Sequence record: PZ564402.1
DNA length: 59,352 nucleotides
Direction: 5' to 3' (one strand)
Source of the DNA: a phage
Part shown: one piece after another, positions 1 through 59,352 of the stretch
Layout of the letters: every line of letters begins with the position of its first letter
How positions within the stretch are numbered: the first letter of the stretch is position 1
Position numbers and translations under genes: made by a program
Notes under the pieces: generated by a model
Databases searched by the model: none
What the model saw: only the letters and a program-made list of their open reading frames with translations
Told to the model about the DNA's origin: nothing

Positions 1-29
1 TAACCACTCAACCAAATAAGGGGATCACC

Positions 30-578
30 ATGAAACTGAATATCACCGCGCCGGGCCTGTTCTTTAATCGTAGCGGCGACCGCGTCACCGTGGATCAAAT
101 CGTTTTAGAAAATAGCGCCGGGGCCGTCGTGTCATTCCCGGTTAAGGGCCGGATCTGGAAAATGTACCGGGGCGCATATCGTCCGCGTGAGTTTAAGATC
201 TGGACGGCGTCGGGCAAGTTTTACGCGGGCGAACAATCCCGATCGCCGTGGGATATTGTCGGCGAAGTTGTCGCGGACGATGTGCGCCCGGTCTACTGGC
301 AAGATCTGACCGATGACCAGAAAGCGCAAGCCGCCGACAAATATCACAATGGTGAAGGCACGCCGGGCGATTATTTCACCTATACGCCGGATCAATTCAT
401 CGTGATTAATGGTGACGTGTACGATCTGGACGCCGACGCGTCAGTCTATGAGGTCGAAGGGTTAAAAGGTCATGTGCGCATACTGGAAAGCACGAAGGCG
501 GACGGGGGCGCGTTGGCGGTGCAATGCGTCGAAGGTTGGGACGTGGTAAGCGTTTACCGGGTACAGGTGACATCATGA
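30..578 (+). CDS. hypothetical early protein (182 aa)
   Basis: ORF with ATG preceded by AAGGGGA RBS; part of rightward early operon; no recognisable motif. Confidence 0.55.
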   Translation: MKLNITAPGLFFNRSGDRVTVDQIVLENSAGAVVSFPVKGRIWKMYRGAYRPREFKIWTASGKFYAGEQSRSPWDIVGEVVADDVRPVYWQDLTDDQKAQAADKYHNGEGTPGDYFTYTPDQFIVINGDVYDLDADASVYEVEGLKGHVRILESTKADGGALAVQCVEGWDVVSVYRVQVTS

Positions 579-796
579 ATAAAACCGGATTTTCGGGGAA
601 CGCCGCAAGGGCCGCTATAAAATTCACCGCGTGCGGCGCGATCGTGGCGTTTATCGGGGCCGCCGTGTTTTTTGGTGACAACGTCGGGCCGTATAAAGTG
701 TTTTTGTATACCGTCGCTGGGGGCGTATGCGTGCGCCTGATTTGGCCGACTCAGGACGAAGGCGACGCGCTTATAAAACGGGATGACGGGCCGTAA
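575..796 (+). CDS. small hydrophobic/membrane protein (73 aa; start chosen at internal ATG MNKTGF)
   Basis: ATGA overlap with upstream ORF stop; hydrophobic core AIVAFIGAAVFF. Confidence 0.4.
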   Translation: MNKTGFSGNAARAAIKFTACGAIVAFIGAAVFFGDNVGPYKVFLYTVAGGVCVRLIWPTQDEGDALIKRDDGP

Positions 797-830
797 AGGT
801 GACGCGGCCGACGATTAAAGATAAAAGTTA

Positions 831-859
831 TTGACGCACGCCGCGTATATCATTTATAT
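831..859 (+). promoter_or_regulatory. sigma70-like promoter (-35 TTGACG, 17-nt spacer, -10 TTATAT) followed by UUCG-type leader hairpin
   Basis: Near-identical 47-bp copy at 57406-57452; A/T-rich upstream tract; lies in intergenic gap before 922. Confidence 0.6.
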
Positions 860-921
860 TTAAATTCCCTTCGGGGGCCGGGGGCAATGGGGCCGACGGT
901 TATCAAAACAGGTACATTAAA

Positions 922-2076
922 ATGACTCACGATCAAATCGTTGCAATGGTTGGAAAATACAATATCAAGGCCGATCGCGCCGTGTCTTATAACTATGATG
1001 TTTACGGTTCGACGCAAGTCGAGATCCGCGAGGTTGACGGCGGGTTATTAATCTGGCGTGCGTGGTCTTATGAATCCAACTTCGAAAACGTGTTAGAAAG
1101 CGCGCTCGATCATTCCGGCACACTGAAAACCGCCGAAGAAATTGCAGAACAGGAAGCCGCCGCACGCGCTCAAAAGCTCCGCAATGATGCGATTTTCTTT
1201 GAGGTTCACGGATTCGAAGATGATTTCATTTTGAACCTGTCCGACTTTACCCGCGCTGAAATCGAAGCGGAGATCATCGCGATGAATGCAGAATTAAACG
1301 CGGCAAGCGCCGACGCCGACGCGGTTGATCACGTTTTACGCTCAACCAATCCGGCTGGGGAATACGTTTATTTAAAGCGCGGTTACTGGATGTTAGATCT
1401 TGATGACGCGGAGATCCTGAACGCGCGCCCGGATATTCACATGGTTAGTCTTTACGACACGCCGATCGAATATGTGCCGTTTGAACAGGCCCGCAAAGAT
1501 GACCCGGAAAGCGATTTCATCAAACAACTTAAAGCGGGATATGTGACCGCCCCGACCGACTACGTCGATCGCGCGTGCGCCGCCGTTGAGCGTGGAAACG
1601 TTAACGCATCGGGGATCGTGCTGCATACCTTGCGCGACAAAATCGACGGCGAACATTTCGAAATCACGACACGTATTAGCCCGGCTGAATATCAGCTTTA
1701 TCGTGTGCGCGTTGTCGTGTCCTGCTGCATTGATGGCGCGTTTCATAGCGTCATTGAACTGGATCGCGATGTGAGCACGGTTGAGCACGTCCGCGACGTG
1801 GTGCGCGTCGGCTGCATGAAACAATATATCAAGCAAGCCCGCGCGACGTATGCCGCGACCGGGGCCGCCACGCTCAACAATGACAAGACGGCGACACGTA
1901 TCAAGATTAAAACCGTTGCGGGAATGACGTTGATCGCTAAAACCGAAGATGTGATTTTTTCAGATAGCGGCCTGTTTTGCTCCGCGTGGTTAATGCGTCT
2001 TGATTTGCTGGAAAACAAGACATATGCGCAAGCCGTCATGACGTCGCAGATCAAAACAATCGAATTCATCAAATAA
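922..2076 (+). CDS. hypothetical early protein (384 aa)
   Basis: Long ORF downstream of promoter 831-859; no recognisable motif. Confidence 0.6.
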   Translation: MTHDQIVAMVGKYNIKADRAVSYNYDVYGSTQVEIREVDGGLLIWRAWSYESNFENVLESALDHSGTLKTAEEIAEQEAAARAQKLRNDAIFFEVHGFEDDFILNLSDFTRAEIEAEIIAMNAELNAASADADAVDHVLRSTNPAGEYVYLKRGYWMLDLDDAEILNARPDIHMVSLYDTPIEYVPFEQARKDDPESDFIKQLKAGYVTAPTDYVDRACAAVERGNVNASGIVLHTLRDKIDGEHFEITTRISPAEYQLYRVRVVVSCCIDGAFHSVIELDRDVSTVEHVRDVVRVGCMKQYIKQARATYAATGAATLNNDKTATRIKIKTVAGMTLIAKTEDVIFSDSGLFCSAWLMRLDLLENKTYAQAVMTSQIKTIEFIK

Positions 2077-2128
2077 GGATCATCACAATGGATATTATCG
2101 TCATTAAACTGGATCGGGGGTGGTAATT

Positions 2129-2335
2129 ATGGCGGGTTTATGGTTTTTCGTTGTGACGATATGCGGCGCGGTTGGCGCTGATAATATGGCGGCGGATTGT
2201 CATGATTATGTTATTGACGCGGGGATCTCGTTTGACGATTGCCGCGCGTCAGTGGCGGCTTATCCGGGCCGCATTGGCCTGTATTCCGCGCGTTGTGACC
2301 GGGGCGAAGTGGTAGAAGGCGGCAAACATGAATAA
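2129..2335 (+). CDS. small Cys-containing hydrophobic protein (start at ATG 2129 rather than GTG 2120)
   Basis: GGGGGTGG RBS 5 nt upstream of ATG; hydrophobic N-terminus GLWFFVVTICGAVGA. Confidence 0.45.
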   Translation: MAGLWFFVVTICGAVGADNMAADCHDYVIDAGISFDDCRASVAAYPGRIGLYSARCDRGEVVEGGKHE

Positions 2336-2579
2336 AGGCCAATACCGCGCCGCACGTCGCCTTATACGTGATAACGGGATCTATGCGTTGCGATGGATGG
2401 ACGATGACACCGCGCCGATCATGGACGTGTTAGCAAGCCAGCCGGATGACCAGTTAGAGACAAGGGCGGCGATCGTGGCGTACAGCGCCCGCGCCGGGCT
2501 TCCCTGCAATGTGCGTAAAACGGCGTCACTCGACCTTTTAGCGCGGTACAATGACCGCAAGGCGGCCCACAATGGATAA
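2328..2579 (+). CDS. hypothetical protein (83 aa)
   Basis: ORF with start overlapping upstream stop (translational coupling). Confidence 0.45.
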   Translation: MNKGQYRAARRLIRDNGIYALRWMDDDTAPIMDVLASQPDDQLETRAAIVAYSARAGLPCNVRKTASLDLLARYNDRKAAHNG

Positions 2580-2823
2580 GGCGCAACGCTTAACGGCTGC
2601 ACGTATGGCGGCGGATCGGTATGCCGGGATCGCACGGGCAAAAGGTTTTAAACGTCATGCGGATGGCGTGACTTTTATCCGGGCAGATGCGGATCTAACG
2701 TGGGATGACCGGGCGCGCGCTTTCCGTGTGACGCTGTACAAAATGGACGGGGCCGCACGTCTTGCCGTTGCCACTGTACGCGCGAATGCGATGCTTAACG
2801 TGCTGTTAAAATCGTTTATCTGA
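2572..2823 (+). CDS. hypothetical protein (start at internal ATG MDKAQRL)
   Basis: 8-nt overlap with upstream gene; last gene before terminator. Confidence 0.45.
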   Translation: MDKAQRLTAARMAADRYAGIARAKGFKRHADGVTFIRADADLTWDDRARAFRVTLYKMDGAARLAVATVRANAMLNVLLKSFI

Positions 2824-2892
2824 ATCCCGGATTTTCGGGGAACGCCGCACGATCCCTTTTAACCTGTTTTGACATATTCCCCATGTATCAAA

Positions 2893-2919
2893 GGCCGCCT
2901 ATCCGGGCGGCTTTTTTAT
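2893..2919 (+). terminator. rho-independent terminator (GCCGCC stem / GGCGGC, T6 tract)
   Basis: GC stem-loop followed by TTTTTTATT directly after last gene of rightward early operon. Confidence 0.65.
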
Positions 2920-2927
2920 TGCCTTTC

Positions 2928-3126
2928 TGATATACGCGGCGTGCGTTGCGGTGCCGTGTAGCGGGCCTATGGTGTGCCGTGTGCGATGATATACGCGGCG
3001 TGCGTATGGCGGCCCGTCCTGCTTTCTTCCTTCCTGATATACACGACGTGCATCAATGCGGCCTTATGTGTGCGCTATGCCGTATGGCGGCCCGCTATGG
3101 TGCTGCATGATATACGCGGCGTGCGT
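2928..3126. repeat. four direct repeats of 19-bp TGATATACGCGGCGTGCGT (one degenerate) with nested TATGGCGGCCCG sub-repeats
   Basis: Copies at 2928, 2987, 3035 (degenerate), 3108; noncoding; about 240 bp from candidate cos. Confidence 0.7.
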
Positions 3127-3363
3127 TGGTGTGCGGCTGTATATGGCTATCTATTCCCCTTTCTATGGTATCCCCTGCTATATGGTGTGACGGGGCGTTA
3201 TTGTATGCCCTTATTTCGACCGCTACGGGGGGCAGACGGGGCGATCGTGGTGTAAGGTATGCCTACCTATTACGATCTATCTTGCGTGGCGTGGCGGGCG
3301 GCTGAGGAAGAATTACGGTCACGATTTCAAAAAGGTACTTACCCGCCCGTCGGTCAGCCCGGG

Positions 3364-3375
3364 GGTGCGCAGAGC
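3364..3375 (+). other. candidate cohesive-end site (cos) 12-mer GGTGCGCAGAGC
   Basis: Exact match to the 12-nt 5' cohesive end I recall being reported for Salmonella phage Chi; lies in a noncoding interval beside direct repeats. Confidence 0.45.
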
Positions 3376-3605
3376 CGCTTTCTCGGAAAATGGGCCGGAT
3401 CTGCCATAGCCCCGCTTTGCGAAATCAATAACTTAGCCGAAAAATCGAATTTCTCCCGTAGGGAGGCACCGAAACAGGGTGCTGCCCGGGGTGCGGGCGG
3501 AACGGCGCTTTAGCCCCTCAACCGATTGATAGTATTACGGTTATACCCGGTGGGCTGGTGCTGACCAAGTCCACGGCAGCAGGCATCAGACACAAGATAC
3601 AACTC

Positions 3606-3868
3606 GGTTACAGGAAATTCGACTTGTAACCTATCCGTAAATCCTTAATTCTACTACCTTTTATCAACTATTAGTTACAAGTTACAAGAAATAAGGGTAA
3701 ATAGGATAAGAAATAGGGATAAAACGTTGTATATTGTAGATCACATCGTCACACATTATATGTATGTATAGGGTTAGCGGCACTTGTAACCTGTACTCAA
3801 AACATGGTCAAGGCCAGTCGTGACGCGGCTTTCAGGGGTTACAAGACGATCATGCGTTTTTGTAACCT
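3606..3868. promoter_or_regulatory. AT-rich control region with multiple GGTTACAA/TTGTAACC inverted and tandem repeats (operator-like)
   Basis: Inverted pairs 3606-3631 and 3838-3868, tandem GTTACAAGTTACAAG at 3673-3690, further copy at 3784-3791; upstream of HTH gene 3925. Confidence 0.5.
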
Positions 3869-3924
3869 CAACGGTTAACAGCACGTCGAACATACGCGAC
3901 GTGTATCAAACGGGGAAACTAAAA

Positions 3925-4251
3925 ATGGCTAGTGCAGTTGAAAAGTTAAAATGCGGAACGTCAGTGGAACGGGCGTTGAACAAAAGAGCGGCTGATAAAG
4001 TGTGCGACGGGGTTAAAAAGCGTCTCAGAAATGCAATAGTCGCGGAAATCGACGACAAGGGGTACACCAATTCCGAAGTTTGCAGCATGACTTGCGTACC
4101 AAGCAGCCGGGTAAGGGAGTTGAAGGAAAAACAAGGAGACGGATTCCAGCTAGAAACGCTTTTACGCATGGCAATTACGCTTAAATTGGACATTGAAATG
4201 GTCACATTCTGGAATCACGACGTGATCAAAGCGCGCGTAAAAATATCGTGA
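3925..4251 (+). CDS. XRE/Cro-like helix-turn-helix transcriptional regulator (109 aa)
   Basis: HTH-like segment GYTNSEVCSMTCVPSSRVRELKEKQ; GGGGAA RBS; start placed at internal ATG because upstream part of ORF overlaps operator repeats. Confidence 0.55.
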   Translation: MASAVEKLKCGTSVERALNKRAADKVCDGVKKRLRNAIVAEIDDKGYTNSEVCSMTCVPSSRVRELKEKQGDGFQLETLLRMAITLKLDIEMVTFWNHDVIKARVKIS

Positions 4252-4264
4252 TTTCTACTAAAAA

Positions 4265-4293
4265 GTAAGGCCGGATTTCCCGGCCTTTTTTAT
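4265..4293. terminator. bidirectional rho-independent terminator (GGCCGG-ATTTCC-CGGCC flanked by A5 and T6)
   Basis: Perfect hairpin between convergent genes 3925-4251 (+) and 4299-6881 (-). Confidence 0.7.
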
Positions 4294-4298
4294 GTCTG

Positions 4299-6881
4299 TT
4301 AAACTTCGTCATCCCACTCGCCCGGTACAACTTTACCGACGATTTTTTCCACCTCCGCGTTATGCTTTTTCAATGTTTTCTGCGCCCATTCGGAGTTAAG
4401 TTTTCCAGACTCGTCGTACGCACCTTTGACACGCTTTCTGACGTACACGCGACCGGACTTCCCGCCGAATTTCAGTACGCCGCCCGGCTTAAATCCGATC
4501 TCCATAAGCATGTTTTTGAGGCGAGACGTTTTCGGCATTTCCACATCTTCGGTTTCAAGGAAGGCGTCTCGCAACGATGGTACGAAGATGATGTCGCGGT
4601 GGACGCCCGGCGTTGTCCCGTCACGCAGCATTGATACTACCGCACCTTCTACCCCATCGTTTGACGCGTCGGCCATGATGGAAAACGCTTCGGTGTCCTG
4701 CGGTGCATGGCCTTTGTGGTCAAAGTCCTCGCTGATCTCCCATTCGAGGAACCATTTCTTCAATGCAGGGACGTGGTTGTCGATCGCCCGGTACACGTTC
4801 TTGAAGAAGCGCGAGCGTTCCGCCTTCGACCCGTATACCCGCTCCATGTCCAGATGATTTTCGGCCTGCGTGGACACTACCAGATAACGACGCTGGTTTT
4901 CATCGAGTGGCAACGCGTTAAAGTGGTTAGTGAACATCATTTTACTACTGGTGTTCACGACAACCTTTGGCTTGCGGCCTTTCGGTTCCACCTGAAAACG
5001 GTCATTGGTGATATACTCTTTCTGCCGCTCGATGGCGCTGTAGCGGTCGCCCTTGTCGTACACCTCTTCCACGATTTTCAGGATGTCGCCTTCCGCCCAA
5101 TCACTGAAACGGCCGTTCATCACGGAGTTTGAAACGTAGCCCACGTTTTTGCGTCCTAACATGGCTGACATGAGCACGCCTAACGTCGATTTACCGGAAC
5201 CGTGCGCGCCGCGAATCAGTAACGAGTAGTTGATGCGCTTCGTCGGGTGCTGGATAATCCACGCCATCCAGTCCATAACGTATCGGCGTTCCTTGTCATT
5301 CGGGAAAAGCACGACAAAGAAGTCCTTGATGATCTCCACGGCCTTTTTATCGTACGGCGAAAGCTCGTCGGCAGGCTCCGGAATGGAATCCGGGTCGAAA
5401 GAGTTGAGCCACGTCTTCCCGGACTCGTCTATAAAGAATTCCGGGCCATTTACCCCCGGCTTCGGCTTCCACAAGGTTTCTTCCATATCACCGTGCATCG
5501 CCGGGTAGTACATGGCGTCACAAACGATAGGGATCGGCCTGACCAGCGATGCAAAAGTGATAGGTTTAATCGTTTCTTCCTCGAATTTGCACATATTTGC
5601 GTACGCGAAGTCGAAAGCGCCCTTAGAAATGTAAGAACCGGACGATTTATCGATCAAACAGTCATTTTCTTCCGAAAAAACGAATTTTTTCAGCCAAATC
5701 GGCATTTCTTTTGAGCCATAATCGAAGCCTAATTGCTCCTTTTTATCGTTCGCAGTCATCCGGTAGTTCTTGATCCGCAGGTACGCTTCGGCCGCAACTT
5801 GGACGATCGTCTTACGGGTCATGCCGAAAATCTGCTCTTTGCGGAAGGATTCGGCCCATGCGTTCCAGTCTTTCTCGTCAGTACACTCGGCAAACGCCTC
5901 GCGGTACTCGATGGCCTTCTCTTCCTGCTCGGCTTTCTCGATTTCACGAACTTCGGTGATGATCGAGCCTAAAGTTACGAGGCGGGATGCGTTGTGCGCG
6001 AAGCCCTTATCCCACTTGTATTCGAAATCACCATCGTCGAAGTTGTGCGCCTGCATGGCCCACTCGCGGGCAATGGATTTCGCTTCGTCCTGATCCCGGC
6101 AGGAGATTTGCAGCGCGGCCAGCACCTTGATGTAGTTCTCGTAATCCTCCGGATTCGGGTACTTCATGACAAGATCGCGAAGGTCTTCGTACGTGCCGTC
6201 CCATTTCCGGATACCCGCCGTTGCCGCCCAATCCTCTTCGTCCGCCGTTCCGATGGCTTCGTACCCGTTCATCGGGCGCTTGACCATCGTCCAGCCCTGC
6301 TCTTTGGCGTAACGGTCAAACTCCGCCGCGATTTCACGCGCGGTATCGAGGCTGATCTCTTCGAGGTCGAAATCGGCTGCGTTGTTCAGCGGATTCTCGT
6401 CGTCGAGCCAGTAATAATCGCGGTTGGTGTCCGGGTGGATACCGTACGCGACGAACTGCTGGCCGTCGGCGAGGATTTCAACCGCATGGCGCTGGCCGAA
6501 GTCGTCTTCCCATACGCCGGACTTCACTTTCGAGAATGGCGATTCCGTCCGGAACAGAAAGAGTTTCTTTGGTGCCCGTCCGATACGACATGGCGCGCGG
6601 CCAACATTCTCCAGCACCCAATCCGCCATATGCGCCACGGCGTCTTCATCGTAAACGTCGATGTCAACCGCCGGGGTGTATTTGGTCAGAATCCCGATGC
6701 CGTTTTTCGTGTAGCGTTCCGCCCAACGCTGGATCTGCTCCTTATCGTTAATTGTTCTTTCCCAATCCTTACCGATGGGGCGTTTACCCGCGCCCTTCTT
6801 ATCGGCGTCCGGGGCGTAGATAGGTACAACGGTGTACCCATTCCCCCAAAGCGTTTCGCCGTACTCTTGCCAGTAATTCAT
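4299..6881 (-). CDS. bifunctional primase-polymerase / SF3 (D5-like) helicase, 860 aa
   Basis: N-terminal prim-pol motifs (VDIDVYDED, YGIHPD), Walker A GAHGSGKST in C-terminal half; acidic C-terminus WDDEV. Confidence 0.8.
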   Translation of the reverse strand: MNYWQEYGETLWGNGYTVVPIYAPDADKKGAGKRPIGKDWERTINDKEQIQRWAERYTKNGIGILTKYTPAVDIDVYDEDAVAHMADWVLENVGRAPCRIGRAPKKLFLFRTESPFSKVKSGVWEDDFGQRHAVEILADGQQFVAYGIHPDTNRDYYWLDDENPLNNAADFDLEEISLDTAREIAAEFDRYAKEQGWTMVKRPMNGYEAIGTADEEDWAATAGIRKWDGTYEDLRDLVMKYPNPEDYENYIKVLAALQISCRDQDEAKSIAREWAMQAHNFDDGDFEYKWDKGFAHNASRLVTLGSIITEVREIEKAEQEEKAIEYREAFAECTDEKDWNAWAESFRKEQIFGMTRKTIVQVAAEAYLRIKNYRMTANDKKEQLGFDYGSKEMPIWLKKFVFSEENDCLIDKSSGSYISKGAFDFAYANMCKFEEETIKPITFASLVRPIPIVCDAMYYPAMHGDMEETLWKPKPGVNGPEFFIDESGKTWLNSFDPDSIPEPADELSPYDKKAVEIIKDFFVVLFPNDKERRYVMDWMAWIIQHPTKRINYSLLIRGAHGSGKSTLGVLMSAMLGRKNVGYVSNSVMNGRFSDWAEGDILKIVEEVYDKGDRYSAIERQKEYITNDRFQVEPKGRKPKVVVNTSSKMMFTNHFNALPLDENQRRYLVVSTQAENHLDMERVYGSKAERSRFFKNVYRAIDNHVPALKKWFLEWEISEDFDHKGHAPQDTEAFSIMADASNDGVEGAVVSMLRDGTTPGVHRDIIFVPSLRDAFLETEDVEMPKTSRLKNMLMEIGFKPGGVLKFGGKSGRVYVRKRVKGAYDESGKLNSEWAQKTLKKHNAEVEKIVGKVVPGEWDDEV

Positions 6882-7237
6882 TCAAGGATTTCCCCTGTTT
6901 CGCTGTCAGTTTTGATCCAAGAAGGGTTAGTCAGCCAGTGGGGGCGGATTCCGGTAAGCGGTACCGCGCTGCAAACTTTTTCGGCCACTGCGCTCGATAC
7001 GTTATTTTGAGTCGCCCATAAAAGGGTCGAGTAGCTTACTTTCGCGGCCTTCGCTAAGTCCGCCATTCTGGCATTCGGATCGATCTCTAATGCCGCTTGT
7101 GTCATTAGAAATTTGACCTTCATCCGGTCGTCGTTTAAAGCCCATTTCGGAAATCGCATAGCCCAAGCCCTCGCATGTGTGCGTGTTATAGATTTGCGGA
7201 TAGTATATCCGGCCCGTAAATCTGTCAAGCTGGCCAT
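6878..7237 (-). CDS. putative HTH DNA-binding protein (119 aa)
   Basis: ATGA-coupled upstream of primase; HTH-like LAKAAKVSYSTLLWATQNN. Confidence 0.45.
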   Translation of the reverse strand: MASLTDLRAGYTIRKSITRTHARAWAMRFPKWALNDDRMKVKFLMTQAALEIDPNARMADLAKAAKVSYSTLLWATQNNVSSAVAEKVCSAVPLTGIRPHWLTNPSWIKTDSETGEILE

Positions 7238-7316
7238 TTAGTCTGGTACCGCAACCATCTTACGTCCGGAATACAAGGCTTTGAGGTACCCAATCAAAAA
7301 ATTTCGAAAAAAGTGT

Positions 7317-7346
7317 TTGACAGTTATTCGGCGTTTGGGCCATACT
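7317..7346 (+). promoter_or_regulatory. putative sigma70 promoter (-35 TTGACA, 18-nt spacer, -10 CATACT) with upstream A-tracts
   Basis: Consensus -35 in divergent intergenic region upstream of 7399. Confidence 0.4.
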
Positions 7347-7398
7347 TCATCCCGTCAACACGACACGACCTTTTAAACACTTAACGGAGTAGAAAATT

Positions 7399-7818
7399 AT
7401 GTCTGGTATCTTCGAACAACTGCTGGCTGAACAACAAAAAACTAACACCCTGCTGGAAGGCGTTCTGGCAGCATTGAAAGGCGGCGCGGTGAATACCTCC
7501 GCTGACGCTGGTAGCGAAACCACCGAAAAAACCACCACCACCACCAAAGGCGGTGCTAAGGGCGGCGCGAAAGGCGGTGCAGGTAAAACCGAAACTAAAG
7601 CGGCCAAGCCTAAGCACACCAAAGACGAAGTAGTCGCTGCTGTCGTCGCGGTTAAAGACGCGTTCGGCGCGCCGGAAGCCAAGAAAATCACCGCTCACTT
7701 CGGCCTCGCGAGAGTCGCGGAAGCGAAGGAAGAACACTTCGACGAAATCGTTGAAATGTGTGAAGCCAAACTGGCTGAAAAAGATGAAGGCGGTAACGGC
7801 GAAGAAGACGACGTTTAA
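7399..7818 (+). CDS. low-complexity Lys/Gly/Thr-rich protein with acidic C-terminus (139 aa)
   Basis: GGAG RBS; KGGAKGGAKGGAGK repeats; ends EEDDV; followed by hairpin terminator. Confidence 0.6.
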   Translation: MSGIFEQLLAEQQKTNTLLEGVLAALKGGAVNTSADAGSETTEKTTTTTKGGAKGGAKGGAGKTETKAAKPKHTKDEVVAAVVAVKDAFGAPEAKKITAHFGLARVAEAKEEHFDEIVEMCEAKLAEKDEGGNGEEDDV

Positions 7819-7833
7819 TCTTTCGCCCCGCAT

Positions 7834-7858
7834 CGGCTCCCTTCGGGGGGCCGTTTTT
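7834..7858 (+). terminator. putative intrinsic terminator/attenuator (CUUCGG hairpin + T5)
   Basis: GGCTCCCTTCGGGGGGCC followed by GTTTTT immediately after 7818 stop. Confidence 0.45.
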
Positions 7859-7880
7859 CACAACCAACGGAGAGGAAATT

Positions 7881-8210
7881 GTGACCAGCATTACTTTCAC
7901 CAACGTTTCTACTACAGGCGGCGCAGTTCTCGCGCGCACTTGGGCGGAGTTTCGTTTTCAAATCGGTGATCGCGATGTGCTGTTCAGAGTTACTTCCCCT
8001 GTTTCGAAACACGAAGCGCCGCTGCTCGTAACCCACGCATCATCCGGTCTTCGAGTATGCGACGTCTGGTGGGACGACGTGGCGAAGACTCGCTTTAACG
8101 CAGGCCGCAATAATTACAGCGGGGCAGGCGCTAGGGCATTAGTAGCGACGATTGAGCGAGTCGGCCAACACCGATTCCTCAACGCGATAAAGGCGTATCC
8201 GAATGAGTAG
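7881..8210 (+). CDS. hypothetical protein (GTG start, 109 aa)
   Basis: GGAGAGGA RBS 5 nt upstream of GTG. Confidence 0.5.
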   Translation: MTSITFTNVSTTGGAVLARTWAEFRFQIGDRDVLFRVTSPVSKHEAPLLVTHASSGLRVCDVWWDDVAKTRFNAGRNNYSGAGARALVATIERVGQHRFLNAIKAYPNE

Positions 8211-9543
8211 TAAGTCACTGTTAGTCCGCATCATGCGGGAATTCGGCGGTGGCGGCCACTCAATCTTCGCGCCTTCTGCGTCAGCGCGGTGGATAGCATG
8301 TTCCGGGAGCCTGATAGCCGGGCTTTTCGAGCATGACGAAACCATCTACGAGGCGGCGGAAGGCACGGTGGCCCACGGAATCGCCGAACAATGGCTGCGA
8401 ACGGATGTCCGGCCAACCCATTTAATCGGCACTGTCGAGACGATCACGGAAGGCGATGTCAGTCATGACATCCCGATCACGCGGTCAATGCTCGACGCAG
8501 TTCAGGAATACGTGGACTGGTGCCGATTTGAAGAGGGTGAAATGTTCACGGAAATTCGGGTATGGTTCACAGACCTGATGCCGCGAGCAAACCCGGATGA
8601 ACCTGACGAAGAACCGGAAGAGTTTGTCGCTCAGGGCGGAACGGCGGATAACATCATCATCCGTGACCGCACCTTGATCGTGACCGACCTGAAATACGGT
8701 ACTGGTGTTCAGGTTTTCGCGGAAGGGAACCCGCAGGCGCTACTTTACGCGTACGGTGCGTACCGCGCTTTTGCGGATGAATACGAGTTTGACCGTATCA
8801 TCATCCGGATTGCGCAGCCGCGACTCGACCACTTCGATACGTGGGAAATCACGCTTGACGAGTTGTTGGAGTTTGCGGAGTACGCCCGGGAGCGGATTGC
8901 AGCGGCATGGAGCCTTACCGCGCCGCGCCGCGCATCCCTGAAAGGGTGTCGCTTTTGCCGGGCAGCACATAACTGCGCAGCGATAGCGTACATGATGGAA
9001 TGTGCAGTGGGTGGGGATGTGGAATTCCTTGAAGCCGAATTCGGGGAGGAAGAAATGTCAGTATTGCGTGATGCGCTGGCGCAGGAGTATAAATTCCGGC
9101 GTGCGCAGTTCGGAAACCTGACAACCGAGCAGATGGCTAAGATCCTGCCATACCGCAAGGTGGTCGAAAACTGGTTCTCGCGCCTTGACTTCGAACTGGA
9201 ACGCCGCGCAATGAACGGTGAGAAGGTACCGGGTCAAAAGCTGGTTGAGTCGCGGACAAACCGCAAATTCGCCAACGAGAAAGATGCGATCGCGTTGTTC
9301 AAGTTCCTCGACATCGAAGAGGACAAGTACATCGAGCGCAAACTGCGTACTCCGGCGCAGATGGAAGAAGTGCTTAGGGATGAATTGGGCGTGTCCCGGG
9401 CTGGCGCGCCAAACATTATCGCGGGGATCGTTTACAAGCCGGAAGGCAAACCGACACTGGCACCGCTGACCGATAAGCGGCCACCACTGGACGGCAAGTA
9501 TTCCGGGGCGTGGGACGATGAAGATGATGACGACGAAGTGTAA
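8203..9543 (+). CDS. PD-(D/E)XK (RecB/Cas4-like) nuclease, 446 aa
   Basis: Motifs LIVTDLKYG (D/ExK) and QALLYAYG (QxxxY), Cys cluster CRFCRAAHNC; acidic C-terminus WDDEDDDDEV. Confidence 0.65.
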   Translation: MSSKSLLVRIMREFGGGGHSIFAPSASARWIACSGSLIAGLFEHDETIYEAAEGTVAHGIAEQWLRTDVRPTHLIGTVETITEGDVSHDIPITRSMLDAVQEYVDWCRFEEGEMFTEIRVWFTDLMPRANPDEPDEEPEEFVAQGGTADNIIIRDRTLIVTDLKYGTGVQVFAEGNPQALLYAYGAYRAFADEYEFDRIIIRIAQPRLDHFDTWEITLDELLEFAEYARERIAAAWSLTAPRRASLKGCRFCRAAHNCAAIAYMMECAVGGDVEFLEAEFGEEEMSVLRDALAQEYKFRRAQFGNLTTEQMAKILPYRKVVENWFSRLDFELERRAMNGEKVPGQKLVESRTNRKFANEKDAIALFKFLDIEEDKYIERKLRTPAQMEEVLRDELGVSRAGAPNIIAGIVYKPEGKPTLAPLTDKRPPLDGKYSGAWDDEDDDDEV

Positions 9544-9588
9544 ACCCGTAAAACCGTAGAAAGTAAACCCGTAAAACAGTAAACCGAG
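9541..9588 (+). repeat. five tandem degenerate GTAAA(A)CC repeats in leader of SSB gene
   Basis: TAAACCCGTAAAACCGTAGAAAGTAAACCCGTAAAACAGTAAACC directly upstream of RBS GAGGA. Confidence 0.5.
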
Positions 9589-9597
9589 GATATTAAG

Positions 9598-10194
9598 ATG
9601 GCCGAGAAATTAGTCCCTGCGAAGAAAGTCAAGAATGGCGTGCTGTATAAATCTGGTCACATCAAGATTTCTAACGTACGTGCTTCTTACCCGCACCTCG
9701 ATAAGCCGTACGGCGGCGAAGACGGCGGCGAGCCGAAATACTCGCTGACACTTTTGATGCCGAAAGAAAGCCACGGCGAGATCGAGAAAATCATCCGCGA
9801 GCAGATCGAAGTCACCAAGAAGAACCACAAGACAGGCGCGCTTAAAGTGGCTCCGTCCATGTTGTTCATCAAAGACGGCGACACCGATTTCCCGGACAAA
9901 CCGGAATGCGAAGGGATGTGGGTTATCTCAGCGCGCGAAAGCAAACGCCCGGATGTGTATAACATCGAGCGCGAAGAGTTGACTACTTCTTCCGAAATTC
10001 TGGAAGAGATCTACGGTGGTTGTTGGGTGTCTGTCGTCATCCGTCCGTGGTCGCAGGAAAACAAATTCGGCAAACGCGTCAACGCCAACCTGATTTCCGT
10101 TCTCAAACGCAAAGACGACGAGCCGTTCGGTGAAGGTCGCGTTGACACGTCTGATGCGTGGGATGAAGACGAAGATTGGGAAGACGAAGTGTAA
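9598..10194 (+). CDS. ssDNA-binding protein, T7 gp2.5-like (198 aa)
   Basis: N-terminal ASYPHLDKPYGG...YSLTLLMP resembles gp2.5 YAYIAKPDYG...YKVDLTIP; acidic C-terminal tail DAWDEDEDWEDEV. Confidence 0.6.
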   Translation: MAEKLVPAKKVKNGVLYKSGHIKISNVRASYPHLDKPYGGEDGGEPKYSLTLLMPKESHGEIEKIIREQIEVTKKNHKTGALKVAPSMLFIKDGDTDFPDKPECEGMWVISARESKRPDVYNIEREELTTSSEILEEIYGGCWVSVVIRPWSQENKFGKRVNANLISVLKRKDDEPFGEGRVDTSDAWDEDEDWEDEV

Positions 10195-10220
10195 TTCACG
10201 CCCTCGGGCGGTAATTCAAG

Positions 10221-10244
10221 GCCCGCCGTGTGCGGGCTTTTTTC
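10221..10244 (+). terminator. rho-independent terminator (GCCCGC-CGTGT-GCGGGC + T6)
   Basis: Perfect 6-bp stem and T-tract right after SSB gene. Confidence 0.65.
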
Positions 10245-10260
10245 ATATAGGAGCGTTGAC

Positions 10261-12300
10261 GTGACCGATTGCATTAATCTTGACTATGAATCCAGAAGCC
10301 GGGTGAACCTTAAAACGAACGGCTTCGACCGTTATTCGAATGACGAATCGACGAAAGTGCTGATGGGCGCGTGGTCGATCAACGGCGGCGCGGTGCAGCA
10401 CGTAGACCTTCATCGCGGCAAAAAGTTGCCCGGCGAACTGCGTGAAGCGCTGGAAGACCCGGACGTGGAGAAGTGGGCCTTTAACGCTCAGTTCGAACGC
10501 GTGATAACCCGCCGGGTGCTCGGCATTAAGACGCCGTACAAAGCGTGGCGCTGTACGATGGCGATGGCGTATATGCTTGGCTTCGCGGGCGACCTGCTGT
10601 CGGTCGGAACACAATTGGGATTGCCGGAAGACAAACTGAAAGACCCGGAAGGCAAGCGCCTGATCGACCTGTTCAGCAAGCCGCAGCGCGTCACGAAGAA
10701 AAACCCATTTGAGTGGCGCAACGAAGCGACCGACCCGGAAGACTGGTGGCACTTCTGCCGATACAACGTGCGAGACGTTGAAACCGAACTGGCGATTAAA
10801 GCGCGCCTGATGCGGTACCCGATTCTGGACGCCGAGTGGGATATGTACGCGCTGGATCAGTTCATCAACGACACTGGCGTGATGATTGACCGCGAATTCG
10901 CGTACTCGGCGCTGGCACTCGCAGAAGCGCGCAAACCGCAGATTATCGAAGAAATGGCCGACATTACTGGCCTGAATAATCCAAACTCCCCGGCGCAGTT
11001 AACACCGTGGCTCAAAGAGCGCGGCTATCCGTTCAGTGACCTCCGCAGCGACACCGTCAACAAAGTTATCCGTGAAGCCGATGAAAACGGCGTTGACCCG
11101 GACGCGATCCGCGTGCTGCGGATGCGACTGAACAGCGCGAAAAACTCCCTGTCCAAATACCAGACCATGATTGACGCGGCTGGCGAGGATGGCCGTTTTC
11201 GCTTCTCGCTGCAATTTGCCGGGGCGAGTCGTACGAACCGTTGGGCTGGCCGTCGAATCCAGACCCAAAACCTGCCGAGAACGCCGAAGCTGATTGAGGA
11301 CGTGACCGACCTGTCCATCGTCAACAAGATGATCCACCAGCGTGACCTTGATGCGCTGACGCTGTATGTGGGCGAGCCGATGGACGCGCTGGTGGGCTGC
11401 ATCCGCTCCGCCTTCATCCCGACGCCGGGCTACAAGTTTATCGTTGCCGACCTGTCTTCCATCGAATCCGTGGTTATCGGTTGGCTGACGAACTGCAAAT
11501 GGTTCATGGATACGCTGGCGGCCAAGCACGACCTTTACCGTTCATTCGCGGCCCACTGGCTGCACCTGCCGTACGAAGAAACGAAACCGCACCGCTCGAA
11601 AGCCAAACCTGCAACCCTCGGCGCGGGCTATCGCCTCGGCGGCGGCCACATGGATGACAATGGCAAGAAGACCGGGCTGTGGGGTTACGCTGAAAACATG
11701 GGCGTACACATGACGCAGAAAGAGGCAGAAGAGTCGGTACAGGCGTTCCGCGACCTTTGCCCGGAAATCGTTCAGGCATGGTATGGCCTCGAAAACGCGG
11801 TGTTCAAGGTTATCCGCACCCGTCAGGCCGTCGTGTGGGGCTGTCTGATTATCGAATACACAAAACCATTCCTGACCATCCGTCTGCCGTCTGGACGCAA
11901 AATGTATTACTTCCGCCCGCGTCTGGTCGAGCGCCAGATGACGGTTCAGAAGGGGCCGAAGAAAGGCGAGAAGTACACAAAGACCAACTTCCAGTACGAA
12001 GGCAAGGTGGAGGGCAGTGGCACCAAGTGGGGCAAGATCTACAGCCACGGCGGTAAGCTGGTGGAAAACATCGTTCAGGCACTGGCGCGCGACGTGCTCG
12101 CCGAAGGTCTGAAAAAGGCGCACCGCATGGGCTTCCGCATCGTCATGCACATCCACGATGAAATCGTAACCGAAGTGCCAGAAGACAGCCCGCTGACAGT
12201 GGACGACCTGATCTCCTGCATGGTGGCCGAACTGCCGTGGGCCGAAGGTCTACCGCTTGGCGCTGCCGGGTGGGAAGGATATTTCTACCGTAAGGATTAA
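10261..12300 (+). CDS. family A DNA polymerase with 3'-5' exonuclease domain (GTG start)
   Basis: Exo I DxE (LDYESRS), polymerase motifs RRIQTQNLPR, KPATLGAGY, HIHDEIV; AGGAG RBS 7 nt before GTG; ATG at 10228 rejected as it sits in the terminator hairpin. Confidence 0.85.
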   Translation: MTDCINLDYESRSRVNLKTNGFDRYSNDESTKVLMGAWSINGGAVQHVDLHRGKKLPGELREALEDPDVEKWAFNAQFERVITRRVLGIKTPYKAWRCTMAMAYMLGFAGDLLSVGTQLGLPEDKLKDPEGKRLIDLFSKPQRVTKKNPFEWRNEATDPEDWWHFCRYNVRDVETELAIKARLMRYPILDAEWDMYALDQFINDTGVMIDREFAYSALALAEARKPQIIEEMADITGLNNPNSPAQLTPWLKERGYPFSDLRSDTVNKVIREADENGVDPDAIRVLRMRLNSAKNSLSKYQTMIDAAGEDGRFRFSLQFAGASRTNRWAGRRIQTQNLPRTPKLIEDVTDLSIVNKMIHQRDLDALTLYVGEPMDALVGCIRSAFIPTPGYKFIVADLSSIESVVIGWLTNCKWFMDTLAAKHDLYRSFAAHWLHLPYEETKPHRSKAKPATLGAGYRLGGGHMDDNGKKTGLWGYAENMGVHMTQKEAEESVQAFRDLCPEIVQAWYGLENAVFKVIRTRQAVVWGCLIIEYTKPFLTIRLPSGRKMYYFRPRLVERQMTVQKGPKKGEKYTKTNFQYEGKVEGSGTKWGKIYSHGGKLVENIVQALARDVLAEGLKKAHRMGFRIVMHIHDEIVTEVPEDSPLTVDDLISCMVAELPWAEGLPLGAAGWEGYFYRKD

Positions 12301-12301
12301 C

Positions 12302-12589
12302 ATGGCCGAGCCGATAATCAGAGAATCGAAGGTTGAAAAGCGCTGCTGCGAATACGCGCAGGGCCGTGGGTGGTGGGTATCAAAATTCACCTCCCCCGGT
12401 AAAAAAGCCGTCCCGGATCGTGTGCTGATCCGTGGCGGTATTGTGCTTTTTATCGAATTCAAACGCCCCGGCGAAGAACCAACGGCGCAGCAGTATCACC
12501 GCCATAAGGAAATGCGCAAGGCAGGGGCAAACGTGACATGGGTGGACAATTTTGCAGACTTTAAAAACTACATTATCGCCTTTGAGTAG
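12302..12589 (+). CDS. VRR-NUC domain nuclease
   Basis: Small PD-(D/E)XK-type core FIEFKRPGEEPTAQQ; starts 2 nt after polymerase stop. Confidence 0.6.
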   Translation: MAEPIIRESKVEKRCCEYAQGRGWWVSKFTSPGKKAVPDRVLIRGGIVLFIEFKRPGEEPTAQQYHRHKEMRKAGANVTWVDNFADFKNYIIAFE

Positions 12590-14111
12590 AGCGCTCGCGT
12601 ATTGCCTGCGGACGGTTAAACTGAACCGCAGCGACATGCACGACTATCAGGACGAAGGCGTCCAGTTCATCAAAGACCATCCGTACTGCGGCATGTTCGT
12701 AGACCTCGGCTTGGGTAAGACTGTCATGACCGGGACGGCCATGCTAGACCTGATCGCGGACGGCGAAATCAACAAAGTCCTCGTCGTCGCGCCGAAGCGA
12801 GTGGCCCGTACCGGGTGGCCGACGGAATTCGACGAGTGGGGCCATCTGTGCTTCTACAAGATGTCGATTATCGCCGGAAACGCCAAAGAGCGCGCAGCGG
12901 CCGCGAGTAAGGACTGCCATTTTTACACGATCAGCGTCGATAACATCGCGTGGCTGTGCGAGCACTTCAAGACGAAATGGCCGTTCGACGCCGTGGTGCT
13001 GGACGAGTCGAGCATGTTCAAATCCCACACCTCGCAGCGCTTCAAACTGCTGCGCCGGGTGCGGAAGTACATCAAACGGATCGTCGAGTTGACGGCCACG
13101 CCTGCGGCCGAAGGGTACATGGGTATCTTCTCGCAAATTTACCTGCTGGACGAAGGCGAGCGCTTTGGCTCCACCATCGGCGGTTATCAGGACAACTACT
13201 TCACGCAGAACCGCTACAACTTCAAATGGAAACTTCGCCCCGGTGCGGAAGACGAGATTATTCGGAAGATTTCTGATATATGTTTAGTCATGAAAGCGGA
13301 AGACTACCTTGACATGCACGAACCGAATTTCGTTCCTGTCCCGGTCGAGTTAGACGGGGAGACGGCCGAGCGGTACCGCATGATGGAGGAAGAGAGCCTC
13401 GTCGAGATTATGCCGGACGATTTCGATGAACATCTGGATGACCCAATCGTGATCGAAGCGGAGCAGGCCGCGTCTTTGCAGTCGAAGCTATTGCAGATGT
13501 GCTCAGGCTTCATCTACGACACGAAAATCGTTGGCATAACGCAAGACGACAAGGTCATTAAGCAGAAGGACACGTACAGGCTGCACGACCTGAAATTCGA
13601 TGCACTGGAAGAACTGCTGGAAACCACGCTGGCCGATAAAAACGTGCTGATCGCCTATCACTTCAAGCCGACCCTCGAACGACTGAAAGAGCGGTTTAAA
13701 GATCTGGTGGTCATGGATGATGACGGTAAGTGCATCAAGAAGTGGAACGCCGGAAAGATTCGACTGCTGGCCGCGCACCCTCAGTCAGCGGGACACGGTT
13801 TAAACCTCCAGCATGGCGGCCACGTCATCGTCTACATCGACAATCCGTGGTCACTCGAACGCTTCCTGCAATTCAATGGCCGATTGCACCGTCAGGGGCA
13901 GAAGTACCCGGTTACGATCTACCAGTTCAAAGCCATGCTGCGAACACCGAACGGGCTTCTGGCCGAGACGGCGGACGACGTAGTCATACAGGCGCTGGTC
14001 GAAAAGGAAGACGTGCAGGACGCGTTCTTCGAACTGCTCGAACGTATCAAAGGGCGCATCAAACGCCGCAAGAAATCGAAAAATAAAGGGGTATGGGATG
14101 ACGAAGAGTAA
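12552..14111 (+). CDS. SNF2/SF2 family helicase (start uncertain: TTG 12552 or ATG 12636)
   Basis: Q-motif HDYQDEGV, Walker A GLGKT, DExx-like VVLDES, helicase C motifs; C-terminus VWDDEE. Confidence 0.75.
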   Translation: MQTLKTTLSPLSRALAYCLRTVKLNRSDMHDYQDEGVQFIKDHPYCGMFVDLGLGKTVMTGTAMLDLIADGEINKVLVVAPKRVARTGWPTEFDEWGHLCFYKMSIIAGNAKERAAAASKDCHFYTISVDNIAWLCEHFKTKWPFDAVVLDESSMFKSHTSQRFKLLRRVRKYIKRIVELTATPAAEGYMGIFSQIYLLDEGERFGSTIGGYQDNYFTQNRYNFKWKLRPGAEDEIIRKISDICLVMKAEDYLDMHEPNFVPVPVELDGETAERYRMMEEESLVEIMPDDFDEHLDDPIVIEAEQAASLQSKLLQMCSGFIYDTKIVGITQDDKVIKQKDTYRLHDLKFDALEELLETTLADKNVLIAYHFKPTLERLKERFKDLVVMDDDGKCIKKWNAGKIRLLAAHPQSAGHGLNLQHGGHVIVYIDNPWSLERFLQFNGRLHRQGQKYPVTIYQFKAMLRTPNGLLAETADDVVIQALVEKEDVQDAFFELLERIKGRIKRRKKSKNKGVWDDEE

Positions 14112-14667
14112 TGCGCCACTGGCAACCCGGAATCGCCGCTCTAACGCGCCGGACGCCGACACAGAAGCGATGATCTTTCAGGGCTGCAACATCACGCAAC
14201 TGGCAAAACTGTTCCGCATGGAGCGCCGGGACATCACGCCGAAAATCATGGATGTCCCGCCTATCGGCGAGCGTGGCGGGTACCCGATCTACGCGGTTCA
14301 CGAAGTGGCCCCGTACCTCGTTAAGCCGCTGTACGATGTCGAGACGTACCTGCGCCGCATGAATTTCAAGGATCTGCCGAAGGAGTTGTCGAAAGAGTTT
14401 TGGGCCGGGCAGCGTGCAAAGCAGGACTTCGACATCAAAGCTGGCAACCTGTGGGAAACAGAGAAGGTGATCGAGCACTTCGGCGAGGCGGTGAAGGTAC
14501 TGCGCATGTCGATGCTGCTCATTCCCGACACGCTGGCGCGTCAGGCCGGACTCAGCGAGCCGCAACGTCAGGTCATCACGTCATCCATTGACGCCATGCT
14601 GAACGACCTGTCGAGCGCGCTGATCGAGAAGTTCAACGGCGACGAGGTGGACGACGATGAAGTTTAA
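14098..14667 (+). CDS. terminase small subunit, Nu1-like winged-HTH (189 aa)
   Basis: NITQLAKLFRMERRDITPKIMDVPPIGERGGYPIYAVHEV resembles lambda Nu1 N-terminal DNA-binding domain; directly upstream of and overlapping TerL; C-terminus DDDEV. Confidence 0.55.
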   Translation: MTKSNAPLATRNRRSNAPDADTEAMIFQGCNITQLAKLFRMERRDITPKIMDVPPIGERGGYPIYAVHEVAPYLVKPLYDVETYLRRMNFKDLPKELSKEFWAGQRAKQDFDIKAGNLWETEKVIEHFGEAVKVLRMSMLLIPDTLARQAGLSEPQRQVITSSIDAMLNDLSSALIEKFNGDEVDDDEV

Positions 14668-16732
14668 CAGCATCGCGCAGATTATCAGTTCGGTGGCCGA
14701 GCAGTTACGGCCGCCAATGCGTATGACGGTGGCCGATGCGGCCGCCAAGTATCGCTACGTCAACCAACCCGGCGCATACGTCGGGGATTGGCTTAACTCG
14801 ACGACGCCGTACATGGTCGAGCCGATGAACATGATGAACAGCCGGGCATACGACAAGATGGCCTTTGTCGGCCCTGCGCAGTCCGGTAAAACCGATGCGC
14901 TGATCCTGAATAGCATTGTCTATTCAGTGAAAGTTGACCCGATGGATCTGATGGTCTACTGCCCGACGTCAACGGCCGCGCGCGACTTCTCGATGCGACG
15001 TGTAGACCGTCTTCACCGCCATAGCCCGAAGGTGGGCGAAATGCTGATGAAGAACCGCGACGCCGACAACAAATTCGACAAACACTACGTCACAGGCATC
15101 ATCCTGACGTTGAGTTATCCGTCAGTAACCGAACTGGCCGGGCGTCCCGTTGGCCGCATCATCATCACCGACTACGACCGTATTGACGACGACATCGGTG
15201 GCGACGGTAACGCCTTCGACCTCGCATCAAAACGTACGACGACCTTCGGGTCGTTTGCCATGTGTGCAGCCGAGTCATCACCATCGCGCCCGATTAAAGA
15301 CCCAAGCTGGATTAAGCGCACGCCCCACGAAGCCCCGCCGTGTGACGGGATTGTCGGCCTGTACAACCGAGGCGACCGCCGCCGCTGGAAATGGCCGTGT
15401 CCGCATTGCGACCAGTATTTCGAAGGTACCTTCCAGCTTTTGAAGTGGAACACGAAAGACGCCGATGGCAACCCTCTAACCAACCTCGAAAAGTCGGAGA
15501 CAGTGCGCATGGCCTGTCCACACTGCGGCTGCGAAATAGACCCGGTTGATAAGTATGAAATGAACCTGTGGGGGATGTGGGTGCCGGAAGGCTGTCATGT
15601 CAACGAGTTGGGCCAACTGGCCGGGGTACCGATGCGCTCGTCGTTCGCGTCCTTCTGGCTCCGCGGAACGGCGGCCGCATTCATCACATGGCAGAAACTG
15701 GTTCTGAACTACCTCGATGCGATGGATGACTACGAGCGTACGATGTCCGAAGAGTCCTTGAAGAAATTCTGGAACAACGACATGGGCGAACCGTACGTGC
15801 CGAAGGCGATCGAGACGGTACGCGTTCCGGAAGCGCTGAAAGCCCGCGCCGAGAAGTGGCCGGAACAGACGGTGCCGAAGAATGTGCGGTTCTTGGCGGC
15901 CACGGTGGACGTGCAGAAGCATAGCTTTGAAGTGTCGGTGCATGGCGTGGCCCCCGGCTACCCATTCGACACCTACCTGATCGACCGCTTCAACATCACG
16001 AAATCGCGCCGACTCGATGACGATGGCGACCCGAAAATCCTGCACCCGGGCGCGTACCTCGAAGATTGGGATCTCATTGAAACCGAAGTGATGAACAAGA
16101 CGTATCCGCTGTACGATAATTCTGGCCGTTCGCTGCCGATCAAGATGACCGCGTGCGACTCCGGTGGTGAAGCCGGGGTAACGGGCAACGCGTACGAATT
16201 CTTCCGGAAACTGCGGAAGGAAGGGAAAACCGGGCGCTTCTGTCTGGTGAAGGGCGACCCGAAAGCGAACAACCCGCGCACCCGCGTAGCGCTACCGGAC
16301 TCCAACCAGAAAGACAAGAAAGCCATCGCACGCGGCGACGTTCCGGTGCTGATGATTAACTCGAACGTGATGAAAGATAGCCTGAACGGCCGACTGGACG
16401 TCGTGGAGCCGGGCAAAGGCATGTACCACATCCCGAACTGGATGGGCGACGCGGTATTCGCCGAACTGTGTACGGAGACGCGTGACGAGAAAGGCTGGCA
16501 CAACCCATCCCACGCCCGAAACGAAACGTGGGACTTGGCGTATTATTTATTAGGTATTTGCGTCAGTGGCCGCGTGCTCGGGATTGAGCAGATAGATTGG
16601 GATAACCCGCCATCATGGGCGGCCGAGTGGGACGATAACAGCATGGTTATTTTACCGCAGAGCGATGAACCTATTGATGCACCGAAAGATACCGAATACA
16701 GTTTCGAGAAACTCGCAATGGCGTTAGCATAG
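14657..16732 (+). CDS. terminase large subunit (lambda gpA-like)
   Basis: Walker A GPAQSGKT, size 691 aa, position upstream of gpW-like and portal. Confidence 0.9.
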   Translation: MKFNSIAQIISSVAEQLRPPMRMTVADAAAKYRYVNQPGAYVGDWLNSTTPYMVEPMNMMNSRAYDKMAFVGPAQSGKTDALILNSIVYSVKVDPMDLMVYCPTSTAARDFSMRRVDRLHRHSPKVGEMLMKNRDADNKFDKHYVTGIILTLSYPSVTELAGRPVGRIIITDYDRIDDDIGGDGNAFDLASKRTTTFGSFAMCAAESSPSRPIKDPSWIKRTPHEAPPCDGIVGLYNRGDRRRWKWPCPHCDQYFEGTFQLLKWNTKDADGNPLTNLEKSETVRMACPHCGCEIDPVDKYEMNLWGMWVPEGCHVNELGQLAGVPMRSSFASFWLRGTAAAFITWQKLVLNYLDAMDDYERTMSEESLKKFWNNDMGEPYVPKAIETVRVPEALKARAEKWPEQTVPKNVRFLAATVDVQKHSFEVSVHGVAPGYPFDTYLIDRFNITKSRRLDDDGDPKILHPGAYLEDWDLIETEVMNKTYPLYDNSGRSLPIKMTACDSGGEAGVTGNAYEFFRKLRKEGKTGRFCLVKGDPKANNPRTRVALPDSNQKDKKAIARGDVPVLMINSNVMKDSLNGRLDVVEPGKGMYHIPNWMGDAVFAELCTETRDEKGWHNPSHARNETWDLAYYLLGICVSGRVLGIEQIDWDNPPSWAAEWDDNSMVILPQSDEPIDAPKDTEYSFEKLAMALA

Positions 16733-16742
16733 GAGAACCACC

Positions 16743-16997
16743 ATGACACCAGAAGAATGCCGCGCGCAATATCGCCTCATGCTCAAAGAAGCGATGGATG
16801 CGTACCACCAATTAAACCTCGGCGGCTCGGTGCGCGTCGTGGTGGATCAGAACAGTGAACGCGTGGAATATACCGCAGCGAACCGACAAAGCCTATGGGC
16901 CTACATCGTTCGACTGCAAAACGCGATTAATTCGGACAACCCTTGCGCGGCCTTCATGGGCCTACCAAGTTCACCAGCAGGATTCTTATTCCCATGA
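16743..16997 (+). CDS. gpW-like head-tail joining protein
   Basis: Small ORF between TerL and portal; VVDQNSERVEYTAANRQSLWAYIVRLQ resembles lambda gpW core. Confidence 0.45.
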   Translation: MTPEECRAQYRLMLKEAMDAYHQLNLGGSVRVVVDQNSERVEYTAANRQSLWAYIVRLQNAINSDNPCAAFMGLPSSPAGFLFP

Positions 16998-18673
16998 CCG
17001 AGAAAAAGAGAAGCACTACACAACGGGCGAAGAAAGCGGCAAAGACCGCCGACGTCGCTACGTTGGACGCCACGCCGCAGAATCCTTCGGCACTCGGTGG
17101 CGGCTTAGAGGGGGCTGAACGGAACACGCGTGAAATGTTCCGCTGGACGCCTGCCATCATTTCACCAGACCAGCAAATCGCCCAAGACGGTACGCTGGCG
17201 CTTTCGCGTGCGCAGGACATCGTACAGAACGACGGCTACGCATTTGGCGCGGTGGCGATTCACCGTGACAGCGTCGTCGGCTCGCAGTACAAACTCAACT
17301 CGAAACCCAATTCGCTGGTGCTCGGCGCGCCGGAAGGTTGGGCGGATGAATTTCAGGAAGTAGTCGAGGCGCGCTTCAACATGGTGGCCGAGTCTCCTGA
17401 AAACTGGTTCGATGCCCGCCGGATGAACACGCTGACCGGGCTTGTCCGTCTGGCCGTTGGCGGCTTCATCATGACCGGGGAAGTTCTGGCGTCATGCGAG
17501 TGGATGAAGCCGAAGGGAACCCGTATGCAGCGCCGTCCGTTCGGCACTGCGATCCAGATGATTTCGCCGTACCGTCTGTCCAACCCGGACAACATCATGG
17601 ACGACAAGTATCTGCGCTCCGGCGTCAAACTGGATGAAATGGGCGCTCCGATCGGCTACTGGCTGCGTAAAGCGTTCCCGGGCGACCCGACTGACCTCGA
17701 ACAATGGCGATGGGAATACCAGCCCGCTCGCTTCGATTGGGGCCGACGTCGGATGATCCACATCATCGAAGCGCTGCTGCCGGGCCAGACTCGCGGTATC
17801 AGTGAAATGGTCGCAGCGTTGAAGCAGATGAAGATGACCCGAAACTTTCAGGAAGTCACGCTGCAAAACGCCATCGTCAACGCGACCTACGCGGCCGCCA
17901 TCGAATCAGAATTGCCGTCTGACGTGGTCTTCAATCAGATGGGGATGGGACAGACGCCTTTCGGCGACATCCTGAAAACCTACATGGGGAGTCTGGCCGA
18001 GTACATCGCCGGATCGAAAAACATCGCAATCGACGGGGCGAAAATCCCGCACCTGTTCCCCGGTACGAAACTGAAAATGCAGCCCGCAGGAACGCCGGGC
18101 GGAGTCGGAACCGATTATGAAGAATCGTTGCTCAGGAACATCGCCGCATCACTCGGCCTTTCGTACGAGCAGTTCAGCCGCGACTATACGAAAACGAACT
18201 ACTCTTCTGCCCGCGCTTCGATGGCTGAAACGTGGAAGTACATGGAAAGCCGTAAAAAGCTGGTAGCCGACCGTTTCGCGTCGATGATTTATACGTTGTG
18301 GTTGGAAGAAGAGGTTAACGCTGGTAATGTTCCACTGCCGCCGGGCTTCACTTGGCGCGACTTCTACGACCCGATGAAACGTGACGCGCTTTGCAACGCA
18401 GAATGGATCGGCGCGAGTCGCGGTCAGATCGACGAGAAGAAAGAAACCGAAGCCGCTATCCTTCGCATCAAGAATGGCCTGTCAACGTACGAAGCAGAAA
18501 TCGCCCGCCTCGGTGGGGACTTCCGCGAAGTATTCAAACAGCGCGCCCGCGAAGAAGGCATCATCAAAGATTTGGGCCTTGATTTCTCCGGCAAGATGGT
18601 CGAAGGGACGGAGGCAAGCGGTTCAACTGGCAGCACTGGCTCGGACAACAACGAAGAGGATACGAAGGAATGA
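16994..18673 (+). CDS. portal protein (lambda gpB-like)
   Basis: About 560 aa, located between TerL and prohead protease; start at ATG 16994 overlapping gpW-like stop. Confidence 0.8.
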   Translation: MTEKKRSTTQRAKKAAKTADVATLDATPQNPSALGGGLEGAERNTREMFRWTPAIISPDQQIAQDGTLALSRAQDIVQNDGYAFGAVAIHRDSVVGSQYKLNSKPNSLVLGAPEGWADEFQEVVEARFNMVAESPENWFDARRMNTLTGLVRLAVGGFIMTGEVLASCEWMKPKGTRMQRRPFGTAIQMISPYRLSNPDNIMDDKYLRSGVKLDEMGAPIGYWLRKAFPGDPTDLEQWRWEYQPARFDWGRRRMIHIIEALLPGQTRGISEMVAALKQMKMTRNFQEVTLQNAIVNATYAAAIESELPSDVVFNQMGMGQTPFGDILKTYMGSLAEYIAGSKNIAIDGAKIPHLFPGTKLKMQPAGTPGGVGTDYEESLLRNIAASLGLSYEQFSRDYTKTNYSSARASMAETWKYMESRKKLVADRFASMIYTLWLEEEVNAGNVPLPPGFTWRDFYDPMKRDALCNAEWIGASRGQIDEKKETEAAILRIKNGLSTYEAEIARLGGDFREVFKQRAREEGIIKDLGLDFSGKMVEGTEASGSTGSTGSDNNEEDTKE

Positions 18674-19986
18674 GCAACCACGTAAGAGCGAGCGTCTCAA
18701 TGGCGCTCAGTCGAATGAACGGCCAGCCGATCGCCATTCGCGAGAATGACCCGACGCTGCTGACCAACATGCAGCAAATGATGTCCTGTGATGATGAAGA
18801 CTTTCAGGAGCGCGCTGAACAGCAGATGCGCGAAAACTTGTGTGCAGCGTACGGCGTTGGCCGACCGTCTGCGGACAAGCCTTTCGCCTTCTCCAACGGC
18901 CTCGCTATCATCCCGATTCACGGCACCCTGATTAACCGCTATGGCGGGTATTACTACGGCTACGTGACGGGCTACAATTTTATCCGCAGTCAGCGTAATG
19001 CAGCGCTGGCCGACCCGGATGTAGAGGCGATTATCTACGACGTCAACTCGAACGGCGGGGAAGCAGCAGGTTGTTTCGAGTTGTCTCAGGAAATGTTTGA
19101 TACACGCGGCGAGAAACCTTCGCTGGCGGTTGTCGATTCAAACTGCTATTCTGCGGCATATGCGTTGGCAAGCGCAGCGGATAAAATCGTTGTAACGCCG
19201 TCCGGCGGTGCCGGAAGCATCGGGGTTATCGCCCTCCACATCGACATGTCGAAGATGCTGGCGGACATCGGTATCACCGTGAATATCATTAAGTCCGGGG
19301 AGCACAAAGCCGACGGCAACCCGTACGAACCAATGAGCGATGAAGTACGAGCAGACTGGCAAGCGAGCGTGGATTCAATGCGCACCGACTTCGTCAATCT
19401 TGTCGCTCAAAACAGGGATTTAGATCCGAAAGTGGTGCGCGACACCGAAGCGATGTGCTATAACGCTGGTGAAGCGCTGTCAATCGGTCTAATTGACGCG
19501 GTATCAACGCCTTCGAAGGCTGTTACCGAATTCCTCAACGGGCCGTCCGATAACAGCCCGGATCACTCAGGAGCGAACGCAATGAGCTTTACGCAAGAAG
19601 AAATGGACGCAGCCCGCGCAGAGGCGGCGACCAACGAACGAACCCGCATCGCCGGGATCATGGGCTGCGATGCAGCGGCTAACCGCACTAAACTGGCAAA
19701 CCATATCGCCTTCAACACCAACATGTCCGTTGAAGACGCGACTGCAATGCTGACCAATTCCGCCGAAGAACCGAAAGCCGCTGTTACGACTACCGTCGTT
19801 GACGCTGCTGCGCCGGGTAAAACCGGAACCGAAGCGAAGGGTGACAGCCCGTTCGATTCAGTGATGGCAAGCGCGGAACATCCTAACGCTGGTGCCGATG
19901 CAGGCAACGAGCAGGAAGGCGCGAAAGAAACGGCTGGCCTGATGGCGGCAATGACCGCTGTCGCTGGCAACAACATGGCTAAGTAA
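18670..19986 (+). CDS. S49-family prohead protease with C-terminal scaffold-like region (lambda gpC/Nu3-like)
   Basis: S49/SppA-like motif NSNGGEAAG; Ala/Glu-rich C-terminal region; position before decoration and capsid genes. Confidence 0.75.
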   Translation: MSNHVRASVSMALSRMNGQPIAIRENDPTLLTNMQQMMSCDDEDFQERAEQQMRENLCAAYGVGRPSADKPFAFSNGLAIIPIHGTLINRYGGYYYGYVTGYNFIRSQRNAALADPDVEAIIYDVNSNGGEAAGCFELSQEMFDTRGEKPSLAVVDSNCYSAAYALASAADKIVVTPSGGAGSIGVIALHIDMSKMLADIGITVNIIKSGEHKADGNPYEPMSDEVRADWQASVDSMRTDFVNLVAQNRDLDPKVVRDTEAMCYNAGEALSIGLIDAVSTPSKAVTEFLNGPSDNSPDHSGANAMSFTQEEMDAARAEAATNERTRIAGIMGCDAAANRTKLANHIAFNTNMSVEDATAMLTNSAEEPKAAVTTTVVDAAAPGKTGTEAKGDSPFDSVMASAEHPNAGADAGNEQEGAKETAGLMAAMTAVAGNNMAK

Positions 19987-20000
19987 TAGGGGATCTTCGG

Positions 20001-20420
20001 ATGAATCTTTTGACTATGATGGCCGCCTCCAGCCTGCCTAACTATCTGGCTGGAAACGGCGACCTCGGCTCTTGGGAGCCAACCCAAATCTTCGCAGGTG
20101 AAGCGGATATTGTGACCGAAGGCGGTGCCGCTGGCGCTGACATCGAGATCTATCAGGTTATCGCGAAGAACGCCGCTGGCGCTATGGTGCCACATGACCC
20201 GACCGCGACCACTGGCACGTCTCCGGACGAAGTACCAGCACCGCAGTCTGTGGCTATCGGTATCGCAGCGCAGCCCGCGAAGTCCGGCCAGAACGTGCCG
20301 TACTACATCGGTGGTGTATTCAACCACGCTGCCCTCGGTTGGCACGCGTCGCTTGATACGCTGGCAAAACGTCAGGCGGTCTTCGACCGTACTAACATCC
20401 ACATCGGCAATCTGTACTAA
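20001..20420 (+). CDS. head decoration protein (gpD-like), putative
   Basis: 139-aa ORF immediately upstream of major capsid gene; Gly/Ala-rich. Confidence 0.5.
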   Translation: MNLLTMMAASSLPNYLAGNGDLGSWEPTQIFAGEADIVTEGGAAGADIEIYQVIAKNAAGAMVPHDPTATTGTSPDEVPAPQSVAIGIAAQPAKSGQNVPYYIGGVFNHAALGWHASLDTLAKRQAVFDRTNIHIGNLY

Positions 20421-20432
20421 GGAGCAGCGCAA

Positions 20433-21497
20433 ATGGCTGGACTTTACACTACTTACCAACTGCTCGAAGTACAGCGCAAGCTGAAAACGCTGCCTGCGTT
20501 CTTCCTGCAATGGTTCCCGCGCCAGATTAACTTTCAGGAAGACATGATTGCCTTCGATAAAGTTATTCAGGACGTAACCCGCGTTGCGCCGTTCGTTGCA
20601 CCTAACGTACAGGGCCGCGTGATCAAAGAAAGCGGCTACAACACGAAGACTTTTAAACCAGCCTACGTGAAGCCGAAACACGTCATCGACCCTAACATGA
20701 TCATCCCGCGTCAGCCGGGTGAAGCGTTGGGTACGGGTACCCTGTCTATCGCGCAGCGCCGCGACCGTGTCATCGCATATCTGCTGATGAAACACCGCGC
20801 CATGCACGAAAATACGTGGGAATGGATGGCGGCGCAGGCTGCGCAGTATGGTTACGTTGACGTTCAGGGTCAGGACTACCCGCTGGTGCGTGTAGACTTC
20901 GGCCGTGATGCAGCGCTGACCATGACGACCGACTGGACTGCGGCTGGTGTCACCCTGATGGACATGATTGCTGACCTGCGTGACGGTCAACGTCTGGTGT
21001 CCGATAAGTCCATGTCCGGCACCGTTATCCGCGACTACATCTTCGGCGGCGACGCTTGGGATCAGTTCGTCAAGGTCGGCGGTAAAGAACTGTGGGGCAA
21101 AGATGGCCTGATGGACTCGACTATCCGTGGTTCTGAAACCAACGTTACCCGCCTGTGGGATGACGTGGAAGGCGTTCAGTACATGGGCGAACTGGTAGGG
21201 GCTAACGGTGCTGGCCGTATGCGTATTTGGGTGAACACTCAGAAATACCGCGACCAGAACGACCAAGAACAGTTCCTGATGAAGCAGAAAGCGGTAATGG
21301 GTATTTCCTCGGCGATCGAGGGCGTACGTTGCTTCGGTGCTATTCTGGATAAAGGTGCTGGCTATCAGGCGCTTGATTACTTCCCGAAAATGTGGGATCA
21401 GGAAGACCCGAGTGTGGAATACCTGATGTCTCAGGGCGCACCACTGATGGTTCCGGCAGACCCGAACGCGTCGTTCCTGCTGACCGTGATGTCCTAA
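20433..21497 (+). CDS. major capsid protein (lambda gpE-like)
   Basis: AAGGAG RBS; motifs YTTYQLL, YVKPKH, SQGAPLMVPADPNASF match conserved gpE segments. Confidence 0.9.
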   Translation: MAGLYTTYQLLEVQRKLKTLPAFFLQWFPRQINFQEDMIAFDKVIQDVTRVAPFVAPNVQGRVIKESGYNTKTFKPAYVKPKHVIDPNMIIPRQPGEALGTGTLSIAQRRDRVIAYLLMKHRAMHENTWEWMAAQAAQYGYVDVQGQDYPLVRVDFGRDAALTMTTDWTAAGVTLMDMIADLRDGQRLVSDKSMSGTVIRDYIFGGDAWDQFVKVGGKELWGKDGLMDSTIRGSETNVTRLWDDVEGVQYMGELVGANGAGRMRIWVNTQKYRDQNDQEQFLMKQKAVMGISSAIEGVRCFGAILDKGAGYQALDYFPKMWDQEDPSVEYLMSQGAPLMVPADPNASFLLTVMS

Positions 21498-21558
21498 TAA
21501 CCCGTAAATCAAACCATACGATCCGCCTTACCGGGCGGGTCGCTTTGAGGAAAGAGCC

Positions 21559-21852
21559 ATGCCAAAACGTAAAGTTCTCCAGACCGTCATCGTTTACCGC
21601 GACGGCGCGCGTATCAAGCCTTCCATCGGCGAGATCTTCGATTTCAAACAGGCCGAACTGGACAGCATCAACAAAATCAACCCGGACGCCATTGGCCGCC
21701 CGGTGATGGAAGTTGACGTGGAAAATCAGGCAGCGCAGGAAGCCGCAGCGCAGCAGGCGAAAGCTGAAACGTCCAAAAAAGACGAGAAGGCCGACGGTGC
21801 TAAGAAAAACGCCAAAGACGATAAAAAGTCTGGCGCGGAAGACGAAGTCTAA
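21559..21852 (+). CDS. hypothetical head-associated protein, Lys/Ala-rich with acidic C-terminus
   Basis: ORF between capsid and adaptor genes; ends AEDEV. Confidence 0.5.
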   Translation: MPKRKVLQTVIVYRDGARIKPSIGEIFDFKQAELDSINKINPDAIGRPVMEVDVENQAAQEAAAQQAKAETSKKDEKADGAKKNAKDDKKSGAEDEV

Positions 21853-21854
21853 TT

Positions 21855-22220
21855 ATGGCTTCTAACTTCGCAGCAATTAAAGCGAAGGCTCGCAGGGACG
21901 TACACGCGTCCCTGTCAGTACCTGCTCGCTACGAGAATTATTCGCAGGATGTCATCGTCGAAGACCTAAGCGTCCGCTGGCACAACAAAATCGCTATCAT
22001 GGGCGATCTTGAAAACGGCGGCTACGCGAACATCGTCGAGGGCATCGAGCGAATCATTTTCACGCGTGAAGAACTGGCAGTCAAAGGCGTGGTGCTGTCC
22101 GAAGGGGATAGCATCATAATGACGGCCGAGGGATACGAGAACGCCCGTCTGGTTCTCAAAACGCAAGAACCCATCGTCGGGCCAGTGGAAGTCGTCTGGC
22201 AGGTGGCGAGGGCCGACTGA
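21855..22220 (+). CDS. head-tail adaptor (gpFII-like), putative
   Basis: Size and position as in lambda FII. Confidence 0.4.
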   Translation: MASNFAAIKAKARRDVHASLSVPARYENYSQDVIVEDLSVRWHNKIAIMGDLENGGYANIVEGIERIIFTREELAVKGVVLSEGDSIIMTAEGYENARLVLKTQEPIVGPVEVVWQVARAD

Positions 22221-22846
22221 TGCCTGTTAACGTGTTAGCGATTGGCTCCAATGAGTTGAAGGAGTATCTGGAACAGGTACCGGAAATCGCTAACAACTCG
22301 ATCCGCATGGCGATTAATAGCGTGGCTGCTGGCAAGGGCATGACCCTTATCAAGAAGTCGATGACCGACGAGATCGCCTTTCCATCGGGCTACCTCAACG
22401 CAGACCGCCTAAAGCTAACTAAGCGCGCCACTCAGACCAACCTCGAAGCCGTTATTACCGGGCGTAAACGCGCCACCAGCCTCGCCCGTTTCGTTACTGG
22501 CGGGGCAATGGTCGCTAACAGCAAACGGGGTGGCGGCGTACAAGTCCGCGTGAAGAAGGGCAAGACGACCTACCTGAAAAACGCGTTTCTGGTGCGCCTG
22601 AACAAAGGGGCCAGTCTTACCGAGGACAACTATAACATCGGTCTGGCCGTACGGCTTTCCGCCGGGGAATCCTTATCCAACAAACGCTCGCAGCACAAGT
22701 CATGGCTCGTACCGGGCCGCGTCGCATTGCTGTACGGGCCGTCGGTGGATCAGGTCTTCGCGGAAGTGTCCGAGACGGTCGCACCGAAGATAGGTGACAT
22801 GGTAGCGGCAGAATTCCACCGTAATTTCGCGAGGCTGTCTAAATGA
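22220..22846 (+). CDS. tail completion protein (gpZ-like), putative
   Basis: Synteny only. Confidence 0.35.
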   Translation: MPVNVLAIGSNELKEYLEQVPEIANNSIRMAINSVAAGKGMTLIKKSMTDEIAFPSGYLNADRLKLTKRATQTNLEAVITGRKRATSLARFVTGGAMVANSKRGGGVQVRVKKGKTTYLKNAFLVRLNKGASLTEDNYNIGLAVRLSAGESLSNKRSQHKSWLVPGRVALLYGPSVDQVFAEVSETVAPKIGDMVAAEFHRNFARLSK

Positions 22847-23346
22847 GTCAAAGGCTTGACATTCTTAAAGCATTGACAGCGCACCTTGAACAGATCACCA
22901 TTGCAAACGGATACGCTTATGACCTGAAAGGTAAAGTGTATCGCGGGCGCGACCGATTCGGGGCGGACTTCACGTCTCGCCTCCCTATCGTGTCAATCCT
23001 CGAAGCGAAGGCTACGGACTACGGTAGCTTTGCCAACGAGGAACAGACCGTACGCATGGACGATTGGGTGCTGCTGGTACAGGGGTGGGTCAAAGACGAC
23101 CCGCGAAACCCGACCGACCCGGCGTACGAACTGCTGGCCGAGGTGGAAAAAAGACTGGCTATGCTGGTGGCGAAGGACGAGCAGGGGCAACCGATGTACC
23201 CCGCCCTCTACCGCTTGGGTGGGAAGATTGCTAAACTCACACTCGCGCAGCCCGTTGTCAGACCACCAGAAGACGGCTTGTCCGATACGGCGTTTTTCTT
23301 CCTACCTGTTAGGGTAGGACTCAAAGTGGACATTAGGAATCCTTAA
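22843..23346 (+). CDS. tail terminator protein (gpU-like), putative
   Basis: Synteny only. Confidence 0.35.
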   Translation: MSQRLDILKALTAHLEQITIANGYAYDLKGKVYRGRDRFGADFTSRLPIVSILEAKATDYGSFANEEQTVRMDDWVLLVQGWVKDDPRNPTDPAYELLAEVEKRLAMLVAKDEQGQPMYPALYRLGGKIAKLTLAQPVVRPPEDGLSDTAFFFLPVRVGLKVDIRNP

Positions 23347-23359
23347 CAGGAGAAACAGA

Positions 23360-24505
23360 ATGAACGATAACTACCAGAATAACTATGTGGTAGGTCGCGG
23401 AACGGTCTACTTTGACCGATTCCAAGACGGCACTAACCGTAAGACTGGTGAAATGTATTTCGGTAACACGCCGGAATTCACCATCAATACCGATTCCGAA
23501 ACGCTGGATCACTACTCTTCCGATCACGGTATGCGCGTGATGGATGCGTCCGTGCTGCTGGAAGCGTCTCAGGGCGGCACCTTCACCTGTGACAACATCA
23601 ACGCGGATAACCTCGCGCTGTGGTTCCTCGGCGAAGTATCGAACACCACTCAGACGCAGCAGACCGACGCGAAAGAAGTGTTCAACCCGATTATGCGTGG
23701 TCGTTACTACCAACTCGGTACCACCGACGATAACCCGACGGGTGTTCGTGGCGTGACTAACTTCCAGATGGTCAAGGCGGATGCGTCCATCGCGATTTCC
23801 GTGGGTAGCGGCGACATCACTTCCATCGTCGGTGCCACTGTCGTTAACCCGGCGGGCAACTACGAAATCGATCTGGAAGCGGGCCGCATCTACATCGAGC
23901 CAGATTCTACCGACCTGTCCGGTAACGTTCAGATCGCCGTCCAGTACGACGTCGATGCGCAGAAACGTACGCTGGTCATCGGCAAGTCCAACATGGTGTA
24001 TGGCGCGCTGCGCATGATCTCCGACAACCCGGTAGGTCTGAACAAGAACTACTACTTCCCGAAAGTGTCTATCGCGCCAGACGGCGACTACGCACTGAAA
24101 GGCGACGACTGGCAGGTCATGTCCTTCACCTTCAAGGCCATGCAGCTTAACAACATCACGCAGCGCGTCTATATCGACATCGTCGAAGCAGCCGCAGCGG
24201 TTGACCCGACCGCGCAGCGTACCATTGAAATCACGCCTGCATCGACTACGGCCACCACTGGCGGCGCGGGTGTCGTTTGTACCGTGACTGTCCGTGACGG
24301 CACTGGCACGGCGGTACAGGGCGACGCGGTGACGTTCACCACTGTGGCCGGGGCCACTGTCACGCCGAACAGCGCGACGACCGGGGCTACCGGGACGGCG
24401 ACCACTACGGTCAATCGCACCGCAGCGGGTACCGCTACTGTTACCGCGACGCTGGCAAACGGCAAAGCGGCCACTACGGGAACCATTACCTTCTCGGCTC
24501 CGTAA
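23360..24505 (+). CDS. major tail protein with C-terminal Ig-like domain
   Basis: AGGAGA RBS; Thr/Ala/Gly-rich C-terminus TVTVRDGTGTAVQGDAVTFTT typical of Big-type Ig domains; strong terminator follows. Confidence 0.65.
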   Translation: MNDNYQNNYVVGRGTVYFDRFQDGTNRKTGEMYFGNTPEFTINTDSETLDHYSSDHGMRVMDASVLLEASQGGTFTCDNINADNLALWFLGEVSNTTQTQQTDAKEVFNPIMRGRYYQLGTTDDNPTGVRGVTNFQMVKADASIAISVGSGDITSIVGATVVNPAGNYEIDLEAGRIYIEPDSTDLSGNVQIAVQYDVDAQKRTLVIGKSNMVYGALRMISDNPVGLNKNYYFPKVSIAPDGDYALKGDDWQVMSFTFKAMQLNNITQRVYIDIVEAAAAVDPTAQRTIEITPASTTATTGGAGVVCTVTVRDGTGTAVQGDAVTFTTVAGATVTPNSATTGATGTATTTVNRTAAGTATVTATLANGKAATTGTITFSAP

Positions 24506-24523
24506 TACATGCCAAACTGATAA

Positions 24524-24549
24524 AGCGCCTTCGGGCGCTTTTCTTTTAT
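24524..24549 (+). terminator. rho-independent terminator (GCGCC-TTCG-GGCGC + T-rich tract)
   Basis: UUCG tetraloop hairpin then TTTTCTTTTAT after major tail gene. Confidence 0.6.
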
Positions 24550-24601
24550 CTGCAAGTATGTGCTACATTAACGACGGATTAGCGCAAAGGAGATCCGTCA
24601 A

Positions 24602-25063
24602 ATGTCACTATCAGATTACACACCAGAAATCGAAGAAATCACCATCCCTGCCAGACGTGGTAAAAAGGCTGGCTCGTTTAACGTCCGTGGGCTTTCCTTC
24701 CACGACATTTCCAAAATCATCCGCGTTCACTATCATGACCTTGATGGCCTGTTCGACCTGTACCAGAAGACCGCCGGGGAAGACCTGACGGCCATTGCTA
24801 CCGGGCGTTTCGCCGTGTCGCTGGTATCAGATGCGCCGGGGCTGGTGGCCCACGTCATCGCGCTGGCCGCTGACGAAGAAGCCGAACTGGAAAAGGTTCA
24901 GACGCTTCCCCTGCTGGTGCAATTCGACGCCTTGAAGAAGATTGCCGGACTGACGTTCTCGGACGTTGAAGAAGTAAAAAAGATGTTCGCTCAGGTAATG
25001 GAGCAGATCGGCAAGATGAAGGGCGAAGAGGCGGTGTCGAAACCCGGTCAAAGCGCGAAATAG
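24602..25063 (+). CDS. tail assembly chaperone (lambda gpG-like)
   Basis: Position immediately upstream of tape measure gene; contains slippery heptamer. Confidence 0.65.
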   Translation: MSLSDYTPEIEEITIPARRGKKAGSFNVRGLSFHDISKIIRVHYHDLDGLFDLYQKTAGEDLTAIATGRFAVSLVSDAPGLVAHVIALAADEEAELEKVQTLPLLVQFDALKKIAGLTFSDVEEVKKMFAQVMEQIGKMKGEEAVSKPGQSAK

Positions 25064-25305
25064 TTCTCGACTTCCACAATAACCTTCGTGCCACGGTGTC
25101 CTTCCTCATGTCCGAGGGACACCCGGCCGCCCGGCATTACCCGTTAGGATATTTGTGGTCAGAAACGAAAATCGCGAAGCGCCGGGTAAACGCGGGTTAT
25201 GTCACCCAAAGTTTACTGATGCAGTCCTGTATCGGCGCTGTACTCAACGGCAAGAAAGGCGGGAAAGAGTATAAAAAACTAATCAAGGAATTATCAGATG
25301 GCTAA
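24602..25305 (+). CDS. tail assembly chaperone frameshift fusion product (gpGT-like; -1 shift at 24976-24982)
   Basis: Downstream ORF 25096-25305 lies in -1 frame, is open back to 24970 and ends overlapping tape measure start. Confidence 0.55.
24976..24982 (+). other. programmed -1 ribosomal frameshift slippery heptamer A_AAA_AAG
   Basis: X_XXY_YYZ in chaperone frame; the -1 frame is open from 24970 to 25305. Confidence 0.6.
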
Positions 25306-28300
25306 CAGCAAAGACGTCGAGCTACGAATCCGGGCGAGGGACTACAGCCAAAAGCCCTTAAAGGCTGTGACCAGCGCTATCGAACAGATGGCAAAGGCGC
25401 AGGACGAACAGCGTAAAGCAGCCGAGCGCGGTGAAGTCTCGACGCGTGATCTGGAAGCCGCATACAAAAAGCTGGAAAGTGCCGGGAGCCAACTGCTCAA
25501 ACTCAACTCGCTGATCGAGGTGTTCAAACGGCAGAATCAGGCTATGACGGAGGCGACGGCCAAGACCGAAGGACTCCGCCAGAAACAGGCCGATCTCCAG
25601 AAGACCTACGATTCCACCGAGAAGGTTACGCAGAAACAGGAACGGGCGCTGGCCCGGGTTACACGTCAGGTCGAAGCCGCAACCCGCGCGGAAGCGAATC
25701 AGGCCGAGCGTGTCAATCGGGCAACCCGCGACCTCGAACGATACGGGATCGAGACGTCGAAAGTTGGGGCGGCCCAAGCGGGTATCGTCACCAGCGTCGC
25801 GCAGGTCAACCGTGTCCTCGAACGTCAGGACGAAATCATTTCAACGTCTGCCGCTGCGGCCGCACAAGCGAAGGTCATTCGCGGATTGCAGCAGCAGGCG
25901 GATCAGGCGATGGCAACGGCGCGCGGGTACCAAACCCTCGGCCGCGTGGTGCAGCAGGCAACCGGACAACTCGGGCCGCTTGGCACGCAGATCCAGACCA
26001 TCGTCAGCCCGGCAGAAGCGGCGCGCCGCACGCTGTCCGGACTTGAGAATCAGGTACACGGCGTTACCGCAGAACTGGCTCGCAATAGCAAGGAAGTGGA
26101 AAACGTCGCTCAAAAAGTAAGAATGCTCAACGAGGCGAATAAAACCGTCTCGGCGCTGGCGCAGCAAATCGACCTGTACCGTCAGCAGGTGGCAACCCTT
26201 CGGAACGCCCGCACTGAATACCAACAAGCGCGACAAGACGTCATCAAGTTAGCACAGCAGATGCGCACCGCGACAACTGATACGGGTGCTTTAGGTATTC
26301 AGATGCAGGCCGCCCAACAACGGCTTTCCGCAGCCGCGACGGCCATGCGAAACACGGCCACGGCCGCCCGGTCTACCCAAGCGGCATTACGTGCTGCGCA
26401 GGTGGACACGCGTAACCTGTCCGATGCGGAAGCCCGGCTGATCTCCACCAGCCAACAATCGGCCGCAGCACTTAACACGCTGTCCACCGCGACCAACCGT
26501 AACAGCCAAGCGGCGCGCGACGGGTCGAAAGCGTGGTCACTGTTCCGCGACGAGGGCCGTACCACGCTGTCCTTCCTGCAACGTATTCGCGGTGAAGTGC
26601 TGGCGCTGACGACCACGTATGTCGGTTTTCAGGGGGCTATCAATCTGGCGGGAGGCGCGATCGACGCGTACAAGAACCGTCAGCAGGCGATGGTCAAAAT
26701 TGCGAACGTGGTGGGTAACAGCCAAGCGGCCATTAACAAAGAGTGGGAATACATGGTCGGTCTGGCGAATACGCTCGGGATCGACATCACCACCCTGTCA
26801 CAGTCGTACACGAAATTCGCCGTATCCGCGAAGGCGGTCGGCCTGTCATTGCAGGACTCAAAGTTCATCTTCGAAAGCGTAGCGAAAGCGGGCCGTGTAT
26901 TCCACCTGTCACAAGATGACATGGAAGGCGTATTCCGCGCGCTGGAACAGATGTTGTCGAAGGGTCAGGTGTATGCGGAAGAACTGCGCGGCCAATTGGG
27001 TGAACGTCTCCCGGCGGCCTTCGCGCTGTTCGCAAAAGGCATGGACATGACCACCGCCGAACTGATGAAGGCGATGGAAAACGGGGAAGTCACTGGCGAG
27101 GCGGTTATCAACTTCGCCCGCGAGCAGGCCAAAGCGATTGACGCTCAACTCGCCACGGCGCAGAAAGGTGTCGATGCGATGGAAGCGCGCGCCCGCAACG
27201 CCATGAACGCATTTCAACTGGCATTGGCCGACGCAGGCTTTATCGAAGCGTACGTGCAGATGCTTAACAAGATCACCGACTTCCTGAACAGCGAGGATGG
27301 TCGGGCGGCCGCCGTTAAACTCGGCGAGGCGTTCGGCACGTTGGCCGACGCTGTGACGTGGTGCATCGAGAACGTGGACACGCTGATCACCGCGTTAAGC
27401 GTTCTGGCCGGGCTGAAAGTGGTGCAGTTCATCGGCGGCATGATTTCGGGACTTAAAAACCTGCTGCCGCTGTTCAGCACGCTCGGTAAAATCGGCGATG
27501 GCATTATAACGATGCTGGAAGGTGTCGCGGCCAGAATGATTGCGGCACAAGGGGCCGTAGGGCTTCTCGGCATCGCGTTGAAAGGGCTGACCCGGTTAAT
27601 CCCGATTGTCGGGTGGGCGCTGCTGGCGTACGACATCGGTGCCATCATGTACGACCAGTCGCAGACCTTCCGCGAGGCGGTCAACGCGATCATCCGGGAC
27701 TTCAAGAACCTCGGGAATCAACTGGCAGCCGTCGTCGAGTCCATCCCGGCGCTGCTGTACGATCTGGCGGTATCGGTGCTGCGCCCTATTACCACGATGT
27801 TCGCCGACACCACGCAGGCGATTATTAAGTGGATCGCGGATGTTCTGAAACTGATCCCGGGCGTTGGTCAAGGGCTGTCCGAGTGGGCCATGTCCATCGG
27901 CGACGACCTGACGAAAGAGCAGCGTGGCTTCCTCGAATCGACTGGCCGCATTTGGGACGACGTCAATAAACAGTGGGTGAAACTGAACGACGAAATGGTC
28001 GCGAAGAACGCCGATGCGACTGACAAGATTCGCGGGCAGGTCAACCAACTGGCCGCCGACATGGCCGCTATCACGAAGGGCGAAGGATTCCAGTTCACCC
28101 AAGACCCGGGAACAGGCGTCACGAAGCGCAGCCGCGAGATCGCGGGCCTGACGAAAGAGTTAGGCAAGATGGAAGAGGCGGCCAAAAAAGCGGACGTCGC
28201 GTCGCGTAAAGCCGAGCAGCGGAAGAACCTGTCCGGCCGCCTCGCCATCATTGACGAGGAATTTGCGCCGCAGTACGCCCGCGCTAAGTCGATCGGCGGC

Positions 28301-29593
28301 TCGGAGGGTGATGCCCTTACCAAACGTCTTGACGCCGTTGTGGCCGCGCGCAAGAAGGCAGAAACGACCCTCTTCAACTCGCAGCAACGTACGACGGGTG
28401 GTATCAAGAAACAGGAAAACGCATTACAGGCGCTGATCAACAAGTACAACGAGTTGAATGCCGCCGTCGGTGTGAAGGAAGTTAAGATTGACCCTAATGC
28501 CACGTTTGACGACCGTCTGGCCGCTAAACTGGCCGCCGTCAATACGCAGTACGATCAGCTGATCGCCAAGTCGAAGAAACTCGGGACTGGCGGGCAGAAT
28601 CTGGCCGGGCAGTTCGAAGACCTGCGCAAACGCAATCTGGAATACGCGACCACGCAGGCCAAACTCGAAGAACTGAAACGCATTGAGGATCAGTTAAACT
28701 CGCAGCAGGAGACGAAGAAAAACCTGCTGGACGAAATCAATGCCAAACGGCAGGCCGGGGTTATCTCTGAAAACGAAGCCGTCGCGCAGACGGTAGCCTT
28801 GTATCAGAACATGAATACGGGCATCGCGTCGTCGGCCGAGCAGCTTGACGCCTTCGCGCAGAAGATTAAAGACACGATGTCGCCGGAAGAATTCAGCCGC
28901 ATCATGGCTCAGATTGCATCCGTCAAAGCCGGGCTGGTGGACGTCACAGGCACCTTCACGACGATGGACACGACTGTCGTTCAGGGCGTGCTGGACGGAA
29001 TGAGCACGGCGCTGTCATCCATCGTTGATGAAATGGCGTTGGTGGTGGCCGGGTCACAAAGCATTGGCGATGCGTTCTCGAATCTTGGCGTGGCCGTGGC
29101 ACGGTTCTTCGCGGACTTCTTGCAGAAGATCGCAATGGCAATCTTGCAGCAGATGGCGCTCAACGCGTTGGCCTCTATGGGGGGTGGCATCGGTTCGGCG
29201 GCCGTTGCATTAGGCGGCACCGTGGCGAAACATAACGGCGGCACCGTCGGCAGTAAGACAACTGGCGGCACGCAGATGAAGGGCGGGATCAGCCCGGCCA
29301 TGTTCGCGAATGCCCCGCGCTTCCATGATGGCGGACTGCCGGGCTTGCGTTCTGACGAGGTTCCGACCATTCTGCAAAAAGGCGAACAGGTGCTGTCGAA
29401 GGATGACCCGAATAACGTGCTTAACCAGTCGCGCGGCGGCGGCCAGACGGCGCAGTCGCCACAAGGTCTTCGCTTCGTGCTGGTGGATGACAGGTCGAAA
29501 GTGCCGGAAGCCATGAACACGCCGGAAGGAGAAAAGGCGGTGATGCAGATTCTTCAACGCAACGTACCGACGTTGAAAAACTTAGTGGGATAA
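25298..29593 (+). CDS. tail tape measure protein (1431 aa)
   Basis: Very long Ala/Gln-rich alpha-helical ORF after chaperone pair; AAGGA RBS. Confidence 0.9.
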   Translation: MANSKDVELRIRARDYSQKPLKAVTSAIEQMAKAQDEQRKAAERGEVSTRDLEAAYKKLESAGSQLLKLNSLIEVFKRQNQAMTEATAKTEGLRQKQADLQKTYDSTEKVTQKQERALARVTRQVEAATRAEANQAERVNRATRDLERYGIETSKVGAAQAGIVTSVAQVNRVLERQDEIISTSAAAAAQAKVIRGLQQQADQAMATARGYQTLGRVVQQATGQLGPLGTQIQTIVSPAEAARRTLSGLENQVHGVTAELARNSKEVENVAQKVRMLNEANKTVSALAQQIDLYRQQVATLRNARTEYQQARQDVIKLAQQMRTATTDTGALGIQMQAAQQRLSAAATAMRNTATAARSTQAALRAAQVDTRNLSDAEARLISTSQQSAAALNTLSTATNRNSQAARDGSKAWSLFRDEGRTTLSFLQRIRGEVLALTTTYVGFQGAINLAGGAIDAYKNRQQAMVKIANVVGNSQAAINKEWEYMVGLANTLGIDITTLSQSYTKFAVSAKAVGLSLQDSKFIFESVAKAGRVFHLSQDDMEGVFRALEQMLSKGQVYAEELRGQLGERLPAAFALFAKGMDMTTAELMKAMENGEVTGEAVINFAREQAKAIDAQLATAQKGVDAMEARARNAMNAFQLALADAGFIEAYVQMLNKITDFLNSEDGRAAAVKLGEAFGTLADAVTWCIENVDTLITALSVLAGLKVVQFIGGMISGLKNLLPLFSTLGKIGDGIITMLEGVAARMIAAQGAVGLLGIALKGLTRLIPIVGWALLAYDIGAIMYDQSQTFREAVNAIIRDFKNLGNQLAAVVESIPALLYDLAVSVLRPITTMFADTTQAIIKWIADVLKLIPGVGQGLSEWAMSIGDDLTKEQRGFLESTGRIWDDVNKQWVKLNDEMVAKNADATDKIRGQVNQLAADMAAITKGEGFQFTQDPGTGVTKRSREIAGLTKELGKMEEAAKKADVASRKAEQRKNLSGRLAIIDEEFAPQYARAKSIGGSEGDALTKRLDAVVAARKKAETTLFNSQQRTTGGIKKQENALQALINKYNELNAAVGVKEVKIDPNATFDDRLAAKLAAVNTQYDQLIAKSKKLGTGGQNLAGQFEDLRKRNLEYATTQAKLEELKRIEDQLNSQQETKKNLLDEINAKRQAGVISENEAVAQTVALYQNMNTGIASSAEQLDAFAQKIKDTMSPEEFSRIMAQIASVKAGLVDVTGTFTTMDTTVVQGVLDGMSTALSSIVDEMALVVAGSQSIGDAFSNLGVAVARFFADFLQKIAMAILQQMALNALASMGGGIGSAAVALGGTVAKHNGGTVGSKTTGGTQMKGGISPAMFANAPRFHDGGLPGLRSDEVPTILQKGEQVLSKDDPNNVLNQSRGGGQTAQSPQGLRFVLVDDRSKVPEAMNTPEGEKAVMQILQRNVPTLKNLVG

Positions 29594-29598
29594 TAACA

Positions 29599-31287
29599 AT
29601 GGCTTTGAGCGGACTGCGCCCCGCGCGCGAACAGTTTAACCAAGCAATCTACGACGCCCTTAACGGGGCGTACCAGCTTTACGTTCAGGACGTCTTCGGT
29701 CAGGCTGCGGCCAACCAGACGTACTACATGGCGAAGTGGATGAAGTTGAAGGCCGGGTCTTATACGGCGGTCATGTATGTCGATGACTCCGGCACCCTGT
29801 CTATCGATCATGCCGTCGTCGCGACTGCGGCCATCGGCACCAATCCGAACAGCGGGGAGTTTACGATCTCCGCCGACGGCGTGTACCGCTTTGACTGCAT
29901 CTACTCCAACGTCCCGGCCGACACCCCGGCGTACATGGCATTCCAGCTAATCCTTGACGGCCAGACCGTCGAGGTTAGCCGGGCCAACGACTTTATCGCG
30001 GACATCGTGCCGATCCCGGATAAGGCATTGGGGCCGAAGCCGCCATACTCCGACGACGTCCGCCTGACGTACCCGGTGTTCCTGCCGCTGCCGAACTGGA
30101 AAGACGGCGTCACCGAGCGCATCGAGTGGCAAACTGACGTCATGATTTCCGAGTCCGGCGCAGAACAGCGACGCCCGATCCGCCTGCACCCTCGCCGCTC
30201 ATTCGAAGCGACGTTCCTGCGTTGGGAAGAAAAGCGTACGCTGCTCGATACGACCATCGCGGGCGTCGGCCAGTCTCCGTTACTCCTGCCTTTGTGGCAC
30301 GACATGACAGCCACGGAAAACGATGCGCCAGCCGGGTCGGTGGACATCTTCGGCCAGTTCCGGGTGAAAGACTTCAACGTGGGTGACGTGGTCATGTTCA
30401 ACCGTGGCACGACGTGGGACTATGAGACGAACATCATCGCCGGGCTGGACATTGACGCCGGGCATATGACGCTGACGTTTGGCCTCCAGTCGGACACGCC
30501 GCGAGGCACGCGCCTGTATCCGGTTCGCGTTGCGCAGATCCGGGAGGCGATGAACGGCCAGCAGATGACCGATAGCGTGTCACAGACCCAAGTCCGGTTC
30601 TTCTGCACCGAGAACTATGACCTGACGCCATCGTGGTCAGACTTCCCTGTCTACACCCGTACCGGGCTGCACATCTTCGTCCTGCCGGAAGATTGGGGAT
30701 CGTCCAATGAAATCACGTCTGACCGCCTGACCTACAATTTCGATAACCAGTCCGGCCCGGTGGTCATTGTTGACCCGGGCGGCCAGAACTACGGCACCGT
30801 GAAGAAGTCGTACACCATTAACGGCCGCACAGCGGATCGGCAGTTCCGGCAGATCCTGTTCGCGCTCCGTGGCCGCACCAAGACTTTCCACCTGCCGCTC
30901 GATACGAATGACTTCATTCTGTCCCGCGACATCAACCCGGCCGACGGCGCGCTCGTAGTCCGGCGCTGCGGTTATACTCAGTACATCAGCGGGACGCAGG
31001 AAACGAAAAGTGACATCATGGTCGAACTGTACGACGGCACCAGAATCCCGACCACCATCATTTCGAGTCGTATCGTTGGGGATGAAGAGTGGCTATTCCT
31101 GTCACAGTCCATCCCGGCGACGTCCAGAAACGACGTCCGGCGCATCGGATATATCCCCGTAGCGCGATTAGATGTTGACGGAATCGAAATAAAACGGTTG
31201 ACTGACTCGGCGGGCGTAAGTCAAGTTTCTCTGACCTTCAAGTTTTTCGACGATCGGAGGATTGCAACGCCCTTACCATTATCATAA
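29599..31287 (+). CDS. minor tail / tail-tip protein (562 aa)
   Basis: Position between tape measure and J-like gene. Confidence 0.45.
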   Translation: MALSGLRPAREQFNQAIYDALNGAYQLYVQDVFGQAAANQTYYMAKWMKLKAGSYTAVMYVDDSGTLSIDHAVVATAAIGTNPNSGEFTISADGVYRFDCIYSNVPADTPAYMAFQLILDGQTVEVSRANDFIADIVPIPDKALGPKPPYSDDVRLTYPVFLPLPNWKDGVTERIEWQTDVMISESGAEQRRPIRLHPRRSFEATFLRWEEKRTLLDTTIAGVGQSPLLLPLWHDMTATENDAPAGSVDIFGQFRVKDFNVGDVVMFNRGTTWDYETNIIAGLDIDAGHMTLTFGLQSDTPRGTRLYPVRVAQIREAMNGQQMTDSVSQTQVRFFCTENYDLTPSWSDFPVYTRTGLHIFVLPEDWGSSNEITSDRLTYNFDNQSGPVVIVDPGGQNYGTVKKSYTINGRTADRQFRQILFALRGRTKTFHLPLDTNDFILSRDINPADGALVVRRCGYTQYISGTQETKSDIMVELYDGTRIPTTIISSRIVGDEEWLFLSQSIPATSRNDVRRIGYIPVARLDVDGIEIKRLTDSAGVSQVSLTFKFFDDRRIATPLPLS

Positions 31288-31296
31288 GAGGGCATT

Positions 31297-32115
31297 ATGT
31301 CTTACAACATTATCGAGACGTCCAACGACAACGGCAGGCCCGTATTTATGTACGAGTTTCGCCTGCTGGATAAATACTGGCGTTATACCTCCGCAGACGC
31401 TAAAGTAAGTGCGCTGGGGAGCATTTGGGAACCGATGGGAGTGTCCGACGACGGGATTAAACAAACGGGCGAGGCTAAGACGGATGCGCTAAATCTGACG
31501 CTGCCAAACTCGAATCCCGTCGTCGGCCTCTTCATCGGGACTCCCCCCGGCTCCCCCGTAACCCTGACTATCCGACGGATGCACCTTGACGATAACGACC
31601 CGGTGGTCTGTTATGTCGGCACCGTCGATAGCATCAATCAGGGCGAAAACCCTACCGTAGCAACTGTCACCTGTTCAACCCTGTCGGCCACGATGGACAG
31701 AAATGGTCTGCGCCTGTCGTGGAGCCGTGGTTGTCCGCACGCGCTGTATGACGGCCAATGCCGCGTTAACAAAGAAGCCTTCCGCGTGGATGCCACGATC
31801 CTTACCGTTGGCGCGGGTACCGTTACGGCTGCTGCATACGCCACACGGCCAGATGGGTATTTCGCAGGCGGCTTCATCGAGTGGATAGATCCGGTGTACG
31901 GCGTGGAACGTCGCGGCATCGAAACCCATACCGGGAATACCATTACCATCTTTGGTACCGTAGACGGCTTGGCCGGGGGCTACATCCTCAAGACTTACCC
32001 GGGATGCCCGCGCACCAGTACGGCCTGTGATACCATCTTCAACAATCTGGCGAACTTCGGCGGTATCCCGTCGCTGCCAGACCGTTCCCCGTTCGACGGC
32101 AACCCAATCTTTTAA
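31297..32115 (+). CDS. minor tail protein, Cys-rich (possible gpL-like Fe-S tail tip protein)
   Basis: Four Cys in two pairs (CPHALYDGQC, CPRTSTAC); synteny. Confidence 0.4.
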   Translation: MSYNIIETSNDNGRPVFMYEFRLLDKYWRYTSADAKVSALGSIWEPMGVSDDGIKQTGEAKTDALNLTLPNSNPVVGLFIGTPPGSPVTLTIRRMHLDDNDPVVCYVGTVDSINQGENPTVATVTCSTLSATMDRNGLRLSWSRGCPHALYDGQCRVNKEAFRVDATILTVGAGTVTAAAYATRPDGYFAGGFIEWIDPVYGVERRGIETHTGNTITIFGTVDGLAGGYILKTYPGCPRTSTACDTIFNNLANFGGIPSLPDRSPFDGNPIF

Positions 32116-32126
32116 GGAGAATCGCT

Positions 32127-32357
32127 ATGTGGTGGGCGTTAGCAATGCTGGTGGCCTCGGTGCTGATCAACGCGGCCCTCGCGCCGAAGCCTGCATCGGC
32201 AAAACCAGCAACAATTCAAGATTTCGACATCCCGCAGGTGAAGGAAGGCACGCCGCAGTCGGTGGTATTCGGCGAGGTGTGGACAGCCGACTGGCAGGTA
32301 TTGGGCTTCGGTAACTTCCGAACCAAAGCAGTTAAAGCGAAACAGGCGAAAAAATAA
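32127..32357 (+). CDS. small tail assembly protein with N-terminal hydrophobic segment
   Basis: WWALAMLVASVLINAALA hydrophobic helix; synteny with lambda I/K region. Confidence 0.35.
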   Translation: MWWALAMLVASVLINAALAPKPASAKPATIQDFDIPQVKEGTPQSVVFGEVWTADWQVLGFGNFRTKAVKAKQAKK

Positions 32358-32596
32358 TGAGCAGACACGACGAGCCGCAGGATCAGCCGCGCATCTTTAT
32401 GCGCCATGCCCGGAAACTCGGGTATTGCAAAAACGGGTCGGAGCGCTTGGCCGAGCGCTTCGGTATCACCTTCGAACAATTCCTACGGGAAGGCTACCCG
32501 GTAGCGGAAGCCATGAAGTCCGCAAACCCGCTGCTGCGTAAAGCCGCAGCCGTGGCCCAACAAGAATGGGACGAGGCGCACGCACATGGGAAGTAA
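32357..32596 (+). CDS. hypothetical tail-region protein (79 aa)
   Basis: ORF coupled between flanking tail genes. Confidence 0.35.
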   Translation: MSRHDEPQDQPRIFMRHARKLGYCKNGSERLAERFGITFEQFLREGYPVAEAMKSANPLLRKAAAVAQQEWDEAHAHGK

Positions 32597-35500
32597 AGCC
32601 AAGAAGATTACGGTTGGGTACAAATACTACATGGGCCTGTTTATGGGCCTTTTCCGTGGCCCGGTGAATGAGATTGTCGAGATCCGCGTGGGCGACCGCA
32701 CCGCGTGGACAGGCTCAATCACTGGCAACACAACCATCCAGATCAACCGCGAAGACTTGTTCGGCGGCACGAAGGCGGAAGGGGGCATTGATGGCCCGCT
32801 CGAAGTTTATATGGGCGCGCCGACGCAGACCGTCAGCCAGAAGTTAAAGAACATGCTCGGCGGCCGCCAGCCGGAATTCCGTGGTGTCGTTACCGCGTAT
32901 TTCGACGGCCTGATCTGCGCCATGAACCCTTACCCGAAGCAGTGGAAATTCAAGGCCCGCCGCTCTACGGCCGGGTGGACAGGAGGCGTCTGGTATCCGG
33001 AAAAATGTCTGGTCAAGATGCAGGGGTACGACGGTCAGGGCAATCAGCACGAAATCCATGCCATGAACCCTGCGCACATCCTGTATGAATGCCAGTCGAA
33101 CTACGAGTGGGGCCGTGGCCTGTCACGCACGCTTATCGACGACACGACGTTCCGCCTCGCGGCCGACACCCTGTTTAACGAGAACTTCGGCCTTTGCATC
33201 CGATGGAACCGTCAGGACACGCTCGAATCGTTCATGCAGCTTATCCTCGACCACATCGGCGGCGCGATGTACGTCAGCAAAGTGACGGGCAAACTGTCCC
33301 TGCGGTTGATCCGGAAGGACTACGACTTCGACACGCTGCCGATCTTCGACACGGATTCCGGGCTGCTGTCCATTCAGGAAGCGACCAACGCGTCTCCGGC
33401 CAATCTGGTTAACGAAGTAGTCGTGACTTACCACAACCCGATTATGGACGAAGACCAGCAGGTGCGTAGCCACAACCTCGCGCAGATCCAGAATCAGGGC
33501 TGTCTGAACAGCAACACGATTGAATACCTCGGCATCCCTACCGGGAAACTGGCGATGCAGGTGGCACAGCGTGACTTGCGCGCCGCGTCTACCAACGTCC
33601 GCCGTTTCACCGTGATCTGTGACCGCCGGGCATGGAACGTGCAGCCGGGCGACGTGCTGAAAGTGCGTGACCCGAAACAGCGCGGCCTGACCGAAGTTGT
33701 TATCCGCGTCGGTACCGTTGAAGATGGCACGCTGCCGGACGGCAAGATCAAGATTGTCGCGCTGCAAGACCAGTTCGCCTTCCAGTTAAACACGTTCAAC
33801 CAAGTCGAGCCGCCATCCGGATACGAGCCTGACCTGACTCCCGCGATTGCCCGCCGTATCGTGTACGAAATGCCGTACGTGGATCTGGTGCAGCAGCTAC
33901 CGGACGGCGAACTGAACGCCGTTGGCCCGAACGATGCGTTCATCAACTCGCAGGCCGAGAAGCCGACTGACATGTCCGCCGCGTATGACATGGGTATCAT
34001 GGCCGAAGGTGAATCGGGCTTCGACATCCGTGGCAACGGTGACTTCGGTGCGTTCGGATCGCTGGCCGCCGACATCGACTACCTGTCAACGCAAATCATC
34101 CTGTCCGAAATGACCGACATGTGGGACGACGTTCAGCCGGGCTTCGTGGCGCGCATCGCCAAGCCTGTTCTTGACGGCCAACGCACGCAGATGGAAATCG
34201 CCGAAGAGTTTGTCCGCATCGACGCCATCAATGGCAACGTGATTACCGTGGCGCGCGGTGTACTCGATACCATCCCATTCCGCCACCAGAAAAGCGAAAT
34301 GCTTTGGGTGACGACGTACGACGGCGGTACCGACTGGCAGAAATACGCGGGCAACGAGTCCATCGACATCAAGATTCTGCCGTGGACATTGGGCGGTGGC
34401 CGCTTCCCGATTGAAGATGCGCCGATTGATCATCTGGACATGGACTTCCGCCAGATCCGCCCATACCCGCCGGGCAACGTGCAGCACTATCTCGCTTCGA
34501 CGTCAACGCTGCAACGCTGGTATGTCCCGTCCGCGCTTACCTACACGGCCAACGCCGGGGAAACGCCTGACACGTACACCCTGACTTGGGCGCACCGCGA
34601 CCGTATCCTGCAAGCGGATAAGCCTGTGCCGCACACCGACGGCGACATCGGGCCAGAACCGGGTACCACGTACACCATCCGCGTCTACAATCAGGAAGGG
34701 ACGTTGGTTCGCACCGAGTCCGGTATCAACGGCACGTCGTGGAATTGGCCGTACGCAACCGCAGCGGCGGACATGAATGTCGAAGCCAGCCTGTTCGACC
34801 CGGTGCTCGCGACGCTCCGCCTGACGTCTGTCCGCAGCGGCCGCGAAAGTTGGGAATACTACGAAATGAAGGTCAGCGTTTATAAGAAGCCTCCGCAGTT
34901 CGTGTATAACGCCAGCCTGATGCAGTTCGCCGCGCAGCCGTACAACGCCGCCAGTGATCCTAACCCGCCAACGCCACCGATGGACGGCCCGTATGTTTCG
35001 TCCCTGATGCAGTTTGCCGCGCAGCCAGATGGTAGCGATGACTTCGGCCCGGCGGAAAGCATGAATGGCCCGAACGTGGCGCTACTGCCGCACCAAGTCA
35101 CGCAGACGTCGTCAATCATTACGCCGCTCGATACGCTGCTGTATGAAACGCCGTACATCCAGTTATCCCGCGACGGCCGTGACCTAAATACATCGAAAGT
35201 CAGCGCGTACGTGGCGCGTTCGTCCGACCGTACCGTCGATTCGTACACCCTGTTCACCAAGCACGAAACGGACGCGAACTACACGTCGGCCGGGACTCAG
35301 CCGTGGACACCGTGGGGCATGTCAACCGTCGGCCTCGGCTTCTTCACGGACGAAGTGACCATCGACCCAACGTCCGATAAAGACGGCGTTCCGGTAGCTC
35401 CCGCGAAGGTTGGTGATCTGCTGCTTATCGATCAGGAATTGGTGTCCATTACCGCCATCAACGGCCGCACGTATAAGATTGGTCGTGGCGTAGCAGATAC

Positions 35501-36476
35501 CATCCCGGCGCAGCACTACAGCAGCCGTCCTGTCTGGCTGATCTCCGTGGGCTTCGGCTACTCCGACATGGCATTCGGCGACAACGAAAAAGCGATGGTC
35601 ATCATCCGCCCGGATACCTACGGCACCGACATTCCGTTGAGCAAGCTGTACCCGCTCCAATTGCAGATGCAGTACCGTCCGAAACGTCCATACCCGCCGG
35701 GCCTGATGATGATTGGCGGCCAACCGTTCTTCAATACCGCGAGCGGACTGGCTGACGATTTCAACCCGTACGACAACCTGAAAGCGAAGGACGTGGTATG
35801 CACATACGCACACCGCAACCGTGTATCGCAATCCACCACGGCGCGCGACCACTTCGCCGTCGGCATCACCCCGGAACCGGGCGTGAAGTACCGCGTGCGC
35901 ATTGGTTATGCGTACTGGTCGCAGTCAGGTAGCGGCTTCTCGCTGCTGTCTCAGTTCGAAACGGAAGACGCTGGCTTCATTATGCGTGCCGCCGACCTCG
36001 AACGTTGGGGCCGTCAGGCGGGCTATGCGCAGGACGCTGGTGGCTATTCCACGTTAAACGTGACCGTCAACGCGATTCGTGATGGAATGCTGAACTGGCA
36101 GGGATATACGATGACCGTGCGCGTGCCGTCCTTCCCCCTTCCTCCGGGACAGAAACCGGGTGGTGGCGATGGGCCGTGGAACCCGCCGGGCGGTGGCAAT
36201 ACTGGCGGTACTACTCCGCCGACGGAGCCGCCGGATCGTCCAGACCCGAGCGAGCCGGGTACCACTGACCCATCCGAGCCGACGAAGCCGGACGAGCCGG
36301 AAGAACCGCAGCCGCCAGTCGATCCGGAAGACCCGGATACTGACCCGCCGGAACCGCCGGAACCGCCCGTTGACCCGACCAACGTACCGGGCTGGTCATT
36401 GAGTTGGGATCACGGTTGGGCGATGACACTGCCAGATTTCCGATATGTTCCACCAGCAGACGAGGAACCTGAATAA
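32586..36476 (+). CDS. tail tip / host specificity protein (lambda gpJ-like), 1296 aa
   Basis: N-terminus KITVGYKYYMGLF and overall size typical of gpJ family; C-terminal Pro/Glu/Asp-rich low-complexity segment. Confidence 0.8.
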   Translation: MGSKAKKITVGYKYYMGLFMGLFRGPVNEIVEIRVGDRTAWTGSITGNTTIQINREDLFGGTKAEGGIDGPLEVYMGAPTQTVSQKLKNMLGGRQPEFRGVVTAYFDGLICAMNPYPKQWKFKARRSTAGWTGGVWYPEKCLVKMQGYDGQGNQHEIHAMNPAHILYECQSNYEWGRGLSRTLIDDTTFRLAADTLFNENFGLCIRWNRQDTLESFMQLILDHIGGAMYVSKVTGKLSLRLIRKDYDFDTLPIFDTDSGLLSIQEATNASPANLVNEVVVTYHNPIMDEDQQVRSHNLAQIQNQGCLNSNTIEYLGIPTGKLAMQVAQRDLRAASTNVRRFTVICDRRAWNVQPGDVLKVRDPKQRGLTEVVIRVGTVEDGTLPDGKIKIVALQDQFAFQLNTFNQVEPPSGYEPDLTPAIARRIVYEMPYVDLVQQLPDGELNAVGPNDAFINSQAEKPTDMSAAYDMGIMAEGESGFDIRGNGDFGAFGSLAADIDYLSTQIILSEMTDMWDDVQPGFVARIAKPVLDGQRTQMEIAEEFVRIDAINGNVITVARGVLDTIPFRHQKSEMLWVTTYDGGTDWQKYAGNESIDIKILPWTLGGGRFPIEDAPIDHLDMDFRQIRPYPPGNVQHYLASTSTLQRWYVPSALTYTANAGETPDTYTLTWAHRDRILQADKPVPHTDGDIGPEPGTTYTIRVYNQEGTLVRTESGINGTSWNWPYATAAADMNVEASLFDPVLATLRLTSVRSGRESWEYYEMKVSVYKKPPQFVYNASLMQFAAQPYNAASDPNPPTPPMDGPYVSSLMQFAAQPDGSDDFGPAESMNGPNVALLPHQVTQTSSIITPLDTLLYETPYIQLSRDGRDLNTSKVSAYVARSSDRTVDSYTLFTKHETDANYTSAGTQPWTPWGMSTVGLGFFTDEVTIDPTSDKDGVPVAPAKVGDLLLIDQELVSITAINGRTYKIGRGVADTIPAQHYSSRPVWLISVGFGYSDMAFGDNEKAMVIIRPDTYGTDIPLSKLYPLQLQMQYRPKRPYPPGLMMIGGQPFFNTASGLADDFNPYDNLKAKDVVCTYAHRNRVSQSTTARDHFAVGITPEPGVKYRVRIGYAYWSQSGSGFSLLSQFETEDAGFIMRAADLERWGRQAGYAQDAGGYSTLNVTVNAIRDGMLNWQGYTMTVRVPSFPLPPGQKPGGGDGPWNPPGGGNTGGTTPPTEPPDRPDPSEPGTTDPSEPTKPDEPEEPQPPVDPEDPDTDPPEPPEPPVDPTNVPGWSLSWDHGWAMTLPDFRYVPPADEEPE

Positions 36477-37216
36477 TGCCGAAAAAGACAGCCCCGAATC
36501 AGGGGCTACCCTACGGGTGGATTCGCGGGGAAGACTATTGGGGCGGCCCGATGTCCGACTCGCAGATCTTCCTCGACACCACGCTATTCCTGACACTGGA
36601 ATCGCTGACCTTCTCCGCTCCGCCGCCGGACGTGGTGGACGGGGCCACCTACGTCGTCGCGGCTAACCCGACGGGTGCGTGGGCCGGACATGAAGGCGAT
36701 GTGGCCGTGTACGTGGAAAAGGTCTGGACGTTTTACAAGCCTCGCTACGGATGGCGCGCTCGCGTCCGTTCGTACGAGAAATTCTTGTGGTTTAACGGCA
36801 CGACGTGGCTTGACGAGGCGACCGGGGAAGACCCGGTCAACCCTGACCCCGACCCAAGCGTTAAGCCGAAATGGTACGACATCGGGGTGACGGTGTCGGA
36901 CAGCATGTACGCGAATGAACCTGTCGTGCATCTGCCGATCCTTGACCCGATGTACCTGCCTGCCAATATGGTCGGCTCACAGTTTGACATGGCCGACGGC
37001 GCAAGCCCGGCCTATTACCAATTCCGCGTGCAGCGCAACGGCCAGAACGTCGCAACGATGACCGTGGAAATCGGAAACTTCAACGCATCGTTTACCACTG
37101 CCGGGGGCAACCCGATTTCCTTCGCCGCCGGGGATCGCATGACGGTTCGCGCGCAGCAGGAAGCCGTCGCCGGGATGAAAAACTTTGGCTTCGTAATTCG
37201 CATGGGACTGGTCTAA
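36476..37216 (+). CDS. hypothetical tail protein (246 aa)
   Basis: ORF coupled to J-like stop. Confidence 0.45.
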   Translation: MPKKTAPNQGLPYGWIRGEDYWGGPMSDSQIFLDTTLFLTLESLTFSAPPPDVVDGATYVVAANPTGAWAGHEGDVAVYVEKVWTFYKPRYGWRARVRSYEKFLWFNGTTWLDEATGEDPVNPDPDPSVKPKWYDIGVTVSDSMYANEPVVHLPILDPMYLPANMVGSQFDMADGASPAYYQFRVQRNGQNVATMTVEIGNFNASFTTAGGNPISFAAGDRMTVRAQQEAVAGMKNFGFVIRMGLV

Positions 37217-37225
37217 GGGGATCAC

Positions 37226-38233
37226 ATGGCAAGTTATTTTGATGGATATGAGCAGTTCCGTTCGACGGACACGTCTAACCCGGGAACCTTTATGCGGCTC
37301 GCCGGGTACACGGTTCGAGGCGCGATTTCGGCGGGTCTTGGCCGCCTCCCGGCGAGCATCGGACTGTACACGCTGAACAGCGCCTACGAGCGCGACTGGA
37401 CGTGGGGTGGCGACACCCTCACCATCGGCTTTGCGTGCAAGCAGCAGGAGCGTGGCGCGCTATTTGGGCTAAAGGTCGGTGACGCCACTGGCCGCGATGT
37501 TCCGCATGTCGTTGTCTACACTGACCCGGTGTCGGCGCTCGTCACCATCCAGACCGGGCCAGACCAGTCGGAAGTCGGGTATGTCACGCCGATCCCGACA
37601 CGCTGGTACTACTACGAAGTCGTGATGAACCGCGCCACGAAGGTTATCGAGGTGTTCGTTAACGGGAAGTCCGACGTGGCGTTCACGCTGCCGGACGTCC
37701 TCGCGGCGTCGGCCGTTGTGCGCATGGTCTTCAACCCGTTCGACATGCTCCCGGCGTTCCCTGCCGATGCGAACTACAAGGAAGACACGAAAGTATTCGA
37801 CGACATGTATGCGCAGGACGGCGGCCGTTTAGGGGCCATCCAGATTAGCGGACGACTGCCGGACGGCGACCGTGACACCGAATGGGGTGTGGCCGGGCCT
37901 AACCCGACGGCCGCACATAACCAGATGGTCGGCCGACTGCCGCCAGACATGGCAAATCGGTTTATCTATACTGGCACGAATGACCGCCATGACTCGTTTA
38001 TCTCGTCGGCGAAGTTACCGGATAACGGGGCTATTCTGGCGCAGGGACTGATCGCATTAGTCCGGAAGGCCACGGCCGACCCGGTGTCGATTATCGCGAA
38101 CATTGACAGCCACACTGTTACCCTGTCGAATATCGGCCGTAATTGGGAATATCGTTACGCGCAATTCACCACAAGCGGTTATGATCGAGCCGCCATTGAA
38201 GCCGCCGAATTCGGTGTGCGTTCAGTAATTTAA
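37226..38233 (+). CDS. tail-associated paralog 1 (335 aa)
   Basis: Shares N-terminal F-DGY-EQ and RWYYYEVVMNRATKVIEVFVNG motif with three following genes. Confidence 0.6.
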   Translation: MASYFDGYEQFRSTDTSNPGTFMRLAGYTVRGAISAGLGRLPASIGLYTLNSAYERDWTWGGDTLTIGFACKQQERGALFGLKVGDATGRDVPHVVVYTDPVSALVTIQTGPDQSEVGYVTPIPTRWYYYEVVMNRATKVIEVFVNGKSDVAFTLPDVLAASAVVRMVFNPFDMLPAFPADANYKEDTKVFDDMYAQDGGRLGAIQISGRLPDGDRDTEWGVAGPNPTAAHNQMVGRLPPDMANRFIYTGTNDRHDSFISSAKLPDNGAILAQGLIALVRKATADPVSIIANIDSHTVTLSNIGRNWEYRYAQFTTSGYDRAAIEAAEFGVRSVI

Positions 38234-38243
38234 AGGGGTTACT

Positions 38244-39206
38244 ATGCTGAAATTTATGGACGGTTTTGACCAGCTACGCGGCTGGTCTGACGTTACTGAT
38301 GGGCTGACCAAATGCGGGTACACCGTGTCTGGCACGCCCACACTGGAGGAAGGGCGTGTGGCTACGCAGATGGCGGTATCGCTGCCGGACACGGCCAGCC
38401 TGAAACGCGTGTTCACCTCCGGGGCCACGAAGGTCGTGTTTGGCTTTGCCTTCCGCGCTATCGGGAAACGCCACACCCTCGTCACCATCAAAGATGTTGC
38501 GACGGTTACGTGGGACGAGACTAACGGGAAGATCACGGCCGCTGGCGGTACCGGAACAGCGGTGCTGCTGCTGGACTTGTGGTACTACATCGAAGTGGTT
38601 CTGGACAAGACTACCAGCACGATCGAGGTGTACGTGAACAACGGGCCGGACATCACCGCGCCATCGCCGTCGAGCGCTAACCCGGTCACTAACTATGAAG
38701 TCACATGGGCGGGCGTTGCCACGGCGCAGTACCTTCTCGACGACATCCAGTTCATCGACAACCAGCCGGGTAAGTATACCGGGCGCATCGGGCCTATCCA
38801 GATCACCAGCCGCTTGCCGATGGTGGACGTGGACAAAGAATGGTCGCCGTCATCCGGCAATGATCACTACCCGCTCGTCTACAATCAGCCGCCCGTCGAA
38901 GGGTCGTACATCCAGTCGAACACGTCCGGCGCGACCGACACGTTTCTATCAAACACCGTCATCCCTGATACGCAAAACATTCTGGCCGTCGGCATGACCG
39001 TGCTGAACAAAAAGTCAGACGTGGACAACCGTCAGTTAGGCATGGTCATCGGCCAAAAAGGCGACACGCAAAAAGAAGTTATCGACGCGGCGCTATCCAC
39101 GACTGAAAAGTATAGTTATGCTGTGTTCGAGACGAACGCGGCCGGGCAAGACTGGAATGACGAACGACTCAGCGAAGCGCCGTTCGGCGTCATCGTAAGA
39201 CCATAA
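38244..39206 (+). CDS. tail-associated paralog 2 (320 aa)
   Basis: MLKFMDGFDQ and LWYYIEVVLDKTTSTIEVYVNN shared motifs. Confidence 0.6.
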   Translation: MLKFMDGFDQLRGWSDVTDGLTKCGYTVSGTPTLEEGRVATQMAVSLPDTASLKRVFTSGATKVVFGFAFRAIGKRHTLVTIKDVATVTWDETNGKITAAGGTGTAVLLLDLWYYIEVVLDKTTSTIEVYVNNGPDITAPSPSSANPVTNYEVTWAGVATAQYLLDDIQFIDNQPGKYTGRIGPIQITSRLPMVDVDKEWSPSSGNDHYPLVYNQPPVEGSYIQSNTSGATDTFLSNTVIPDTQNILAVGMTVLNKKSDVDNRQLGMVIGQKGDTQKEVIDAALSTTEKYSYAVFETNAAGQDWNDERLSEAPFGVIVRP

Positions 39207-39219
39207 GGAGCATACCGAA

Positions 39220-40239
39220 ATGTTTAAATTCTGTGACGGGTACGACCACTATGCCGAAATCGGCGCGAAGGGTACGGCCCTACAAAGTTATCTGGAAGCC
39301 GCCGGGTACGTGGTGCGTAATGCCAGCGATTCCACGTTTTCCGTTGTCGAGGGCCGCCGGACAGGTGCGCGTGCGCTGAAATTCACCGTGGCCGCCAGTT
39401 CATCTGTCAACGCCTCACTGTCATGGGGATTCACCACGACGGCCTCGTCAGTCGTCTTCGGATTTGCCATGAAAGCCGGGCTGTCCCGTATGCGTATCGC
39501 GCGCATCGAGAACATCGTGGACATCGAGTGGGACACCACGACCGGGAAAATCCGCGTAGGCGAGCAGTTAGGCGTCAACCCGCTGATCCTGAACGCATGG
39601 TATTACTTTGAAATCGAGATCGATAAGACGGCCAATACCGTCAAGATCTACGCGAATAACGAATTGCAGTTAACCGTTACGCCATCGAGTGCGCCGACCA
39701 CCACGTACACAATCGTTTGGGGGCAGACGGGTACCGCGCCGAATGCGGGCGAACAGACACTGGACGATTTCTACGTTATCGATGGTTCTGGTAGCCGCAA
39801 CAACGCGCGCCTGACTCCGGTCGAAGTGACCAGTCGTATGCCAACGGCCGACGTTTCTACGCAGTGGGAAGTCGTGAACGCCTCATCTGCCACGCCGCAC
39901 TATCAGATCGTGTCACAGCTTTCCCCGGGCGGCGAGTCGAAGCCATACCTGCAATCGAACACCGCAGGAGCGACCGATATGTACCGTTCGAACGTGACGC
40001 TGCCGAACAATAACCAGATCTTCGCCGTATCTGTTATCGCGTACGCCCGTAAAGGCGACCTTGATGACCGTAAACTCGGTCTGGTAGTCAACACGGAAGG
40101 CGGAACGCCGACTGAAATTCAGGTGCCGCTGACCGAGTCGTACAAGTATTATCAGGCATCGTTCGAGCAAGCGCCGGGCGGAAGTGACTGGAACCAGAAC
40201 AACGTCGAATCTTTGCAATTCGGCATCATCACTCGATAA
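39220..40239 (+). CDS. tail-associated paralog 3 (339 aa)
   Basis: MFKFCDGYDH and AWYYFEIEIDKTANTVKIYANN shared motifs. Confidence 0.6.
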   Translation: MFKFCDGYDHYAEIGAKGTALQSYLEAAGYVVRNASDSTFSVVEGRRTGARALKFTVAASSSVNASLSWGFTTTASSVVFGFAMKAGLSRMRIARIENIVDIEWDTTTGKIRVGEQLGVNPLILNAWYYFEIEIDKTANTVKIYANNELQLTVTPSSAPTTTYTIVWGQTGTAPNAGEQTLDDFYVIDGSGSRNNARLTPVEVTSRMPTADVSTQWEVVNASSATPHYQIVSQLSPGGESKPYLQSNTAGATDMYRSNVTLPNNNQIFAVSVIAYARKGDLDDRKLGLVVNTEGGTPTEIQVPLTESYKYYQASFEQAPGGSDWNQNNVESLQFGIITR

Positions 40240-40253
40240 GGGAGGGATTCACT

Positions 40254-41480
40254 ATGCCTGTAGTTTGGCACTGCGGTTTTAATGGGATCATCAATAACAC
40301 GATGAGTCAGGGTCAGTCGAACCTGTTTATCAACACAAACGATACCGTGGCGGGGGGCCATGCCCTCTCCAGCGACAATTTAATCAACAACGTCTTCGGG
40401 CGCGGCAACGGCCTCCAAAATGGCGGCTTTCTCCCTCTGATCACTTACTACGGATGTAAATGGACGACAAACGGGGCGTACGGGTCGTCTTATGTTTTTG
40501 GTCGTGTTAAGCCGTCTTTCTTTGATAACTCCGTGCCATGCCTAAGCACCGAGCTATACCAACCTGCTACCACTTCCGACTGGTGGGTGGGATGGCAGTT
40601 CCGTATCGATTTGTGCTGGCCTTCGGCGGAACGCCTGACGACGTCGTGGCGCATGGGCTTCCGTATTGGCCGAGCAACACACCCCACACGCGATATTGGT
40701 TATCAAGTCTATATCTGCCCGGCAGGTATTAACGGTGCAGAAGGCCGAGACTTATATCGTATCCCGATCACTGCGGGTCAGGACGAGAAGTATATGGAGG
40801 TGGAATGGTTGGCGGATACCAAGACCCTTAACATCTATCTGAACGACGAACTTGTCTCGACCCGCACCAACTACACCGCCTACGATATGTCGTACGGCCT
40901 TATTTTGGTGTGCGAACATTTCGTTGGCTCTACCACTAGCTCCACACCGTTCTTCGGTTTTGAACTGCGGGACATGTATGTCCAGAAAATTGTTTCAGAT
41001 GCAGATCAACGCCTCGGGTCTTCGACAAAAGTATATGCGTTCAATCCCGTTAATGACGATGTTGTACAGTTCTCTCGGCCAGACGCATATTCGTCAAACG
41101 CCGCCGTCGCGGTAACGCCGATCTCTTCCGGGGGTATCACCCCGACGCCGTCGCAATCTACTGCAATTCTCGGGGCGGACGTGGTCGGACAGCAAGACCT
41201 GTATAACATTGACATTTCCAAAGTCAGCACACGTCTGGCGTCGATTGAAGCGGTTAACGTCCGGACGATGGCCCGAAATCCGTTGCTTGGAAATAGACAA
41301 TCTGCCGCGATCGCCAAGTCCGGGGCCGCTCAAACCCAAAGCGAGAACACATCGACGCTCGAACAAGGCGGCCTGTGGCGTTTCAACACGTTGCAGATGG
41401 TGTCTGACCCGGCGGATGGCTCGCGCTGGAACCTTACAAAACTGGCCGGGCTTAAAGTCGGTACCAAATTCGTCGCGTAA
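40254..41480 (+). CDS. tail-associated paralog 4, divergent (408 aa)
   Basis: YMEVEWLADTKTLNIYLNDE resembles shared beta-strand motif; same orientation and spacing. Confidence 0.5.
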   Translation: MPVVWHCGFNGIINNTMSQGQSNLFINTNDTVAGGHALSSDNLINNVFGRGNGLQNGGFLPLITYYGCKWTTNGAYGSSYVFGRVKPSFFDNSVPCLSTELYQPATTSDWWVGWQFRIDLCWPSAERLTTSWRMGFRIGRATHPTRDIGYQVYICPAGINGAEGRDLYRIPITAGQDEKYMEVEWLADTKTLNIYLNDELVSTRTNYTAYDMSYGLILVCEHFVGSTTSSTPFFGFELRDMYVQKIVSDADQRLGSSTKVYAFNPVNDDVVQFSRPDAYSSNAAVAVTPISSGGITPTPSQSTAILGADVVGQQDLYNIDISKVSTRLASIEAVNVRTMARNPLLGNRQSAAIAKSGAAQTQSENTSTLEQGGLWRFNTLQMVSDPADGSRWNLTKLAGLKVGTKFVA

Positions 41481-41489
41481 GGGGGCCAT

Positions 41490-43619
41490 GTGGCGGATGA
41501 AGACGTAGGTATCAGCGCGGCCAAACTGGTCGGCGAAGCCTTGCAGTGGAATGGCGAGAAGCCCAAACTCACATACCTGTCTAAGTGTGTGGGTGAAGCG
41601 TTAGCCATTTCCGCATTGAACATGGACGCGGCGAAAAACTTCGGGGAGGTTTTGCAGTGGGACGGTAAATTGCCGTCCATCTTCCGCGCGGCCGAATTGG
41701 TCGGCGAAGTGCTGGCGATTCAGAAGATGGAGATCCGCGCATCGTCAATGATTTGCGAAGCGCTGGTCAAAGAGCCGCAATTTATGGCGGCCGAAATGAT
41801 CTGCGAGGCTATCGGTCAGGCGGCCACGGAACGGCCACCGCTTTACGCAGATGCGGTTTATCAGTACGTCACGCAGCACGATGTCGTACCGCCGTTGTCA
41901 GATGTCATTTCGACGGAACGCCTGTACTCGCTGTGGAATTACGCCATTGTCCAGCGGCCGATCGATGCCCCGATTTCCTACAACATCGTGAAGCAGGCGG
42001 TGACGCTGTCCGTTCTGGCGTCGCCTATCGTGACTATTTCGTACGACAAGGTGAAGACCGCGTGGTCGTATGCCGTGGTGTCCGCGACGCTCGGTGACTT
42101 CCCGCTGCCGGATGAAATGTGGTCGAAGATCAGCACGAAACAGGCGTGGAATCTGGTATTGCAGTCGATCGACATCCCGTACGTCCCGACGTCTGGTGTG
42201 TTCGTTCGCCATGAATCGACGCTGGTGGTTCAGGCCCGTCCGCTGCCGATGTACACGACGCCTGCGTCCGTGAAGTCGAACGTAGTTCTGGCCGCGCAGA
42301 AGCGCCCGGTTGAACGACTCCCGCGCTCAAGGACTCGCGTGGCGCAGGCATTATCGCAGGCCGTTACCGCGTTGCCGATCCCGATGCCCCGGTCAAACGT
42401 GTTCGCCGCGCAGACGCTGTCACAGGCGGTCATCCCGGCGGACTTCGTTGACCCGACTGTCGGCGTCGAGCACGCGGCCGCAGTGACGTCGTACGCTGTT
42501 TGCGAGTATCAGGTGTCGCTTCCTATCAGTTACACTCGTGCGAAGTCCCTGACGCCGCTGGTGCTGCAATTTAGCGATAACCAACGAGCCATCCCGCTGT
42601 CCACGATGCGCACCAAACATGTTTCGTCTCAGTTCTTGGTCAAGTCTGACTTGCTCCCGGTGCTGTCTCGGACGCGCGTTAAACAGGTGCGCACGTACGC
42701 GGTGCAGGAGTCGGCCTACACGCCGCCGATTAACCTGCTGGTGTGGTCACGCGCCGATGCCGTTCGTACGTCGGTGGTGCAGCAGGCCACGGACTACCCT
42801 GACCCGGGCATCCCTACAACGTCGGCTATCGTCGGCGCGGCCACGGCGTATCACGTCATGAAAGCGCTGGACTACGAAGACCCGAACGACATGTGGGAAG
42901 CGAGCAAGGTTCAGATGGTGCCGCAGTTCTTAGAGAAGGTGCTGAAAGCCCAACCGCTGCGGCTCCCGATCTCGTACGCACCGTTGGCGCAATTCGTTGA
43001 ACTGGTCACGCGGTATCAGTACATGCCGCCGCCGGGCGAAGTGGCCGAGTCCGGTATCCACGTTCGTCAGGTGATGCAGCCAGTGGCGTTCCGTGCGACC
43101 TATCCTGACCCGACTGTCCCGGCGTCCTTCCTGACTGTCAATCAGGTGCTGGAGCACATCGCGATCCCGGCCGACTATCCGGATGTCCATCTGCCGACGT
43201 CGGACGCGATTGTAAATCAGGTATTAGAACACGTTGCGCAGATTGACGATTTCCCTGATCCCGGTACCATGTTCCGGCCGCTTATTGTCAGCCAGATCAT
43301 CCAGCAGGCGGCACAGGACGCGTCTTACCCGGATTGGAGCACACTGCATAAACCCATCGCGGTGCAGCAGGTGATTCAGCATGTATCAATGACAGCGGAG
43401 TACCCTGACAAGGACATCCCGCAATCATTTGCAGAAGTGTCTCAAGTTTTACAACACTATGCCGATATAGCTAATTACCCAGACAAAGATGCTCCCCAAT
43501 CCACGCTACGAGTCCGTCAGGTACTTGAGCAGGTAATGATGCGCGACAAGTCGATGTACGAAATGCCGCAGCCACCACGGAAACATCGGGTGCAAATCAC
43601 TTGCCGCTTTGTGTACTGA
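41490..43619 (+). CDS. highly repetitive fibre-like protein (GTG start, 709 aa)
   Basis: AAGGGGG RBS; about 25-30 degenerate 22-24-aa repeats (e.g. YPDxxxPxSxxxVxQVLxH); last structural gene before lysis cassette. Confidence 0.6.
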   Translation: MADEDVGISAAKLVGEALQWNGEKPKLTYLSKCVGEALAISALNMDAAKNFGEVLQWDGKLPSIFRAAELVGEVLAIQKMEIRASSMICEALVKEPQFMAAEMICEAIGQAATERPPLYADAVYQYVTQHDVVPPLSDVISTERLYSLWNYAIVQRPIDAPISYNIVKQAVTLSVLASPIVTISYDKVKTAWSYAVVSATLGDFPLPDEMWSKISTKQAWNLVLQSIDIPYVPTSGVFVRHESTLVVQARPLPMYTTPASVKSNVVLAAQKRPVERLPRSRTRVAQALSQAVTALPIPMPRSNVFAAQTLSQAVIPADFVDPTVGVEHAAAVTSYAVCEYQVSLPISYTRAKSLTPLVLQFSDNQRAIPLSTMRTKHVSSQFLVKSDLLPVLSRTRVKQVRTYAVQESAYTPPINLLVWSRADAVRTSVVQQATDYPDPGIPTTSAIVGAATAYHVMKALDYEDPNDMWEASKVQMVPQFLEKVLKAQPLRLPISYAPLAQFVELVTRYQYMPPPGEVAESGIHVRQVMQPVAFRATYPDPTVPASFLTVNQVLEHIAIPADYPDVHLPTSDAIVNQVLEHVAQIDDFPDPGTMFRPLIVSQIIQQAAQDASYPDWSTLHKPIAVQQVIQHVSMTAEYPDKDIPQSFAEVSQVLQHYADIANYPDKDAPQSTLRVRQVLEQVMMRDKSMYEMPQPPRKHRVQITCRFVY

Positions 43620-43640
43620 TTAATGACGGGTTAATATTCT

Positions 43641-43668
43641 TAGCGGGCTTGTCCCGCTAATTTTTTAT
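43641..43668 (+). terminator. rho-independent terminator (TAGCGGG-CTTGT-CCCGCTA + T6)
   Basis: Perfect 7-bp stem and T-tract after fibre-like gene. Confidence 0.65.
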
Positions 43669-43683
43669 GTGAGGAAGCACCCA

Positions 43684-44022
43684 ATGAGCGAAATGGAACG
43701 GGAACGGCCGGGGGATAACTCCGGCGGCATCAAGTTAGACCTGTCTGTCAATCTCCCCACGATTCTGACGATGGCTTCGATGCTGGTGGCGGCGGTACTG
43801 TACGTCAACAACCGCTTCGCCGACCTGTCAAATCAGAACACGCAGACGGACACCCGGCTGACCAACGTCGAGAAACGTCAGGACTCCACTGACGCGGCGT
43901 TCACGGTTCTCCGGGCCGAAACCGTCTCGCAAAACTCCGCCCTTCGTTCAGACCTTCGCGCCGACATGCGCGACCTGAAACAAAGCGTGGATGCCCTATC
44001 TTCCCAAATGATGAGGAAATAA
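43684..44022 (+). CDS. putative holin (single TMD)
   Basis: GAGGAAG RBS; one hydrophobic helix LPTILTMASMLVAAVLYV; immediately upstream of endolysin. Confidence 0.5.
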   Translation: MSEMERERPGDNSGGIKLDLSVNLPTILTMASMLVAAVLYVNNRFADLSNQNTQTDTRLTNVEKRQDSTDAAFTVLRAETVSQNSALRSDLRADMRDLKQSVDALSSQMMRK

Positions 44023-44025
44023 CCG

Positions 44026-44739
44026 ATGGCTAAACAGAAGCCGCGTGGGATTCGCAATAACAACCCCGGCAACATCGAATGGGGGTCGCCGTGGCAAGGG
44101 CTGATCCCGCGTAGCGAGGCGACGGACAGCCGCTTCGCACAGTTCAAAGACCCGGCATCTGGCATCCGCGCCATTGCCGTCACCCTGACCACCTACTACG
44201 ACAAGCGCAAAGCGAACGACGGCAGCAAAATCGACTCGGTGCGCGAAGTGATCGAGCGGTGGGCACCTGCCGTCGAGAACAACGTATCCGCCTACGCTAA
44301 ACAGGTGGCCGCCGTTCTGGCCGTTGACCCGAATAGCGAAACGCTGAACCTCCACGACTACGACACCATGCGCGGTCTGGTGGAAGGCATCATCCGCCAC
44401 GAAAACGGGAACCCGGAAGCGTTCGGCCTGACGCCGTACAGCAACGCGAATACGTGGTACTCGGACGAAGTGATCGAGGAAGGTCTGCGCCGGGCGGGTA
44501 TCGTTAAGGCGGCCAAGCCTGTTAACCGTACCACCGTGGCCGCGACAAGCGTGGCAGGACTCGGCGCGGCGCAACTGGTTGACATGGTACAGCCCGTCAA
44601 GGCTGCGATGGACAGCGCCCACGGCGATATTTCTTCCGGTGATTGGGTACGCATCGCATTCGGCGCGGCCACAATCGCGATTGGCCTGTACATGGGATGG
44701 GTCGCGTACCGGAAGCATCGGGCCGGGGCGGCTGCATGA
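44026..44739 (+). CDS. endolysin with C-terminal transmembrane anchor
   Basis: N-terminal IRNNNPGNIEW motif typical of peptidoglycan hydrolases; C-terminal hydrophobic helix VRIAFGAATIAIGLYMGWVAY; resembles the unusual Chi-like (Enc34-type) endolysin architecture as I recall it. Confidence 0.6.
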   Translation: MAKQKPRGIRNNNPGNIEWGSPWQGLIPRSEATDSRFAQFKDPASGIRAIAVTLTTYYDKRKANDGSKIDSVREVIERWAPAVENNVSAYAKQVAAVLAVDPNSETLNLHDYDTMRGLVEGIIRHENGNPEAFGLTPYSNANTWYSDEVIEEGLRRAGIVKAAKPVNRTTVAATSVAGLGAAQLVDMVQPVKAAMDSAHGDISSGDWVRIAFGAATIAIGLYMGWVAYRKHRAGAAA

Positions 44740-44990
44740 CAGGGCTATTCGCCCGGATCAAGACGGGCGTCCTTGCGGCGCTCGTTTTCGTTGTAGCCCT
44801 CTTCGGCGTCTGGCGGGCAGGACGCGCGAAGGGCAAACAGGATCAGATTAATAACCAGAACTACGACACGTTGCGGGAACAGGCAAACGCGGATAAAAAT
44901 GTGGCCGAGGTGCATAATGAAATCAATAAACTCCCTGCTGGTGGCGCTAACGATCTGCTTCGCCGTAAGTGGATGCGTCGAAAGGATTAA
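44736..44990 (+). CDS. i-spanin (Rz-like), N-terminal TMD
   Basis: ATGA overlap with endolysin stop; TMD GVLAALVFVVALFGVW then charged periplasmic domain. Confidence 0.5.
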   Translation: MTGLFARIKTGVLAALVFVVALFGVWRAGRAKGKQDQINNQNYDTLREQANADKNVAEVHNEINKLPAGGANDLLRRKWMRRKD

Positions 44991-45120
44991 CCCTGCGCCG
45001 TCTTTCTGTTCTGTCGCGCGCGCCATCTACATCGGCGAGGAAGACGTGCTGACAGATGAAACCGCACGGCAGATCGCCACCCACGATGAAATCGGCGAAC
45101 GGCTATGCGGCTGGAAATAG
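44917..45120 (+). CDS. o-spanin (Rz1-like) lipoprotein, overlapping i-spanin in a different frame
   Basis: Lipoprotein signal MKSINSLLVALTICFAVSGC with lipobox-like AVSGC; starts inside the i-spanin gene. Confidence 0.55.
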   Translation: MKSINSLLVALTICFAVSGCVERINPAPSFCSVARAIYIGEEDVLTDETARQIATHDEIGERLCGWK

Positions 45121-45582
45121 TTAAATGGTCGGGTGGGTAATAACCACCGTACGTTCACCCTCGATTGTCTGGTGGTACCGCAGCGAGGACACCAGATGAT
45201 CGAGGCTATTGAAGACCGGGATATTCAGCCTCTTCGCCTCTTCCACCTCCGCGCGGGTACCTGAACTACGCATCGCATCTTCACCAATCAGCAGAACAGC
45301 GTCACAGCGGCGCATCAATTCCATCGTGCATTCCAGCCAGTATTCGTCCGGGGTCTCGCCTTCGGTCTTGTGCTCGAAGTTGGCCGTGTTCAGGTGCGGC
45401 GTGACCGGGAACATCTTATGGACGTAGAGTTGATCGACAACCGACACGGCCGTCTCTTCGGCTTTCAGGATGTTGACCGTCGTCGGAACGGTGCAGCCCG
45501 AACCGATGATGTACGGGCGGTACGGCCCGGCCAGATAGATCATGACGGGCTTGGCCGCCGGGTTACACATATTCACGTTCAT
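45121..45582 (-). CDS. nucleoside 2-deoxyribosyltransferase-superfamily protein (Ndt/Rcl-like)
   Basis: N-terminal IYLAGPY motif characteristic of this fold; last gene of leftward early operon. Confidence 0.45.
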   Translation of the reverse strand: MNVNMCNPAAKPVMIYLAGPYRPYIIGSGCTVPTTVNILKAEETAVSVVDQLYVHKMFPVTPHLNTANFEHKTEGETPDEYWLECTMELMRRCDAVLLIGEDAMRSSGTRAEVEEAKRLNIPVFNSLDHLVSSLRYHQTIEGERTVVITHPTI

Positions 45583-45863
45583 ATTAAGCCTCGGTTATAT
45601 TCGTCCACGTATTTTTCATTTTCAGGAGATCGGTCTACCTGATTAATCTCGCTGAACTCGCAGGAAATAATATCCCCGCTAGGCAGGCGCACCCGCCAAA
45701 AAATATCCTCTTCACGCGGCCCGGTGCGTTCCCATTCGAGCACGGTTCCGTAGTATTTATGCCCGTTGAATCGGTCAGTGAAATGCACGGAGTCGCCTTT
45801 AATCGGCCAGCCCGGTTTTATCTTGGCACGGTATTTCCGTTTTATAGCCTCAACGTCGATCAT
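45579..45863 (-). CDS. hypothetical early protein (94 aa)
   Basis: ORF coupled to neighbours on minus strand. Confidence 0.45.
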   Translation of the reverse strand: MIDVEAIKRKYRAKIKPGWPIKGDSVHFTDRFNGHKYYGTVLEWERTGPREEDIFWRVRLPSGDIISCEFSEINQVDRSPENEKYVDEYNRGLI

Positions 45864-45938
45864 ACTTCATCATCCTCCAAGTCTTCGTCAAAAAGGTCGG
45901 ACTGGCCGCCGGAAAAGCTGACGACAAGCGGCGCTTTG

Positions 45939-46652
45939 TTAGTTGGCATCGGTTGAGTCCTCGCATAATGGTATGAAGTCCTTCGGGCCGTCGCCTGAAC
46001 CGGGGAAGCGCCGGAAGACCATTTCGTCTTCGATGGTCAGTTTATCCTTGCTGTTCCCGCGACGATAGAAGTCGGCCATGCCGCTGCCGTACGTGCGGTC
46101 AATCCCGGCACCATACGGATCTTGCGGGCAAAGTTCCAGCGCCAGCACTTCTCGCCAGTCCGGCCGATCGATACGGCAGACCGTACGATAGTTGTTCGAC
46201 ACCCGGCAGTATCCCGAGGCAATCAGCGTTTCCACCAACCGGGCCTGTTCCTTGCCACGCATCGTTTTCGCGCGCTTGACGTCCTCTTTCCTTGCCCGGG
46301 CGAAATACTCCCGCGAGAATCGGCTACCGACGTTCTCCGCGAAGATGCGCAGGTCTTTGATGACCATGCCCCATTTCCGGCGGCTACCCTCGTCCACGTA
46401 GCGGATGGCTCCGGCGTAGCGAAGCAGCATGGCGTCGGTCAGGCGGGCATTCTTCGGGTCTTTGGCTTTCCACCAGCCGTACACTTCCACCATGCGGGCC
46501 ATCGCCTTGTCGCTATACCACAACTCGGCGTGGCTGGTGGGCGAGTATTCCGGGTAAGACTTTGCGCCGCCGTCAAACGCCCGGTAGCAGTACCAGATCC
46601 CGCCGCTGTACTGGAAGTGCGGTATCTTGTGAAGTTCTTTCATCGTAGCCAT
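45939..46652 (-). CDS. hypothetical early protein (start at internal ATG MATMKEL)
   Basis: GAGGA RBS before ATG 46652; ATGA-type overlap with upstream gene. Confidence 0.5.
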   Translation of the reverse strand: MATMKELHKIPHFQYSGGIWYCYRAFDGGAKSYPEYSPTSHAELWYSDKAMARMVEVYGWWKAKDPKNARLTDAMLLRYAGAIRYVDEGSRRKWGMVIKDLRIFAENVGSRFSREYFARARKEDVKRAKTMRGKEQARLVETLIASGYCRVSNNYRTVCRIDRPDWREVLALELCPQDPYGAGIDRTYGSGMADFYRRGNSKDKLTIEDEMVFRRFPGSGDGPKDFIPLCEDSTDAN

Positions 46653-46653
46653 G

Positions 46654-47106
46654 TCAGTCCTCGGCCAGTTCAGGGTTAATGGTAAACCGCAGTCCGTACT
46701 TAAAGTCGTTTTTGGACAGCAGGCTGATGATTTCATCCGAGTTTTCTATCTTGATGCCCTTCTCGGCGAGCGCTTCCCTCGGCGGGAGCCACGGATCGAT
46801 AGTCAACTGGCGGTATACCGGGGTCATGTGGATCGGCGACCCATCGCGAACACTGTACGGCAGCGGGTATGGTCGGCCAGAACGAGGGTGGATACGTCGC
46901 GGCCCGGGCGAACGGGTAATGCCGTAGAACGATGCCATAACGTCGGTCAGCCCTTTGCCGTACATCGAGCGCACCACCTCTTCGTCGCCTTTCAGCAGGC
47001 GTTTGACGATGTGCCGGACGAACGGGTACAGATCCCACTTCGCGCGTTGGCGGATGACCGAAGCCTGTCGGCGGGCCTCCTGCTGGAATAATGATCCGCG
47101 TTTCAT
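46654..47106 (-). CDS. hypothetical early protein (150 aa)
   Basis: Coupled ORF. Confidence 0.45.
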   Translation of the reverse strand: MKRGSLFQQEARRQASVIRQRAKWDLYPFVRHIVKRLLKGDEEVVRSMYGKGLTDVMASFYGITRSPGPRRIHPRSGRPYPLPYSVRDGSPIHMTPVYRQLTIDPWLPPREALAEKGIKIENSDEIISLLSKNDFKYGLRFTINPELAED

Positions 47107-47450
47107 TTTTTGTACTTATCCTCTTCGTTGAAATTACGGACAGGCACGCCGTCCCAAATGCGTACGATGCCCGGGTGCGCCTCGCGCCACGATCCAAGCA
47201 GGTGATCAGCCCACTCCTTCAAATCTTCGCTGTATGCGGACAGCAGTCGGTCTTCAATGGACTGGCGTTCCGCTGCGGACAGCGGCCCGACCTGATGGAT
47301 GATGTCAAACCAGATCTCGTCGTGGACACCGTTGACGGCCACCAGATAGCCCTTCGCTTCCAGTTCTGCGATGACGGCGTGGGTGCGGTCGGCTTTCATG
47401 CGCATGTAGTTCATGCTGCGGCCCTCCCCCATAAGATTTGCAGGGAGCAC
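47103..47450 (-). CDS. hypothetical early protein (115 aa)
   Basis: Coupled ORF. Confidence 0.45.
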   Translation of the reverse strand: MLPANLMGEGRSMNYMRMKADRTHAVIAELEAKGYLVAVNGVHDEIWFDIIHQVGPLSAAERQSIEDRLLSAYSEDLKEWADHLLGSWREAHPGIVRIWDGVPVRNFNEEDKYKK

Positions 47451-47692
47451 GGCGGCTCGTCCGGATCGGAGTAGATTTCGAACCCGGCGTCCTTAATCCA
47501 GCCGATCAGCATGGCTCGGGACTTATCGGACAGCGGATGGTCGTTGTGTAACAGCGCGACCGTAGTGGTGGTCAGCCCGGCCGATGCGGCCCGGCGGATA
47601 AGACGCTCTACCTCGTCACGTACTTCAATCGCTTCGGCGGTGTGGTGGTCGGTAGCAGCTTTATACATTTCATCGGCAGTGATAGTCAGCAT
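47411..47692 (-). CDS. hypothetical early protein (93 aa)
   Basis: First ORF downstream of promoter 47736-47765. Confidence 0.45.
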   Translation of the reverse strand: MLTITADEMYKAATDHHTAEAIEVRDEVERLIRRAASAGLTTTTVALLHNDHPLSDKSRAMLIGWIKDAGFEIYSDPDEPPCSLQILWGRAAA

Positions 47693-47735
47693 GTTGCCCC
47701 CTAAAGTAAAAATCCCCGTTGTTGCCTTCGGGGAT

Positions 47736-47765
47736 AATATAGGTTATACACGCGACGTATGTCAA
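47736..47765 (-). promoter_or_regulatory. early promoter, conserved family (-35 TTGACA, spacer with TACGTCGCGTGTA, -10 TATATT)
   Basis: One of four near-identical minus-strand modules (47.7, 50.2, 53.5, 56.8 kb), each intergenic. Confidence 0.6.
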
Positions 47766-47772
47766 ACAGTTT

Positions 47773-48285
47773 CTAAGACTTTCTTTTCCGGGCGTGCTCC
47801 AGTCGATCACCGTGGCCCTTCTCGACCATGAAATCGCGGGTCTGTTTGTGCAGGTCGGCGATCGTCTCCTTCGTTTTCCGCCAGCGCGCCACTATCCCTT
47901 CGCGCACTTCCCGGTCGCGGAACAGGACGGCCAAGTCCGTCGCGGTGATTTCGTACCCGGCGCACGCGGCCAGCACGCCTTCCTTGAATTCGTAGAACAG
48001 GTGCTGGATCTCCCGGAATTCAGCCTCGGTTACGACCTCGATGTTGACGGTTTTCCCTTCACCGATGTCGTCCTCGGTAAACAGGCACCCGGCTTCGCCC
48101 ACGGCCCGGCCATCGTCCTTCCGGTAGCGCGAGTTGCCGATGATGATCTGCGTCGGCGTGGTGCGCTCTACGCGGCGTTTCACGGCGAACGTTACTTCCG
48201 GGCTGTACCCGATGCGGATGCTGTTACGCTCCAGCGCCATGTCACCCGTTTCGAGGTGTCCAAATCTCAATTTTTTATCGGCCAT
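47773..48285 (-). CDS. hypothetical early protein (170 aa)
   Basis: ORF. Confidence 0.45.
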   Translation of the reverse strand: MADKKLRFGHLETGDMALERNSIRIGYSPEVTFAVKRRVERTTPTQIIIGNSRYRKDDGRAVGEAGCLFTEDDIGEGKTVNIEVVTEAEFREIQHLFYEFKEGVLAACAGYEITATDLAVLFRDREVREGIVARWRKTKETIADLHKQTRDFMVEKGHGDRLEHARKRKS

Positions 48286-48521
48286 TCTTCATATTCTCCC
48301 TTCGGTAATTCGTCAGTCACGTCGCGCGCGGCCCATTGCAGGAACGCTTCGCGGGTACAACTTGGATAGTGTCGGCCAAAGCCTACGACCGGGCCGTCGT
48401 ACTGGATGTGCGTGGCCCCGATGTACAGGATGGTGCGGTCGTTCACCAGTCCGTTTCGGTTCTGCGGCCGTTTTCCGCGATACGTGCGGCCCGCTTTCAG
48501 TTCTAATTCGCTATCGGCCAT
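48267..48521 (-). CDS. hypothetical early protein (84 aa)
   Basis: ORF. Confidence 0.4.
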   Translation of the reverse strand: MADSELELKAGRTYRGKRPQNRNGLVNDRTILYIGATHIQYDGPVVGFGRHYPSCTREAFLQWAARDVTDELPKGEYEEWPIKN

Positions 48522-48726
48522 CGCTGTCCACCTCGACTTCGAATGTGCGCGGAACGGTCATGGTCAGCACGTCATTCTCGGTGAACGGTGACAGCGGTTC
48601 GTCGCCCGGCTGGAAGCGCAGCGTGACGCTGCCGACGTTGTGATACGTGATATAGCGAAGGCGGAACTGCTCGCCAAAGATGGTCGCGAGTACGCCCGGC
48701 TTAACGTCTCCTGCGGCAATTTTCAT
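48511..48726 (-). CDS. hypothetical early protein (71 aa)
   Basis: ORF. Confidence 0.4.
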   Translation of the reverse strand: MKIAAGDVKPGVLATIFGEQFRLRYITYHNVGSVTLRFQPGDEPLSPFTENDVLTMTVPRTFEVEVDSDGR

Positions 48727-49016
48727 GGTAAAAGTCCTTCTGGCAAATTATCTATGTGGATAACAGTCGGGGTGTAGCCTTCCTTTATGATGCGACCTAC
48801 CCATTCAAACTCCGGCGTTTTTTGCAGATAAATCACACGCTGTTCGTCGCGCAATGACAGCGGACACGGCCACTCGCCCATGTTCCCCCGTATGATGTTC
48901 GCACCATAATGCTCCGCGATTGCGATCTGCCCCTTCGGCTCAATCTCTGGCGCGCCTTCGCCATAAACGATCACGATGTCATACACGGTCATAGTCTCCA
49001 GTCTAACGGCTCCCAT
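48723..49016 (-). CDS. hypothetical early protein (97 aa)
   Basis: ORF. Confidence 0.4.
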   Translation of the reverse strand: MGAVRLETMTVYDIVIVYGEGAPEIEPKGQIAIAEHYGANIIRGNMGEWPCPLSLRDEQRVIYLQKTPEFEWVGRIIKEGYTPTVIHIDNLPEGLLP

Positions 49017-49183
49017 TGGCCGTCTCGTTTGATGTAGCAGCCGCTTAACGGGCTGTATTTGGTGGGTAGTTCGGTCTGGACGCTGACGTCGTTACACCCG
49101 ATCGCCGCGCCCACACGGCCAATGACAAACAGCACACCGCAGATAATCAATACAAACAGCGTTAGCGCAGCGATCTTCTTCAT
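48989..49183 (-). CDS. small secreted protein / putative lipoprotein (64 aa)
   Basis: AAAGGGG RBS; N-terminal signal-like MKKIAALTLFVLIICGVLFVIG with Cys residues. Confidence 0.45.
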   Translation of the reverse strand: MKKIAALTLFVLIICGVLFVIGRVGAAIGCNDVSVQTELPTKYSPLSGCYIKRDGQWEPLDWRL

Positions 49184-49193
49184 GGTGGCCCCT

Positions 49194-50168
49194 TTATTCC
49201 TTCGGTGGATTTGATTGGTGGCGATTTAGCCAGATGACAATTCCGGCAGTATAATTGATCACGCCGAGCAACTCCCTAACCCTTTGGTCATGTGTTGGCA
49301 GGTTGACACCCTCGACGACCTTTTTGCATACCTGATACACCAAGCCGAGCGGGCTATTGATCAGGTCAGAAATGGCGTTCATCGGCTGCTGGCTGAACGG
49401 CAGGTCATTCGCGTGGCGCTCGCGTCCTTTACCATACGCGGCTTGTGTCAGCGCATCATGTAGCACTTTGACTAATTCGGAATAATCGTTGCTGTCTTTG
49501 ACGTTCCGGAATTCGTACTGCCATGACCTGGCGGCCGACGGTGCAACGGCTTCCGGCGCGACGAGGGCTTCATCAAGCGGCCATCCCTGCGCGAAGGCGA
49601 ACATGATGTAATTCATCGCGTCTATGTACTGATTCTCTTCGAGACAGCGGCGGATGGCGTCGGAACATTGCTTTGGCCAGTCCGGCTGCATCCATCCCAA
49701 TTCCAGTCCCGGGTTTTTGCGCTCGAACTGAATCAGACGATCCAGCATGTATCCGAAGACCTGTTCGCAGATTTCCGCCGTGGGTTGGCTCAACGCTGGC
49801 CGCTCCAGATGGAATACCGTGACAGTCGGGTCTGTCTTGCCTTTCGGCAGTTTCAGGTATTTCTGTTCGGTATCGAGCAGCGACTGAATCAGGCCAAGAA
49901 CGTGCTCCTTCATGATCAATGGCGTGGCGTATCCGGCTTGGTCTAACCCTAACTGCGCCAGCACGGCCTTGCGGAAATCCTCGGCGTCGTACTGATCCTT
50001 GCTTTTCGGCGAGGATTGCAGGTCATTGATAATCTTCACTGCGTGGTCGCGCATATCGCCGTCGTCCTCGTAGTCAAAACTGTCCATGTTCAGCGCGTTG
50101 AGGATGGCTTCTTCAAACTTCTCGCTGCTGGTCTTTCTCAGACCGCGTTCTTTCTTCACGTCTACCAT
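49194..50168 (-). CDS. hypothetical early protein (324 aa)
   Basis: First ORF downstream of promoter 50208-50236. Confidence 0.5.
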   Translation of the reverse strand: MVDVKKERGLRKTSSEKFEEAILNALNMDSFDYEDDGDMRDHAVKIINDLQSSPKSKDQYDAEDFRKAVLAQLGLDQAGYATPLIMKEHVLGLIQSLLDTEQKYLKLPKGKTDPTVTVFHLERPALSQPTAEICEQVFGYMLDRLIQFERKNPGLELGWMQPDWPKQCSDAIRRCLEENQYIDAMNYIMFAFAQGWPLDEALVAPEAVAPSAARSWQYEFRNVKDSNDYSELVKVLHDALTQAAYGKGRERHANDLPFSQQPMNAISDLINSPLGLVYQVCKKVVEGVNLPTHDQRVRELLGVINYTAGIVIWLNRHQSNPPKE

Positions 50169-50207
50169 AATAAAAAACTCCCGTTGGTGGATTAACCTTC
50201 GGGAGTA

Positions 50208-50236
50208 ATATTAATTACACATGTCGCGTATGTCAA
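50208..50236 (-). promoter_or_regulatory. early promoter, conserved family (-35 TTGACA, -10 TAATAT) followed by leader hairpin + U-tract
   Basis: Conserved module; hairpin CTCCCG...CGGGAG then T6 before RBS. Confidence 0.6.
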
Positions 50237-50245
50237 ACGCTTTCT

Positions 50246-50932
50246 TTAAATCTCGTCCCACATCTTGATCCAGCGGTTCCGGATCTTGGCCGATACGTTA
50301 GCCAGTGGTGCGCCGATTTCCAGTAGCGTTTCACGGTCGATATACTCGTTGGGGTGAATGCGGTCAGTCGCCGGGTCGAAGATGTGGATGGCCGCGCCGA
50401 ACCCGGCCGACGTGATTTCGCTGCTGCCTTCCTTCGGCCGGAACCAGACTGGCGGTTCGAACCCGATGCGCCCTTTGATGAAGATGGTGCGCGTGGCGAT
50501 GGTGTCCGGCCACCAGCTTTCCGACGTCGCGGACTTGGTCAGCCAGATGGTGCCTGCGCCTTTGGCCCGCTCCTCGTCGGCCTTGCGCATGATGTGGGTC
50601 ATCCCTGTCAGGTGTTCTTTCCCGGCGCGCTTCTGGCTGTATGGCGGGTTAGCGTAGGCCCAAACGCGGGTGTTCGAGTCGAACCCGTCGCTGGCGTGGA
50701 TCTCGGCCAGACGCTTCGCCCAATCCTGCCGCAGCGCGTTATCTTCGGCCGTAAAGAAACGCTGGCATTTGGCGTTCTGGCCGTCGGTGAACAGGTCAAG
50801 CACGATTGGCCCGTACAGCTTGTTAATCGCTTGGAACAGCCATTCCGGCGTACGCCATTGGTCGCCGATCAACTTCGGTTCGTGCTCGTCCATGCCTTTC
50901 AGCGCGTTCAGCGCATCAACGTACTGGCTCAT
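50246..50932 (-). CDS. dam: DNA N6-adenine methyltransferase (phage Dam type)
   Basis: Catalytic NPPY motif (AYANPPYSQ) and N-terminal WRTPEWLF typical of phage Dam MTases. Confidence 0.7.
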   Translation of the reverse strand: MSQYVDALNALKGMDEHEPKLIGDQWRTPEWLFQAINKLYGPIVLDLFTDGQNAKCQRFFTAEDNALRQDWAKRLAEIHASDGFDSNTRVWAYANPPYSQKRAGKEHLTGMTHIMRKADEERAKGAGTIWLTKSATSESWWPDTIATRTIFIKGRIGFEPPVWFRPKEGSSEITSAGFGAAIHIFDPATDRIHPNEYIDRETLLEIGAPLANVSAKIRNRWIKMWDEI

Positions 50933-52032
50933 TAAAACGTCTCTCCTTTCAGCAGGTCATCGGCCTCGACGTAGAAGGCTTCGTATTTGTCGGGTGACAT
51001 CGTGTACAGCGGCTGGCCGCCCGTATATTTATGGGTCAGGTCGGTGTACGTGGATGCGCTCATGTCGAGTTGAATACGGTTCGCCATGTCCTTGACCATT
51101 TGCAACGTGACTGACTTCGGTTGTGGTGACAGCAGCAGGTTATCGCACATCGCATGGATGTACGTGACGATCGGTGCTGGCAGGCCCGCCACCAGATTCG
51201 CGTTCAGGCGGTAATGCGGCGTGTCAAGGTACTCGGCGGCATGGTCAGGGTACGCCCGGAAGCCGGACAGGATCACCATGCGGGCCGTGGTCAGGTCGAT
51301 GGCCGCCAGTTCTTCCCACGCAGCGCGGACGGACGCGGACTTCCGGGTGTAGCGTACGTCATTCTGCATCGACTTGATCGTGGCGCGCAGCTTAGTCGTT
51401 TCCCGGTCGTGCTCGGTGTTATCTTCGGCGTGACGGCGGTGGGCCTCGGATAACTGGATTTGCAGACTGGTGACAGCGCTTTCCGCCGTATCGAGACTGC
51501 GGGTCTTGGTATCCAGCGCTTCGCGTAGTGCGGCCAGTTCGCCCGGCGTGATGTTGGCGAGGCGCAGCGGTTCGAAGTCTTTCAGCGTCAGCGGGCCTTT
51601 GCTGGTCATCTGCTCGGTCAGGCGCTGTATGTCCTGCATGGCGAGGCTTCCGGCCAGATCGATGCTGGTGGTGCCTGCAATCTTTGCGTATTTAGCGCTG
51701 GCACGTACCGTTTCGAGGATGGTGCTCAGGATCTGCTGGCACTGCTCGCGCTCCCACTCGGTCACTTCTGCGGCCGTTGGCGTAACCGCCGATGGGCGTT
51801 TAACTCGCGTCCAGTGAATGCGGATTTCCCGGGGCATTGCGTCGCCGTCCACCTCGACTTCATCGACTGACTGGATGTTCGCTTCCGGCGTTCCGCAGTT
51901 ATCGCGAAGGTATTTATGCGCCACGCACAGGATATGATTTGGGGATATGCCGCCTTCCTGCTCGATAGCCATGACGAGGATGTCTTTCAGGCTTTTATCG
52001 TCGGTGATGTATGTGACTTTTTGTTCGCTCAT
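50932..52032 (-). CDS. hypothetical early protein (366 aa)
   Basis: ORF. Confidence 0.5.
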   Translation of the reverse strand: MSEQKVTYITDDKSLKDILVMAIEQEGGISPNHILCVAHKYLRDNCGTPEANIQSVDEVEVDGDAMPREIRIHWTRVKRPSAVTPTAAEVTEWEREQCQQILSTILETVRASAKYAKIAGTTSIDLAGSLAMQDIQRLTEQMTSKGPLTLKDFEPLRLANITPGELAALREALDTKTRSLDTAESAVTSLQIQLSEAHRRHAEDNTEHDRETTKLRATIKSMQNDVRYTRKSASVRAAWEELAAIDLTTARMVILSGFRAYPDHAAEYLDTPHYRLNANLVAGLPAPIVTYIHAMCDNLLLSPQPKSVTLQMVKDMANRIQLDMSASTYTDLTHKYTGGQPLYTMSPDKYEAFYVEADDLLKGETF

Positions 52033-52703
52033 TTGGATGCCTTTAAAATGTTAGAGAATTCAACGATGTTGACAAGGTTATGCTGACGTCCGCTGTTCGA
52101 TCTGGCCCGGCTGGCCGTCTCCATTACCCGGGGATTCATTTCAACGCGCGGCGTGCGCCCGGTACCGTATTGATCCATGCTGCTCATGCGGTCAACGCAG
52201 ATGCTGTACATCTGGCTGGCCGTCATCCAGTTACCCATCGTATTGATGAAAAATTCCATCGCCTGCAATGCGTCGAGCGCGTAGACCATCGTGGCCGCGT
52301 TGTCCGTGTACAGCACGTACGCGCCGACGGACTGCACGACCTTATCAACGCCGCTCATGTACTCGGCGATCCACTCCGGCGGCACTGGAGGAACCGCACG
52401 ACGTTCACCGCTCGCAGGGGTACCGTACGGATAGGCGAAGGCCGGGCTGGCCGAAACGCGACGTCCGGTAGGCGTGGTCGTCACCGTTGCTTTCGGCTCG
52501 TCTTTAGGCAGATTCTGGAGGCAGGCCGGGCCGCCTTGCCAGCGCTTCCAGACCGTTTTCTTCGGCTCGTCGGACTCCGGCGCGGTGCATGGTGGTGGGT
52601 CGATGTCATTCGCGTCCCATGTCTTCTGACAGTCCCGGCAATAGAATTGGTCACTATGCTGCACGACTGATAAGTGGCTTCCGCCAGTGGCTTCGATTCT
52701 CAT
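52029..52703 (-). CDS. hypothetical early protein (start at internal ATG MRIEATGG)
   Basis: GAAGGGGAAG RBS; ATGA overlap with upstream gene stop. Confidence 0.5.
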   Translation of the reverse strand: MRIEATGGSHLSVVQHSDQFYCRDCQKTWDANDIDPPPCTAPESDEPKKTVWKRWQGGPACLQNLPKDEPKATVTTTPTGRRVSASPAFAYPYGTPASGERRAVPPVPPEWIAEYMSGVDKVVQSVGAYVLYTDNAATMVYALDALQAMEFFINTMGNWMTASQMYSICVDRMSSMDQYGTGRTPRVEMNPRVMETASRARSNSGRQHNLVNIVEFSNILKASK

Positions 52704-53446
52704 ATCTCTACTTCCCCTTCGGTTAAAATGCGAAACGCGCCGCCGCCGACTTTCCAGCCCTGCCACACGTCGGCCAGAAGCGCCGCCCGGTACTTCCGGC
52801 GGAACACGTTGTAAATCATGTCCCAATTCTCACTCGGCAGGTCAGACGCGATACCACCGCTCTCCCACGCCCAATCACGCGGCGACTGCGTCAGCCATTT
52901 CAGCGGAGGACGGGGGTAGGTGTACGGATTCGCCAGACCGCAGGCCACCAGCCCGCGTTTAATCCATGCACGTTGCCACCATAAATCGTGAACCGTCTTC
53001 CCGGCGATGAATTCTTCGTCCAGCATCGCGCACAGGATCGTCATGGCGGCCTTTTCTGCGTTCATGGGTACGCCAATGTCGTCCCAATCTTCCAGCGCGG
53101 CCCTGACGCCGTCAGCGCTGCCGTCGTCGTTGCTGGTGGATGAACGGTCATGCAGGATGACGTCGAACACCATGAACGGGAACACGACCTGTTCGCCGTT
53201 CCGCGTGTATTTCGGGTTAGGCTCGCTGAACATAGCCGAGTACAGACGGCGGATGTGGTCTTCGAGATCCGGGACAAACCCGGTAAGTGGTGCGCCGTCG
53301 TCAGCGTTGACCATTTCGAGGTCGGTGCCGTTGGTGCGGATCAGGCAGCGTGGCCCGTATGGCAGGGGGAAAACGTACAGCACTTCTTTCCCGATCAACG
53401 CTTGGTTGAAAGGCACGAATTTCATTACGTGGGTCTTCATCGGCAT
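52700..53446 (-). CDS. hypothetical early protein (248 aa)
   Basis: AAAGGAG RBS; first gene after promoter 53470-53498. Confidence 0.55.
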   Translation of the reverse strand: MPMKTHVMKFVPFNQALIGKEVLYVFPLPYGPRCLIRTNGTDLEMVNADDGAPLTGFVPDLEDHIRRLYSAMFSEPNPKYTRNGEQVVFPFMVFDVILHDRSSTSNDDGSADGVRAALEDWDDIGVPMNAEKAAMTILCAMLDEEFIAGKTVHDLWWQRAWIKRGLVACGLANPYTYPRPPLKWLTQSPRDWAWESGGIASDLPSENWDMIYNVFRRKYRAALLADVWQGWKVGGGAFRILTEGEVEI

Positions 53447-53469
53447 GACTCCTTTGTTATGGTACGGGA

Positions 53470-53498
53470 ATATTAGTCGTACACGCGACGTACGTCAA
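53470..53498 (-). promoter_or_regulatory. early promoter, conserved family (-35 TTGACG, -10 TAATAT)
   Basis: Conserved spacer TACGTCGCGTGTACGAC; intergenic. Confidence 0.6.
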
Positions 53499-53635
53499 TA
53501 ACTTTATTCGAGGCAAAAGAAAGCCCGCGTAAAGGGATTGCGGGCTTTTGGAAGGTGGCATCCGAAGATTACCACTGGCTTAAAGCGGACAACGCAGGAG
53601 CCGATAAGGAAGCACTATGCCGAGTCCGCAGTTAA

Positions 53636-53935
53636 TCATATGTCGGGGTTACTGTAAATAAGATTCCAGTATTTGTACTCCTTCAAGTCCAGTTCAACGA
53701 CACAAGGGTCATCCAGCGCGCTCAGACAGGTGCCATAGTCCTCGACAAAGACGCAGGAGGACTCCGGATGATGCAGCAGGCGCACCCGGCGGTAGTTCAG
53801 GTGCCATTCCGGGCTGAACACATGGTTCTCCGGCTGGCGTATCAGCATGATCTGGCCTGTCGTTCTGACCTGCCAGTATTGGTCTACTTGGGGCGTGGCA
53901 TAGGCTCCCATATTGTTACTCCTTTTTGTCCGCAC
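53636..53935 (-). CDS. hypothetical early protein (99 aa)
   Basis: ORF. Confidence 0.4.
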   Translation of the reverse strand: MRTKRSNNMGAYATPQVDQYWQVRTTGQIMLIRQPENHVFSPEWHLNYRRVRLLHHPESSCVFVEDYGTCLSALDDPCVVELDLKEYKYWNLIYSNPDI

Positions 53936-54149
53936 TATCCCGGTAAACGCGGGTGCCCATCTTCCCGTAGATCTGGTCTTGCAGCGTAAAACGGATGGAC
54001 AGGCGGATGTTAAGCCGATAGCCCATGCGACGCAGATAGCCGAGATCCTGCGGCTTCACGCCCTCGATAAAGAACGACTCGCCGTCCTTCATTCCGAGCA
54101 GAAGTTTTTCGTGAGTTTCACGCACGCTTTTGTCGGTAGTCGCGGCCAT
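53916..54149 (-). CDS. hypothetical early protein (77 aa)
   Basis: ORF. Confidence 0.4.
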   Translation of the reverse strand: MAATTDKSVRETHEKLLLGMKDGESFFIEGVKPQDLGYLRRMGYRLNIRLSIRFTLQDQIYGKMGTRVYRDSADKKE

Positions 54150-54151
54150 TG

Positions 54152-55225
54152 TTAAACCTCGTCGTCGTCTTCGTCGTTCAGCGTTCCGGTGTACTCAACA
54201 ACCTGCCCGGCCTCGTCCAGCACGCTGATCACCGCACGCAGGGACTTATCGAGTTGGAACAGGTTCGCCATCATGGTCAGGAACTGGCCGCCATCGGTGC
54301 CGTAACGTTCGAGCGTGGCGTCGTAGTTCGCATCGACGTCGGCCTCGCCGATATGGATACCGGACAGGATGGCTTTGTCGGACAGGCGGAAGTACACGGT
54401 GTCGATGCCCGGGCATTGCGTATCGACTTCGAGATCCAGTGCGCGGACAGTCCAGTGGCGGGACAGCAGGTCAACCACCGCCTCGTCTTTGAAGATGTCC
54501 GTGTCCTTCATCTTAACGTCGTCACCATCGTCGTGTTTCAGGTGGATAAACGCATCGCCCTTGATGCCGTCCTGCTGGCCGAGAACCGCGCGCTGCATTA
54601 ACTGGCGCAGCTCATACTCGCTCGGCAGGAGGTGTTCGACGGGCCATGTGCCGAGCGCGGTACGGATCAGCGCGCTGCACTCTTCTGCCGTCTTCGCGCT
54701 CGACGTGAACACGTACACGAACGGGGCGGACAGGATGACGTTGACGCGGGACGGGCGGATAGGCGCGTATTTCAGCATTTCCGCTTCCACGTCGTCCTTC
54801 ATCTGCGCCCAATCCTTGCGGTTCGGCTCCCAACCCTCGATCTCTTTCTCCCGCAACGCGGCCATGCGCTTCACGACTTCATTTCGTACGCTGACGCCGG
54901 GCAACACACGTTCGCGCTTTTCGATCTGGAAGACGATGGCGTTTGTCCCGGGGATGGCGAGCGCAAACTTGCTGTCAACCTCTTCGCCGTACGCTGCAAA
55001 GCCCATTGTCTTGTAAGACGCCTCCGGCGGATCTGACACTTCATGCTTTTCGAGTGCATCGCTTAACGCTCCTTTAGCGAAAGACGTCACCGCCTCTTCG
55101 TCAACGTTCGGCAGATTCAGGATCAGGCGGTGCAGCGGCTTGACCTTCTCGTTACCGTCGTTGGCCGCGTCGTACAGCGCGCCGAGGTGCAAGATAATGG
55201 CTTTCTCATAACCCTTGATTTTCAT
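54152..55225 (-). CDS. RdgC-like recombination-associated protein with acidic C-terminal tail
   Basis: Segments VLPGVSVRNEVVKRMAALREKE and AEECSALIRTALGTWPVEHLLP resemble E. coli RdgC as I recall it; ends NDEDDDEV. Confidence 0.5.
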   Translation of the reverse strand: MKIKGYEKAIILHLGALYDAANDGNEKVKPLHRLILNLPNVDEEAVTSFAKGALSDALEKHEVSDPPEASYKTMGFAAYGEEVDSKFALAIPGTNAIVFQIEKRERVLPGVSVRNEVVKRMAALREKEIEGWEPNRKDWAQMKDDVEAEMLKYAPIRPSRVNVILSAPFVYVFTSSAKTAEECSALIRTALGTWPVEHLLPSEYELRQLMQRAVLGQQDGIKGDAFIHLKHDDGDDVKMKDTDIFKDEAVVDLLSRHWTVRALDLEVDTQCPGIDTVYFRLSDKAILSGIHIGEADVDANYDATLERYGTDGGQFLTMMANLFQLDKSLRAVISVLDEAGQVVEYTGTLNDEDDDEV

Positions 55226-55568
55226 GCTCTATGGCTCCTACGTTAATTAAATTGGCTGGTGCTCCGTGGTACATGGATTGCGCTGCATGGAACATCGCGG
55301 CGCGTAGTGCTTCTTTGGCCGCCCGAAGGCCCGCCATTGATTCAGCGTACTGGTCGCTGACCGTGTTATACGCCGCCTCGTCGTTGTCCAGCGTGGCGAG
55401 GTCGAGCATTTTGGTACTATGGGCCTGCACGTCGTCTTCCATGTCCTTGAAAAACGTCTCAAGGGCAGACAGTTTGCAGGTGATTTGGTCTAACCGGACT
55501 TTGCGCAGTTCTTGGTACTGCACGCGAACGAATTCAATGCCTTCCACCAGCCACCTCCACGACGACAT
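55206..55568 (-). CDS. hypothetical early protein (120 aa)
   Basis: ORF. Confidence 0.4.
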   Translation of the reverse strand: MSSWRWLVEGIEFVRVQYQELRKVRLDQITCKLSALETFFKDMEDDVQAHSTKMLDLATLDNDEAAYNTVSDQYAESMAGLRAAKEALRAAMFHAAQSMYHGAPANLINVGAIEHENQGL

Positions 55569-55869
55569 TCTGCACTTCCGGGCATGGCATATTCGTCATG
55601 GCCCAATCCAGAAACTTCACGATGTACATGCGCATGGCCGCACATTCGTCCGCGCCACGGGCCTTGCCGTGCTTCGCGATGGCCGGGTCGCCGGACTGAT
55701 AGAAGGTCACGCGGTGATTCGTGGCAGACGACACCTTGATCCCGGTGTGCGTGGCGTGGATGGTCACGCTGTAGATCCGCTCGATAGCGCGGAACGCCGG
55801 GACGACGTCGATGCGGCCTTTCGGGTGCATGGCGTTGTTCACCATCAACGCGGTATTAGTCGGCTGCAT
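55534..55869 (-). CDS. hypothetical early protein (111 aa)
   Basis: ORF. Confidence 0.4.
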   Translation of the reverse strand: MQPTNTALMVNNAMHPKGRIDVVPAFRAIERIYSVTIHATHTGIKVSSATNHRVTFYQSGDPAIAKHGKARGADECAAMRMYIVKFLDWAMTNMPCPEVQNVVVEVAGGRH

Positions 55870-56296
55870 TCAGCGGTTCCTCTTTCAGACGGTAGGTGAT
55901 GGTGTCCTGGCGAGTCGCGTCGATTTCCAGTTCAGGCATCTGCCCGGTGATCAGGCGGGACGGCGTCAGCACGGCGGTGCGCAGGCCGTTCTCGAACATG
56001 ATGTTGGCCGCCGTGACCAGCGAAATGCTTTCGATATGGTCTTGGGTCTGGTCGAGGCGGCGCTGTAGCAGTTCTACCTTCTCGGCGTTCTCGTCCGGAA
56101 GGTCGAAGGCGGCACGCAGCCCGGCGATCAATGCGATGGCGTCCGCGCGGGTCAGGGGGGTGGCGATCTCGGTGTCACCGTTGTCCTTCTCGATGTAGAT
56201 CTCGCCCTCTTTTTGGCCGGGCTTCTTATAGATAAAGGCCGTACGGGCAATGTCGCGTACCGGACTCAGTTCAATAGGGTGGTGCGTTGTTTTCAT
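55856..56296 (-). CDS. hypothetical early protein (146 aa)
   Basis: ORF. Confidence 0.45.
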   Translation of the reverse strand: MKTTHHPIELSPVRDIARTAFIYKKPGQKEGEIYIEKDNGDTEIATPLTRADAIALIAGLRAAFDLPDENAEKVELLQRRLDQTQDHIESISLVTAANIMFENGLRTAVLTPSRLITGQMPELEIDATRQDTITYRLKEEPLNAAD

Positions 56297-56367
56297 CGGT
56301 GTGCGTCCTATAGGGTGTCAGGTCAAAAGGGTGGTACGCCATTTTTCAGGCGTGCCGTCCTACGTTT

Positions 56368-56739
56368 TTAAACTTCGTCGTCGTCCGCGACGTCGGTGGC
56401 CGTACAGGTTACGACGGCCTGAATGAACATGCGGCCAGACGGGTAAGTCACCAGCGCGGACTCCATGCTGAACCGTTGGCCGTGGTGCTTCATGGCATTC
56501 CGGATGGAGGAATTTAGGCTGGCCCGCATCTTCGCTTTGAGGGCATTGGCCTCGTCCTGTACCTGCGAAAGCGTACGGTCAAGCGGGAGTTCTTGGGACA
56601 GGGTGTACACGCCACCGACTTCCAGCGCAATGAGGTTCCCCACGACGCTGTACACGCGCACGCGTGACGGCAGTTCAACATCCGGCTCGGTCGTCATCAT
56701 TGCGCCAGTCAGTTCGGCCGGGCTTAGTTCTTTGCTCAT
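56368..56739 (-). CDS. hypothetical early protein with acidic C-terminus (123 aa)
   Basis: GGAG RBS; first gene after promoter 56782-56810; ends DVADDDEV. Confidence 0.5.
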   Translation of the reverse strand: MSKELSPAELTGAMMTTEPDVELPSRVRVYSVVGNLIALEVGGVYTLSQELPLDRTLSQVQDEANALKAKMRASLNSSIRNAMKHHGQRFSMESALVTYPSGRMFIQAVVTCTATDVADDDEV

Positions 56740-56781
56740 TGGGATGGCTCCAGTTGGTTCGTTAAATGTTACGTTCGGAGA

Positions 56782-56810
56782 ACAATAGTTCTACACGCGA
56801 CGTATGTCAA
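56782..56810 (-). promoter_or_regulatory. early promoter, conserved family (-35 TTGACA, -10 TATTGT)
   Basis: Conserved spacer TACGTCGCGTGTAGAAC; drives leftward early operon. Confidence 0.55.
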
Positions 56811-56871
56811 TTCATTTCATCCGGCAATTATGATGACCGGGCGAAACTCCAGTTTAGTTTCTGTCGGCGAG

Positions 56872-57100
56872 GTTTCCGAAGTAAGACCCGGCGTCGCGGG
56901 GCCGAGCGGGGGCAGGCTGACTTTTTCGAGTAAGCCCGGAACGCCAACCCTTCCGTCGGCCAGCTTTTTCAAGTAAGCCGGACAGCCGGGTGAAATTGGC
57001 CCGACGCTGGTGGATAAAAACCGCAACCGGGTAGGTTTTTGAAGTAAGGACTGGCGCAGTCGTTCAAAAATTTTGGGCAGGCTAGGTTTTTCAAGTAAGC
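56872..57100. repeat. five iteron-like direct repeats, consensus (G)GTTTTTCAAGTAAGCCCGG
   Basis: Copies near 56872, 56921, 56964, 57033, 57083 in the 600-bp noncoding gap between divergent early promoters. Confidence 0.65.
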
Positions 57101-57405
57101 CCGTCGGAAATTTTTGTAGAGAATGTCAGGCCCGGCGCGGCCCGGCGTCATGGTGTGCAGCCGTTTTTGGTGGGATTTTGTACAAATCGTTATAAATCAA
57201 TGACTTAACCTATGCGCCGATCGACCTGTTTTGGCCCGGTTATCGTGGATTTTTCGTATAGAATTCAAGGGTTTAGGACGTGGCGCCGCGTGCCGTTTGG
57301 CGGTGTGCCGGGGCGGGGGCCGTGGGGCGCGGCGGTGCAATGCGGCCCGGCGTGGCGGTCGGTGGCGCTTTTATGTGCGGTTACTCAAATAATATGAAAA
57401 AAGAT

Positions 57406-57434
57406 TTGACGCACGCCGCGTATATCAATTACAT
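57406..57434 (+). promoter_or_regulatory. sigma70-like promoter (-35 TTGACG, 17-nt spacer, -10 TTACAT) with UUCG leader hairpin
   Basis: 47-bp near-identical copy of promoter at 831; upstream A-tract. Confidence 0.6.
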
Positions 57435-57499
57435 TTGAATTCCCTTCGGGGGACGGGGCAAAAAGTCCCGGCGATAAACCAACTTAATGAGGTGTCACG

Positions 57500-57757
57500 A
57501 TGGAAAAGGTATATAACGCGATCAAGGGTCAAACGTTGCAACATTGGTTAACGATTGCCATCAAGCGCGACGAAAACGGCGGCGCTACGGTCGAACTACG
57601 CAGCACGATCCACGTTAACAAGGTTAGCCCGGTGTCGTTTTCATGGGGTAAGGAATATAGCGACGCGGATATTCTGAATGATGCCGATTTATTACGCGTC
57701 ATTTATCAGAAGTATGGACACGAAATTTTCACCGCTGATTTTACACGTAACATTTAA
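57500..57757 (+). CDS. hypothetical early protein (85 aa)
   Basis: First ORF after promoter 57406. Confidence 0.5.
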   Translation: MEKVYNAIKGQTLQHWLTIAIKRDENGGATVELRSTIHVNKVSPVSFSWGKEYSDADILNDADLLRVIYQKYGHEIFTADFTRNI

Positions 57758-57775
57758 TTTAATAAGGGGATAACT

Positions 57776-58315
57776 ATGCAAACTATTAACACTAAATATC
57801 ACAACGGGAAAATCGTTGCGACTTCTTGGAATGGCTGGACGCGTTCAGAATATGACGCGGCGTTATCCAGTGAGCAAAACCACCGCGCCGCCGCTGAAAA
57901 GCTAATCATTAAACTGAATAAAGGCCGCTCGATGGAATGGGGGATCGTGAATAGTGCGCCATCCGTGCCGGGCGTGCGTGGTAAGGATAACGGCTGGACG
58001 TTTATTATTGGTTATGTGCCAGAAGTCGCGCCCGCGCATATGTCAATCACTGTTAAGTTCTGCCCGGCAACAAATAAAGGCCCGGCATACATGCGCGCTT
58101 ATTCGTGGTTAGTGCCGCGCGGGATCAAGGTTAACTATTCGCCACGCGTCGCCGACGGGTCAGATATTCAGGCAAACGCACGTTATGCGGCGGGCATCAT
58201 GTTAGACCGCATTAATGAGATATGCCGCGAAGGTGGCGATCTCTTAGGCTGGAAAATTGCGGACTACGTGCAATTGTACGACGGCGATCGCCTGTTCACT
58301 CTGAAATCTAATTAA
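57776..58315 (+). CDS. hypothetical early protein (179 aa)
   Basis: AAGGGGA RBS. Confidence 0.5.
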   Translation: MQTINTKYHNGKIVATSWNGWTRSEYDAALSSEQNHRAAAEKLIIKLNKGRSMEWGIVNSAPSVPGVRGKDNGWTFIIGYVPEVAPAHMSITVKFCPATNKGPAYMRAYSWLVPRGIKVNYSPRVADGSDIQANARYAAGIMLDRINEICREGGDLLGWKIADYVQLYDGDRLFTLKSN

Positions 58316-58329
58316 TCCGGGGGCGCGTC

Positions 58330-58530
58330 ATGTTAATGGCTATTATCTTGATCGGTTATTCAATAATTGCGGCTGTTATATATCGTGACGCGCGGGCGGT
58401 GTGGCGTCGCTGTAAGGTTGAGCGCCGTTATTCTTTCGGGCGTAAAACGTTTTATTTACGCGAGCGTAAAACAGGCCGCTTGATCGGCTGTTCAAATAAT
58501 TTTTTCACTATCCTGTTACAAGGGGCTTAA
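58330..58530 (+). CDS. small membrane protein (66 aa)
   Basis: N-terminal TMD MLMAIILIGYSIIAAVIY. Confidence 0.4.
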   Translation: MLMAIILIGYSIIAAVIYRDARAVWRRCKVERRYSFGRKTFYLRERKTGRLIGCSNNFFTILLQGA

Positions 58531-58532
58531 TC

Positions 58533-59156
58533 ATGCGTACTATTTCACTTTATACTTTTAACGAACTGTCCGACGTCGCGAAAGCAAAAGCGATCGAAAA
58601 TTACCGCCAATATAAGAGCGGCGATCAATTCGACTTTTCTGAATATAAAGAAAGCCTTCGTGAATTTTGTGATGATCTATGCGTCGAGGTGCGCGACTGG
58701 TCTTATGGTTTAGGGGGTTGCGATGTAAGCTATGAAATTAATCATAGTTCAGATGTGGAAGATTTATCCGGCGTGCGTGCGTACAAGTGGATTATTAATA
58801 ATGTTACGGCGTTTAATACGCGTCGCCGCGTTTATCGTGAATACCGTGAAGTCAATAACCACGGTTTTAAACAAAAGGCGTCCTTCGTTAAATGGGTTAG
58901 CGGGGTGTTCAACGCGTCCGACGATTGCCCGTATACAGGCGTTTGCTGTGACGAATCATTATTGAAGCCTTTCCGTGACTTCCTGAAAAAGCCAGATGAC
59001 CGCACGATCGCGGAACTGATACGCGAAGCGATAGACGGGTATTGTTCGGATATGCTCGACGAACTGGAAAGCCGCGAAAGCGACGAATATTTACGGGATG
59101 ATCTGGAAAACGGCGACACGCCTGAATTTTTTGAAAACGGCGCTATTTATAACTAA
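58533..59156 (+). CDS. hypothetical early protein (207 aa)
   Basis: ORF coupled to upstream gene. Confidence 0.5.
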   Translation: MRTISLYTFNELSDVAKAKAIENYRQYKSGDQFDFSEYKESLREFCDDLCVEVRDWSYGLGGCDVSYEINHSSDVEDLSGVRAYKWIINNVTAFNTRRRVYREYREVNNHGFKQKASFVKWVSGVFNASDDCPYTGVCCDESLLKPFRDFLKKPDDRTIAELIREAIDGYCSDMLDELESRESDEYLRDDLENGDTPEFFENGAIYN

Positions 59157-59167
59157 CCGGGGGATCT

Positions 59168-59352
59168 ATGGGTCATATGTATGGCGTTATCTTGTCAAAT
59201 GGTACGCATTGCGACACGTCAACCACGGAAAAGGGCGCGAAAAATTACGCCACGCGCCACGGTTACAAGGAAGTAAGCCGCCGCCTGAATTGCGGCTATA
59301 GCGTCGAAATCGTAGCACATCGCGCCGGGTCGAAATGGATCGCCGGGCCTGC
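59168..59352 (+). CDS. hypothetical protein, truncated by window end (would terminate at position 18 if the sequence is circular)
   Basis: ATG at 59168 with GGGGGA RBS; frame stays open to the window end and continues in frame into positions 1-18 (TAA). Confidence 0.35.
   Translation, partial: MGHMYGVILSNGTHCDTSTTEKGAKNYATRHGYKEVSRRLNCGYSVEIVAHRAGSKWIAGP

What the first reader, a model, noticed from the sequence alone, without database searches (positions are those of the whole stretch)
24602..25305. G/GT-type programmed -1 frameshift at A_AAA_AAG in the tail assembly chaperone
The slippery heptamer at 24976-24982 is identical to the classic dnaX-type site. The -1 frame is open from 24970 to 25305 and ends overlapping the tape measure start, matching the conserved chaperone frameshift of long-tailed phages.
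Basis: partly seen in the sequence, partly recalled or inferred. Interest (0 to 1): 0.45.

Follow-up and report, generated by a model that had tools for sequence, protein, structure and literature searches.

The report
Chi-phage tail chaperone G/GT frameshift

Summary
A_AAA_AAG lies at 24976-24982 in phase with the 153-aa ORF 24602-25063. The -1 frame is open from 24970 to 25305, and its stop overlaps the tape measure ATG at 25298. One correction: 25096 is GTG; the first in-frame ATG is 25108.

The window is a Chivirus (about 99% identical to YSD1 and Chi). The predicted 234-aa fusion is 100% identical to the joined CDS gp23 deposited for phage Chi.

Comparison of 142 related loci (63 lineages at 70% identity, down to about 30% identity to the window) supports the frameshift:
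- 59 of 63 lineages carry an in-phase X_XXA_AAZ heptamer at the homologous position, which is exactly 26 nt after a conserved LTF motif wherever that motif could be placed unambiguously.
- The preceding codon encodes five different amino acids, yet it always ends in the base the slip requires.
- The -1 frame always runs to the tape measure start.
- The conserved T domain begins upstream of any possible internal start codon.

Only the heptamer is dnaX-like. The window has no upstream Shine-Dalgarno-like element and no convincing downstream structure. No experimental proof exists for this phage. Novelty: already known. Interest is low.

The parts
23360..24505 (+). Major tail protein gene with a C-terminal Ig-like domain (upstream neighbour)
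   Evidence: phrog_807 at 4.7e-80 and Pfam Big_1; annotated as major tail protein in Chi
24522..24549 (+). Intrinsic-terminator-like hairpin plus T-run between the major tail gene and G
   Evidence: 8-bp stem with 5 G-C pairs and a TCTTTTAT tail; a terminator is annotated at the same place in Season12 and Seifer
24587..24592 (+). Shine-Dalgarno sequence AAGGAG for G, 9 nt before the ATG
   Evidence: read directly from the sequence
24602..25063 (+). G: tail assembly chaperone, zero-frame product (153 aa, 16.7 kDa, pI 5.4)
   Evidence: PF23789 at 1.8e-54 and phrog_5260 at 8e-64; 100% identical to Chi gp24; mass and pI
24976..24982 (+). Slippery heptamer A_AAA_AAG, in phase (codons AAA 24977, AAG 24980)
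   Evidence: conserved at the homologous position in 59 of 63 lineages as X_XXA_AAZ
24982..25305 (+). T segment: the -1 frame read after the slip (107 codons plus stop, basic, pI 9.8). G 24982 is read twice.
   Evidence: the -1 frame is open from 24970 to 25305; matches phrog_11703 positions 124-232 at 5.4e-55
24602..25305 (+). GT fusion, join(24602..24982, 24982..25305): 234 aa, 25.8 kDa
   Evidence: Identical to P0003, the deposited Chi gp23 joined CDS; matches phrog_11703 positions 1-232 of 232 at 5.6e-115
25069..25302 (+). Conserved T domain (window DFHNNLRATVSFLMSEGHPAARHYP...; family consensus fy.glRr.VSLLLseGH..Ar.YP)
   Evidence: alignment of the -1 frame products of 63 lineages; the conserved block begins upstream of GTG 25096 and ATG 25108
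24989..25004 (+). Marginal 4-bp hairpin GCUC-AGGUAAUG-GAGC, 6 nt after the heptamer; a doubtful stimulator
   Evidence: kept in 7-8 of 13 enteric relatives with one compensatory change in SAP012; RNAalifold predicts no consensus structure, and fold z-scores are not significant
25298..29593 (+). Tape measure protein gene. Its ATG overlaps the GT stop (ATGGCTAA); SD-like AAGGA at 25285-25289.
   Evidence: Pfam TMP_3 at 8.2e-26 and phrog_2335; sequence read

Best explanation
The window is a Chi-like Salmonella siphovirus (Chivirus, Casjensviridae).

Proposed mechanism:
1. Ribosomes start at ATG 24602 and mostly terminate at 25063, giving G, a 153-aa acidic tail assembly chaperone.
2. A minority of ribosomes slip back one base when the P and A sites hold AAA (24977) and AAG (24980). 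The host's single tRNA-Lys (anticodon mnm5s2UUU) pairs weakly with AAG and re-pairs with AAA in the -1 frame.
3. These ribosomes read 107 more codons and stop at 25305, on top of the tape measure ATG. The product is GT (234 aa), which carries a basic, conserved T domain.
4. By analogy with lambda, the G parts of both proteins coat the tape measure protein, and the T domain recruits the major tail protein. The fixed low GT:G ratio is set by the slip efficiency.

What is shown here: the anatomy, family membership, conservation of the site, its phase and the -1 ORF, absence of an independent start for T, and identity to the annotated Chi gp23.

What is inferred: that the slip is ribosomal, that its efficiency is low (a few per cent, as expected for a heptamer without stimulators), and the roles of the G and T parts.
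For: Identity of the phage and prior annotation
- The region 24400-25500 is 98.7-99.1% identical to phages YSD1 and Chi.
- Chi gp23 is a two-piece joined CDS over the same span.
- The product is identical to the fusion predicted from the window.
- Joined CDSs are also annotated in Smarc5, Seifer, Soft, Redjac and Saba.

Family membership
- G matches PF23789 at 1.8e-54.
- The fusion matches phrog_11703 over positions 1-232 of 232.

Conservation of the site
- I analysed 142 usable loci, giving 100 distinct sequences and 63 lineages at 70% identity.
- 59 of 63 lineages have an in-phase heptamer at the homologous position. It is exactly 26 nt after the LTF motif wherever that motif could be placed unambiguously.
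- The heptamers are A_AAA_AAG (30 lineages), A_AAA_AAA (19), G_GGA_AAA (6), G_GGA_AAG (2) and G_GGA_AAC (2).
- The other four lineages have G_GAA_AAG at the same place or G_GGT_TTC 3 nt further on.
- The codon before the heptamer encodes V, P, A, L or I, yet it ends in the required base in 59 of 59 lineages, against a background mean of 0.21.
- The -1 frame reaches to within a few nucleotides of the tape measure start in 19 of the 20 annotated loci; pCB2051-A ends 57 nt short.

No independent start for T
- The conserved block starts at 25069.
- The window has no ATG, GTG or TTG in the -1 frame between the slip site and that block.
- 0 of 63 lineages have an SD-preceded start there.
- The residue at 25108 is Leu in 48 of 63 lineages.
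- The codon at 25096 is GTG in only 24 of 63.

Other
- The window encodes no tRNA, so host tRNA-Lys decodes the site.
- Literature: the lambda G:GT ratio of 30:1, the shiftiness of A_AAA_AAG and G_GGA_AAG in E. coli, and the G-T shift being conserved in long-tailed phages (PMC5009743). AAAAAAG was predicted as the G-T site in the related Burkholderia phage AH2 and is listed for other phages after Xu et al. 2004 (PMC3483164).
Against: - There is no protein-level or reporter evidence for this phage or for Chi in the literature I could search. The Chi genome announcement does not mention the frameshift in its text.
- I found no recognisable stimulator in the window. The upstream anti-SD duplex is only -4.1 kcal/mol, and 40% of background 24-nt windows bind at least as well. 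Downstream folds have z-scores of +0.63, +1.63 and -0.85.
- The search pattern contained GG[VP][KGE]K. This biases that subset of loci towards Lys at the site at the amino-acid level, though not at the codon level.
- The lineages share ancestry, so the 59 of 59 count is not 59 independent events.
- Fold-level kinship of G with lambda gpG or other solved chaperones could not be shown.
Confidence: 0.92

Rival explanations
1. T is translated on its own from GTG 25096 or ATG 25108 as a separate small protein of 65-69 aa, with no frameshift. Several GenBank records annotate it this way.
For: An ORF 25096-25305 is listed. FSL SP-030 and Season12 annotate a separate 65-aa CDS starting at the ATG. pPM_01, Kokobel1, AchV4 and DSS3-P1 also annotate small separate ORFs.
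Against: - No SD-like sequence precedes either codon (CCACGGTGTCCTTCCTCATG).
- Conservation of the -1 frame protein begins at 25069, upstream of both codons.
- The Met is Leu in 48 of 63 lineages, and the Val codon is a non-start codon (GTC, GTA, GTT or another) in 39 of 63.
- This model would leave the strictly conserved in-phase heptamer and its wobble-base selection unexplained.
Confidence: 0.03
2. The GT product arises mainly by transcriptional slippage. RNA polymerase adds one A in the A6 run, giving an mRNA that encodes the same V-K-K-D... fusion, rather than by ribosomal slippage.
For: An extra A in the run would give exactly the same protein, so mass spectrometry cannot tell the two apart (inference from the sequence). 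49 of 63 lineages have runs of 6-7 A.
Against: - Ten lineages use G_GGA_AAR/C and four use G_GAA_AAG at the same position, with A runs of only 3-4. That is far below the lengths known to make bacterial RNA polymerase slip (about 7-9 or more; own knowledge).
- The codon phase is strictly conserved. Ribosomal tandem slippage requires this; transcriptional slippage does not.
- A6 is itself short for efficient slippage.
Confidence: 0.04
3. The heptamer is a chance or protein-driven Lys-Lys dipeptide, and the -1 ORF is a non-functional shadow frame, or the arrangement is a sequencing or assembly indel in a single G-T gene.
For: AAAAAAG is not rare in the window: 10 copies against 7.4 expected. One relative, Salmonella phage 35, clearly has indel errors here.
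Against: - The same two-frame arrangement is found in more than 100 independently sequenced genomes and metagenome contigs.
- The T domain is conserved at the protein level in the -1 frame down to about 30% identity of G.
- The wobble base before the Lys-Lys is always the one the slip needs, across five different amino acids.
- The expected number of chance in-phase copies in the overlap is about 0.001.
Confidence: 0.01

Closest known systems
[quoted passage not shown]
   Same: Same genes. G is 100% identical, and the predicted fusion is 100% identical to the deposited joined CDS. The heptamer and its position are also the same in Seifer, Soft, Redjac, Saba and Smarc5.
   Different: Nothing of substance. 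The window is another Chi/YSD1-like isolate, 98.7-99.1% identical over this region.
Phage lambda G/GT tail assembly chaperones (Levin, Hendrix & Casjens 1993; Xu, Hendrix & Duda 2004, 2013, 2014)
   Same: Position between the major tail and tape measure genes; a -1 slip near the 3' end of G; extension into a T domain; apparently a bare heptamer without strong stimulators; presumably a low GT:G ratio (PMC5009743). Some members of the Chi family even use lambda's own heptamer G_GGA_AAG (AchV4 and Phobos).
   Different: The heptamer is A_AAA_AAG rather than G_GGA_AAG. No detectable sequence similarity to lambda gpG (Pfam gives only PF23789), and no fold-level link could be shown. The ratio and the functions are untested here.
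E. coli dnaX gamma/tau frameshift cassette
   Same: Identical heptamer A_AAA_AAG, decoded by the same kind of single tRNA-Lys (PMC5009743).
   Different: dnaX has an upstream SD-like stimulator and a stable downstream stem-loop, shifts at high efficiency and terminates almost at once in the -1 frame (own knowledge). Here there is no SD-like element and no significant structure, and the -1 frame continues for 107 codons.
Burkholderia phage AH2 gp55/gp56 (BcepNazgul-like)
   Same: [quoted passage not shown] FSL SP-030's G is annotated as similar to BcepNazgul.
   Different: A distant relative with a different host. Its authors propose a downstream stem-loop by mfold, and none is convincing in the window.

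Membership tests
Tail assembly chaperone G/GT with programmed -1 frameshift (long-tailed phages, Xu et al. 2004) | The gene pair lies between the major tail protein gene and the tape measure gene | tested here: met
   Major tail gene 23360-24505, G 24602-25063, T to 25305, tape measure 25298-29593
Tail assembly chaperone G/GT with programmed -1 frameshift (long-tailed phages, Xu et al. 2004) | The second ORF overlaps the 3' end of the first in the -1 frame and has no initiation signals of its own | tested here: met
   94-nt overlap. There is no start codon between the slip site and the conserved T block in the window. 0 of 63 lineages have an SD-preceded start there.
Tail assembly chaperone G/GT with programmed -1 frameshift (long-tailed phages, Xu et al. 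2004) | An in-phase slippery heptamer X_XXY_YYZ lies within the overlap | tested here: met
   A_AAA_AAG at 24976-24982, phase 0
Tail assembly chaperone G/GT with programmed -1 frameshift (long-tailed phages, Xu et al. 2004) | The slip site and the two-frame arrangement are conserved among divergent relatives | tested here: met
   59 of 63 lineages have a canonical heptamer at the homologous position, and the other 4 have near-canonical ones. The -1 codon wobble base is correct in 59 of 59.
Tail assembly chaperone G/GT with programmed -1 frameshift (long-tailed phages, Xu et al. 2004) | Both G and GT are made, GT at a low fixed ratio | not testable with these tools
   Needs a western blot, mass spectrometry, ribosome profiling or a reporter assay. 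No published data were found.
Tail assembly chaperone G/GT with programmed -1 frameshift (long-tailed phages, Xu et al. 2004) | G and GT are required for tail assembly and absent from virions; G binds the tape measure and T binds the major tail protein | not testable with these tools
   Inferred from lambda (PMC5009743)
Tail assembly chaperone G/GT with programmed -1 frameshift (long-tailed phages, Xu et al. 2004) | Sequence or fold kinship with characterised chaperones such as lambda gpG | tested here: inconclusive
Pfam PF23789 Pre-tape measure protein / phrog_11703 | Score above the curated cut-off over the full length | tested here: met
   184 bits against a cut-off of 27, positions 1-146 of 149. 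The fusion matches phrog_11703 positions 1-232 of 232 at 5.6e-115.
dnaX-type frameshift cassette | Heptamer A_AAA_AAG | tested here: met
dnaX-type frameshift cassette | Upstream SD-like stimulator about 10 nt 5' of the heptamer | tested here: not met
   The best anti-SD duplex in the 24 nt upstream is -4.1 kcal/mol, no better than 40% of background windows
dnaX-type frameshift cassette | Stable stem-loop a few nt 3' of the heptamer | tested here: not met
   Only a 4-bp hairpin is present. Fold z-scores are +0.63, +1.63 and -0.85. There is no RNAalifold consensus among 13 relatives.
dnaX-type frameshift cassette | The shift leads to early termination and a truncated product | tested here: not met
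   The -1 frame continues for 107 codons, so the product is extended

The most novel reading that the evidence does not exclude
Across the Chi/Nazgul-like chaperone family the slip site is fixed in position, but the flanking stimulators appear to be lineage-specific. About 28 of 63 lineages have a strong SD-like GGAGGTGG element 6-9 nt upstream. The FoX4-like clade has a 6-bp hairpin with a covarying pair 5 nt downstream. The enterobacterial Chi branch, including this window, has neither and would rely on the bare, intrinsically very shifty A_AAA_AAG. If this is real, the GT:G ratio is tuned differently in different hosts, and the Chi branch compensated for the loss of stimulators through its choice of heptamer.
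Probability: 0.3. Interest if true: 0.25.

Novelty: already known. Interest (0 to 1): 0.1.

Why it matters
It matters mainly for annotation. The 234-aa GT fusion should be annotated as join(24602..24982, 24982..25305), alongside the 153-aa G. The 65-69-aa 'ORF' from 25096 or 25108 should not be called as a separate gene, as it is in several deposited Chi-like genomes. Names such as 'tail length tape measure protein' given to G and GT in RefSeq and PHROGs are misleading.

Biologically, this is one more instance of the conserved G/GT recoding event that sets the stoichiometry of tail assembly chaperones. It raises no open question.

Tried and rejected
- The search for related loci with the 17-sequence alignment A1 failed because no stretch was conserved enough. 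I replaced it with three sub-alignments.
- A downstream RNA stimulator in the window. Three folds gave non-significant z-scores. RNAalifold on 13 enteric relatives gave no consensus structure. The 4-bp hairpin at 24989-25004 shows some covariation but is lost in Seifer, Soft, pPM_01, Kokobel1 and Saba, so I did not accept it as a stimulator.
- An upstream SD-like stimulator in the window. It is at background level.
- NCBIfam gave no hit.
- A PDB search by sequence gave no meaningful hit.
- The Chi genome announcement (PMC4342425) and the YSD1 structure paper (PMC7385642) do not discuss the frameshift.
- The length of the -1 frame extension past a stop codon is not a discriminating statistic in this genome, because many genes overlap the next gene in that frame.
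- The +1 frame closes after 25082, so a +1 or -2 shift was rejected.

Full report
**What is in the sequence**

The ORF 24602-25063 (153 aa) starts 9 nt after an AAGGAG Shine-Dalgarno sequence. It follows the major tail protein gene (23360-24505) and a terminator-like hairpin at 24522-24549. AAAAAAG lies at 24976-24982. The zero-frame codons are GTA AAA AAG, so the heptamer is the in-phase A_AAA_AAG.

The -1 frame is open from 24970 to the TAA at 25303-25305, which overlaps the ATG of the 1431-aa tape measure gene at 25298 (ATGGCTAA). A -1 slip on the heptamer gives a 234-aa fusion of 25.8 kDa, made of an acidic G part and a basic T part.

25096 is GTG, and the first in-frame ATG is at 25108.

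**Is it more than chance?**

AAAAAAG itself is not rare: it occurs 10 times on both strands against 7.4 +/- 2.6 expected. However, 24976 is the only copy in phase 0 of a long ORF that is not a shadow of a larger overlapping one. About 0.001 in-phase copies would be expected by chance in the 30 codon positions of the overlap. The decisive evidence is comparative.

**Identity of the window**

The region 24400-25500 is 98.7-99.1% identical to Salmonella phages YSD1, 118970_sal1 and Chi (Chivirus, Casjensviridae), and 111 phage records match it.

In the Chi record KM458633, gp23 is a two-piece joined CDS over exactly the corresponding span, and gp24 is the short product. The deposited gp23 protein (P0003, 234 aa) is 100% identical to the fusion I derived from the window, with the junction at ...EEVKK|DVRSG....

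Joined CDSs are also annotated in Smarc5, Seifer, Soft, Redjac and Saba. Other records split T off as a small separate ORF (FSL SP-030, Season12, pPM_01, Kokobel1, AchV4, DSS3-P1).

G matches Pfam PF23789 'Pre-tape measure protein' at 1.8e-54. The fusion matches phrog_11703 over its whole length (positions 1-232 of 232, 5.6e-115).

**Comparative test**

I collected 20 annotated phage loci down to about 30% identity of G and 126 IMG/VR loci. Of these, 142 were usable. They gave 100 distinct G..T sequences and 63 lineages at 70% protein identity.

- **Heptamer position.** In 59 of 63 lineages a canonical in-phase heptamer sits at the homologous position. It is exactly 26 nt after the first base of the conserved LT[FL] motif wherever that motif could be placed unambiguously. 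The heptamers are A_AAA_AAG (30 lineages), A_AAA_AAA (19), G_GGA_AAA (6), G_GGA_AAG (2, lambda's own heptamer) and G_GGA_AAC (2).
- **Exceptions.** Three of the remaining lineages (the Ruegeria DSS3-P1 group, which includes L111, and L077 and L110) have G_GAA_AAG at the same place. L140 has G_GGT_TTC 3 nt further on.
- **Wobble base.** The codon before the heptamer encodes Val, Pro, Ala, Leu or Ile. It nevertheless ends in the base the slip needs in 59 of 59 lineages. The background probability from the same loci averages 0.21. This is selection on nucleotides, not on protein.
- **Reach of the -1 frame.** The -1 frame reaches to within a few nucleotides of the tape measure start in 19 of the 20 annotated loci (pCB2051-A ends 57 nt short), while the +1 frame closes early.

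There are two caveats. One IMG/VR search pattern contained the residues at the site (GG[VP][KGE]K), which biases that subset at the amino-acid level but not at the codon level. The lineages are also related, so the counts are not independent events.

**Independent initiation of T**

An alignment of the -1 frame products shows a conserved T domain (consensus fy.glRr.VSLLLseGH..Ar.YP...). In the window it begins at about 25069, only 6 nt after the G stop and upstream of both GTG 25096 and ATG 25108.

- The window has no ATG, GTG or TTG in the -1 frame between the slip site and that block.
- No lineage (0 of 63) has an SD-preceded start there.
- The residue aligned with the window's Met at 25108 is Leu in 48 of 63 lineages.
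- The Val at 25096 uses GTG in only 24 of 63.
- No SD-like sequence precedes either codon in the window.

Independent initiation is therefore not a conserved feature, and it cannot explain the conserved sequence upstream.

**Mechanism**

The best explanation is -1 tandem slippage of ribosomes on A_AAA_AAG. The window encodes no tRNA, so the host's single tRNA-Lys decodes both codons. In E. coli this tRNA makes A_AAA_AAG one of the most shift-prone heptamers, and G_GGA_AAG is also highly shift-prone (PMC5009743).

I found no stimulators in the window:
- The best anti-SD duplex in the 24 nt upstream is -4.1 kcal/mol, which 40% of background windows equal or beat.
- Downstream folds have z-scores of +0.63, +1.63 and -0.85.
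- RNAalifold finds no consensus structure among 13 enteric relatives.
- A 4-bp hairpin (24989-25004) is kept in Chi, SAP012 (GCGC/GCGC, compensatory), Smarc5, Redjac, L025 and L035 but lost in the other enteric relatives. I regard it as doubtful.

The site is therefore dnaX-like only in its heptamer. In architecture and outcome (a long extension and presumably low efficiency) it is lambda G/GT-like. In lambda the G:GT ratio is about 30:1 and is critical for tail assembly. There, G binds the tape measure and T binds the major tail protein (PMC5009743). Those functional roles are inferred here, not shown.

**Transcriptional slippage**

One extra A in the A6 run would give the same protein. However, 14 lineages use heptamers with only 3-4 A at the same position, and the codon phase is strictly conserved. 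Both points favour a ribosomal mechanism.

**Structure**

An AlphaFold2 model of the fusion (20-sequence alignment) has a mean pLDDT of 69.6. The G domain is confident (70-93), the linker 129-148 is disordered, and the T domain has low confidence.

**Literature**

The AAAAAAG G-T site has been described for the related BcepNazgul-like Burkholderia phage AH2, and that paper lists it for other phages after Xu et al. 2004 (PMC3483164). I found no experimental demonstration for Chi-like phages.

**Verdict**

The feature is already known and already annotated in the type phage. Interest is low. Its value is correct annotation: a joined GT CDS, and no separate T ORF.

Noticed in passing
window 24522-24549: An intrinsic-terminator-like hairpin (8 bp, then a T-run) lies between the major tail protein gene and G. 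It would lower transcription of G/GT and the tape measure gene relative to the abundant tail tube protein. A terminator is annotated at the same place in Season12 and Seifer.
   Followed up: partly
L012, L062, L063, L065, L073, L075, L078, L082, L084, L094, L108, L109 (FoX4-like clade), 6-25 nt after the heptamer: A 6-bp hairpin GGAGNC-N8-GNCUCC begins 5 nt after the heptamer. 93% of cells are paired, and one pair covaries (AU 8, UA 3, GC 1). It is a plausible frameshift stimulator in that clade and is absent from the window's lineage.
   Followed up: partly
about 28 of 63 lineages, 6-9 nt upstream of the heptamer (e.g. L082, L146, L095, L114): A strong Shine-Dalgarno-like sequence (GGAGGUGG or GAGGAGGU; anti-SD duplex -9.5 to -13.8 kcal/mol) lies just upstream of the slip site. 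It is confounded with the coding of E-E/V-G-G. The enterobacterial branch, including the window, has GAAGAAG instead.
   Followed up: partly
L017, L068, L111 (Ruegeria DSS3-P1 group), L077, L110; L140: Non-canonical slip sites occur at the conserved position. G_GAA_AAG would leave a P-site mismatch after the slip. L140 has G_GGT_TTC 3 nt downstream.
   Followed up: partly
GenBank/RefSeq records of Chi-like phages; phrog_11703 and phrog_9221: Annotation is inconsistent. In many records T is called as a separate 50-70-aa ORF. RefSeq and PHROGs label G, GT and T as 'tail length tape measure protein'. FSL SP-030 starts its tape measure CDS 69 nt downstream of the ATG that overlaps the GT stop.
   Followed up: no
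L024 (Salmonella phage 35, KR296689), locus 1849-1880: There are several single-base indels in and around the A-run (GTTGAAGAAGTAAAAAAGATG becomes GTGAAGAAGTAAAAAGAATG). They break G, and they look like homopolymer sequencing errors.
   Followed up: partly
phage records OR849473 and OR847783 ('Listeria phage LM 4-14-1 / 4-11-1', 1.5-1.6 kb), plus Staphylococcus-labelled records: Very short records labelled as Listeria or Staphylococcus phages carry Chi-like G sequence at 97% protein identity. They are probably contamination or mislabelled fragments.
   Followed up: no

Follow-up and report, generated by a model that had tools for sequence, protein, structure and literature searches.

The window, the 59,352 nucleotides of sequence record PZ564402.1, is the complete genome of a Chi-like phage (Chivirus), and four consecutive genes in its tail region, gA to gD (products A to D), form one paralogous family, with D as a distant member and diverged homologue. 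These genes are orthologues of Chi gp32-gp35 (YSD1_31-34) and are labelled "hypothetical" in almost all records. Their products are probably low-copy, lectin-like parts of a flexible distal fibre and host-recognition assembly to which gp31 and gp36 also belong. [quoted passage not shown]
Feature	Position (nt)	Strand	Product or residues	Orthologue or other name	Remark
J-like gene	32586-36476	+	1296 aa	Chi gp30 / YSD1_29 / 'BH2P'	tail-tip hub protein
J-like C-terminal linker	36135-36377		80 residues, aa 1184-1263		Pro/Gly/Asp/Glu-rich; followed by a 33-residue tail
DUF2793 gene (gU, gUp)	36476-37216	+	246 aa	Chi gp31	annotated 'tail fiber protein'
gA	37226-38233	+	335 aa	Chi gp32 / YSD1_31	paralogue 1, most diverged of the conserved trio
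gB	38244-39206	+	320 aa	Chi gp33 / YSD1_32	paralogue 2
gC	39220-40239	+	339 aa	Chi gp34 / YSD1_33	paralogue 3, slowest evolving
gC N-terminal domain	39220-39804		~aa 1-195		ConA-like jelly roll (predicted)
gC C-terminal domain	39808-40236		~aa 197-339		beta domain (predicted)
gD	40254-41480	+	408 aa	Chi gp35 / YSD1_34	paralogue 4, fast-evolving 'D slot'
gD N-terminal domain	40254-40988		aa 1-~245		enlarged, hypervariable jelly roll (predicted)
gD C-terminal domain	40989-41477		aa ~246-408		conserved
gE	41490-43619	+	709 aa	Chi gp36 / YSD1_35	repeat protein
gE repeats	43035-43559		aa 516-690		exact 25-residue repeats ending (Y/F)PD

Paralogy of the array genes

The tandem array of four genes recognized in a sequence-only reading of this DNA is present exactly as described: four same-strand ORFs separated by gaps of 9-14 nt, each with an AAGGGG/AAGGAG-type Shine-Dalgarno site 5' of its start codon. 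That reading placed the array downstream of the J-like gene, which is correct as to position, but one gene, encoding the DUF2793 protein, intervenes. It also proposed paralogy, and formal pairwise alignment agrees. By BLASTP, A, B and C are significantly similar over their full length (A-B, 28% identity, E = 3e-25; A-C, 23%, E = 4e-19; B-C, 36%, E = 3e-64), and C aligns with D at 23% identity across 226 aa (E = 1e-3). No significant pairwise BLASTP similarity was found for A-D or B-D. In a shuffle control, the scores of these two pairs were at chance level, and the C-D score of 36.2 bits was equalled in 0/100 shuffles (mean 18.3, maximum 29.6).

Profiles and structure connect D to the other three. 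A, B and C belong to PHROG 2448 along their full length (E = 1e-121 to 1e-138; gA, 3e-121; gB, 7.5e-136), and the same PHROG matches gD weakly (E = 3.9e-8, D180-405). A balanced family HMM matches D at E = 4e-9 and does not match J, U (the DUF2793 protein) or E, and hhalign of the C-family against the D-family profile gives E = 2.6e-5 at 75% probability over 201 columns. In Foldseek comparisons, the gC model matches the D-slot proteins of JS26, JC01 and Stilesk (E ~1e-13, TM 0.59-0.70) and, more weakly, Enc34 D (E = 4.6e-8, TM 0.37). D is counted as a family member because of its profile matches (E = 4e-8 and 4e-9) and this structural similarity. The literal motifs thought to be common to all four genes hold strictly in three: WYYxE(V/I) is found in A, B and C, and B and C match T(I/V)(E/K)(V/I)(F/Y)(V/A)N exactly where A reads VIEVFVN; the D versions (WHCGFN, KYMEV and TLNIYLN) are degenerate, so the motif claim is restricted to A, B and C. 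The A-D protein family comprises ~5,700 clusters at 50% identity (E <= 1e-10). PHROG 2448 carries no annotation, and membership is therefore silent on function.

Predicted fold and possible glycan binding

The beta-sandwich module suggested from the letters is borne out by structure prediction, in which the motifs sit on a strand pair of a concanavalin-A-like (ConA-like, LamG-type) jelly roll with the curved two-sheet fold of that superfamily. AlphaFold models of C and D (gD: pLDDT 84.8, pTM 0.87) have a common two-domain layout, an N-terminal beta sandwich followed by a C-terminal beta domain, and an alignment of 22 homologues defines the hypervariable and conserved halves of gD. The ConA-like lectin/glucanase superfamily takes in sialidase lectin domains (PDB 2w68, 5mqs, 8hls), the HCN domain of BoNT/NTNHA, legume lectins and PL7 and GH16 enzymes. 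The array proteins have only 7-17% identity to the superfamily. Curated ConA-like models (for example, Laminin_G_3 and Toxin_R_bind_N) gave no Pfam match at E <= 1 and no NCBIfam match, and NTNHA gave a weak profile match (E = 0.014). The C-terminal domain of the array proteins matched no known fold.

The ConA-like jelly roll is typical of carbohydrate-binding modules (CBMs), and where phage tails and toxins contain domains of this fold, binding is their usual role. We infer that the array proteins may bind glycans, although the predicted fold by itself does not prove sugar binding. One indirect hint of a glycan link is that metagenomic relatives carry BNR/Asp-box beta-propeller inserts in B-position and D-slot proteins. 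At the B position the insert is ~275 aa long and contains BNR Asp-box motifs, of which the ~620-aa proteins have one to three copies (mostly two); a 712-aa D-slot protein has two. The Asp-box S-x-D-x-G-x-T-W is absent from the window proteins. A second hint is that the Chi-like phages STm101 and STm118 form no plaques on LPS-deficient Salmonella, which could be an indirect effect, as deep-rough mutants are known to lose flagellation.

The array proteins might instead be virion-borne lyases or glycanases of the ConA-like clan, stripping LPS or capsule from the cell surface. This is improbable: regex searches found GH16 motifs (ExDxxE/ExDxE) and PL7 motifs (RxExR, Q(I/V)H, YFKAG) in 0/4 proteins, no enzyme family matched the array proteins in Pfam, NCBIfam or PDB sequences, and lectin-type structural neighbours score just as well.

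Virion presence and place in the tail

In relatives, homologues of the array proteins belong to the virion and the tail module, in line with their initial description as tail-region proteins. Published proteomics of CsCl-purified JS26 virions recovered all five paralogues together with the homologues of U and E, with coverage of 66-93%: gp50-gp54 (1182-2108 PSMs, 66-93% coverage), among them gp53 (B homologue) and gp54 (A homologue, 93%), as well as gp55 (DUF2793 homologue) and gp49 (E homologue, 88%). The automated label of gp49 is 'putative capsid protein'. AchV4_0025 and AchV4_0026 were detected in virions by LC-MS/MS; AchV4 0027 and 0028, from the same region, are annotated only as hypothetical proteins and not as virion structural proteins. 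From these homologues in two relatives, the array products are likely to be low-copy virion proteins. A role as non-structural fibre assembly chaperones, which a fibre-adjacent position recalling some tail-fibre assembly genes might suggest, is largely refuted by the virion proteomics, because purified particles of two phages contain the homologues in abundance. Chaperones would also be expected to be smaller and less conserved, and a set of five different ones has no precedent, leaving this role scarcely credible.

Abundance and gene order also bear on location. PSMs per residue in JS26 are 5-6 for A-C and ~3 for D1/D2, compared with 2.2-2.7 for J, DTP and BH1P and 37 for the tube protein. 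The sequence-only reading raised tail decoration; a decorating position along the tube is unlikely because these counts (3-6 per residue) are near those of tail-tip proteins (2-3) and far below that of the tube protein (37). Decoration anywhere outside the tip or fibre (tail tube, neck or head) draws on that suggestion and on the capsid label of gp49, and is highly improbable given counts ~10x below the tube protein and near the three-copy tip proteins, genes that come after the J and fibre-anchor genes, and a sequence search that found no such chain in published structures of the capsid, neck and tube of Chi and YSD1. Searches of PDB sequences with U, B, D, E or the A1 profile (which includes A and C) found no match; J corresponds to 8VJH, and none of gp31-gp36 is present in the cryo-EM structure of the tip.

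The J-like protein matches PDB 8VJH_A over its full length (3020 bits) and Pfam Phage-tail_3, and ends in the linker and tail given in Table 1. The DUF2793 protein (PF10983, E = 3e-22, residues 32-111) probably anchors the fibre cassette to the tail tip. Relatives without the array have the DUF2793 domain as the N-terminal part of their tail fibre. In BcepNazgul it is fused, opening a tail fibre ORF of 1270 aa; in PIN1 it precedes a separate fibre, and a 260-aa 'tail fiber protein' starts with the DUF2793 N-terminal domain alone and is followed by a 939-aa fibre. The array always lies between the DUF2793 fibre-anchor gene and gp36, the 25-residue-repeat protein (gE, matching PHROG 7226). gB is found in 164 phage records, with three places per genome by tblastn, and gE (160 records) and full-length gUp (153) have the same taxon profile. 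'The tail fibre' of Chi is gp30 (YSD1_29) in some papers and gp31 in others, and the fibre has been described as 'kinked'. As cited by others, the Chi tip is built of the distal tail protein, two hub proteins and an internal tripod protein, and reportedly has no extended fibre. Gene order, the logic of the DUF2793 anchor and absence from the solved Chi structures together suggest a fibre or tip location for the array products; it is not obvious how globular proteins of 35-45 kDa would be accommodated in a fibre that is thin and 220 nm long.

In our preferred explanation, the DUF2793 anchor (gp31), gp32-gp35 and gp36 would form an assembly hanging from the C-terminus of the J-like hub in Chi-type flagellotropic phages. 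Each array protein would combine an N-terminal ConA-like jelly roll with a C-terminal beta domain, the better-conserved half, probably for assembly. A, B and C would be ancient, non-interchangeable and slowly evolving subunits, serving as scaffold or as binders of a conserved ligand such as LPS core, and D would be a rapidly diverging, horizontally exchanged specificity subunit with its jelly roll as the variable host-facing surface.

Age, divergence and host range

The duplication is ancient: in six genera A, B and C fall into distinct orthologous clades with their order kept. Array copy number among relatives is 3 to 5. Duplication and diversification, as originally proposed, is upheld as paralogy, but a recent array is rejected because of these separate, ordered clades and the slow evolution of A-C. 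Within Chivirus, mean amino-acid identity is 0.96-0.98 for A-C and 0.81 for D; dN is 0.143 for D versus 0.009-0.023 for A-C (~6-16x higher), dS is 1.36 versus ~0.2, and dN/dS is 0.04-0.09 for A-C and ~0.1 for D. GC3 is 0.61 in D, 0.69-0.74 in A-C and 0.67-0.76 in other tail genes. The divergence of D looks like old alleles exchanged by recombination, rather than demonstrated positive selection. Between Chi and YSD1, U, A, B and C have no differences, D has three, all in the N domain, and gE (gp36) has 27 substitutions and is the most divergent tail protein; variation within the array region is thus confined to D and the neighbouring gene E. The host ranges of Chi and YSD1 differ in the literature, and the earlier idea of broadened host range is disfavoured for A-C because these proteins are identical in the two phages. 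D is a good candidate for a host-range determinant, and from this correlative evidence we infer a possible role for it in host specificity.

The same data allow an architectural reading, in which A, B and C (with D) are a hetero-oligomeric adaptor or serial segments of a single long fibre, with T4 gp34-gp37 or the paralogues gp6/gp7 as parallels; the jelly roll would serve as a structural unit and not for ligand binding, and host recognition would fall to gp36, the J protein or both. Six genera strictly keep three distinct paralogues, no more and no fewer, in one order, which favours it, as do strong purifying selection, Chi/YSD1 identity, the similar spectral counts of A, B and C, the 'kinked' fibre and the divergence of gp36. 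It leaves the hypervariable jelly roll of D and the BNR-propeller insertions in relatives without explanation and sits poorly with the usual binding role of ConA-like domains in phage tails and toxins, and we regard it as rather unlikely on its own, although it overlaps the lectin-like assembly preferred here instead of excluding it. A joint reading, held at best tentatively and with slightly less confidence than the architectural one, takes the 'curly' single fibre of Chi as a serially assembled gp31-gp36 organelle and not one protein: the DUF2793 anchor would dock onto the J hub at its flexible, proline-rich C-terminus; A, B and C would be a pseudo-symmetric hetero-oligomeric adaptor from the three-fold tip to one asymmetric fibre; D would be an exchangeable, lectin-like subunit that confers specificity at the cell-surface step; and gp36, with its 25-residue repeats, would be the filament gripping the flagellum.

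Three known systems offer comparisons. Tandem paralogous receptor-binding proteins include the four tailspikes of Vi01/CBA120-like phages and the dual tailspikes of SP6/K1-5. As in the Chi array, the tail module ends in a row of related genes, one or more of which differ strongly between close relatives, and variable tailspike clusters have been described in the literature. Tailspikes have a conserved N-terminal anchor and a variable enzymatic C-terminal beta-helix, and every paralogue varies; the Chi array, by contrast, has a predicted jelly-roll fold, its conserved half is C-terminal, and three of its four members hardly vary and persist as the same trio from genus to genus. Siphophage tail-tip carbohydrate-binding modules include BppA-type lactococcal baseplate modules and 'evolved' Dit with inserted CBMs. 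These share with the Chi array a lectin-like beta-sandwich at the distal tail (the location suggested for Chi) and extra binding domains inserted in loops (compare the BNR inserts of L018), but the Chi proteins are free-standing two-domain proteins and not Dit/Tal insertions, have no sequence relationship to these modules, and belong to a flagellotropic phage of a Gram-negative host. The T4 long tail fibre (gp34-gp35-gp36-gp37) is serially assembled, and some of its proteins have homologous segments. It is a possible analogy for the multi-gene gp31-gp36 cassette, for which serial assembly is hypothetical; T4 fibre proteins are elongated beta-structured trimers, whereas the Chi array proteins are predicted globular jelly rolls.

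Chi, a Salmonella phage, has been the model flagellotropic phage since the 1960s. This analysis assigns a predicted fold to a large uncharacterised phage family without a Pfam model and bears on two unsettled questions, the composition of the Chi fibre and the basis of serovar-level host range. It offers a candidate set of five to six co-inherited virion proteins, four with a predicted lectin-like fold, of which gp35 is the one hypervariable member and gp36 the repeat protein that holds most of the Chi versus YSD1 differences, so that host-range engineering and localisation work can now target specific genes.

The paralogous array and its predicted fold

More than 90 Chi-like phages (TS13, iEPS5, Utah and others; Chivirus, Casjensviridae) match the 4.3-kb array region at 94–97% identity, and the region's four genes, A to D, are labelled 'hypothetical protein' in all records listed by the region search and in nearly all records examined later. 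The four ORFs were confirmed at the positions proposed from sequence alone, with gaps of 9–14 nt and a Shine-Dalgarno site on each. Gene correspondence was set by mapping onto the Chi and YSD1 records and runs from the J-like tail-tip hub gene (J), through a DUF2793 gene (U) and the array, to a repeat-protein gene (E), after which the lysis genes follow. Spurious deposited names for array-region genes ('u-spanin', 'holin', 'histone-lysine N-methyltransferase' and 'VEGF receptor') occur in OL699877.1, PQ471667.1, KR296689.1 and ON809762.1, and B is named 'carbohydrate-binding protein' in one record. Chi-like tail genes, some at 83–97% identity, also occur in short records labelled as Staphylococcus, Listeria or Enterococcus phages (OR850062.1, OR849445.1, OR844950.1 and others), which are most likely mislabelled or contaminated assemblies.

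Features of the array region and its relatives, with mean amino-acid identity across ten Chivirus genomes and spectral counts (PSMs) with coverage of homologues in JS26 virions (PMC8754663, supplementary Table S6)
Feature	Sequence	Coordinates	Chi / YSD1 gene	Mean identity	JS26 homologue
J-like gene	Window	32586-36476	CHI_30 / YSD1_29	0.97	
J linker (aa 1184-1263)	Window	36135-36377			
U (DUF2793)	Window	36476-37216	CHI_31 / YSD1_30	0.98	gp55, 483 PSMs
A-D	Window	37226-41480	CHI_32-35 / YSD1_31-34		
A-C, compared by identity matrix	Window	37226-40239			
A	Window			0.96	gp54, 1654 PSMs, 93%
B	Window			0.96	gp53, 1677 PSMs, 77%
C	Window			0.98	gp52, 2108 PSMs, 86%
D	Window			0.81	gp51 and gp50 (two D-slot proteins), 1214 and 1182 PSMs
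E (709 aa)	Window	41490-43619	CHI_36 / YSD1_35	0.94	gp49, 1241 PSMs
E repeat block	Window	43035-43559			
J-like gene, two ORFs	Enc34	3360-7236			
Insert-bearing paralogues	Ga0495644_0000034	10001-11875 and 12911-15049			

Pairwise alignment upheld the proposed paralogy: A, B and C align over their full length (A–B, E = 3e-25; A–C, E = 4e-19; B–C, E = 3e-64), and each belongs to PHROG 2448 over its full length. D is far more distant; among its pairs only C–D is significant (E = 1e-3; 36 bits, where shuffled sequences reach 30 at most), and its place in the family comes from profiles (PHROG 2448, E = 4e-8; hhalign, E = 2.6e-5; balanced family HMM, E = 4e-9). The balanced HMM was required, as one built from a C-biased alignment that includes A and C failed to detect D; the balanced model never matched J, U or E. 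The literal motifs attributed to all four genes by the sequence-only reading are present in A to C, with only degenerate versions in D. Pfam and NCBIfam scans of A to D gave no match, and the family is without a model in either. Searched with a profile, a set of 1.84 billion cluster representatives yielded 11,418 proteins at E ≤ 1e-3, of which 5,700 pass E ≤ 1e-10; the top 150 are mostly 300–450 aa and match across the full profile.

The suggestion of a beta-sandwich module was borne out by AlphaFold2 models. C (46-sequence alignment; pLDDT 94.6, pTM 0.91) is predicted to form two all-beta domains, residues ~1–195 and ~197–339, and D (pLDDT 84.8, pTM 0.87) has the same layout with a larger first domain. 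The WYYxE...YxN motif is the typical strand pair of the jelly-roll fold, and the C-biased profile weakly matches the jelly-roll region of NTNHA. Structural-neighbour lists for the whole models are dominated by jelly-roll matches, leaving the fold of the second domain without an assignment, and sialidase lectin domains are among the top neighbours. The same two-domain fold recurs, often more than once per phage, among BFVD models of unrelated phages (VpV262, Roseovarius phage 1, Sphingomonas Kharn and Achromobacter Motura). Residues conserved across the family are G7, F/Y8, G81, G118, E131, N/D146, D183, R197, P208, D211, P236, D253 and G335 (C numbering). An enzymatic role for A to D was rejected because none of them carries GH16 or PL7 catalytic motifs.

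An old trio and a variable fourth slot

The comparison covered seven Casjensviridae genera (Chivirus, Enchivirus, Redjacvirus, Jacunavirus, Dunedinvirus, Lavrentievavirus and Gediminasvirus), all with one gene order: J, DUF2793, A, B and C, then one or two additional diverged paralogues, the repeat protein and the lysis genes. Only three family members are present in the Achromobacter phage AchV4. The Enc34 annotation divides the J-like gene between ORF30 and ORF31, which may reflect a frameshift, a sequencing error or a true split. In a neighbour-joining tree, A, B and C form separate clades, each containing six genera; the trio is therefore non-redundant and goes back to ancient duplications. 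The D-slot proteins, encoded after C in the array, form several deep lineages. The array is thus an old, fixed trio of conserved paralogues plus a fast-evolving fourth slot.

Among ten Chivirus genomes, dN is 0.143 in D versus 0.009–0.023 in A to C, dS is 1.36 versus ~0.2 in neighbouring genes, and GC3 is lowest in D (0.61 versus 0.67–0.76). Substitutions in D cluster at residues 1–240 and 281–320. Gene trees of A, B and C are mutually discordant, and their identity matrices (the window against L001, YSD1, Chi and L010-L015) group the genomes differently; for example, the window clusters with Utah, BSPM4 and SPN19 by B, and with Chi, YSD1 and ER24 by A. This discordance, taken with the divergence, dS and GC3 of D, indicates gene-by-gene recombination inside the cassette and points to D having been drawn from an older allele pool. 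We do not claim positive selection on D: dN/dS is ~0.1, dS is saturated, and old alleles with recombination fit better. Chi and YSD1, which are reported to have different host ranges, have identical U, A, B and C proteins, whereas J has 6 differences, D has 3 (each of them within the jelly roll) and E has 27.

Virion abundance and ligand hints

Proteomics of two relatives shows that homologues of the array products are virion proteins. Homologues of A to E and U are present in CsCl-purified virions of JS26, a flagellum-dependent Serratia phage, and the first two family members were detected by LC-MS/MS in AchV4. In JS26, PSMs per residue are 5–6 for A to C, ~3 for D and ~2 for U and E, compared with 2.2–2.7 for J, the distal tail protein and the hub protein and 37 for the tube protein. 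These spectral counts, although rough, argue for a few copies per virion and not for a decoration along the tube, so the earlier idea of tail decoration is rejected in that form. A chaperone role is rejected on the same abundance.

A 65-kb Chi-like metagenomic phage (JGI contig Ga0495644_0000034) encodes BNR/Asp-box beta-propeller-like inserts in two paralogues. Its 624-aa B-position protein has a ~275-residue insert in a jelly-roll loop, with Asp-box (SxDxGxTW) motifs and PSII_BNR/Sortilin-type Pfam signals, and its 712-aa D-slot protein has a similar insert in the C-terminal domain. Bacterial sialidases have two kinds of accessory part, BNR propellers and ConA-like lectin domains. In this metagenomic phage the J-like region is divided among three ORFs, and two of these duplicate one part of J. 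Two Chi-like phages that are 95% identical to the array region form no plaques on LPS-deficient Salmonella, a phenotype that may be indirect.

The cassette and its probable place in the distal fibre

J matches PDB 8VJH chain A across its full length. The Chi tail tip is deposited, yet PDB sequence searches with U, B, D and E, and with the C-biased profile, gave nothing meaningful. According to a later paper, the Chi tip is built from the distal tail protein, two hub proteins and a tripod protein inside it, and lacks an extended fibre or spike. At its C-terminus J has a linker of 80 residues (29 Pro, 11 Gly, 10 Asp and 9 Glu) and then a 33-residue tail (PTNVPGWSLSWDHGWAMTLPDFRYVPPADEEPE), which may serve to dock the protein that comes next.

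In relatives that lack the array, the DUF2793 N-domain of U is the N-terminus of a tail fibre: in BcepNazgul it is fused into a 1270-aa fibre, and in PIN1, a non-flagellotropic Klebsiella phage, it starts a 260-aa protein that precedes a 939-aa fibre. B, E and full-length U co-occur in the same ~155–165 phage records; the J N-terminal domain is found in 787. The C-terminal part of U and A to E therefore act as one co-inherited cassette, joined via DUF2793, which is most simply read as the flexible distal fibre and recognition complex that averaging leaves unresolved. The location is one we infer; the A to D products, with gp31 (U) and gp36 (E), most likely form this complex, and would serve as the distal fibre and host-recognition apparatus of Chi-type phages.

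The literature is divided on the tail-fibre gene. YSD1_29, by GenBank numbering the 1296-aa J-like hub, is the immunogold-labelled fibre of Dunstan 2019, as that work is cited elsewhere; CHI_31, the 246-aa DUF2793 protein, is a putative fibre according to PMC10399903; gp36 is neither. E carries seven 25-residue repeats in exact phase (...V-x-Q-V-L-x-H...(Y/F)PD), the last of them without the final YPD, with degenerate copies upstream of the block, and is the tail protein with the most divergence between Chi and YSD1. gp36 is a strong candidate for the flagellum-binding filament.

A literature search by gene name (CHI_32-36 and YSD1_35) returned unrelated papers only, and the A to E genes go unmentioned in the genome notes for Chi and Utah, in the comparative paper by Moreno Switt and in a 2025 resistance preprint. 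The literature searched yielded no description of the array's paralogy, its fold or its hypervariable member. We consider the finding of moderate importance. These are known genes of a well-studied phage, and the result gives a concrete starting point for answering what the Chi fibre consists of, a question of long standing.

What the first reader, a model, noticed from the sequence alone, without database searches (positions are those of the whole stretch)
41490..43619. 709-aa protein built almost entirely of degenerate 22-24-residue repeats
The last structural gene contains about 25-30 copies of a repeat such as YPDP-x-P-x-S-x-V-x-QVL-x-H, plus shorter N-terminal VGEAL-type repeats. A regular helical or fibrous architecture is implied, and it is a candidate long tail fibre or adsorption filament. 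The periodicity is visible directly in the translation.
Basis: seen in the sequence. Interest (0 to 1): 0.65.

Follow-up and report, generated by a model that had tools for sequence, protein, structure and literature searches.

The report
Repeat-built virion protein of Chi-like phage
The last late gene of this Chi-like, flagellum-riding Salmonella phage encodes a 709-residue protein made of about 30 short degenerate repeats with no known fold. Its counterpart in a related phage is a low-copy virion protein, so it is a strong but unproven candidate for part of the long fibre that grips the bacterial flagellum.

Summary
ORF 41490-43619 (+, GTG, 709 aa) holds 23-24 degenerate repeats of 20-29 residues (aa ~118-685; the last six are exactly 25 aa), six shorter N-terminal units, and a conserved 24-residue C-terminal tail. 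Periodicity is far above chance: lag-25 z=13.5, profile self-alignment E=2.5e-42, repeat HMM 98 bits against at most 6.8 in shuffles.

The window is a Chivirus genome (95% nucleotide identity to YSD1; capsid protein identical to Chi). The gene equals YSD1_35 / CHI_36, annotated 'hypothetical', PHROG 7226. It has no Pfam, NCBIfam or PDB relative. AlphaFold2 monomer models fail (pLDDT 28 and 49).

The gene ends a conserved host-recognition cassette: J-like hub, adaptor, four paralogs, then this protein, then a terminator and the lysis genes. Non-flagellotropic Klebsiella relatives have replaced the cassette.

The syntenic ortholog in flagellum-dependent Serratia phage JS26 (gp49) was found in purified virions with 68 peptides and 88% coverage, at an abundance like the trimeric hub. 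None of the cassette proteins appears in the solved Chi tail tip.

Best reading: a low-copy structural subunit of the flexible flagellum-binding fibre apparatus (confidence about 0.6). The literature, however, assigns the fibre to YSD1_29. Fold, oligomeric state and exact location are still unknown.

The parts
41490..43619 (+). Complete ORF: 709 aa, 78.6 kDa, pI 5.9. Equals YSD1_35 / CHI_36; member of PHROG 7226.
41480..41485 (+). Ribosome-binding site AGGGGG, 4 nt upstream of the GTG start. The stop codon of the preceding gene is at 41478-41480.
   Evidence: read directly from the sequence
41490..41840 (+). N-terminal region, aa 1-117. Six short units of 16-20 aa carry G/C-E-A/V-L/I, with a 37-aa super-period. 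This is the most variable part: 45% of sites vary within Chivirus, and more distant genera carry different N-terminal repeat types.
41841..43094 (+). Degenerate repeats, aa 118-535: one partial unit plus R01-R17, each 20-29 aa. Each has a Pro-rich linker, a P-x-S motif and a ~13-residue amphipathic core with a conserved Gln.
42603..42668 (+). One 22-aa unit (aa 372-393) that is exactly tandem-duplicated in the 731-aa relatives (Utah, iEPS5 type).
43095..43544 (+). Six crisp 25-aa repeats R18-R23, aa 536-685, pattern A-x-[YF]-P-D-x-x-x-P-x-S-x-x-x-V-x-Q-V-[LI]-[EQ]-[HQ]-V-A-x-x. This is the most conserved repeat block: 7% of sites vary within Chivirus.
43545..43616 (+). C-terminal tail, aa 686-709, DKSMYEMPQPPRKHRVQITCRFVY. 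Most positions are invariant or near-invariant among the 23 homologs of alignment A1 (down to 35% identity), and it has the highest mean conservation of any segment among the 66 more diverse homologs. It ends in an amphipathic strand-like segment. Inferred to be the docking end.
43640..43670 (+). Terminator-like hairpin (8-bp stem, 5 G-C pairs) plus T-run, just after the stop codon. It separates the late structural operon from the lysis cassette.
32586..36476 (+). Context: J-like hub / 'minor tail protein', 1296 aa (= YSD1_29, CHI_30, PDB 8vjh_A). The literature calls this protein the tail fibre.
36476..37216 (+). Context: 246-aa 'tail fiber protein' (= YSD1_30, CHI_31). Its N-terminal 112 aa are shared with the PIN1 adaptor.
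37226..40239 (+). Context: three tandem paralogs of 335, 320 and 339 aa (phrog_2448).
40254..41480 (+). Context: 408-aa protein whose C-terminal half is a distant paralog of the three above. It is the divergence hot spot of the cassette: 55-80% nucleotide and 76% amino-acid identity to YSD1/Chi.

Best explanation
The gene encodes a low-copy (about three per virion) structural protein of the tail-tip adsorption apparatus of a flagellotropic Chi-like siphophage. It is most likely a segment of the long, flexible, flagellum-binding fibre that hangs from the J-like hub.

The chain is a string of about 30 short modules. Each has a Pro-rich linker ([YF]-P-D...P-x-S) followed by a ~13-residue amphipathic core with a conserved Gln.

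The conserved C-terminal repeats and the invariant tail (PPRKHRVQIxCRFVY) are inferred to dock it to a conserved virion partner. The hypervariable N-terminal units, which diverge together with the neighbouring hypervariable 408-aa protein, are inferred to sit at the host-specific end.

Shown:
- the repeat architecture;
- membership of a small, phage-restricted family;
- the conserved position at the end of the receptor-binding cassette;
- virion incorporation of the JS26 ortholog.

Inferred: location in the fibre, trimeric state, the polarity of attachment, and contact with the flagellum.
For: 1. Virion protein. JS26 gp49 (record 23663-25786, 707 aa) is the full-length syntenic homolog (tblastn E=2e-26, 88% coverage; locus map) and has the same repeats and tail. 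In LC-MS/MS of purified JS26 virions it gave 68 unique peptides, 1241 PSMs and 87.9% coverage. The J-like gp56 gave 2748 PSMs over 1272 aa, the distal tail protein 1508 PSMs over 561 aa, and the endolysin gene's product gp47 only 10 PSMs. That is 1.8 PSM per residue against 2.2-2.7 for the hub proteins, which points to low copy number.

2. Cassette position. The order J-like hub, 246-aa adaptor, 3-5 paralogs of 320-410 aa, this protein, then lysis genes is conserved in Chivirus, Lavrentievavirus (Proteus) and Dunedinvirus (Serratia). Klebsiella phage PIN1 has an 86% identical capsid protein and is non-flagellotropic. It keeps only the hub N-terminus and the adaptor N-terminus, and has two unrelated fibre/spike genes instead.

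3. Distribution. Homologs occur in phages of Salmonella, Escherichia, Proteus, Providencia, Serratia, Hafnia and Cronobacter. Chi, YSD1, iEPS5, Utah and JS26 are documented as flagellum-dependent.

4. Unresolved in the solved tail tip. PDB 8vjh (Chi tail tip) holds the J-like hub, the distal tail protein and BH1P. None of the six downstream cassette proteins is in the PDB, although the JS26 cassette proteins gp49-gp55, which include their counterparts, are all in virions. The fibre is the one unresolved virion element.

5. The J-like protein alone looks insufficient for a 220-nm fibre. Residues about 850-1180 are a domain shared with many non-flagellotropic siphophages, and only about 110 Pro/Glu/Asp-rich residues are Chi-specific.

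6. Fast evolution typical of host-range proteins. Identity to Proteus and Serratia orthologs is 27-28%, against 42-59% for the hub, adaptor and paralogs. There is an N-to-C gradient of variability.

7. A distant family member, P0097 (1536 aa, on a 229-kb contig), fuses these repeats to an F5/8-type-C domain that matches 'tail protein' PHROGs.

8. AlphaFold2 monomer failure (pLDDT 28 and 49) is compatible with an obligate oligomeric or partner-dependent fibre.
Against: - Published immunogold and neutralisation data assign the long fibre to YSD1_29 (reported second-hand). No paper accessible here mentions YSD1_35 or CHI_36.
- Virion presence is shown for a 27%-identical ortholog, not for this phage.
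- There is no similarity to any known fibre domain.
- Glycine content is 2.3%, against 8-9% in the neighbouring tail proteins.
- The conservation polarity is the reverse of classical fibres.
- Secondary structure is unresolved. The hydrophobic period of the repeat core is in the helical range (85-95 degrees). Chou-Fasman propensities are ambiguous, and the low-confidence AlphaFold2 model draws strands.
- PSM counts are only a rough proxy for copy number.
Confidence: 0.6

Rival explanations
1. Accessory tail-tip protein that is not part of the long fibre. The fibre proper would be the C-terminal part of the J-like protein, as published. The 709-aa protein would form a separate short or flexible appendage at the tip, for example one that engages the secondary cell-surface receptor (LPS or AcrAB-TolC) after the phage has travelled down the flagellum.
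For: - Immunogold assigns the fibre to YSD1_29.
- Chi-like phages need a second receptor at the cell surface.
- The protein is a virion component in the receptor-binding cassette.
- Its reversed conservation polarity is unlike classical long fibres.
Against: - Micrographs are described as showing a single fibre and no other appendage.
- Most of the J-like C-terminal region is a domain common to non-flagellotropic phages.
- Seven cassette proteins are in JS26 virions, and all have to be located somewhere.
Confidence: 0.2
2. Fibre assembly scaffold, ruler or chaperone that stays bound. The repeat array would act as a template that sets the length or register of the fibre built from the upstream paralogs, rather than contacting the host itself.
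For: - It is the last gene of the fibre cassette, the usual position of fibre assembly factors (established knowledge of T4 gp38 and lambda Tfa).
- Family length is tightly held, mostly 640-710 aa, despite identity of about 25%.
- The monomer has no autonomous fold.
Against: - Known fibre chaperones are small, about 150-250 aa.
- The JS26 ortholog is retained in virions at roughly stoichiometric level.
- It evolves fast and has a hypervariable end, which fits host contact better than an internal ruler.
- Relatives tolerate a one-repeat insertion.
Confidence: 0.1
3. Virion-carried ejection or membrane-active protein. The roughly 30 Pro-punctuated amphipathic segments, reminiscent of apolipoprotein 22-mers, would insert into or coat membranes during genome delivery.
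For: - The repeat cores are amphipathic with a helical-range period, and 0 of 5000 permutations reach the observed moment.
- Prolines punctuate the units.
- The gene lies next to the lysis cassette.
Against: - A terminator separates it from the lysis genes.
- It is co-inherited with receptor-binding genes and lost together with them in PIN1.
- There is no transmembrane segment, signal peptide or Pfam apolipoprotein match.
- In siphophages the tape-measure protein normally fulfils this role (established knowledge).
Confidence: 0.05
4. Non-structural late protein. The repeats would be incidental and the JS26 detection a contaminant.
For: No virion data for this phage were accessible. The gene is annotated only as hypothetical.
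Against: The JS26 ortholog showed 87.9% coverage and 1241 PSMs, against 10 PSMs for the endolysin gene's product in the same preparation. The gene also has a conserved position inside the tail module.
Confidence: 0.03

Closest known systems
PHROG 7226 / YSD1_35 / CHI_36 / JS26 gp49 (uncharacterised Casjensviridae proteins)
   Same: Full-length homology: PHROG E=0 over aa 43-709, and 94-96% amino-acid identity to YSD1_35 and CHI_36. The locus position and repeat architecture are the same.
   Different: Nothing differs; this is the family it belongs to. The family has no assigned function, and no paper reachable here describes its repeats.
Classical phage long tail fibre proteins (T4 gp34/gp36/gp37, lambda Stf, T5 pb1)
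   Same: A low-copy virion protein encoded at the distal end of the tail gene module. It is fast-evolving and repeat-containing, and its monomer is not foldable by AlphaFold2.
   Different: There is no sequence, Pfam, PHROG-category or fold match. It is Gly-poor at 2.3%. The hydrophobic period is in the helical range rather than beta-like. The C-terminus is conserved and the N-terminus variable.
T4 fibritin (gp wac), a segmented coiled-coil fibre
   Same: A chain of amphipathic helix-like segments interrupted by loop or Pro linkers. This resemblance comes from established knowledge and the pattern.
   Different: The cores here are only about 13 residues, roughly two heptads, and the units are regular at 22-25 aa. 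There is no foldon-like end domain and no sequence similarity.
Exchangeable apolipoproteins (apoA-I 22-mer Pro-punctuated amphipathic helices)
   Same: Unit length of 22 residues, proline punctuation and an amphipathic core.
   Different: There is no Pfam match. The context is a virion tail, and there is no evidence of lipid binding. This is a resemblance recalled from memory, not a tested relationship.
Beta-solenoid repeat fibres (curli CsgA, parallel beta-helix tailspikes)
   Same: Repeat length of 20-25 residues, with a conserved Ser and Gln in each unit.
   Different: There is no period-2 hydrophobic alternation, Gly and Asn are scarce, and AlphaFold2 does not build a solenoid.

Membership tests
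PHROG 7226 (Casjensviridae repeat protein, function unknown) | Full-length match to the family profile | tested here: met
   E=0, 1281.9 bits, aa 43-709 against profile positions 1-667 of 667
Casjensviridae receptor-binding cassette | Encoded as the last gene after the J-like hub, the 246-aa adaptor and the phrog_2448 paralogs, immediately before the lysis genes | tested here: met
   The same order is seen in YSD1, Chi, Proteus phage Inception and Serratia phage JS26. The cassette is absent from Klebsiella phage PIN1.
Phage tail fibre protein (generic) | Component of the purified virion at low copy number | tested here: inconclusive
   Met for the JS26 ortholog gp49: 68 peptides, 1241 PSMs, 87.9% coverage. 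No virion data for this phage, Chi or YSD1 were accessible.
Phage tail fibre protein (generic) | Recognisable fibre domain or fold (Pfam, PHROG 'tail' category, PDB or predicted-structure match) | tested here: not met
   No hit in Pfam or NCBIfam. The PHROG category is 'unknown'. No PDB sequence hit at E<=1. The BFVD fold search returns only family members, with TM-scores of 0.30 or less.
Phage tail fibre protein (generic) | Conserved N-terminal virion anchor and variable C-terminal receptor-binding end | tested here: not met
   The polarity is reversed. Within Chivirus, 45% of sites vary in aa 1-130 and 7-8% in aa 536-709.
Phage tail fibre protein (generic) | Elongated homotrimer located at the tail tip | not testable with these tools
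   Only monomer AlphaFold2 was available, and both runs were of low confidence.
Beta-solenoid / parallel beta-helix repeat proteins | Period-2 hydrophobic alternation in the repeat strands and a confidently predicted solenoid | tested here: not met
   The hydrophobic-moment spectrum peaks at 85-95 degrees, not 160-180. AlphaFold2 pLDDT was 28 and 49.
Coiled-coil / segmented coiled-coil fibres (fibritin-like) | Heptad-type hydrophobic periodicity over runs of several heptads | tested here: inconclusive
   A period of about 3.8-4.2 residues is seen in 21 of 23 repeat cores. Each core is only about 13 residues and is flanked by prolines. Propensities are ambiguous.
Collagen-like phage fibre proteins | Gly-X-Y triplet runs | tested here: not met
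   Gly is 2.3% of residues (16 in all) and no G-X-Y runs are seen in the translation.
Apolipoprotein A1/A4/E family | Match to the Pfam apolipoprotein models | tested here: not met
   No Pfam family at E<=0.1. The resemblance is limited to 22-residue Pro-punctuated amphipathic units.

The most novel reading that the evidence does not exclude
The repeat array is a new kind of filament-gripping module. Each 22-25-residue unit (a short amphipathic core plus an extended Pro-rich linker, up to about 5 nm if stretched) would engage one flagellin subunit along a groove of the flagellar filament, much as nebulin repeats track actin subunits. About 30 weak contacts in series would then give the multivalent yet sliding 'nut-on-bolt' grip that lets Chi-like phages ride the rotating flagellum. 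If so, the protein, rather than or together with YSD1_29, would be the real flagellin-binding part of the fibre, with a fold unlike any known tail fibre.
Probability: 0.15. Interest if true: 0.85.

Novelty: new variant of a known kind. Interest (0 to 1): 0.55.

Why it matters
Phage Chi has been the textbook flagellotropic phage since the 1930s-60s. Even so, the composition of its single ~220-nm fibre and the way it grips a spinning flagellum remain unsettled. Different papers name different genes: YSD1_29 in one and CHI_31 in another, and one states outright that the Chi fibre protein has not been shown experimentally.

This analysis makes three points:
- Six proteins encoded after the hub are missing from the solved tail tip, although their counterparts in a related phage are in the virion.
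- The largest of them is a 30-unit repeat protein of unknown fold.
- That protein's variability pattern points to host contact.

This gives a concrete, testable candidate for the flagellum-binding element. It also offers a target for host-range engineering of Salmonella and Proteus phages.

Tried and rejected
- Tandem Repeats Finder on the DNA found nothing, so the repeats are visible only at protein level.
- A repeat HMM seeded on the six crisp C-terminal units did not spread to the degenerate middle repeats: 8 hits after 6 iterations. Segmentation needed profile self-alignment.
- Pfam, NCBIfam and PDB sequence searches gave no hits.
- AlphaFold2 on the full length with 23 sequences gave pLDDT 28. 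AlphaFold2 on aa 405-709 with 66 sequences gave pLDDT 49. Neither model is usable.
- The BFVD fold search with the second model returned only family members at TM-scores of 0.30 or less. The other fold libraries were not searched, because the model is too poor.
- The repeat HMM and BLASTP did not confirm a suspected similarity between the repeats and the duplicated SLMQFAAQP motif in the J-like C-terminus, or any other cassette protein.
- Chou-Fasman propensities do not discriminate helix from strand.
- Literature searches for YSD1_35, CHI_36 and CHI_37 and for Chi-like virion proteomics found nothing on this protein, apart from the JS26 supplement. One search was largely wasted on unrelated 'chi' strain numbers.
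- The key papers Dunstan 2019, Sonani 2024 and Choi 2013 are not held. They may contain virion mass spectrometry that already lists this protein.
Full report
**What the window is.** The 2130-bp region matches 107 phage records. Almost all are Chi-like Salmonella or Escherichia phages, and identity to YSD1 is 95.5% over the full length. The major capsid protein is 100% identical to that of phage Chi. The window is therefore essentially a complete Chivirus (Casjensviridae) genome. The target ORF corresponds to YSD1_35 and CHI_36, both annotated 'hypothetical protein'.

**Checking the observation.**
- The ORF is 41490-43619, + strand, GTG start, 709 aa.
- An AGGGGG ribosome-binding site lies 4 nt upstream. 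The N-terminus MAD is conserved in homologs down to 35% identity, so the start is sound.
- BLOSUM autocorrelation against 500 shuffles gives lag 25 z=13.5 in aa 531-690 (with harmonics), lag 22 z=4.7 in aa 111-430, and lag 37 z=8.0 in aa 1-125.
- Self-comparison of a 23-sequence family profile gives off-diagonal alignments at E=2.5e-42, 2.3e-24 and 1e-11 across aa 115-693.
- Mapping residues equivalent to the Ser of P-x-S gives 23 in-register repeats (aa 131-685). Spacings are 20-29, and the last six are exactly 25.
- A general repeat HMM (consensus YPDPDLPISPVRVAQVVQQVAQ) finds 24 units at 98.3 bits, against at most 6.8 bits in 100 shuffles.
- Six shorter N-terminal units (G/C-E-A/V-L/I at aa 15, 35, 52, 72, 89, 105) complete the picture.
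- A 24-residue tail, DKSMYEMPQPPRKHRVQITCRFVY, is the best-conserved segment of the protein.
- In 731-aa relatives one 22-aa unit is exactly tandem-duplicated. This is independent evidence for the unit and for its modular tolerance.
- There is no DNA-level tandem repeat.

The period is 20-29 residues (modes 22 and 25), not 22-24. The literal YPD motif is confined to six copies.

**Anatomy of a unit.** Across 66 homologs and 23 repeats, conserved positions relative to the Ser (position 0) are an aromatic residue at -8, Pro at -7, Asp at -6, Pro at -2, Ser at 0 and Gln at +6. Hydrophobic positions are +4, +7/+8 and +11/+12.
- The hydrophobic-moment spectrum of the +1..+14 core peaks at 85-95 degrees in the mean profile and at 80-115 degrees in 21 of 23 repeats. 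None of 5000 permutations reaches the observed 100-degree moment. This is the helical range, not the beta range.
- Chou-Fasman propensities are undecided (Pa 1.07, Pb 1.12). The low-confidence AlphaFold2 model draws short strands there. I therefore leave the secondary structure open.
- Composition is unusual for a tail protein: Gly 2.3%, against 8-9% in the six neighbouring tail genes, and Pro 8.5%, with Val, Ala, Ser and Gln abundant.

**Family and structure.**
- There is no Pfam, NCBIfam or PDB sequence relative.
- The only family match is PHROG 7226, function unknown.
- An exhaustive HMMER search of 1.84 billion representatives finds only 57 relatives. Most are 640-710 aa.
- Close homologs sit on contigs of about 60 kb.
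- AlphaFold2 gave pLDDT 28 for the full length with 23 sequences and 49 for aa 405-709 with 66 sequences.
- A BFVD fold search returned only family members at TM-scores of 0.30 or less.

The fold is unknown, and it is not an easily predicted solenoid.

**Genomic context.** Upstream genes, in order:
- the tape-measure protein, the distal tail protein and BH1P;
- two small genes annotated in YSD1 as tail assembly chaperones;
- the 1296-aa J-like hub (YSD1_29);
- a 246-aa 'tail fiber protein';
- three tandem paralogs of 320-339 aa (phrog_2448);
- a 408-aa protein whose C-terminal half is a distant paralog;
- then the target.

A terminator-like hairpin at 43640-43660 and the lysis cassette follow.

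The same order is conserved in Proteus phage Inception and Serratia phage JS26. Klebsiella phage PIN1 has a capsid protein 86% identical but is described as non-flagellotropic. It retains only the hub N-terminus and the first 112 residues of the adaptor, followed by two unrelated fibre/spike genes. It has no homolog of the paralogs or of the target.

Homologs of the target occur in phages of Salmonella, Escherichia, Proteus, Providencia, Serratia, Hafnia and Cronobacter.

**Direct evidence of virion incorporation.** Serratia phage JS26 requires flagella for infection. Its gp49 (record 23663-25786, 707 aa) is the syntenic full-length homolog and has the same C-terminal [FY]PDKD..QS repeats and ...QIVY end. 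Results of LC-MS/MS on purified virions:

| JS26 protein | PSMs | Length (aa) | Other |
|---|---|---|---|
| gp49 (target ortholog) | 1241 | 707 | 68 unique peptides, 87.9% coverage |
| gp56 (J-like hub) | 2748 | 1272 | |
| Distal tail protein | 1508 | 561 | |
| BH1P-like | 743 | 273 | |
| Capsid protein | 27045 | 354 | |
| Tail tube | 14174 | 379 | |
| gp47 (endolysin gene's product) | 10 | – | |

Per residue, gp49 (1.8) is close to the hub proteins (2.2-2.7). This suggests a few copies per virion. All other cassette proteins (gp50-gp55) were also detected.

**Where in the virion.** The solved Chi tail tip (PDB 8vjh) contains the J-like hub, the distal tail protein and BH1P. None of the six downstream proteins is in the PDB. 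The PIN1 paper states that the C-terminal part of the hub is too flexible to analyse and that the fibre is formed by YSD1_29 according to immunogold.

Residues about 850-1180 of the hub are homologous to tail proteins of many non-flagellotropic siphophages (JBD26-like Pseudomonas phages, Rhodobacter and Vibrio phages). Only the last ~110 residues, a Pro/Glu/Asp-rich tract, are lineage-specific. It is hard to see how that alone builds a 220-nm fibre (length).

Another group names the 246-aa CHI_31 as the putative fibre gene and notes that the Chi fibre protein has not been shown experimentally.

My inference is that the fibre is a multi-protein assembly of the cassette products, and that the 709-aa repeat protein is one of its segments. 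This step is inference, not demonstration.

**Evolutionary pattern.**
- Within Chivirus the 408-aa neighbour is the divergence hot spot: 55-80% nucleotide and 76% amino-acid identity to YSD1/Chi. Divergence decays through the 5' half of the target, and its 3' third is 98-100% identical.
- Within the target, 45% of sites vary in aa 1-130 but only 7-8% in aa 536-709.
- Between genera, the target and its neighbour are the least conserved cassette members: 27-31% identity, against 42-59% for the others.
- More distant relatives carry a different type of N-terminal repeat.

This pattern fits a host-specific N-terminal end and a C-terminal end docked to a conserved partner. That polarity is the reverse of classical fibres.

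**Other hints.** One distant relative (P0097, 1536 aa, on a 229-kb contig) fuses these repeats to an F5/8-type-C domain that matches 'tail protein' PHROGs. It sits among several genes with similar domains.

**Verdict.**
The protein is very probably a low-copy virion protein of the adsorption apparatus (about 0.9 for structural, about 0.8 for tail-tip). It is plausibly, but not demonstrably, part of the long flagellum-binding fibre (about 0.6).
- It belongs to a small, uncharacterised, phage-restricted family with no detectable relationship to known fibre folds. I therefore rate it a new variant of a known kind.

Caveats:
- The virion evidence comes from a 27%-identical ortholog.
- PSM counts are only a rough guide to stoichiometry.
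- No multimer prediction was possible.
- The two most relevant papers (Dunstan 2019, Sonani 2024) could not be read. Part of this may already be known to specialists.

Noticed in passing
window 40254-41480: The 408-aa gene just upstream is the sharpest divergence hot spot of the tail module: 55-80% nucleotide and 76% amino-acid identity to YSD1 and Chi, while flanking genes are 94-100% identical. It is probably the main host-range determinant and may have been exchanged by recombination.
   Followed up: partly
window 37226-41480: Three tandem paralogs (335, 320 and 339 aa; phrog_2448; 23-36% pairwise identity) are followed by a fourth, more distant one. By eye, motifs such as NAWYYFEIEIDKTANTVKIYANNEL resemble LamG/ConA-like lectin domains. 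This was not tested.
   Followed up: partly
window 34875-36473 (J-like protein, aa 764-1296): The supposed fibre-forming C-terminal part of the J-like hub is mostly a domain shared with many non-flagellotropic siphophages. It ends in a ~110-residue Pro/Glu/Asp-rich low-complexity tract. It also has a duplicated SLMQFAAQP motif near aa 780-815.
   Followed up: partly
window 36476-37216: The first ~112 residues of the 246-aa 'tail fiber protein' are conserved in Klebsiella phage PIN1 (37% identity) while the rest is swapped. This suggests a conserved adaptor domain that plugs different receptor-binding modules onto the hub.
   Followed up: partly
window 43640-43670: A strong terminator-like hairpin (TTAGCGGG-cttgt-CCCGCTAA plus TTTTTT) lies between the last tail gene and the lysis cassette. 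This implies that the lysis genes are transcribed at least partly separately.
   Followed up: no
window 43669-44022: The first gene of the lysis cassette (117 aa, hydrophobic N-terminal segment, coiled-coil-like C-terminus) matches a PHROG called 'Rz-like spanin'. It precedes the endolysin, where a holin would be expected.
   Followed up: no
L003 10001-14611 (P0097, ENA tailings metagenome, 229-kb contig): A 1536-aa protein in a probable jumbo phage fuses an F5/8-type-C domain and a glycine-rich domain to PHROG-7226-type repeats. It lies in a run of large genes, one of which has the same lectin-like domain.
   Followed up: partly
phage database records matched: Several records labelled as Staphylococcus, Enterococcus or Listeria phages carry near-identical Chi-like or Proteus-phage-like sequence. 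Examples are Enterococcus phage Efm 3-10 (3 kb) and Staphylococcus phage SVV09-A. These are most likely mislabelled or contaminated entries.
   Followed up: no

Follow-up and report, generated by a model that had tools for sequence, protein, structure and literature searches.

Near-identical versions of the lysis genes examined here have been published for phage BSPM4, with its endolysin M4Lys (PMC7143992), for phage Enc34 as ORF38-41 (PMC8943055), for phage Siskin (PMC6498227) and, as far as the spanins are concerned, as the 'Chi' family of SpaninDB (PMC6139136). Full-length M4Lys lyses E. coli alone, without the upstream protein ORF_37, and purified M4LysdeltaTMD, which lacks the transmembrane domain (TMD), degrades peptidoglycan. 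Removal of the last 13 residues (M4Lys 1-224) gave an inactive protein and abolished lysis, the TMD expressed alone was bacteriostatic and stopped growth, and NaN3 delayed lysis by M4Lys but did not prevent it. ORF_37 alone had a minimal effect on the growth of E. coli; together with the soluble, active M4LysdeltaTMD it caused no lysis, and when co-expressed with full-length M4Lys it made lysis slightly slower (all PMC7143992). For Enc34, the full-length endolysin ORF39 was toxic and its truncated form was not, peptidoglycan-degrading activity was also reported for ORF39deltaC, and Glu131 was described as the catalytic residue, with Tyr95 and Trp79 positioning the substrate (PMC8943055). The topology of the endolysin has been predicted in two ways: N-in/C-in by the TMHMM run of the Siskin authors (PMC6498227), and a single TMD with the N-terminus outside by Phobius and Phyre2 in the M4Lys study (PMC7143992). 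The published authors acknowledge as an open question how an enzyme that lacks an N-terminal signal and carries a C-terminal membrane module reaches the periplasm, and a search for mechanistic papers on Chivirus lysis after 2022 found none in the collection of papers covered.

The stretch of DNA analysed in this study (the window, 59,352 nucleotides, sequence record PZ564402.1) belongs to a Chi-like Salmonella siphophage and shows 97-98% nucleotide identity to phage Chi, with the same gene order. Its lysis cassette consists of four ORFs on the plus strand, which in gene order matched the PHROG profiles phrog_7686, phrog_873, phrog_1026 and phrog_1275 with E values of 1e-57, 9e-83, 1e-22 and 4e-24, and the same 1.6 kb is present in 104 phage records at 90-99% identity. 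The ORF list, the profile matches and these records bear out the coordinates given for the four genes in the first-pass annotation, whose main reading, a C-terminally anchored endolysin followed by an overlapped i-spanin/o-spanin pair, also matches the literature on the near-identical genes. The cassette is the standard late type of a Chi-like (Chivirus) Salmonella phage and has been published already; it is ordinary for such phages and fully described, and its presence in the window adds nothing new. What is new here is the spread of the anchored architecture, the charge-favoured N-in/C-in hairpin and the finding that the gp37 family, to which the first gene of the cassette belongs, precedes unrelated endolysins. 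In Enc34, which belongs to the genus Enchivirus and infects Hafnia, the same four genes form the cassette, and a convergent nucleoside 2-deoxyribosyltransferase gene comes next, as in the window. The cassette of the window is preceded by a 709-aa tail-fibre-like gene (41490-43619), and between the two lies a terminator-like GC hairpin with a T-run (43640..43669, plus strand; 8-bp stem with 5 GC pairs, TTTTTT), which is considered a putative terminator only, the number of terminator-like sites in the region being not above that in shuffled sequence.

The endolysin (237 aa, 44026..44739) is the ortholog of M4Lys and of Enc34 ORF39. It is identical to M4Lys at 235/237 positions, including all of the last 108 residues (130-237), and M4Lys differs only by two conservative substitutions, S30N and T106M, both located in the catalytic domain. 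Because of this identity, the same neighbouring genes in BSPM4 and the 111/112 identity of the upstream protein to ORF_37, the enzymology and truncation results obtained with M4Lys transfer directly to the endolysin of the window. Residues 1-160 (44026..44505) constitute an all-helical, PHA02564-type enzymatically active domain, which was modelled by AF2 with pLDDT >90 throughout and superposed by Foldseek on chain 7q47_B with a TM score of 0.97, an rmsd of 1.2 A and 71% identity. Sequence comparison to the crystallised Enc34 endolysin (PDB 7q47) gave 71-75% identity and a phmmer E value of 1.5e-74 over residues 5-162. W79, Y90 and E126 are invariant in an alignment of 58 homologues and correspond to Trp79, Tyr95 and Glu131 of Enc34, in which the numbering is shifted by 5 because five residues are inserted behind the WAP motif. 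As the aligned counterpart of Glu131, Glu126 (44401-44403) is the catalytic residue. The first-pass annotation had described an IRNNNPGNI catalytic N-terminus; the N-terminal domain is catalytic and the motif (residues 9-17, 44050-44076) is a conserved signature, but the catalytic residue lies outside it.

At the C-terminus, a single transmembrane helix had been proposed. Hydropathy analysis confirmed a transmembrane segment there and found neither a signal nor a transmembrane segment at the N-terminus: the first ~160 residues contain no hydrophobic window, and N-terminal Kyte-Doolittle values are negative in the homologues. However, two hydrophobic C-terminal helices are present and not one. 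The proximal helix (residues ~168-188, 44527..44589; hydropathy and alignment) is rich in Ala, Gly, Ser and Thr, is preceded by a basic linker and contains an invariant Gln183; with a Kyte-Doolittle value of ~1.0-1.3 it is weakly hydrophobic and may fail to span the membrane. The distal helix (residues ~208-228, Kyte-Doolittle 1.57), located by hydropathy and by the M4Lys truncation, is followed by the basic tail YRKHRAGAAA (together 44647..44736), and S204, G205 and G213 are invariant among the 58 aligned homologues. Over 86 homologues, K+R versus D+E came to 4.4 vs 0.3 in the linker before the proximal helix, 0.9 vs 2.4 in the inter-helix loop and 2.1 vs 0.3 in the C-terminal tail. Judged from this charge distribution, the anchor is probably a two-helix N-in/C-in hairpin and not one helix. 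The AF2 model has pLDDT values of 38-65 for residues 167-237, at which neither the packing of the hairpin nor its docking on the catalytic domain can be read. Residues 155-237 matched no holin family in Pfam and PHROG hmmscan searches, only the endolysin's own family, and hhalign comparison of the module to phrog_1322-like two-TMD proteins gave a probability of 0.3%. Enc34 ORF39 shares the same catalytic Glu, Tyr and Trp and the same two-helix C-terminal module. The first-pass annotation had described the C-terminal anchor as uncommon, which is correct but not new: the first report of such an anchor dates from 2019, and studies followed in 2020-2022. The published loss of lysis on removal of the last 13 residues of M4Lys indicates that the segment is not dispensable (PMC7143992).

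The first gene of the cassette (43684..44022) encodes a 112-aa protein of the gp37 type, annotated as 'lysis protein B' or putative holin, and is preceded by the Shine-Dalgarno sequence GAGGA 7 nt 5' of the ATG. Hydropathy revealed a single TMD at residues ~20-42 (nt 43741-43809), followed by a charged, coiled-coil-like C-terminal part. The protein begins with MSEM, which can be compared with the double-start motif described in Enc34 ORF38 (PMC8943055). An exhaustive profile search gave 73 representatives of the family, compared to 8 clusters from a word-index search, and D19, N23, P25, T26, R88, D94 and K99 were found to be invariant. Charges on the two sides of the TMD (50 family members; K+R 2.9 vs D+E 3.5 on the N side and 1.8 vs 2.5 on the C side) are ambiguous with respect to the published N-out/C-in prediction. 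The gene had been called a holin in the first-pass annotation. Its position beside the endolysin gene, the small size of the product, the presence of at least one TMD and the charged C-terminus fit this name, but the label is only a positional guess: ORF_37 is non-toxic and does not release a soluble endolysin, and no similarity to any holin family was detected, with nothing above threshold in Pfam and only phrog_7686, labelled 'Rz-like spanin', in PHROG. That label, also used by RefSeq, would make the protein a second i-spanin, and this was rejected as the primary reading, the gene always being situated 5' of the endolysin and a full i-/o-spanin pair being already present in each cassette. 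It had been prompted by the combination of an N-terminal TMD with a coiled coil and by the L..EWSK ending of distant members of the family.

Of 120 endolysin homologues, 117 retain the two helices as well as the basic tail, among them proteins of SSU5-like phage-plasmids, P22-like phages and Pasteurella prophages. The order gp37-like gene, anchored endolysin, Chi-type spanins was found in 8 divergent viral loci, with no further small membrane protein in the cassette. In the P22-like, SSU5-like and Pasteurella elements the anchored endolysin has no gp37-like neighbour; a P22-like contig, for example, carries it with the spanins and without an adjacent gp37-like gene. Conversely, a gp37-like gene is the conserved first lysis-cassette gene in 12 divergent viral loci, and members of the family occur beside endolysins of three types: the anchored one, a soluble lambda-R-like endolysin (L010, L018, L019 and L021) and an SLT endolysin (L028). 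Cassettes in which it accompanies a non-anchored endolysin contain a separate two-TMD protein (phrog_1322 or similar). The experiments needed are narrowed by how widely the architecture is spread, by the topology deduced from charge and by the occurrence of the gp37 family with three endolysin types.

Membrane-tethered muralytic enzymes that lyse without a holin on over-expression are also known among the SAR endolysins (P1 Lyz, phage 21 R21), which work with pinholins and carry a weakly hydrophobic helix rich in Gly, Ala, Ser and Thr, like the proximal helix here. Their anchor is N-terminal and their catalytic fold unrelated, whereas the present endolysin has no signal-anchor for Sec export and lysis by M4Lys is azide-insensitive. 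LysAP of Acidovorax phage AP1 resembles it in that a cationic tail follows a C-terminal TMD; this TMD is required both for lysis and for localisation, and LysAP by itself lyses E. coli (PMC8879335). In contrast, its catalytic domain is a GH24 lysozyme, one TMD is reported and its holin HolAP arrests growth; the C-terminal TMD of LysAP looks like an independent acquisition. For the C-terminal module alone, an analogy can be drawn to class II holins and the pinholin S21 68, with two helices, a predicted N-in/C-in topology, a basic C-tail, a weakly hydrophobic first helix rich in small residues, a more hydrophobic second helix and similar composition values. Unlike S21 68, the module has no sequence similarity to any holin family, and any formation of holes by it is hypothetical.

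The explanation considered best, with a probability of about 0.55, is that of a hairpin-tethered endolysin which lyses the cell with its own membrane module, with gp37 as a tuner of timing and with the spanins acting afterwards. Homology and the published experiments show that the N-terminal all-helical domain cuts peptidoglycan via Glu126. The two-helix module probably enters the inner membrane as a hairpin whose two ends are cytoplasmic; its basic linker and tail would then be on the inner side and its acidic loop on the outer side. Because both ends would lie in the cytoplasm, the endolysin would build up in tethered form on the cytoplasmic face of the inner membrane. Above a threshold, the module may compromise the bilayer in a holin-like manner, and the attached catalytic domain would then reach the murein; for the 112-aa protein, tuning of the timing appears more likely than a function as canonical large-hole holin. 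The weak hydrophobicity of the proximal helix, the one-TMD N-out prediction of the M4Lys authors and the low pLDDT of the module (38-65) speak against this explanation, which also leaves the physical passage of the tethered cytoplasmic domain through the lesion unexplained. Moreover, holin-independent lysis was observed only when expression from a plasmid was strong, for which the Enc34 authors caution of an over-expression effect (PMC8943055), and azide insensitivity leaves YidC or other insertion routes possible. A more specific and more tentative proposal is that the endolysin is a natural holin-endolysin fusion, the hairpin permeabilising the membrane and the 112-aa protein being an antiholin-like regulator of timing. 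This would fit M4Lys lysing alone and ORF_37 being harmless and slightly delaying, and also the extra two-TMD protein beside non-anchored endolysins and the anchored endolysins with no gp37-like neighbour. Within the fusion, the first helix of the hairpin is pictured as SAR-like and the second as forming the hole; with the basic tail behind them, the layout would be that of class II holins. A built-in holin of this kind would represent a further phage lysis route beside holin/endolysin and pinholin/SAR-endolysin, and would be useful for engineering self-lysing strains.

Two other models seem unlikely, to a similar degree. In a SAR-like model, the catalytic domain could be exported to the periplasm, where only the distal helix would keep it, still inactive, at the inner membrane (N-out/C-in); the 112-aa protein would be a pinholin-type holin that depolarises the membrane and so releases or activates the enzyme. 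The Enc34 authors speculate on exactly such a model (PMC8943055), the Phobius and Phyre2 predictions of the M4Lys authors agree with it (PMC7143992), the basic C-tail fits a C-in orientation, and holin-independent lysis on over-expression resembles that by SAR endolysins. The endolysin has, however, no N-terminal signal or hydrophobic segment, there is no known route by which a C-terminal signal exports an N-terminal domain of ~200 residues (PMC8943055), and the linker with its 4.4 Lys/Arg would be placed in the periplasm; in addition, azide did not stop lysis, and ORF_37 is non-toxic, unlike pinholins (PMC7143992). Alternatively, the 112-aa protein could be a conventional holin timing lysis, with the C-terminal module merely concentrating the endolysin at the membrane and endolysin-only lysis being an artefact of over-expression. 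The first position in the cassette, the small size, the one TMD, the charged C-terminus and the double-start motif (MSEM) of this protein are consistent with such a role, as are the first position of the gp37 family also beside soluble lambda-R-like and SLT endolysins and the strong-promoter caveat of the Enc34 authors (PMC8943055). Evidence against it comes from the minimal effect of ORF_37 on growth and its failure to cause lysis with a soluble active catalytic domain (PMC7143992), from the lack of similarity to any holin family, and from the anchored endolysins of P22-like, SSU5-like and Pasteurella elements, which have no gp37-like neighbour; the two-TMD protein found beside non-anchored endolysins (phrog_1322 or similar) could be the real holin there.

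The last two genes encode the spanins, and the claim of an o-spanin lipoprotein gene that begins within the i-spanin gene, in a different frame, was borne out by the overlap, the lipobox, the profile matches (phrog_1026 and phrog_1275) and SpaninDB. The i-spanin (84 aa, 44736..44990), whose start overlaps the endolysin stop as ATGA, has an N-terminal TMD (residues ~8-28) with Kyte-Doolittle values of up to 2.19, a short periplasmic helical part and a C-terminal L..KWMR motif, and is near-identical to the iEPS5 i-spanin in SpaninDB. The o-spanin gene (67 aa, 44917..45120) starts within it in the +1 frame and ends beyond it, giving an overlap of 74 nt (44917-44990), the same as listed in SpaninDB for Enc34 and iEPS5. 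Its product carries a signal peptide (residues 1-19) with the lipobox FAVSG↓C, Cys20 (44974-44976) and the signal peptidase II site MKSINSLLVALTICFAVSG↓CV, in which residue +2 is not Asp. The mature protein of 48 aa has conserved Cys31 and Cys64, and 17 columns, including G19 and all three Cys, are invariant among four homologues from very different phages. That some or all of the ORFs, especially the embedded 44917-45120, are chance open frames might be suggested by the 56% G+C content of the region with its many spurious antisense ORFs, and by the annotations of BSPM4 and SPN19, which have an antisense ORF where the i-spanin lies (in BSPM4 the i-spanin is missed). This is extremely improbable, as all four proteins match phage family profiles with E <= 1e-22, the overlap architecture is conserved, and the lipobox Cys, the two further Cys and the LTDETAR and GxRLCxW motifs of the o-spanin are kept in otherwise unrelated SSU5-like, Pasteurella and P22-like elements. 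By this conservation the chance reading is already refuted, and the four ORFs are assigned as genuine genes.

By family membership, the inner-membrane spanin of 84 aa and the mature outer-membrane lipoprotein spanin of 48 aa would disrupt the outer membrane as the last step. With the same lengths, overlap and +1 frame, the pair is assigned by homology to the SpaninDB 'Chi' families, a type listed for Chi, iEPS5, FSL_SP-030/088/124 and Enc34 (Kongari et al. 2018, PMC6139136). Its architecture is the overlapped two-component one, with P2 LysB/LysC as the prototype. Both proteins are much shorter than lambda Rz/Rz1, which form intermolecular disulfides; since the i-spanin of the window has no Cys, such disulfides are impossible here in the same way.

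The lysis cassette consists of four co-directional plus-strand genes, as found from the ORF listing and by direct reading of the sequence. The upstream gene (43684-44022, 112 aa) carries a Shine-Dalgarno sequence, GAGGA, 7 nt before its ATG, and GAGGA also lies 8 nt upstream of the endolysin gene (44026-44739, 237 aa). The ATG of the i-spanin gene (44736-44990, 84 aa) overlaps the endolysin stop codon as ATGA, and the o-spanin gene (44917-45120, 67 aa, GAGG 6 nt upstream) starts within the i-spanin gene. No Pfam model was found for any of the four proteins. Since all of them gave strong phage-family matches in PHROGs (in gene order phrog_7686, 1e-57; phrog_873, 9e-83; phrog_1026, 1e-22; phrog_1275, 4e-24), the predicted cassette, placed at the same positions by the first-pass annotation, is considered real and a chance pattern is ruled out. 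The window belongs to a Chi-like Salmonella siphophage, and the 1.6 kb surrounding the cassette are matched by 104 phage records at 90-99% identity, including phage Chi (JX094499, KM458633), SPN19, YSD1 and 118970_sal1.

Cassettes with a C-terminally anchored endolysin are already known. In the 2019 announcement of phage Siskin, two C-terminal TMDs in N-in/C-in orientation were predicted for the endolysin, and an N-out/C-in topology for the putative holin (PMC6498227). The same four-gene cassette was described for phage Enc34 by Cernooka et al. in 2022, with a putative holin carrying a double-start motif, an endolysin whose C-terminal TMD has two helices, and Rz/Rz1-like genes that overlap; the structure of the catalytic domain was solved, and its authors described the export mechanism of the enzyme as unknown (PMC8943055). 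Acidovorax phage AP1, whose GH24 endolysin bears a C-terminal TMD, is an independent case (PMC8879335).

A PDB sequence search matched the endolysin to the Enc34 catalytic domain 7q47 (E = 1.5e-74). The AlphaFold2 model, built with 58 homologues, had a pLDDT above 90 for residues 1-160 and agreed with 7q47_B at a TM-score of 0.97 and an rmsd of 1.2 A. The IRNNNPGNI motif (residues 9-17), by which the first-pass annotation described the catalytic N-terminus, is a conserved signature. The catalytic residue assigned from the Enc34 structure is Glu131, accompanied by Tyr95 and Trp79 (PMC8943055); these correspond here to Glu126, Tyr90 and Trp79, all invariant in the 58-sequence alignment, and the predicted catalytic residue is Glu126, not the N-terminal motif.

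Hydropathy analysis of the endolysin revealed no N-terminal hydrophobic segment. The C-terminal transmembrane helix noticed earlier was recovered as a clear segment at residues ~208-228 (Kyte-Doolittle 1.57), with YRKHRAGAAA after it, but it is one of two: residues ~170-188 form another hydrophobic helix, weaker and rich in Ala, Gly and Thr. Segment charges were counted across 86 homologues. The linker between catalytic domain and proximal helix had 4.4 K+R against 0.3 D+E, the inter-helix loop 0.9 against 2.4, and the C-terminal tail 2.1 against 0.3. Because of the positive-inside rule, these counts favour a hairpin with both ends in the cytoplasm (N-in/C-in) and hence a cytoplasmic catalytic domain, in agreement with the Siskin and Enc34 predictions. 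The proximal helix (Gly/Ala/Ser/Thr fraction 0.56, Kyte-Doolittle 0.99) and the more ordinary distal TM helix (0.39 and 1.73) have values near those of TMD1 and TMD2 of pinholin S21. No sequence homology of the C-terminal module to any holin family was found, and AlphaFold2 modelled this module without confidence.

The function of the protein can be read from M4Lys, the endolysin of Salmonella phage BSPM4, which is identical at 235 of 237 positions, including all of residues 130-237. Bai, Lee and Ryu showed in 2020 that purified TMD-less M4Lys degrades peptidoglycan, while the full-length protein by itself, in the absence of the upstream gene, lyses E. coli in 20-60 min even in the presence of sodium azide (PMC7143992). 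Removal of the TMD, or of just the last 13 residues, abolished lysis, which answers on an essentially identical protein whether the C-terminal segment is dispensable; the TMD alone was bacteriostatic (PMC7143992). The earlier interpretation of the cassette is essentially supported.

We propose, with a probability of roughly 0.55 for the whole sequence of steps, that the endolysin is made without a signal peptide, would insert as an N-in/C-in hairpin and would accumulate in a tethered state on the cytoplasmic face of the membrane. Above a threshold the hairpin may compromise the bilayer, giving the catalytic domain access to the murein; the 112-aa upstream protein would modulate timing, and the spanin pair would then remove the outer membrane. 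A SAR-like, N-out insertion agrees with the prediction quoted by the M4Lys authors (PMC7143992), but conflicts with the charge counts over the 86 homologues and appears unlikely. We likewise doubt the conventional explanation that the upstream protein is the holin, as the first-pass annotation had named it, and that autonomous lysis by the endolysin is an over-expression artefact. ORF_37, its 99%-identical BSPM4 counterpart, was not toxic and gave no lysis with the soluble M4Lys catalytic domain (PMC7143992), which leaves the holin label unproven. Co-expressed with full-length M4Lys, it made lysis slightly slower (PMC7143992).

The family of the upstream protein comprised 8 clusters by word-index search and 73 representatives by exhaustive profile search. 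D19, N23, P25 and T26, which border the TMD on its N-terminal side, are invariant in the family, as are R88, D94 and K99 within the coiled coil. In viral contigs the family's gene is always the first of the lysis cassette and is partnered by three kinds of endolysin. Eight loci combine it with an anchored Enc34-type endolysin and Chi-type spanins, and no other small membrane protein is present in these cassettes. Contigs L018, L019 and L021 (about 3300-4100) and the short L010 carry a soluble lambda-R-like endolysin (phrog_90). Just downstream in the first three lies an 85-96-aa two-TMD protein, assigned to phrog_1322 in the two scanned (L018, L019); the L010 contig is too short for one to be seen. 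One of the three also has a lambda-type embedded spanin pair. In contig L028 (3406-4373) the family member is followed by a 110-aa two-TMD protein, without a PHROG family match, and then by an endolysin that has an SLT domain and an N-terminal signal. The anchored endolysin also varies in its partners. SSU5-like elements encode upstream of it a 107-aa phrog_5093 protein (698-1021 in locus L003), tail-anchored by a TMD at its C-terminus and with its coiled coil at the N-terminus, the mirror image of the Chi protein; a Pasteurella prophage (2731-2988 in locus L005) has an unrelated 85-aa phrog_3342 protein; and in a P22-like contig (2800-3001 in locus L007) no co-directional gene was found upstream. 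These varied partnerships are compatible with the upstream protein as a conserved accessory or timing factor and with a membrane lesion supplied by the endolysin C-terminal module, and prove neither role.

Among the best 120 of 1,485 endolysin homologue clusters (E <= 1e-3), 117 keep the whole anchored architecture: the proximal helix is weakly hydrophobic and has an invariant Gln, the distal TMD is immediately preceded by an invariant Ser-Gly, and the tail is basic. Anchored homologues are not limited to Chi-like phages. SSU5/pHCM2-like phage-plasmids of ~110 kb from Salmonella, Cronobacter and Klebsiella have them, as do prophages of Pasteurella multocida, a P22-like contig and phages of Xanthomonas, Aeromonas, Proteus and Providencia. 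By itself the catalytic domain is much more widely distributed, being a virion-protein module in 777 phage records (of which just 199 reach a query coverage of 80% or more), including T7-like internal virion proteins, tail injection transglycosylases and head proteins.

Chi-type spanins accompany the anchored endolysin in every context examined. Kongari et al. (2018) placed those of Chi, iEPS5, FSL_SP-030/088/124 and Enc34 in one i-spanin and one o-spanin family of overlapped architecture, and list an 84-aa i-spanin nearly identical to that of the window, the o-spanin being 67 aa long and the overlap 74 nt (PMC6139136). In the window, too, the o-spanin gene starts inside the i-spanin gene, as claimed, in the +1 frame and with 74 nt shared. 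Bases 44968-44978 encode both the i-spanin C-terminal Trp-Met-Arg (TGG ATG CGT) and, in the +1 frame, the o-spanin lipobox Gly-Cys (GGA TGC), both invariant. The W-[MV]-R/G-C coupling recurs in homologues from SSU5-like, Pasteurella and P22-like elements and from distant viral contigs. Because the bases are shared, one motif may owe its conservation to that of the other.

The cassette is preceded by a 709-aa protein (41490-43619), tail-fibre-like and consisting largely of degenerate ~30-residue repeats that close with an aromatic-Pro-Asp motif (...QVLEHV...DYPD / EYPDKD / NYPDKD...); in the distant contig L010 the first lysis gene is likewise preceded by a repeat protein homologous to it. In the window, between the 709-aa gene and the first lysis gene, lies a terminator-like GC-rich hairpin with T6 (43640-43669), its T-run leading straight into the ribosome-binding site of 43684, which suggests that the lysis genes would need read-through or a separate promoter; a sigma-70 scan found no such promoter. 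The o-spanin stop TAG (45118-45120) abuts the stop codon of a convergent gene on the minus strand (45121-45582), annotated in RefSeq as nucleoside 2-deoxyribosyltransferase; 0 bases separate the two, and a terminator would not fit. In Enc34 the two genes converge in the same way but overlap by 4 nt.

Public records annotate the cassette inconsistently and in part wrongly. BSPM4 and SPN19 in GenBank carry an antisense ORF (44745-45026, minus strand, 93 aa in the window) but no i-spanin, the i-spanin is called 'endolysin like protein' in JX094499, and RefSeq and PHROGs label the first cassette gene 'Rz-like spanin'. A 100% identical endolysin is found in OR848973.1 (2,930 bp, 'Listeria phage LM 4-14-1'), and two 'Staphylococcus' phage records match the segment 43600-45200 at high identity. 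Mislabelling or contamination probably accounts for these entries, and not the existence of Gram-positive phages with spanins.
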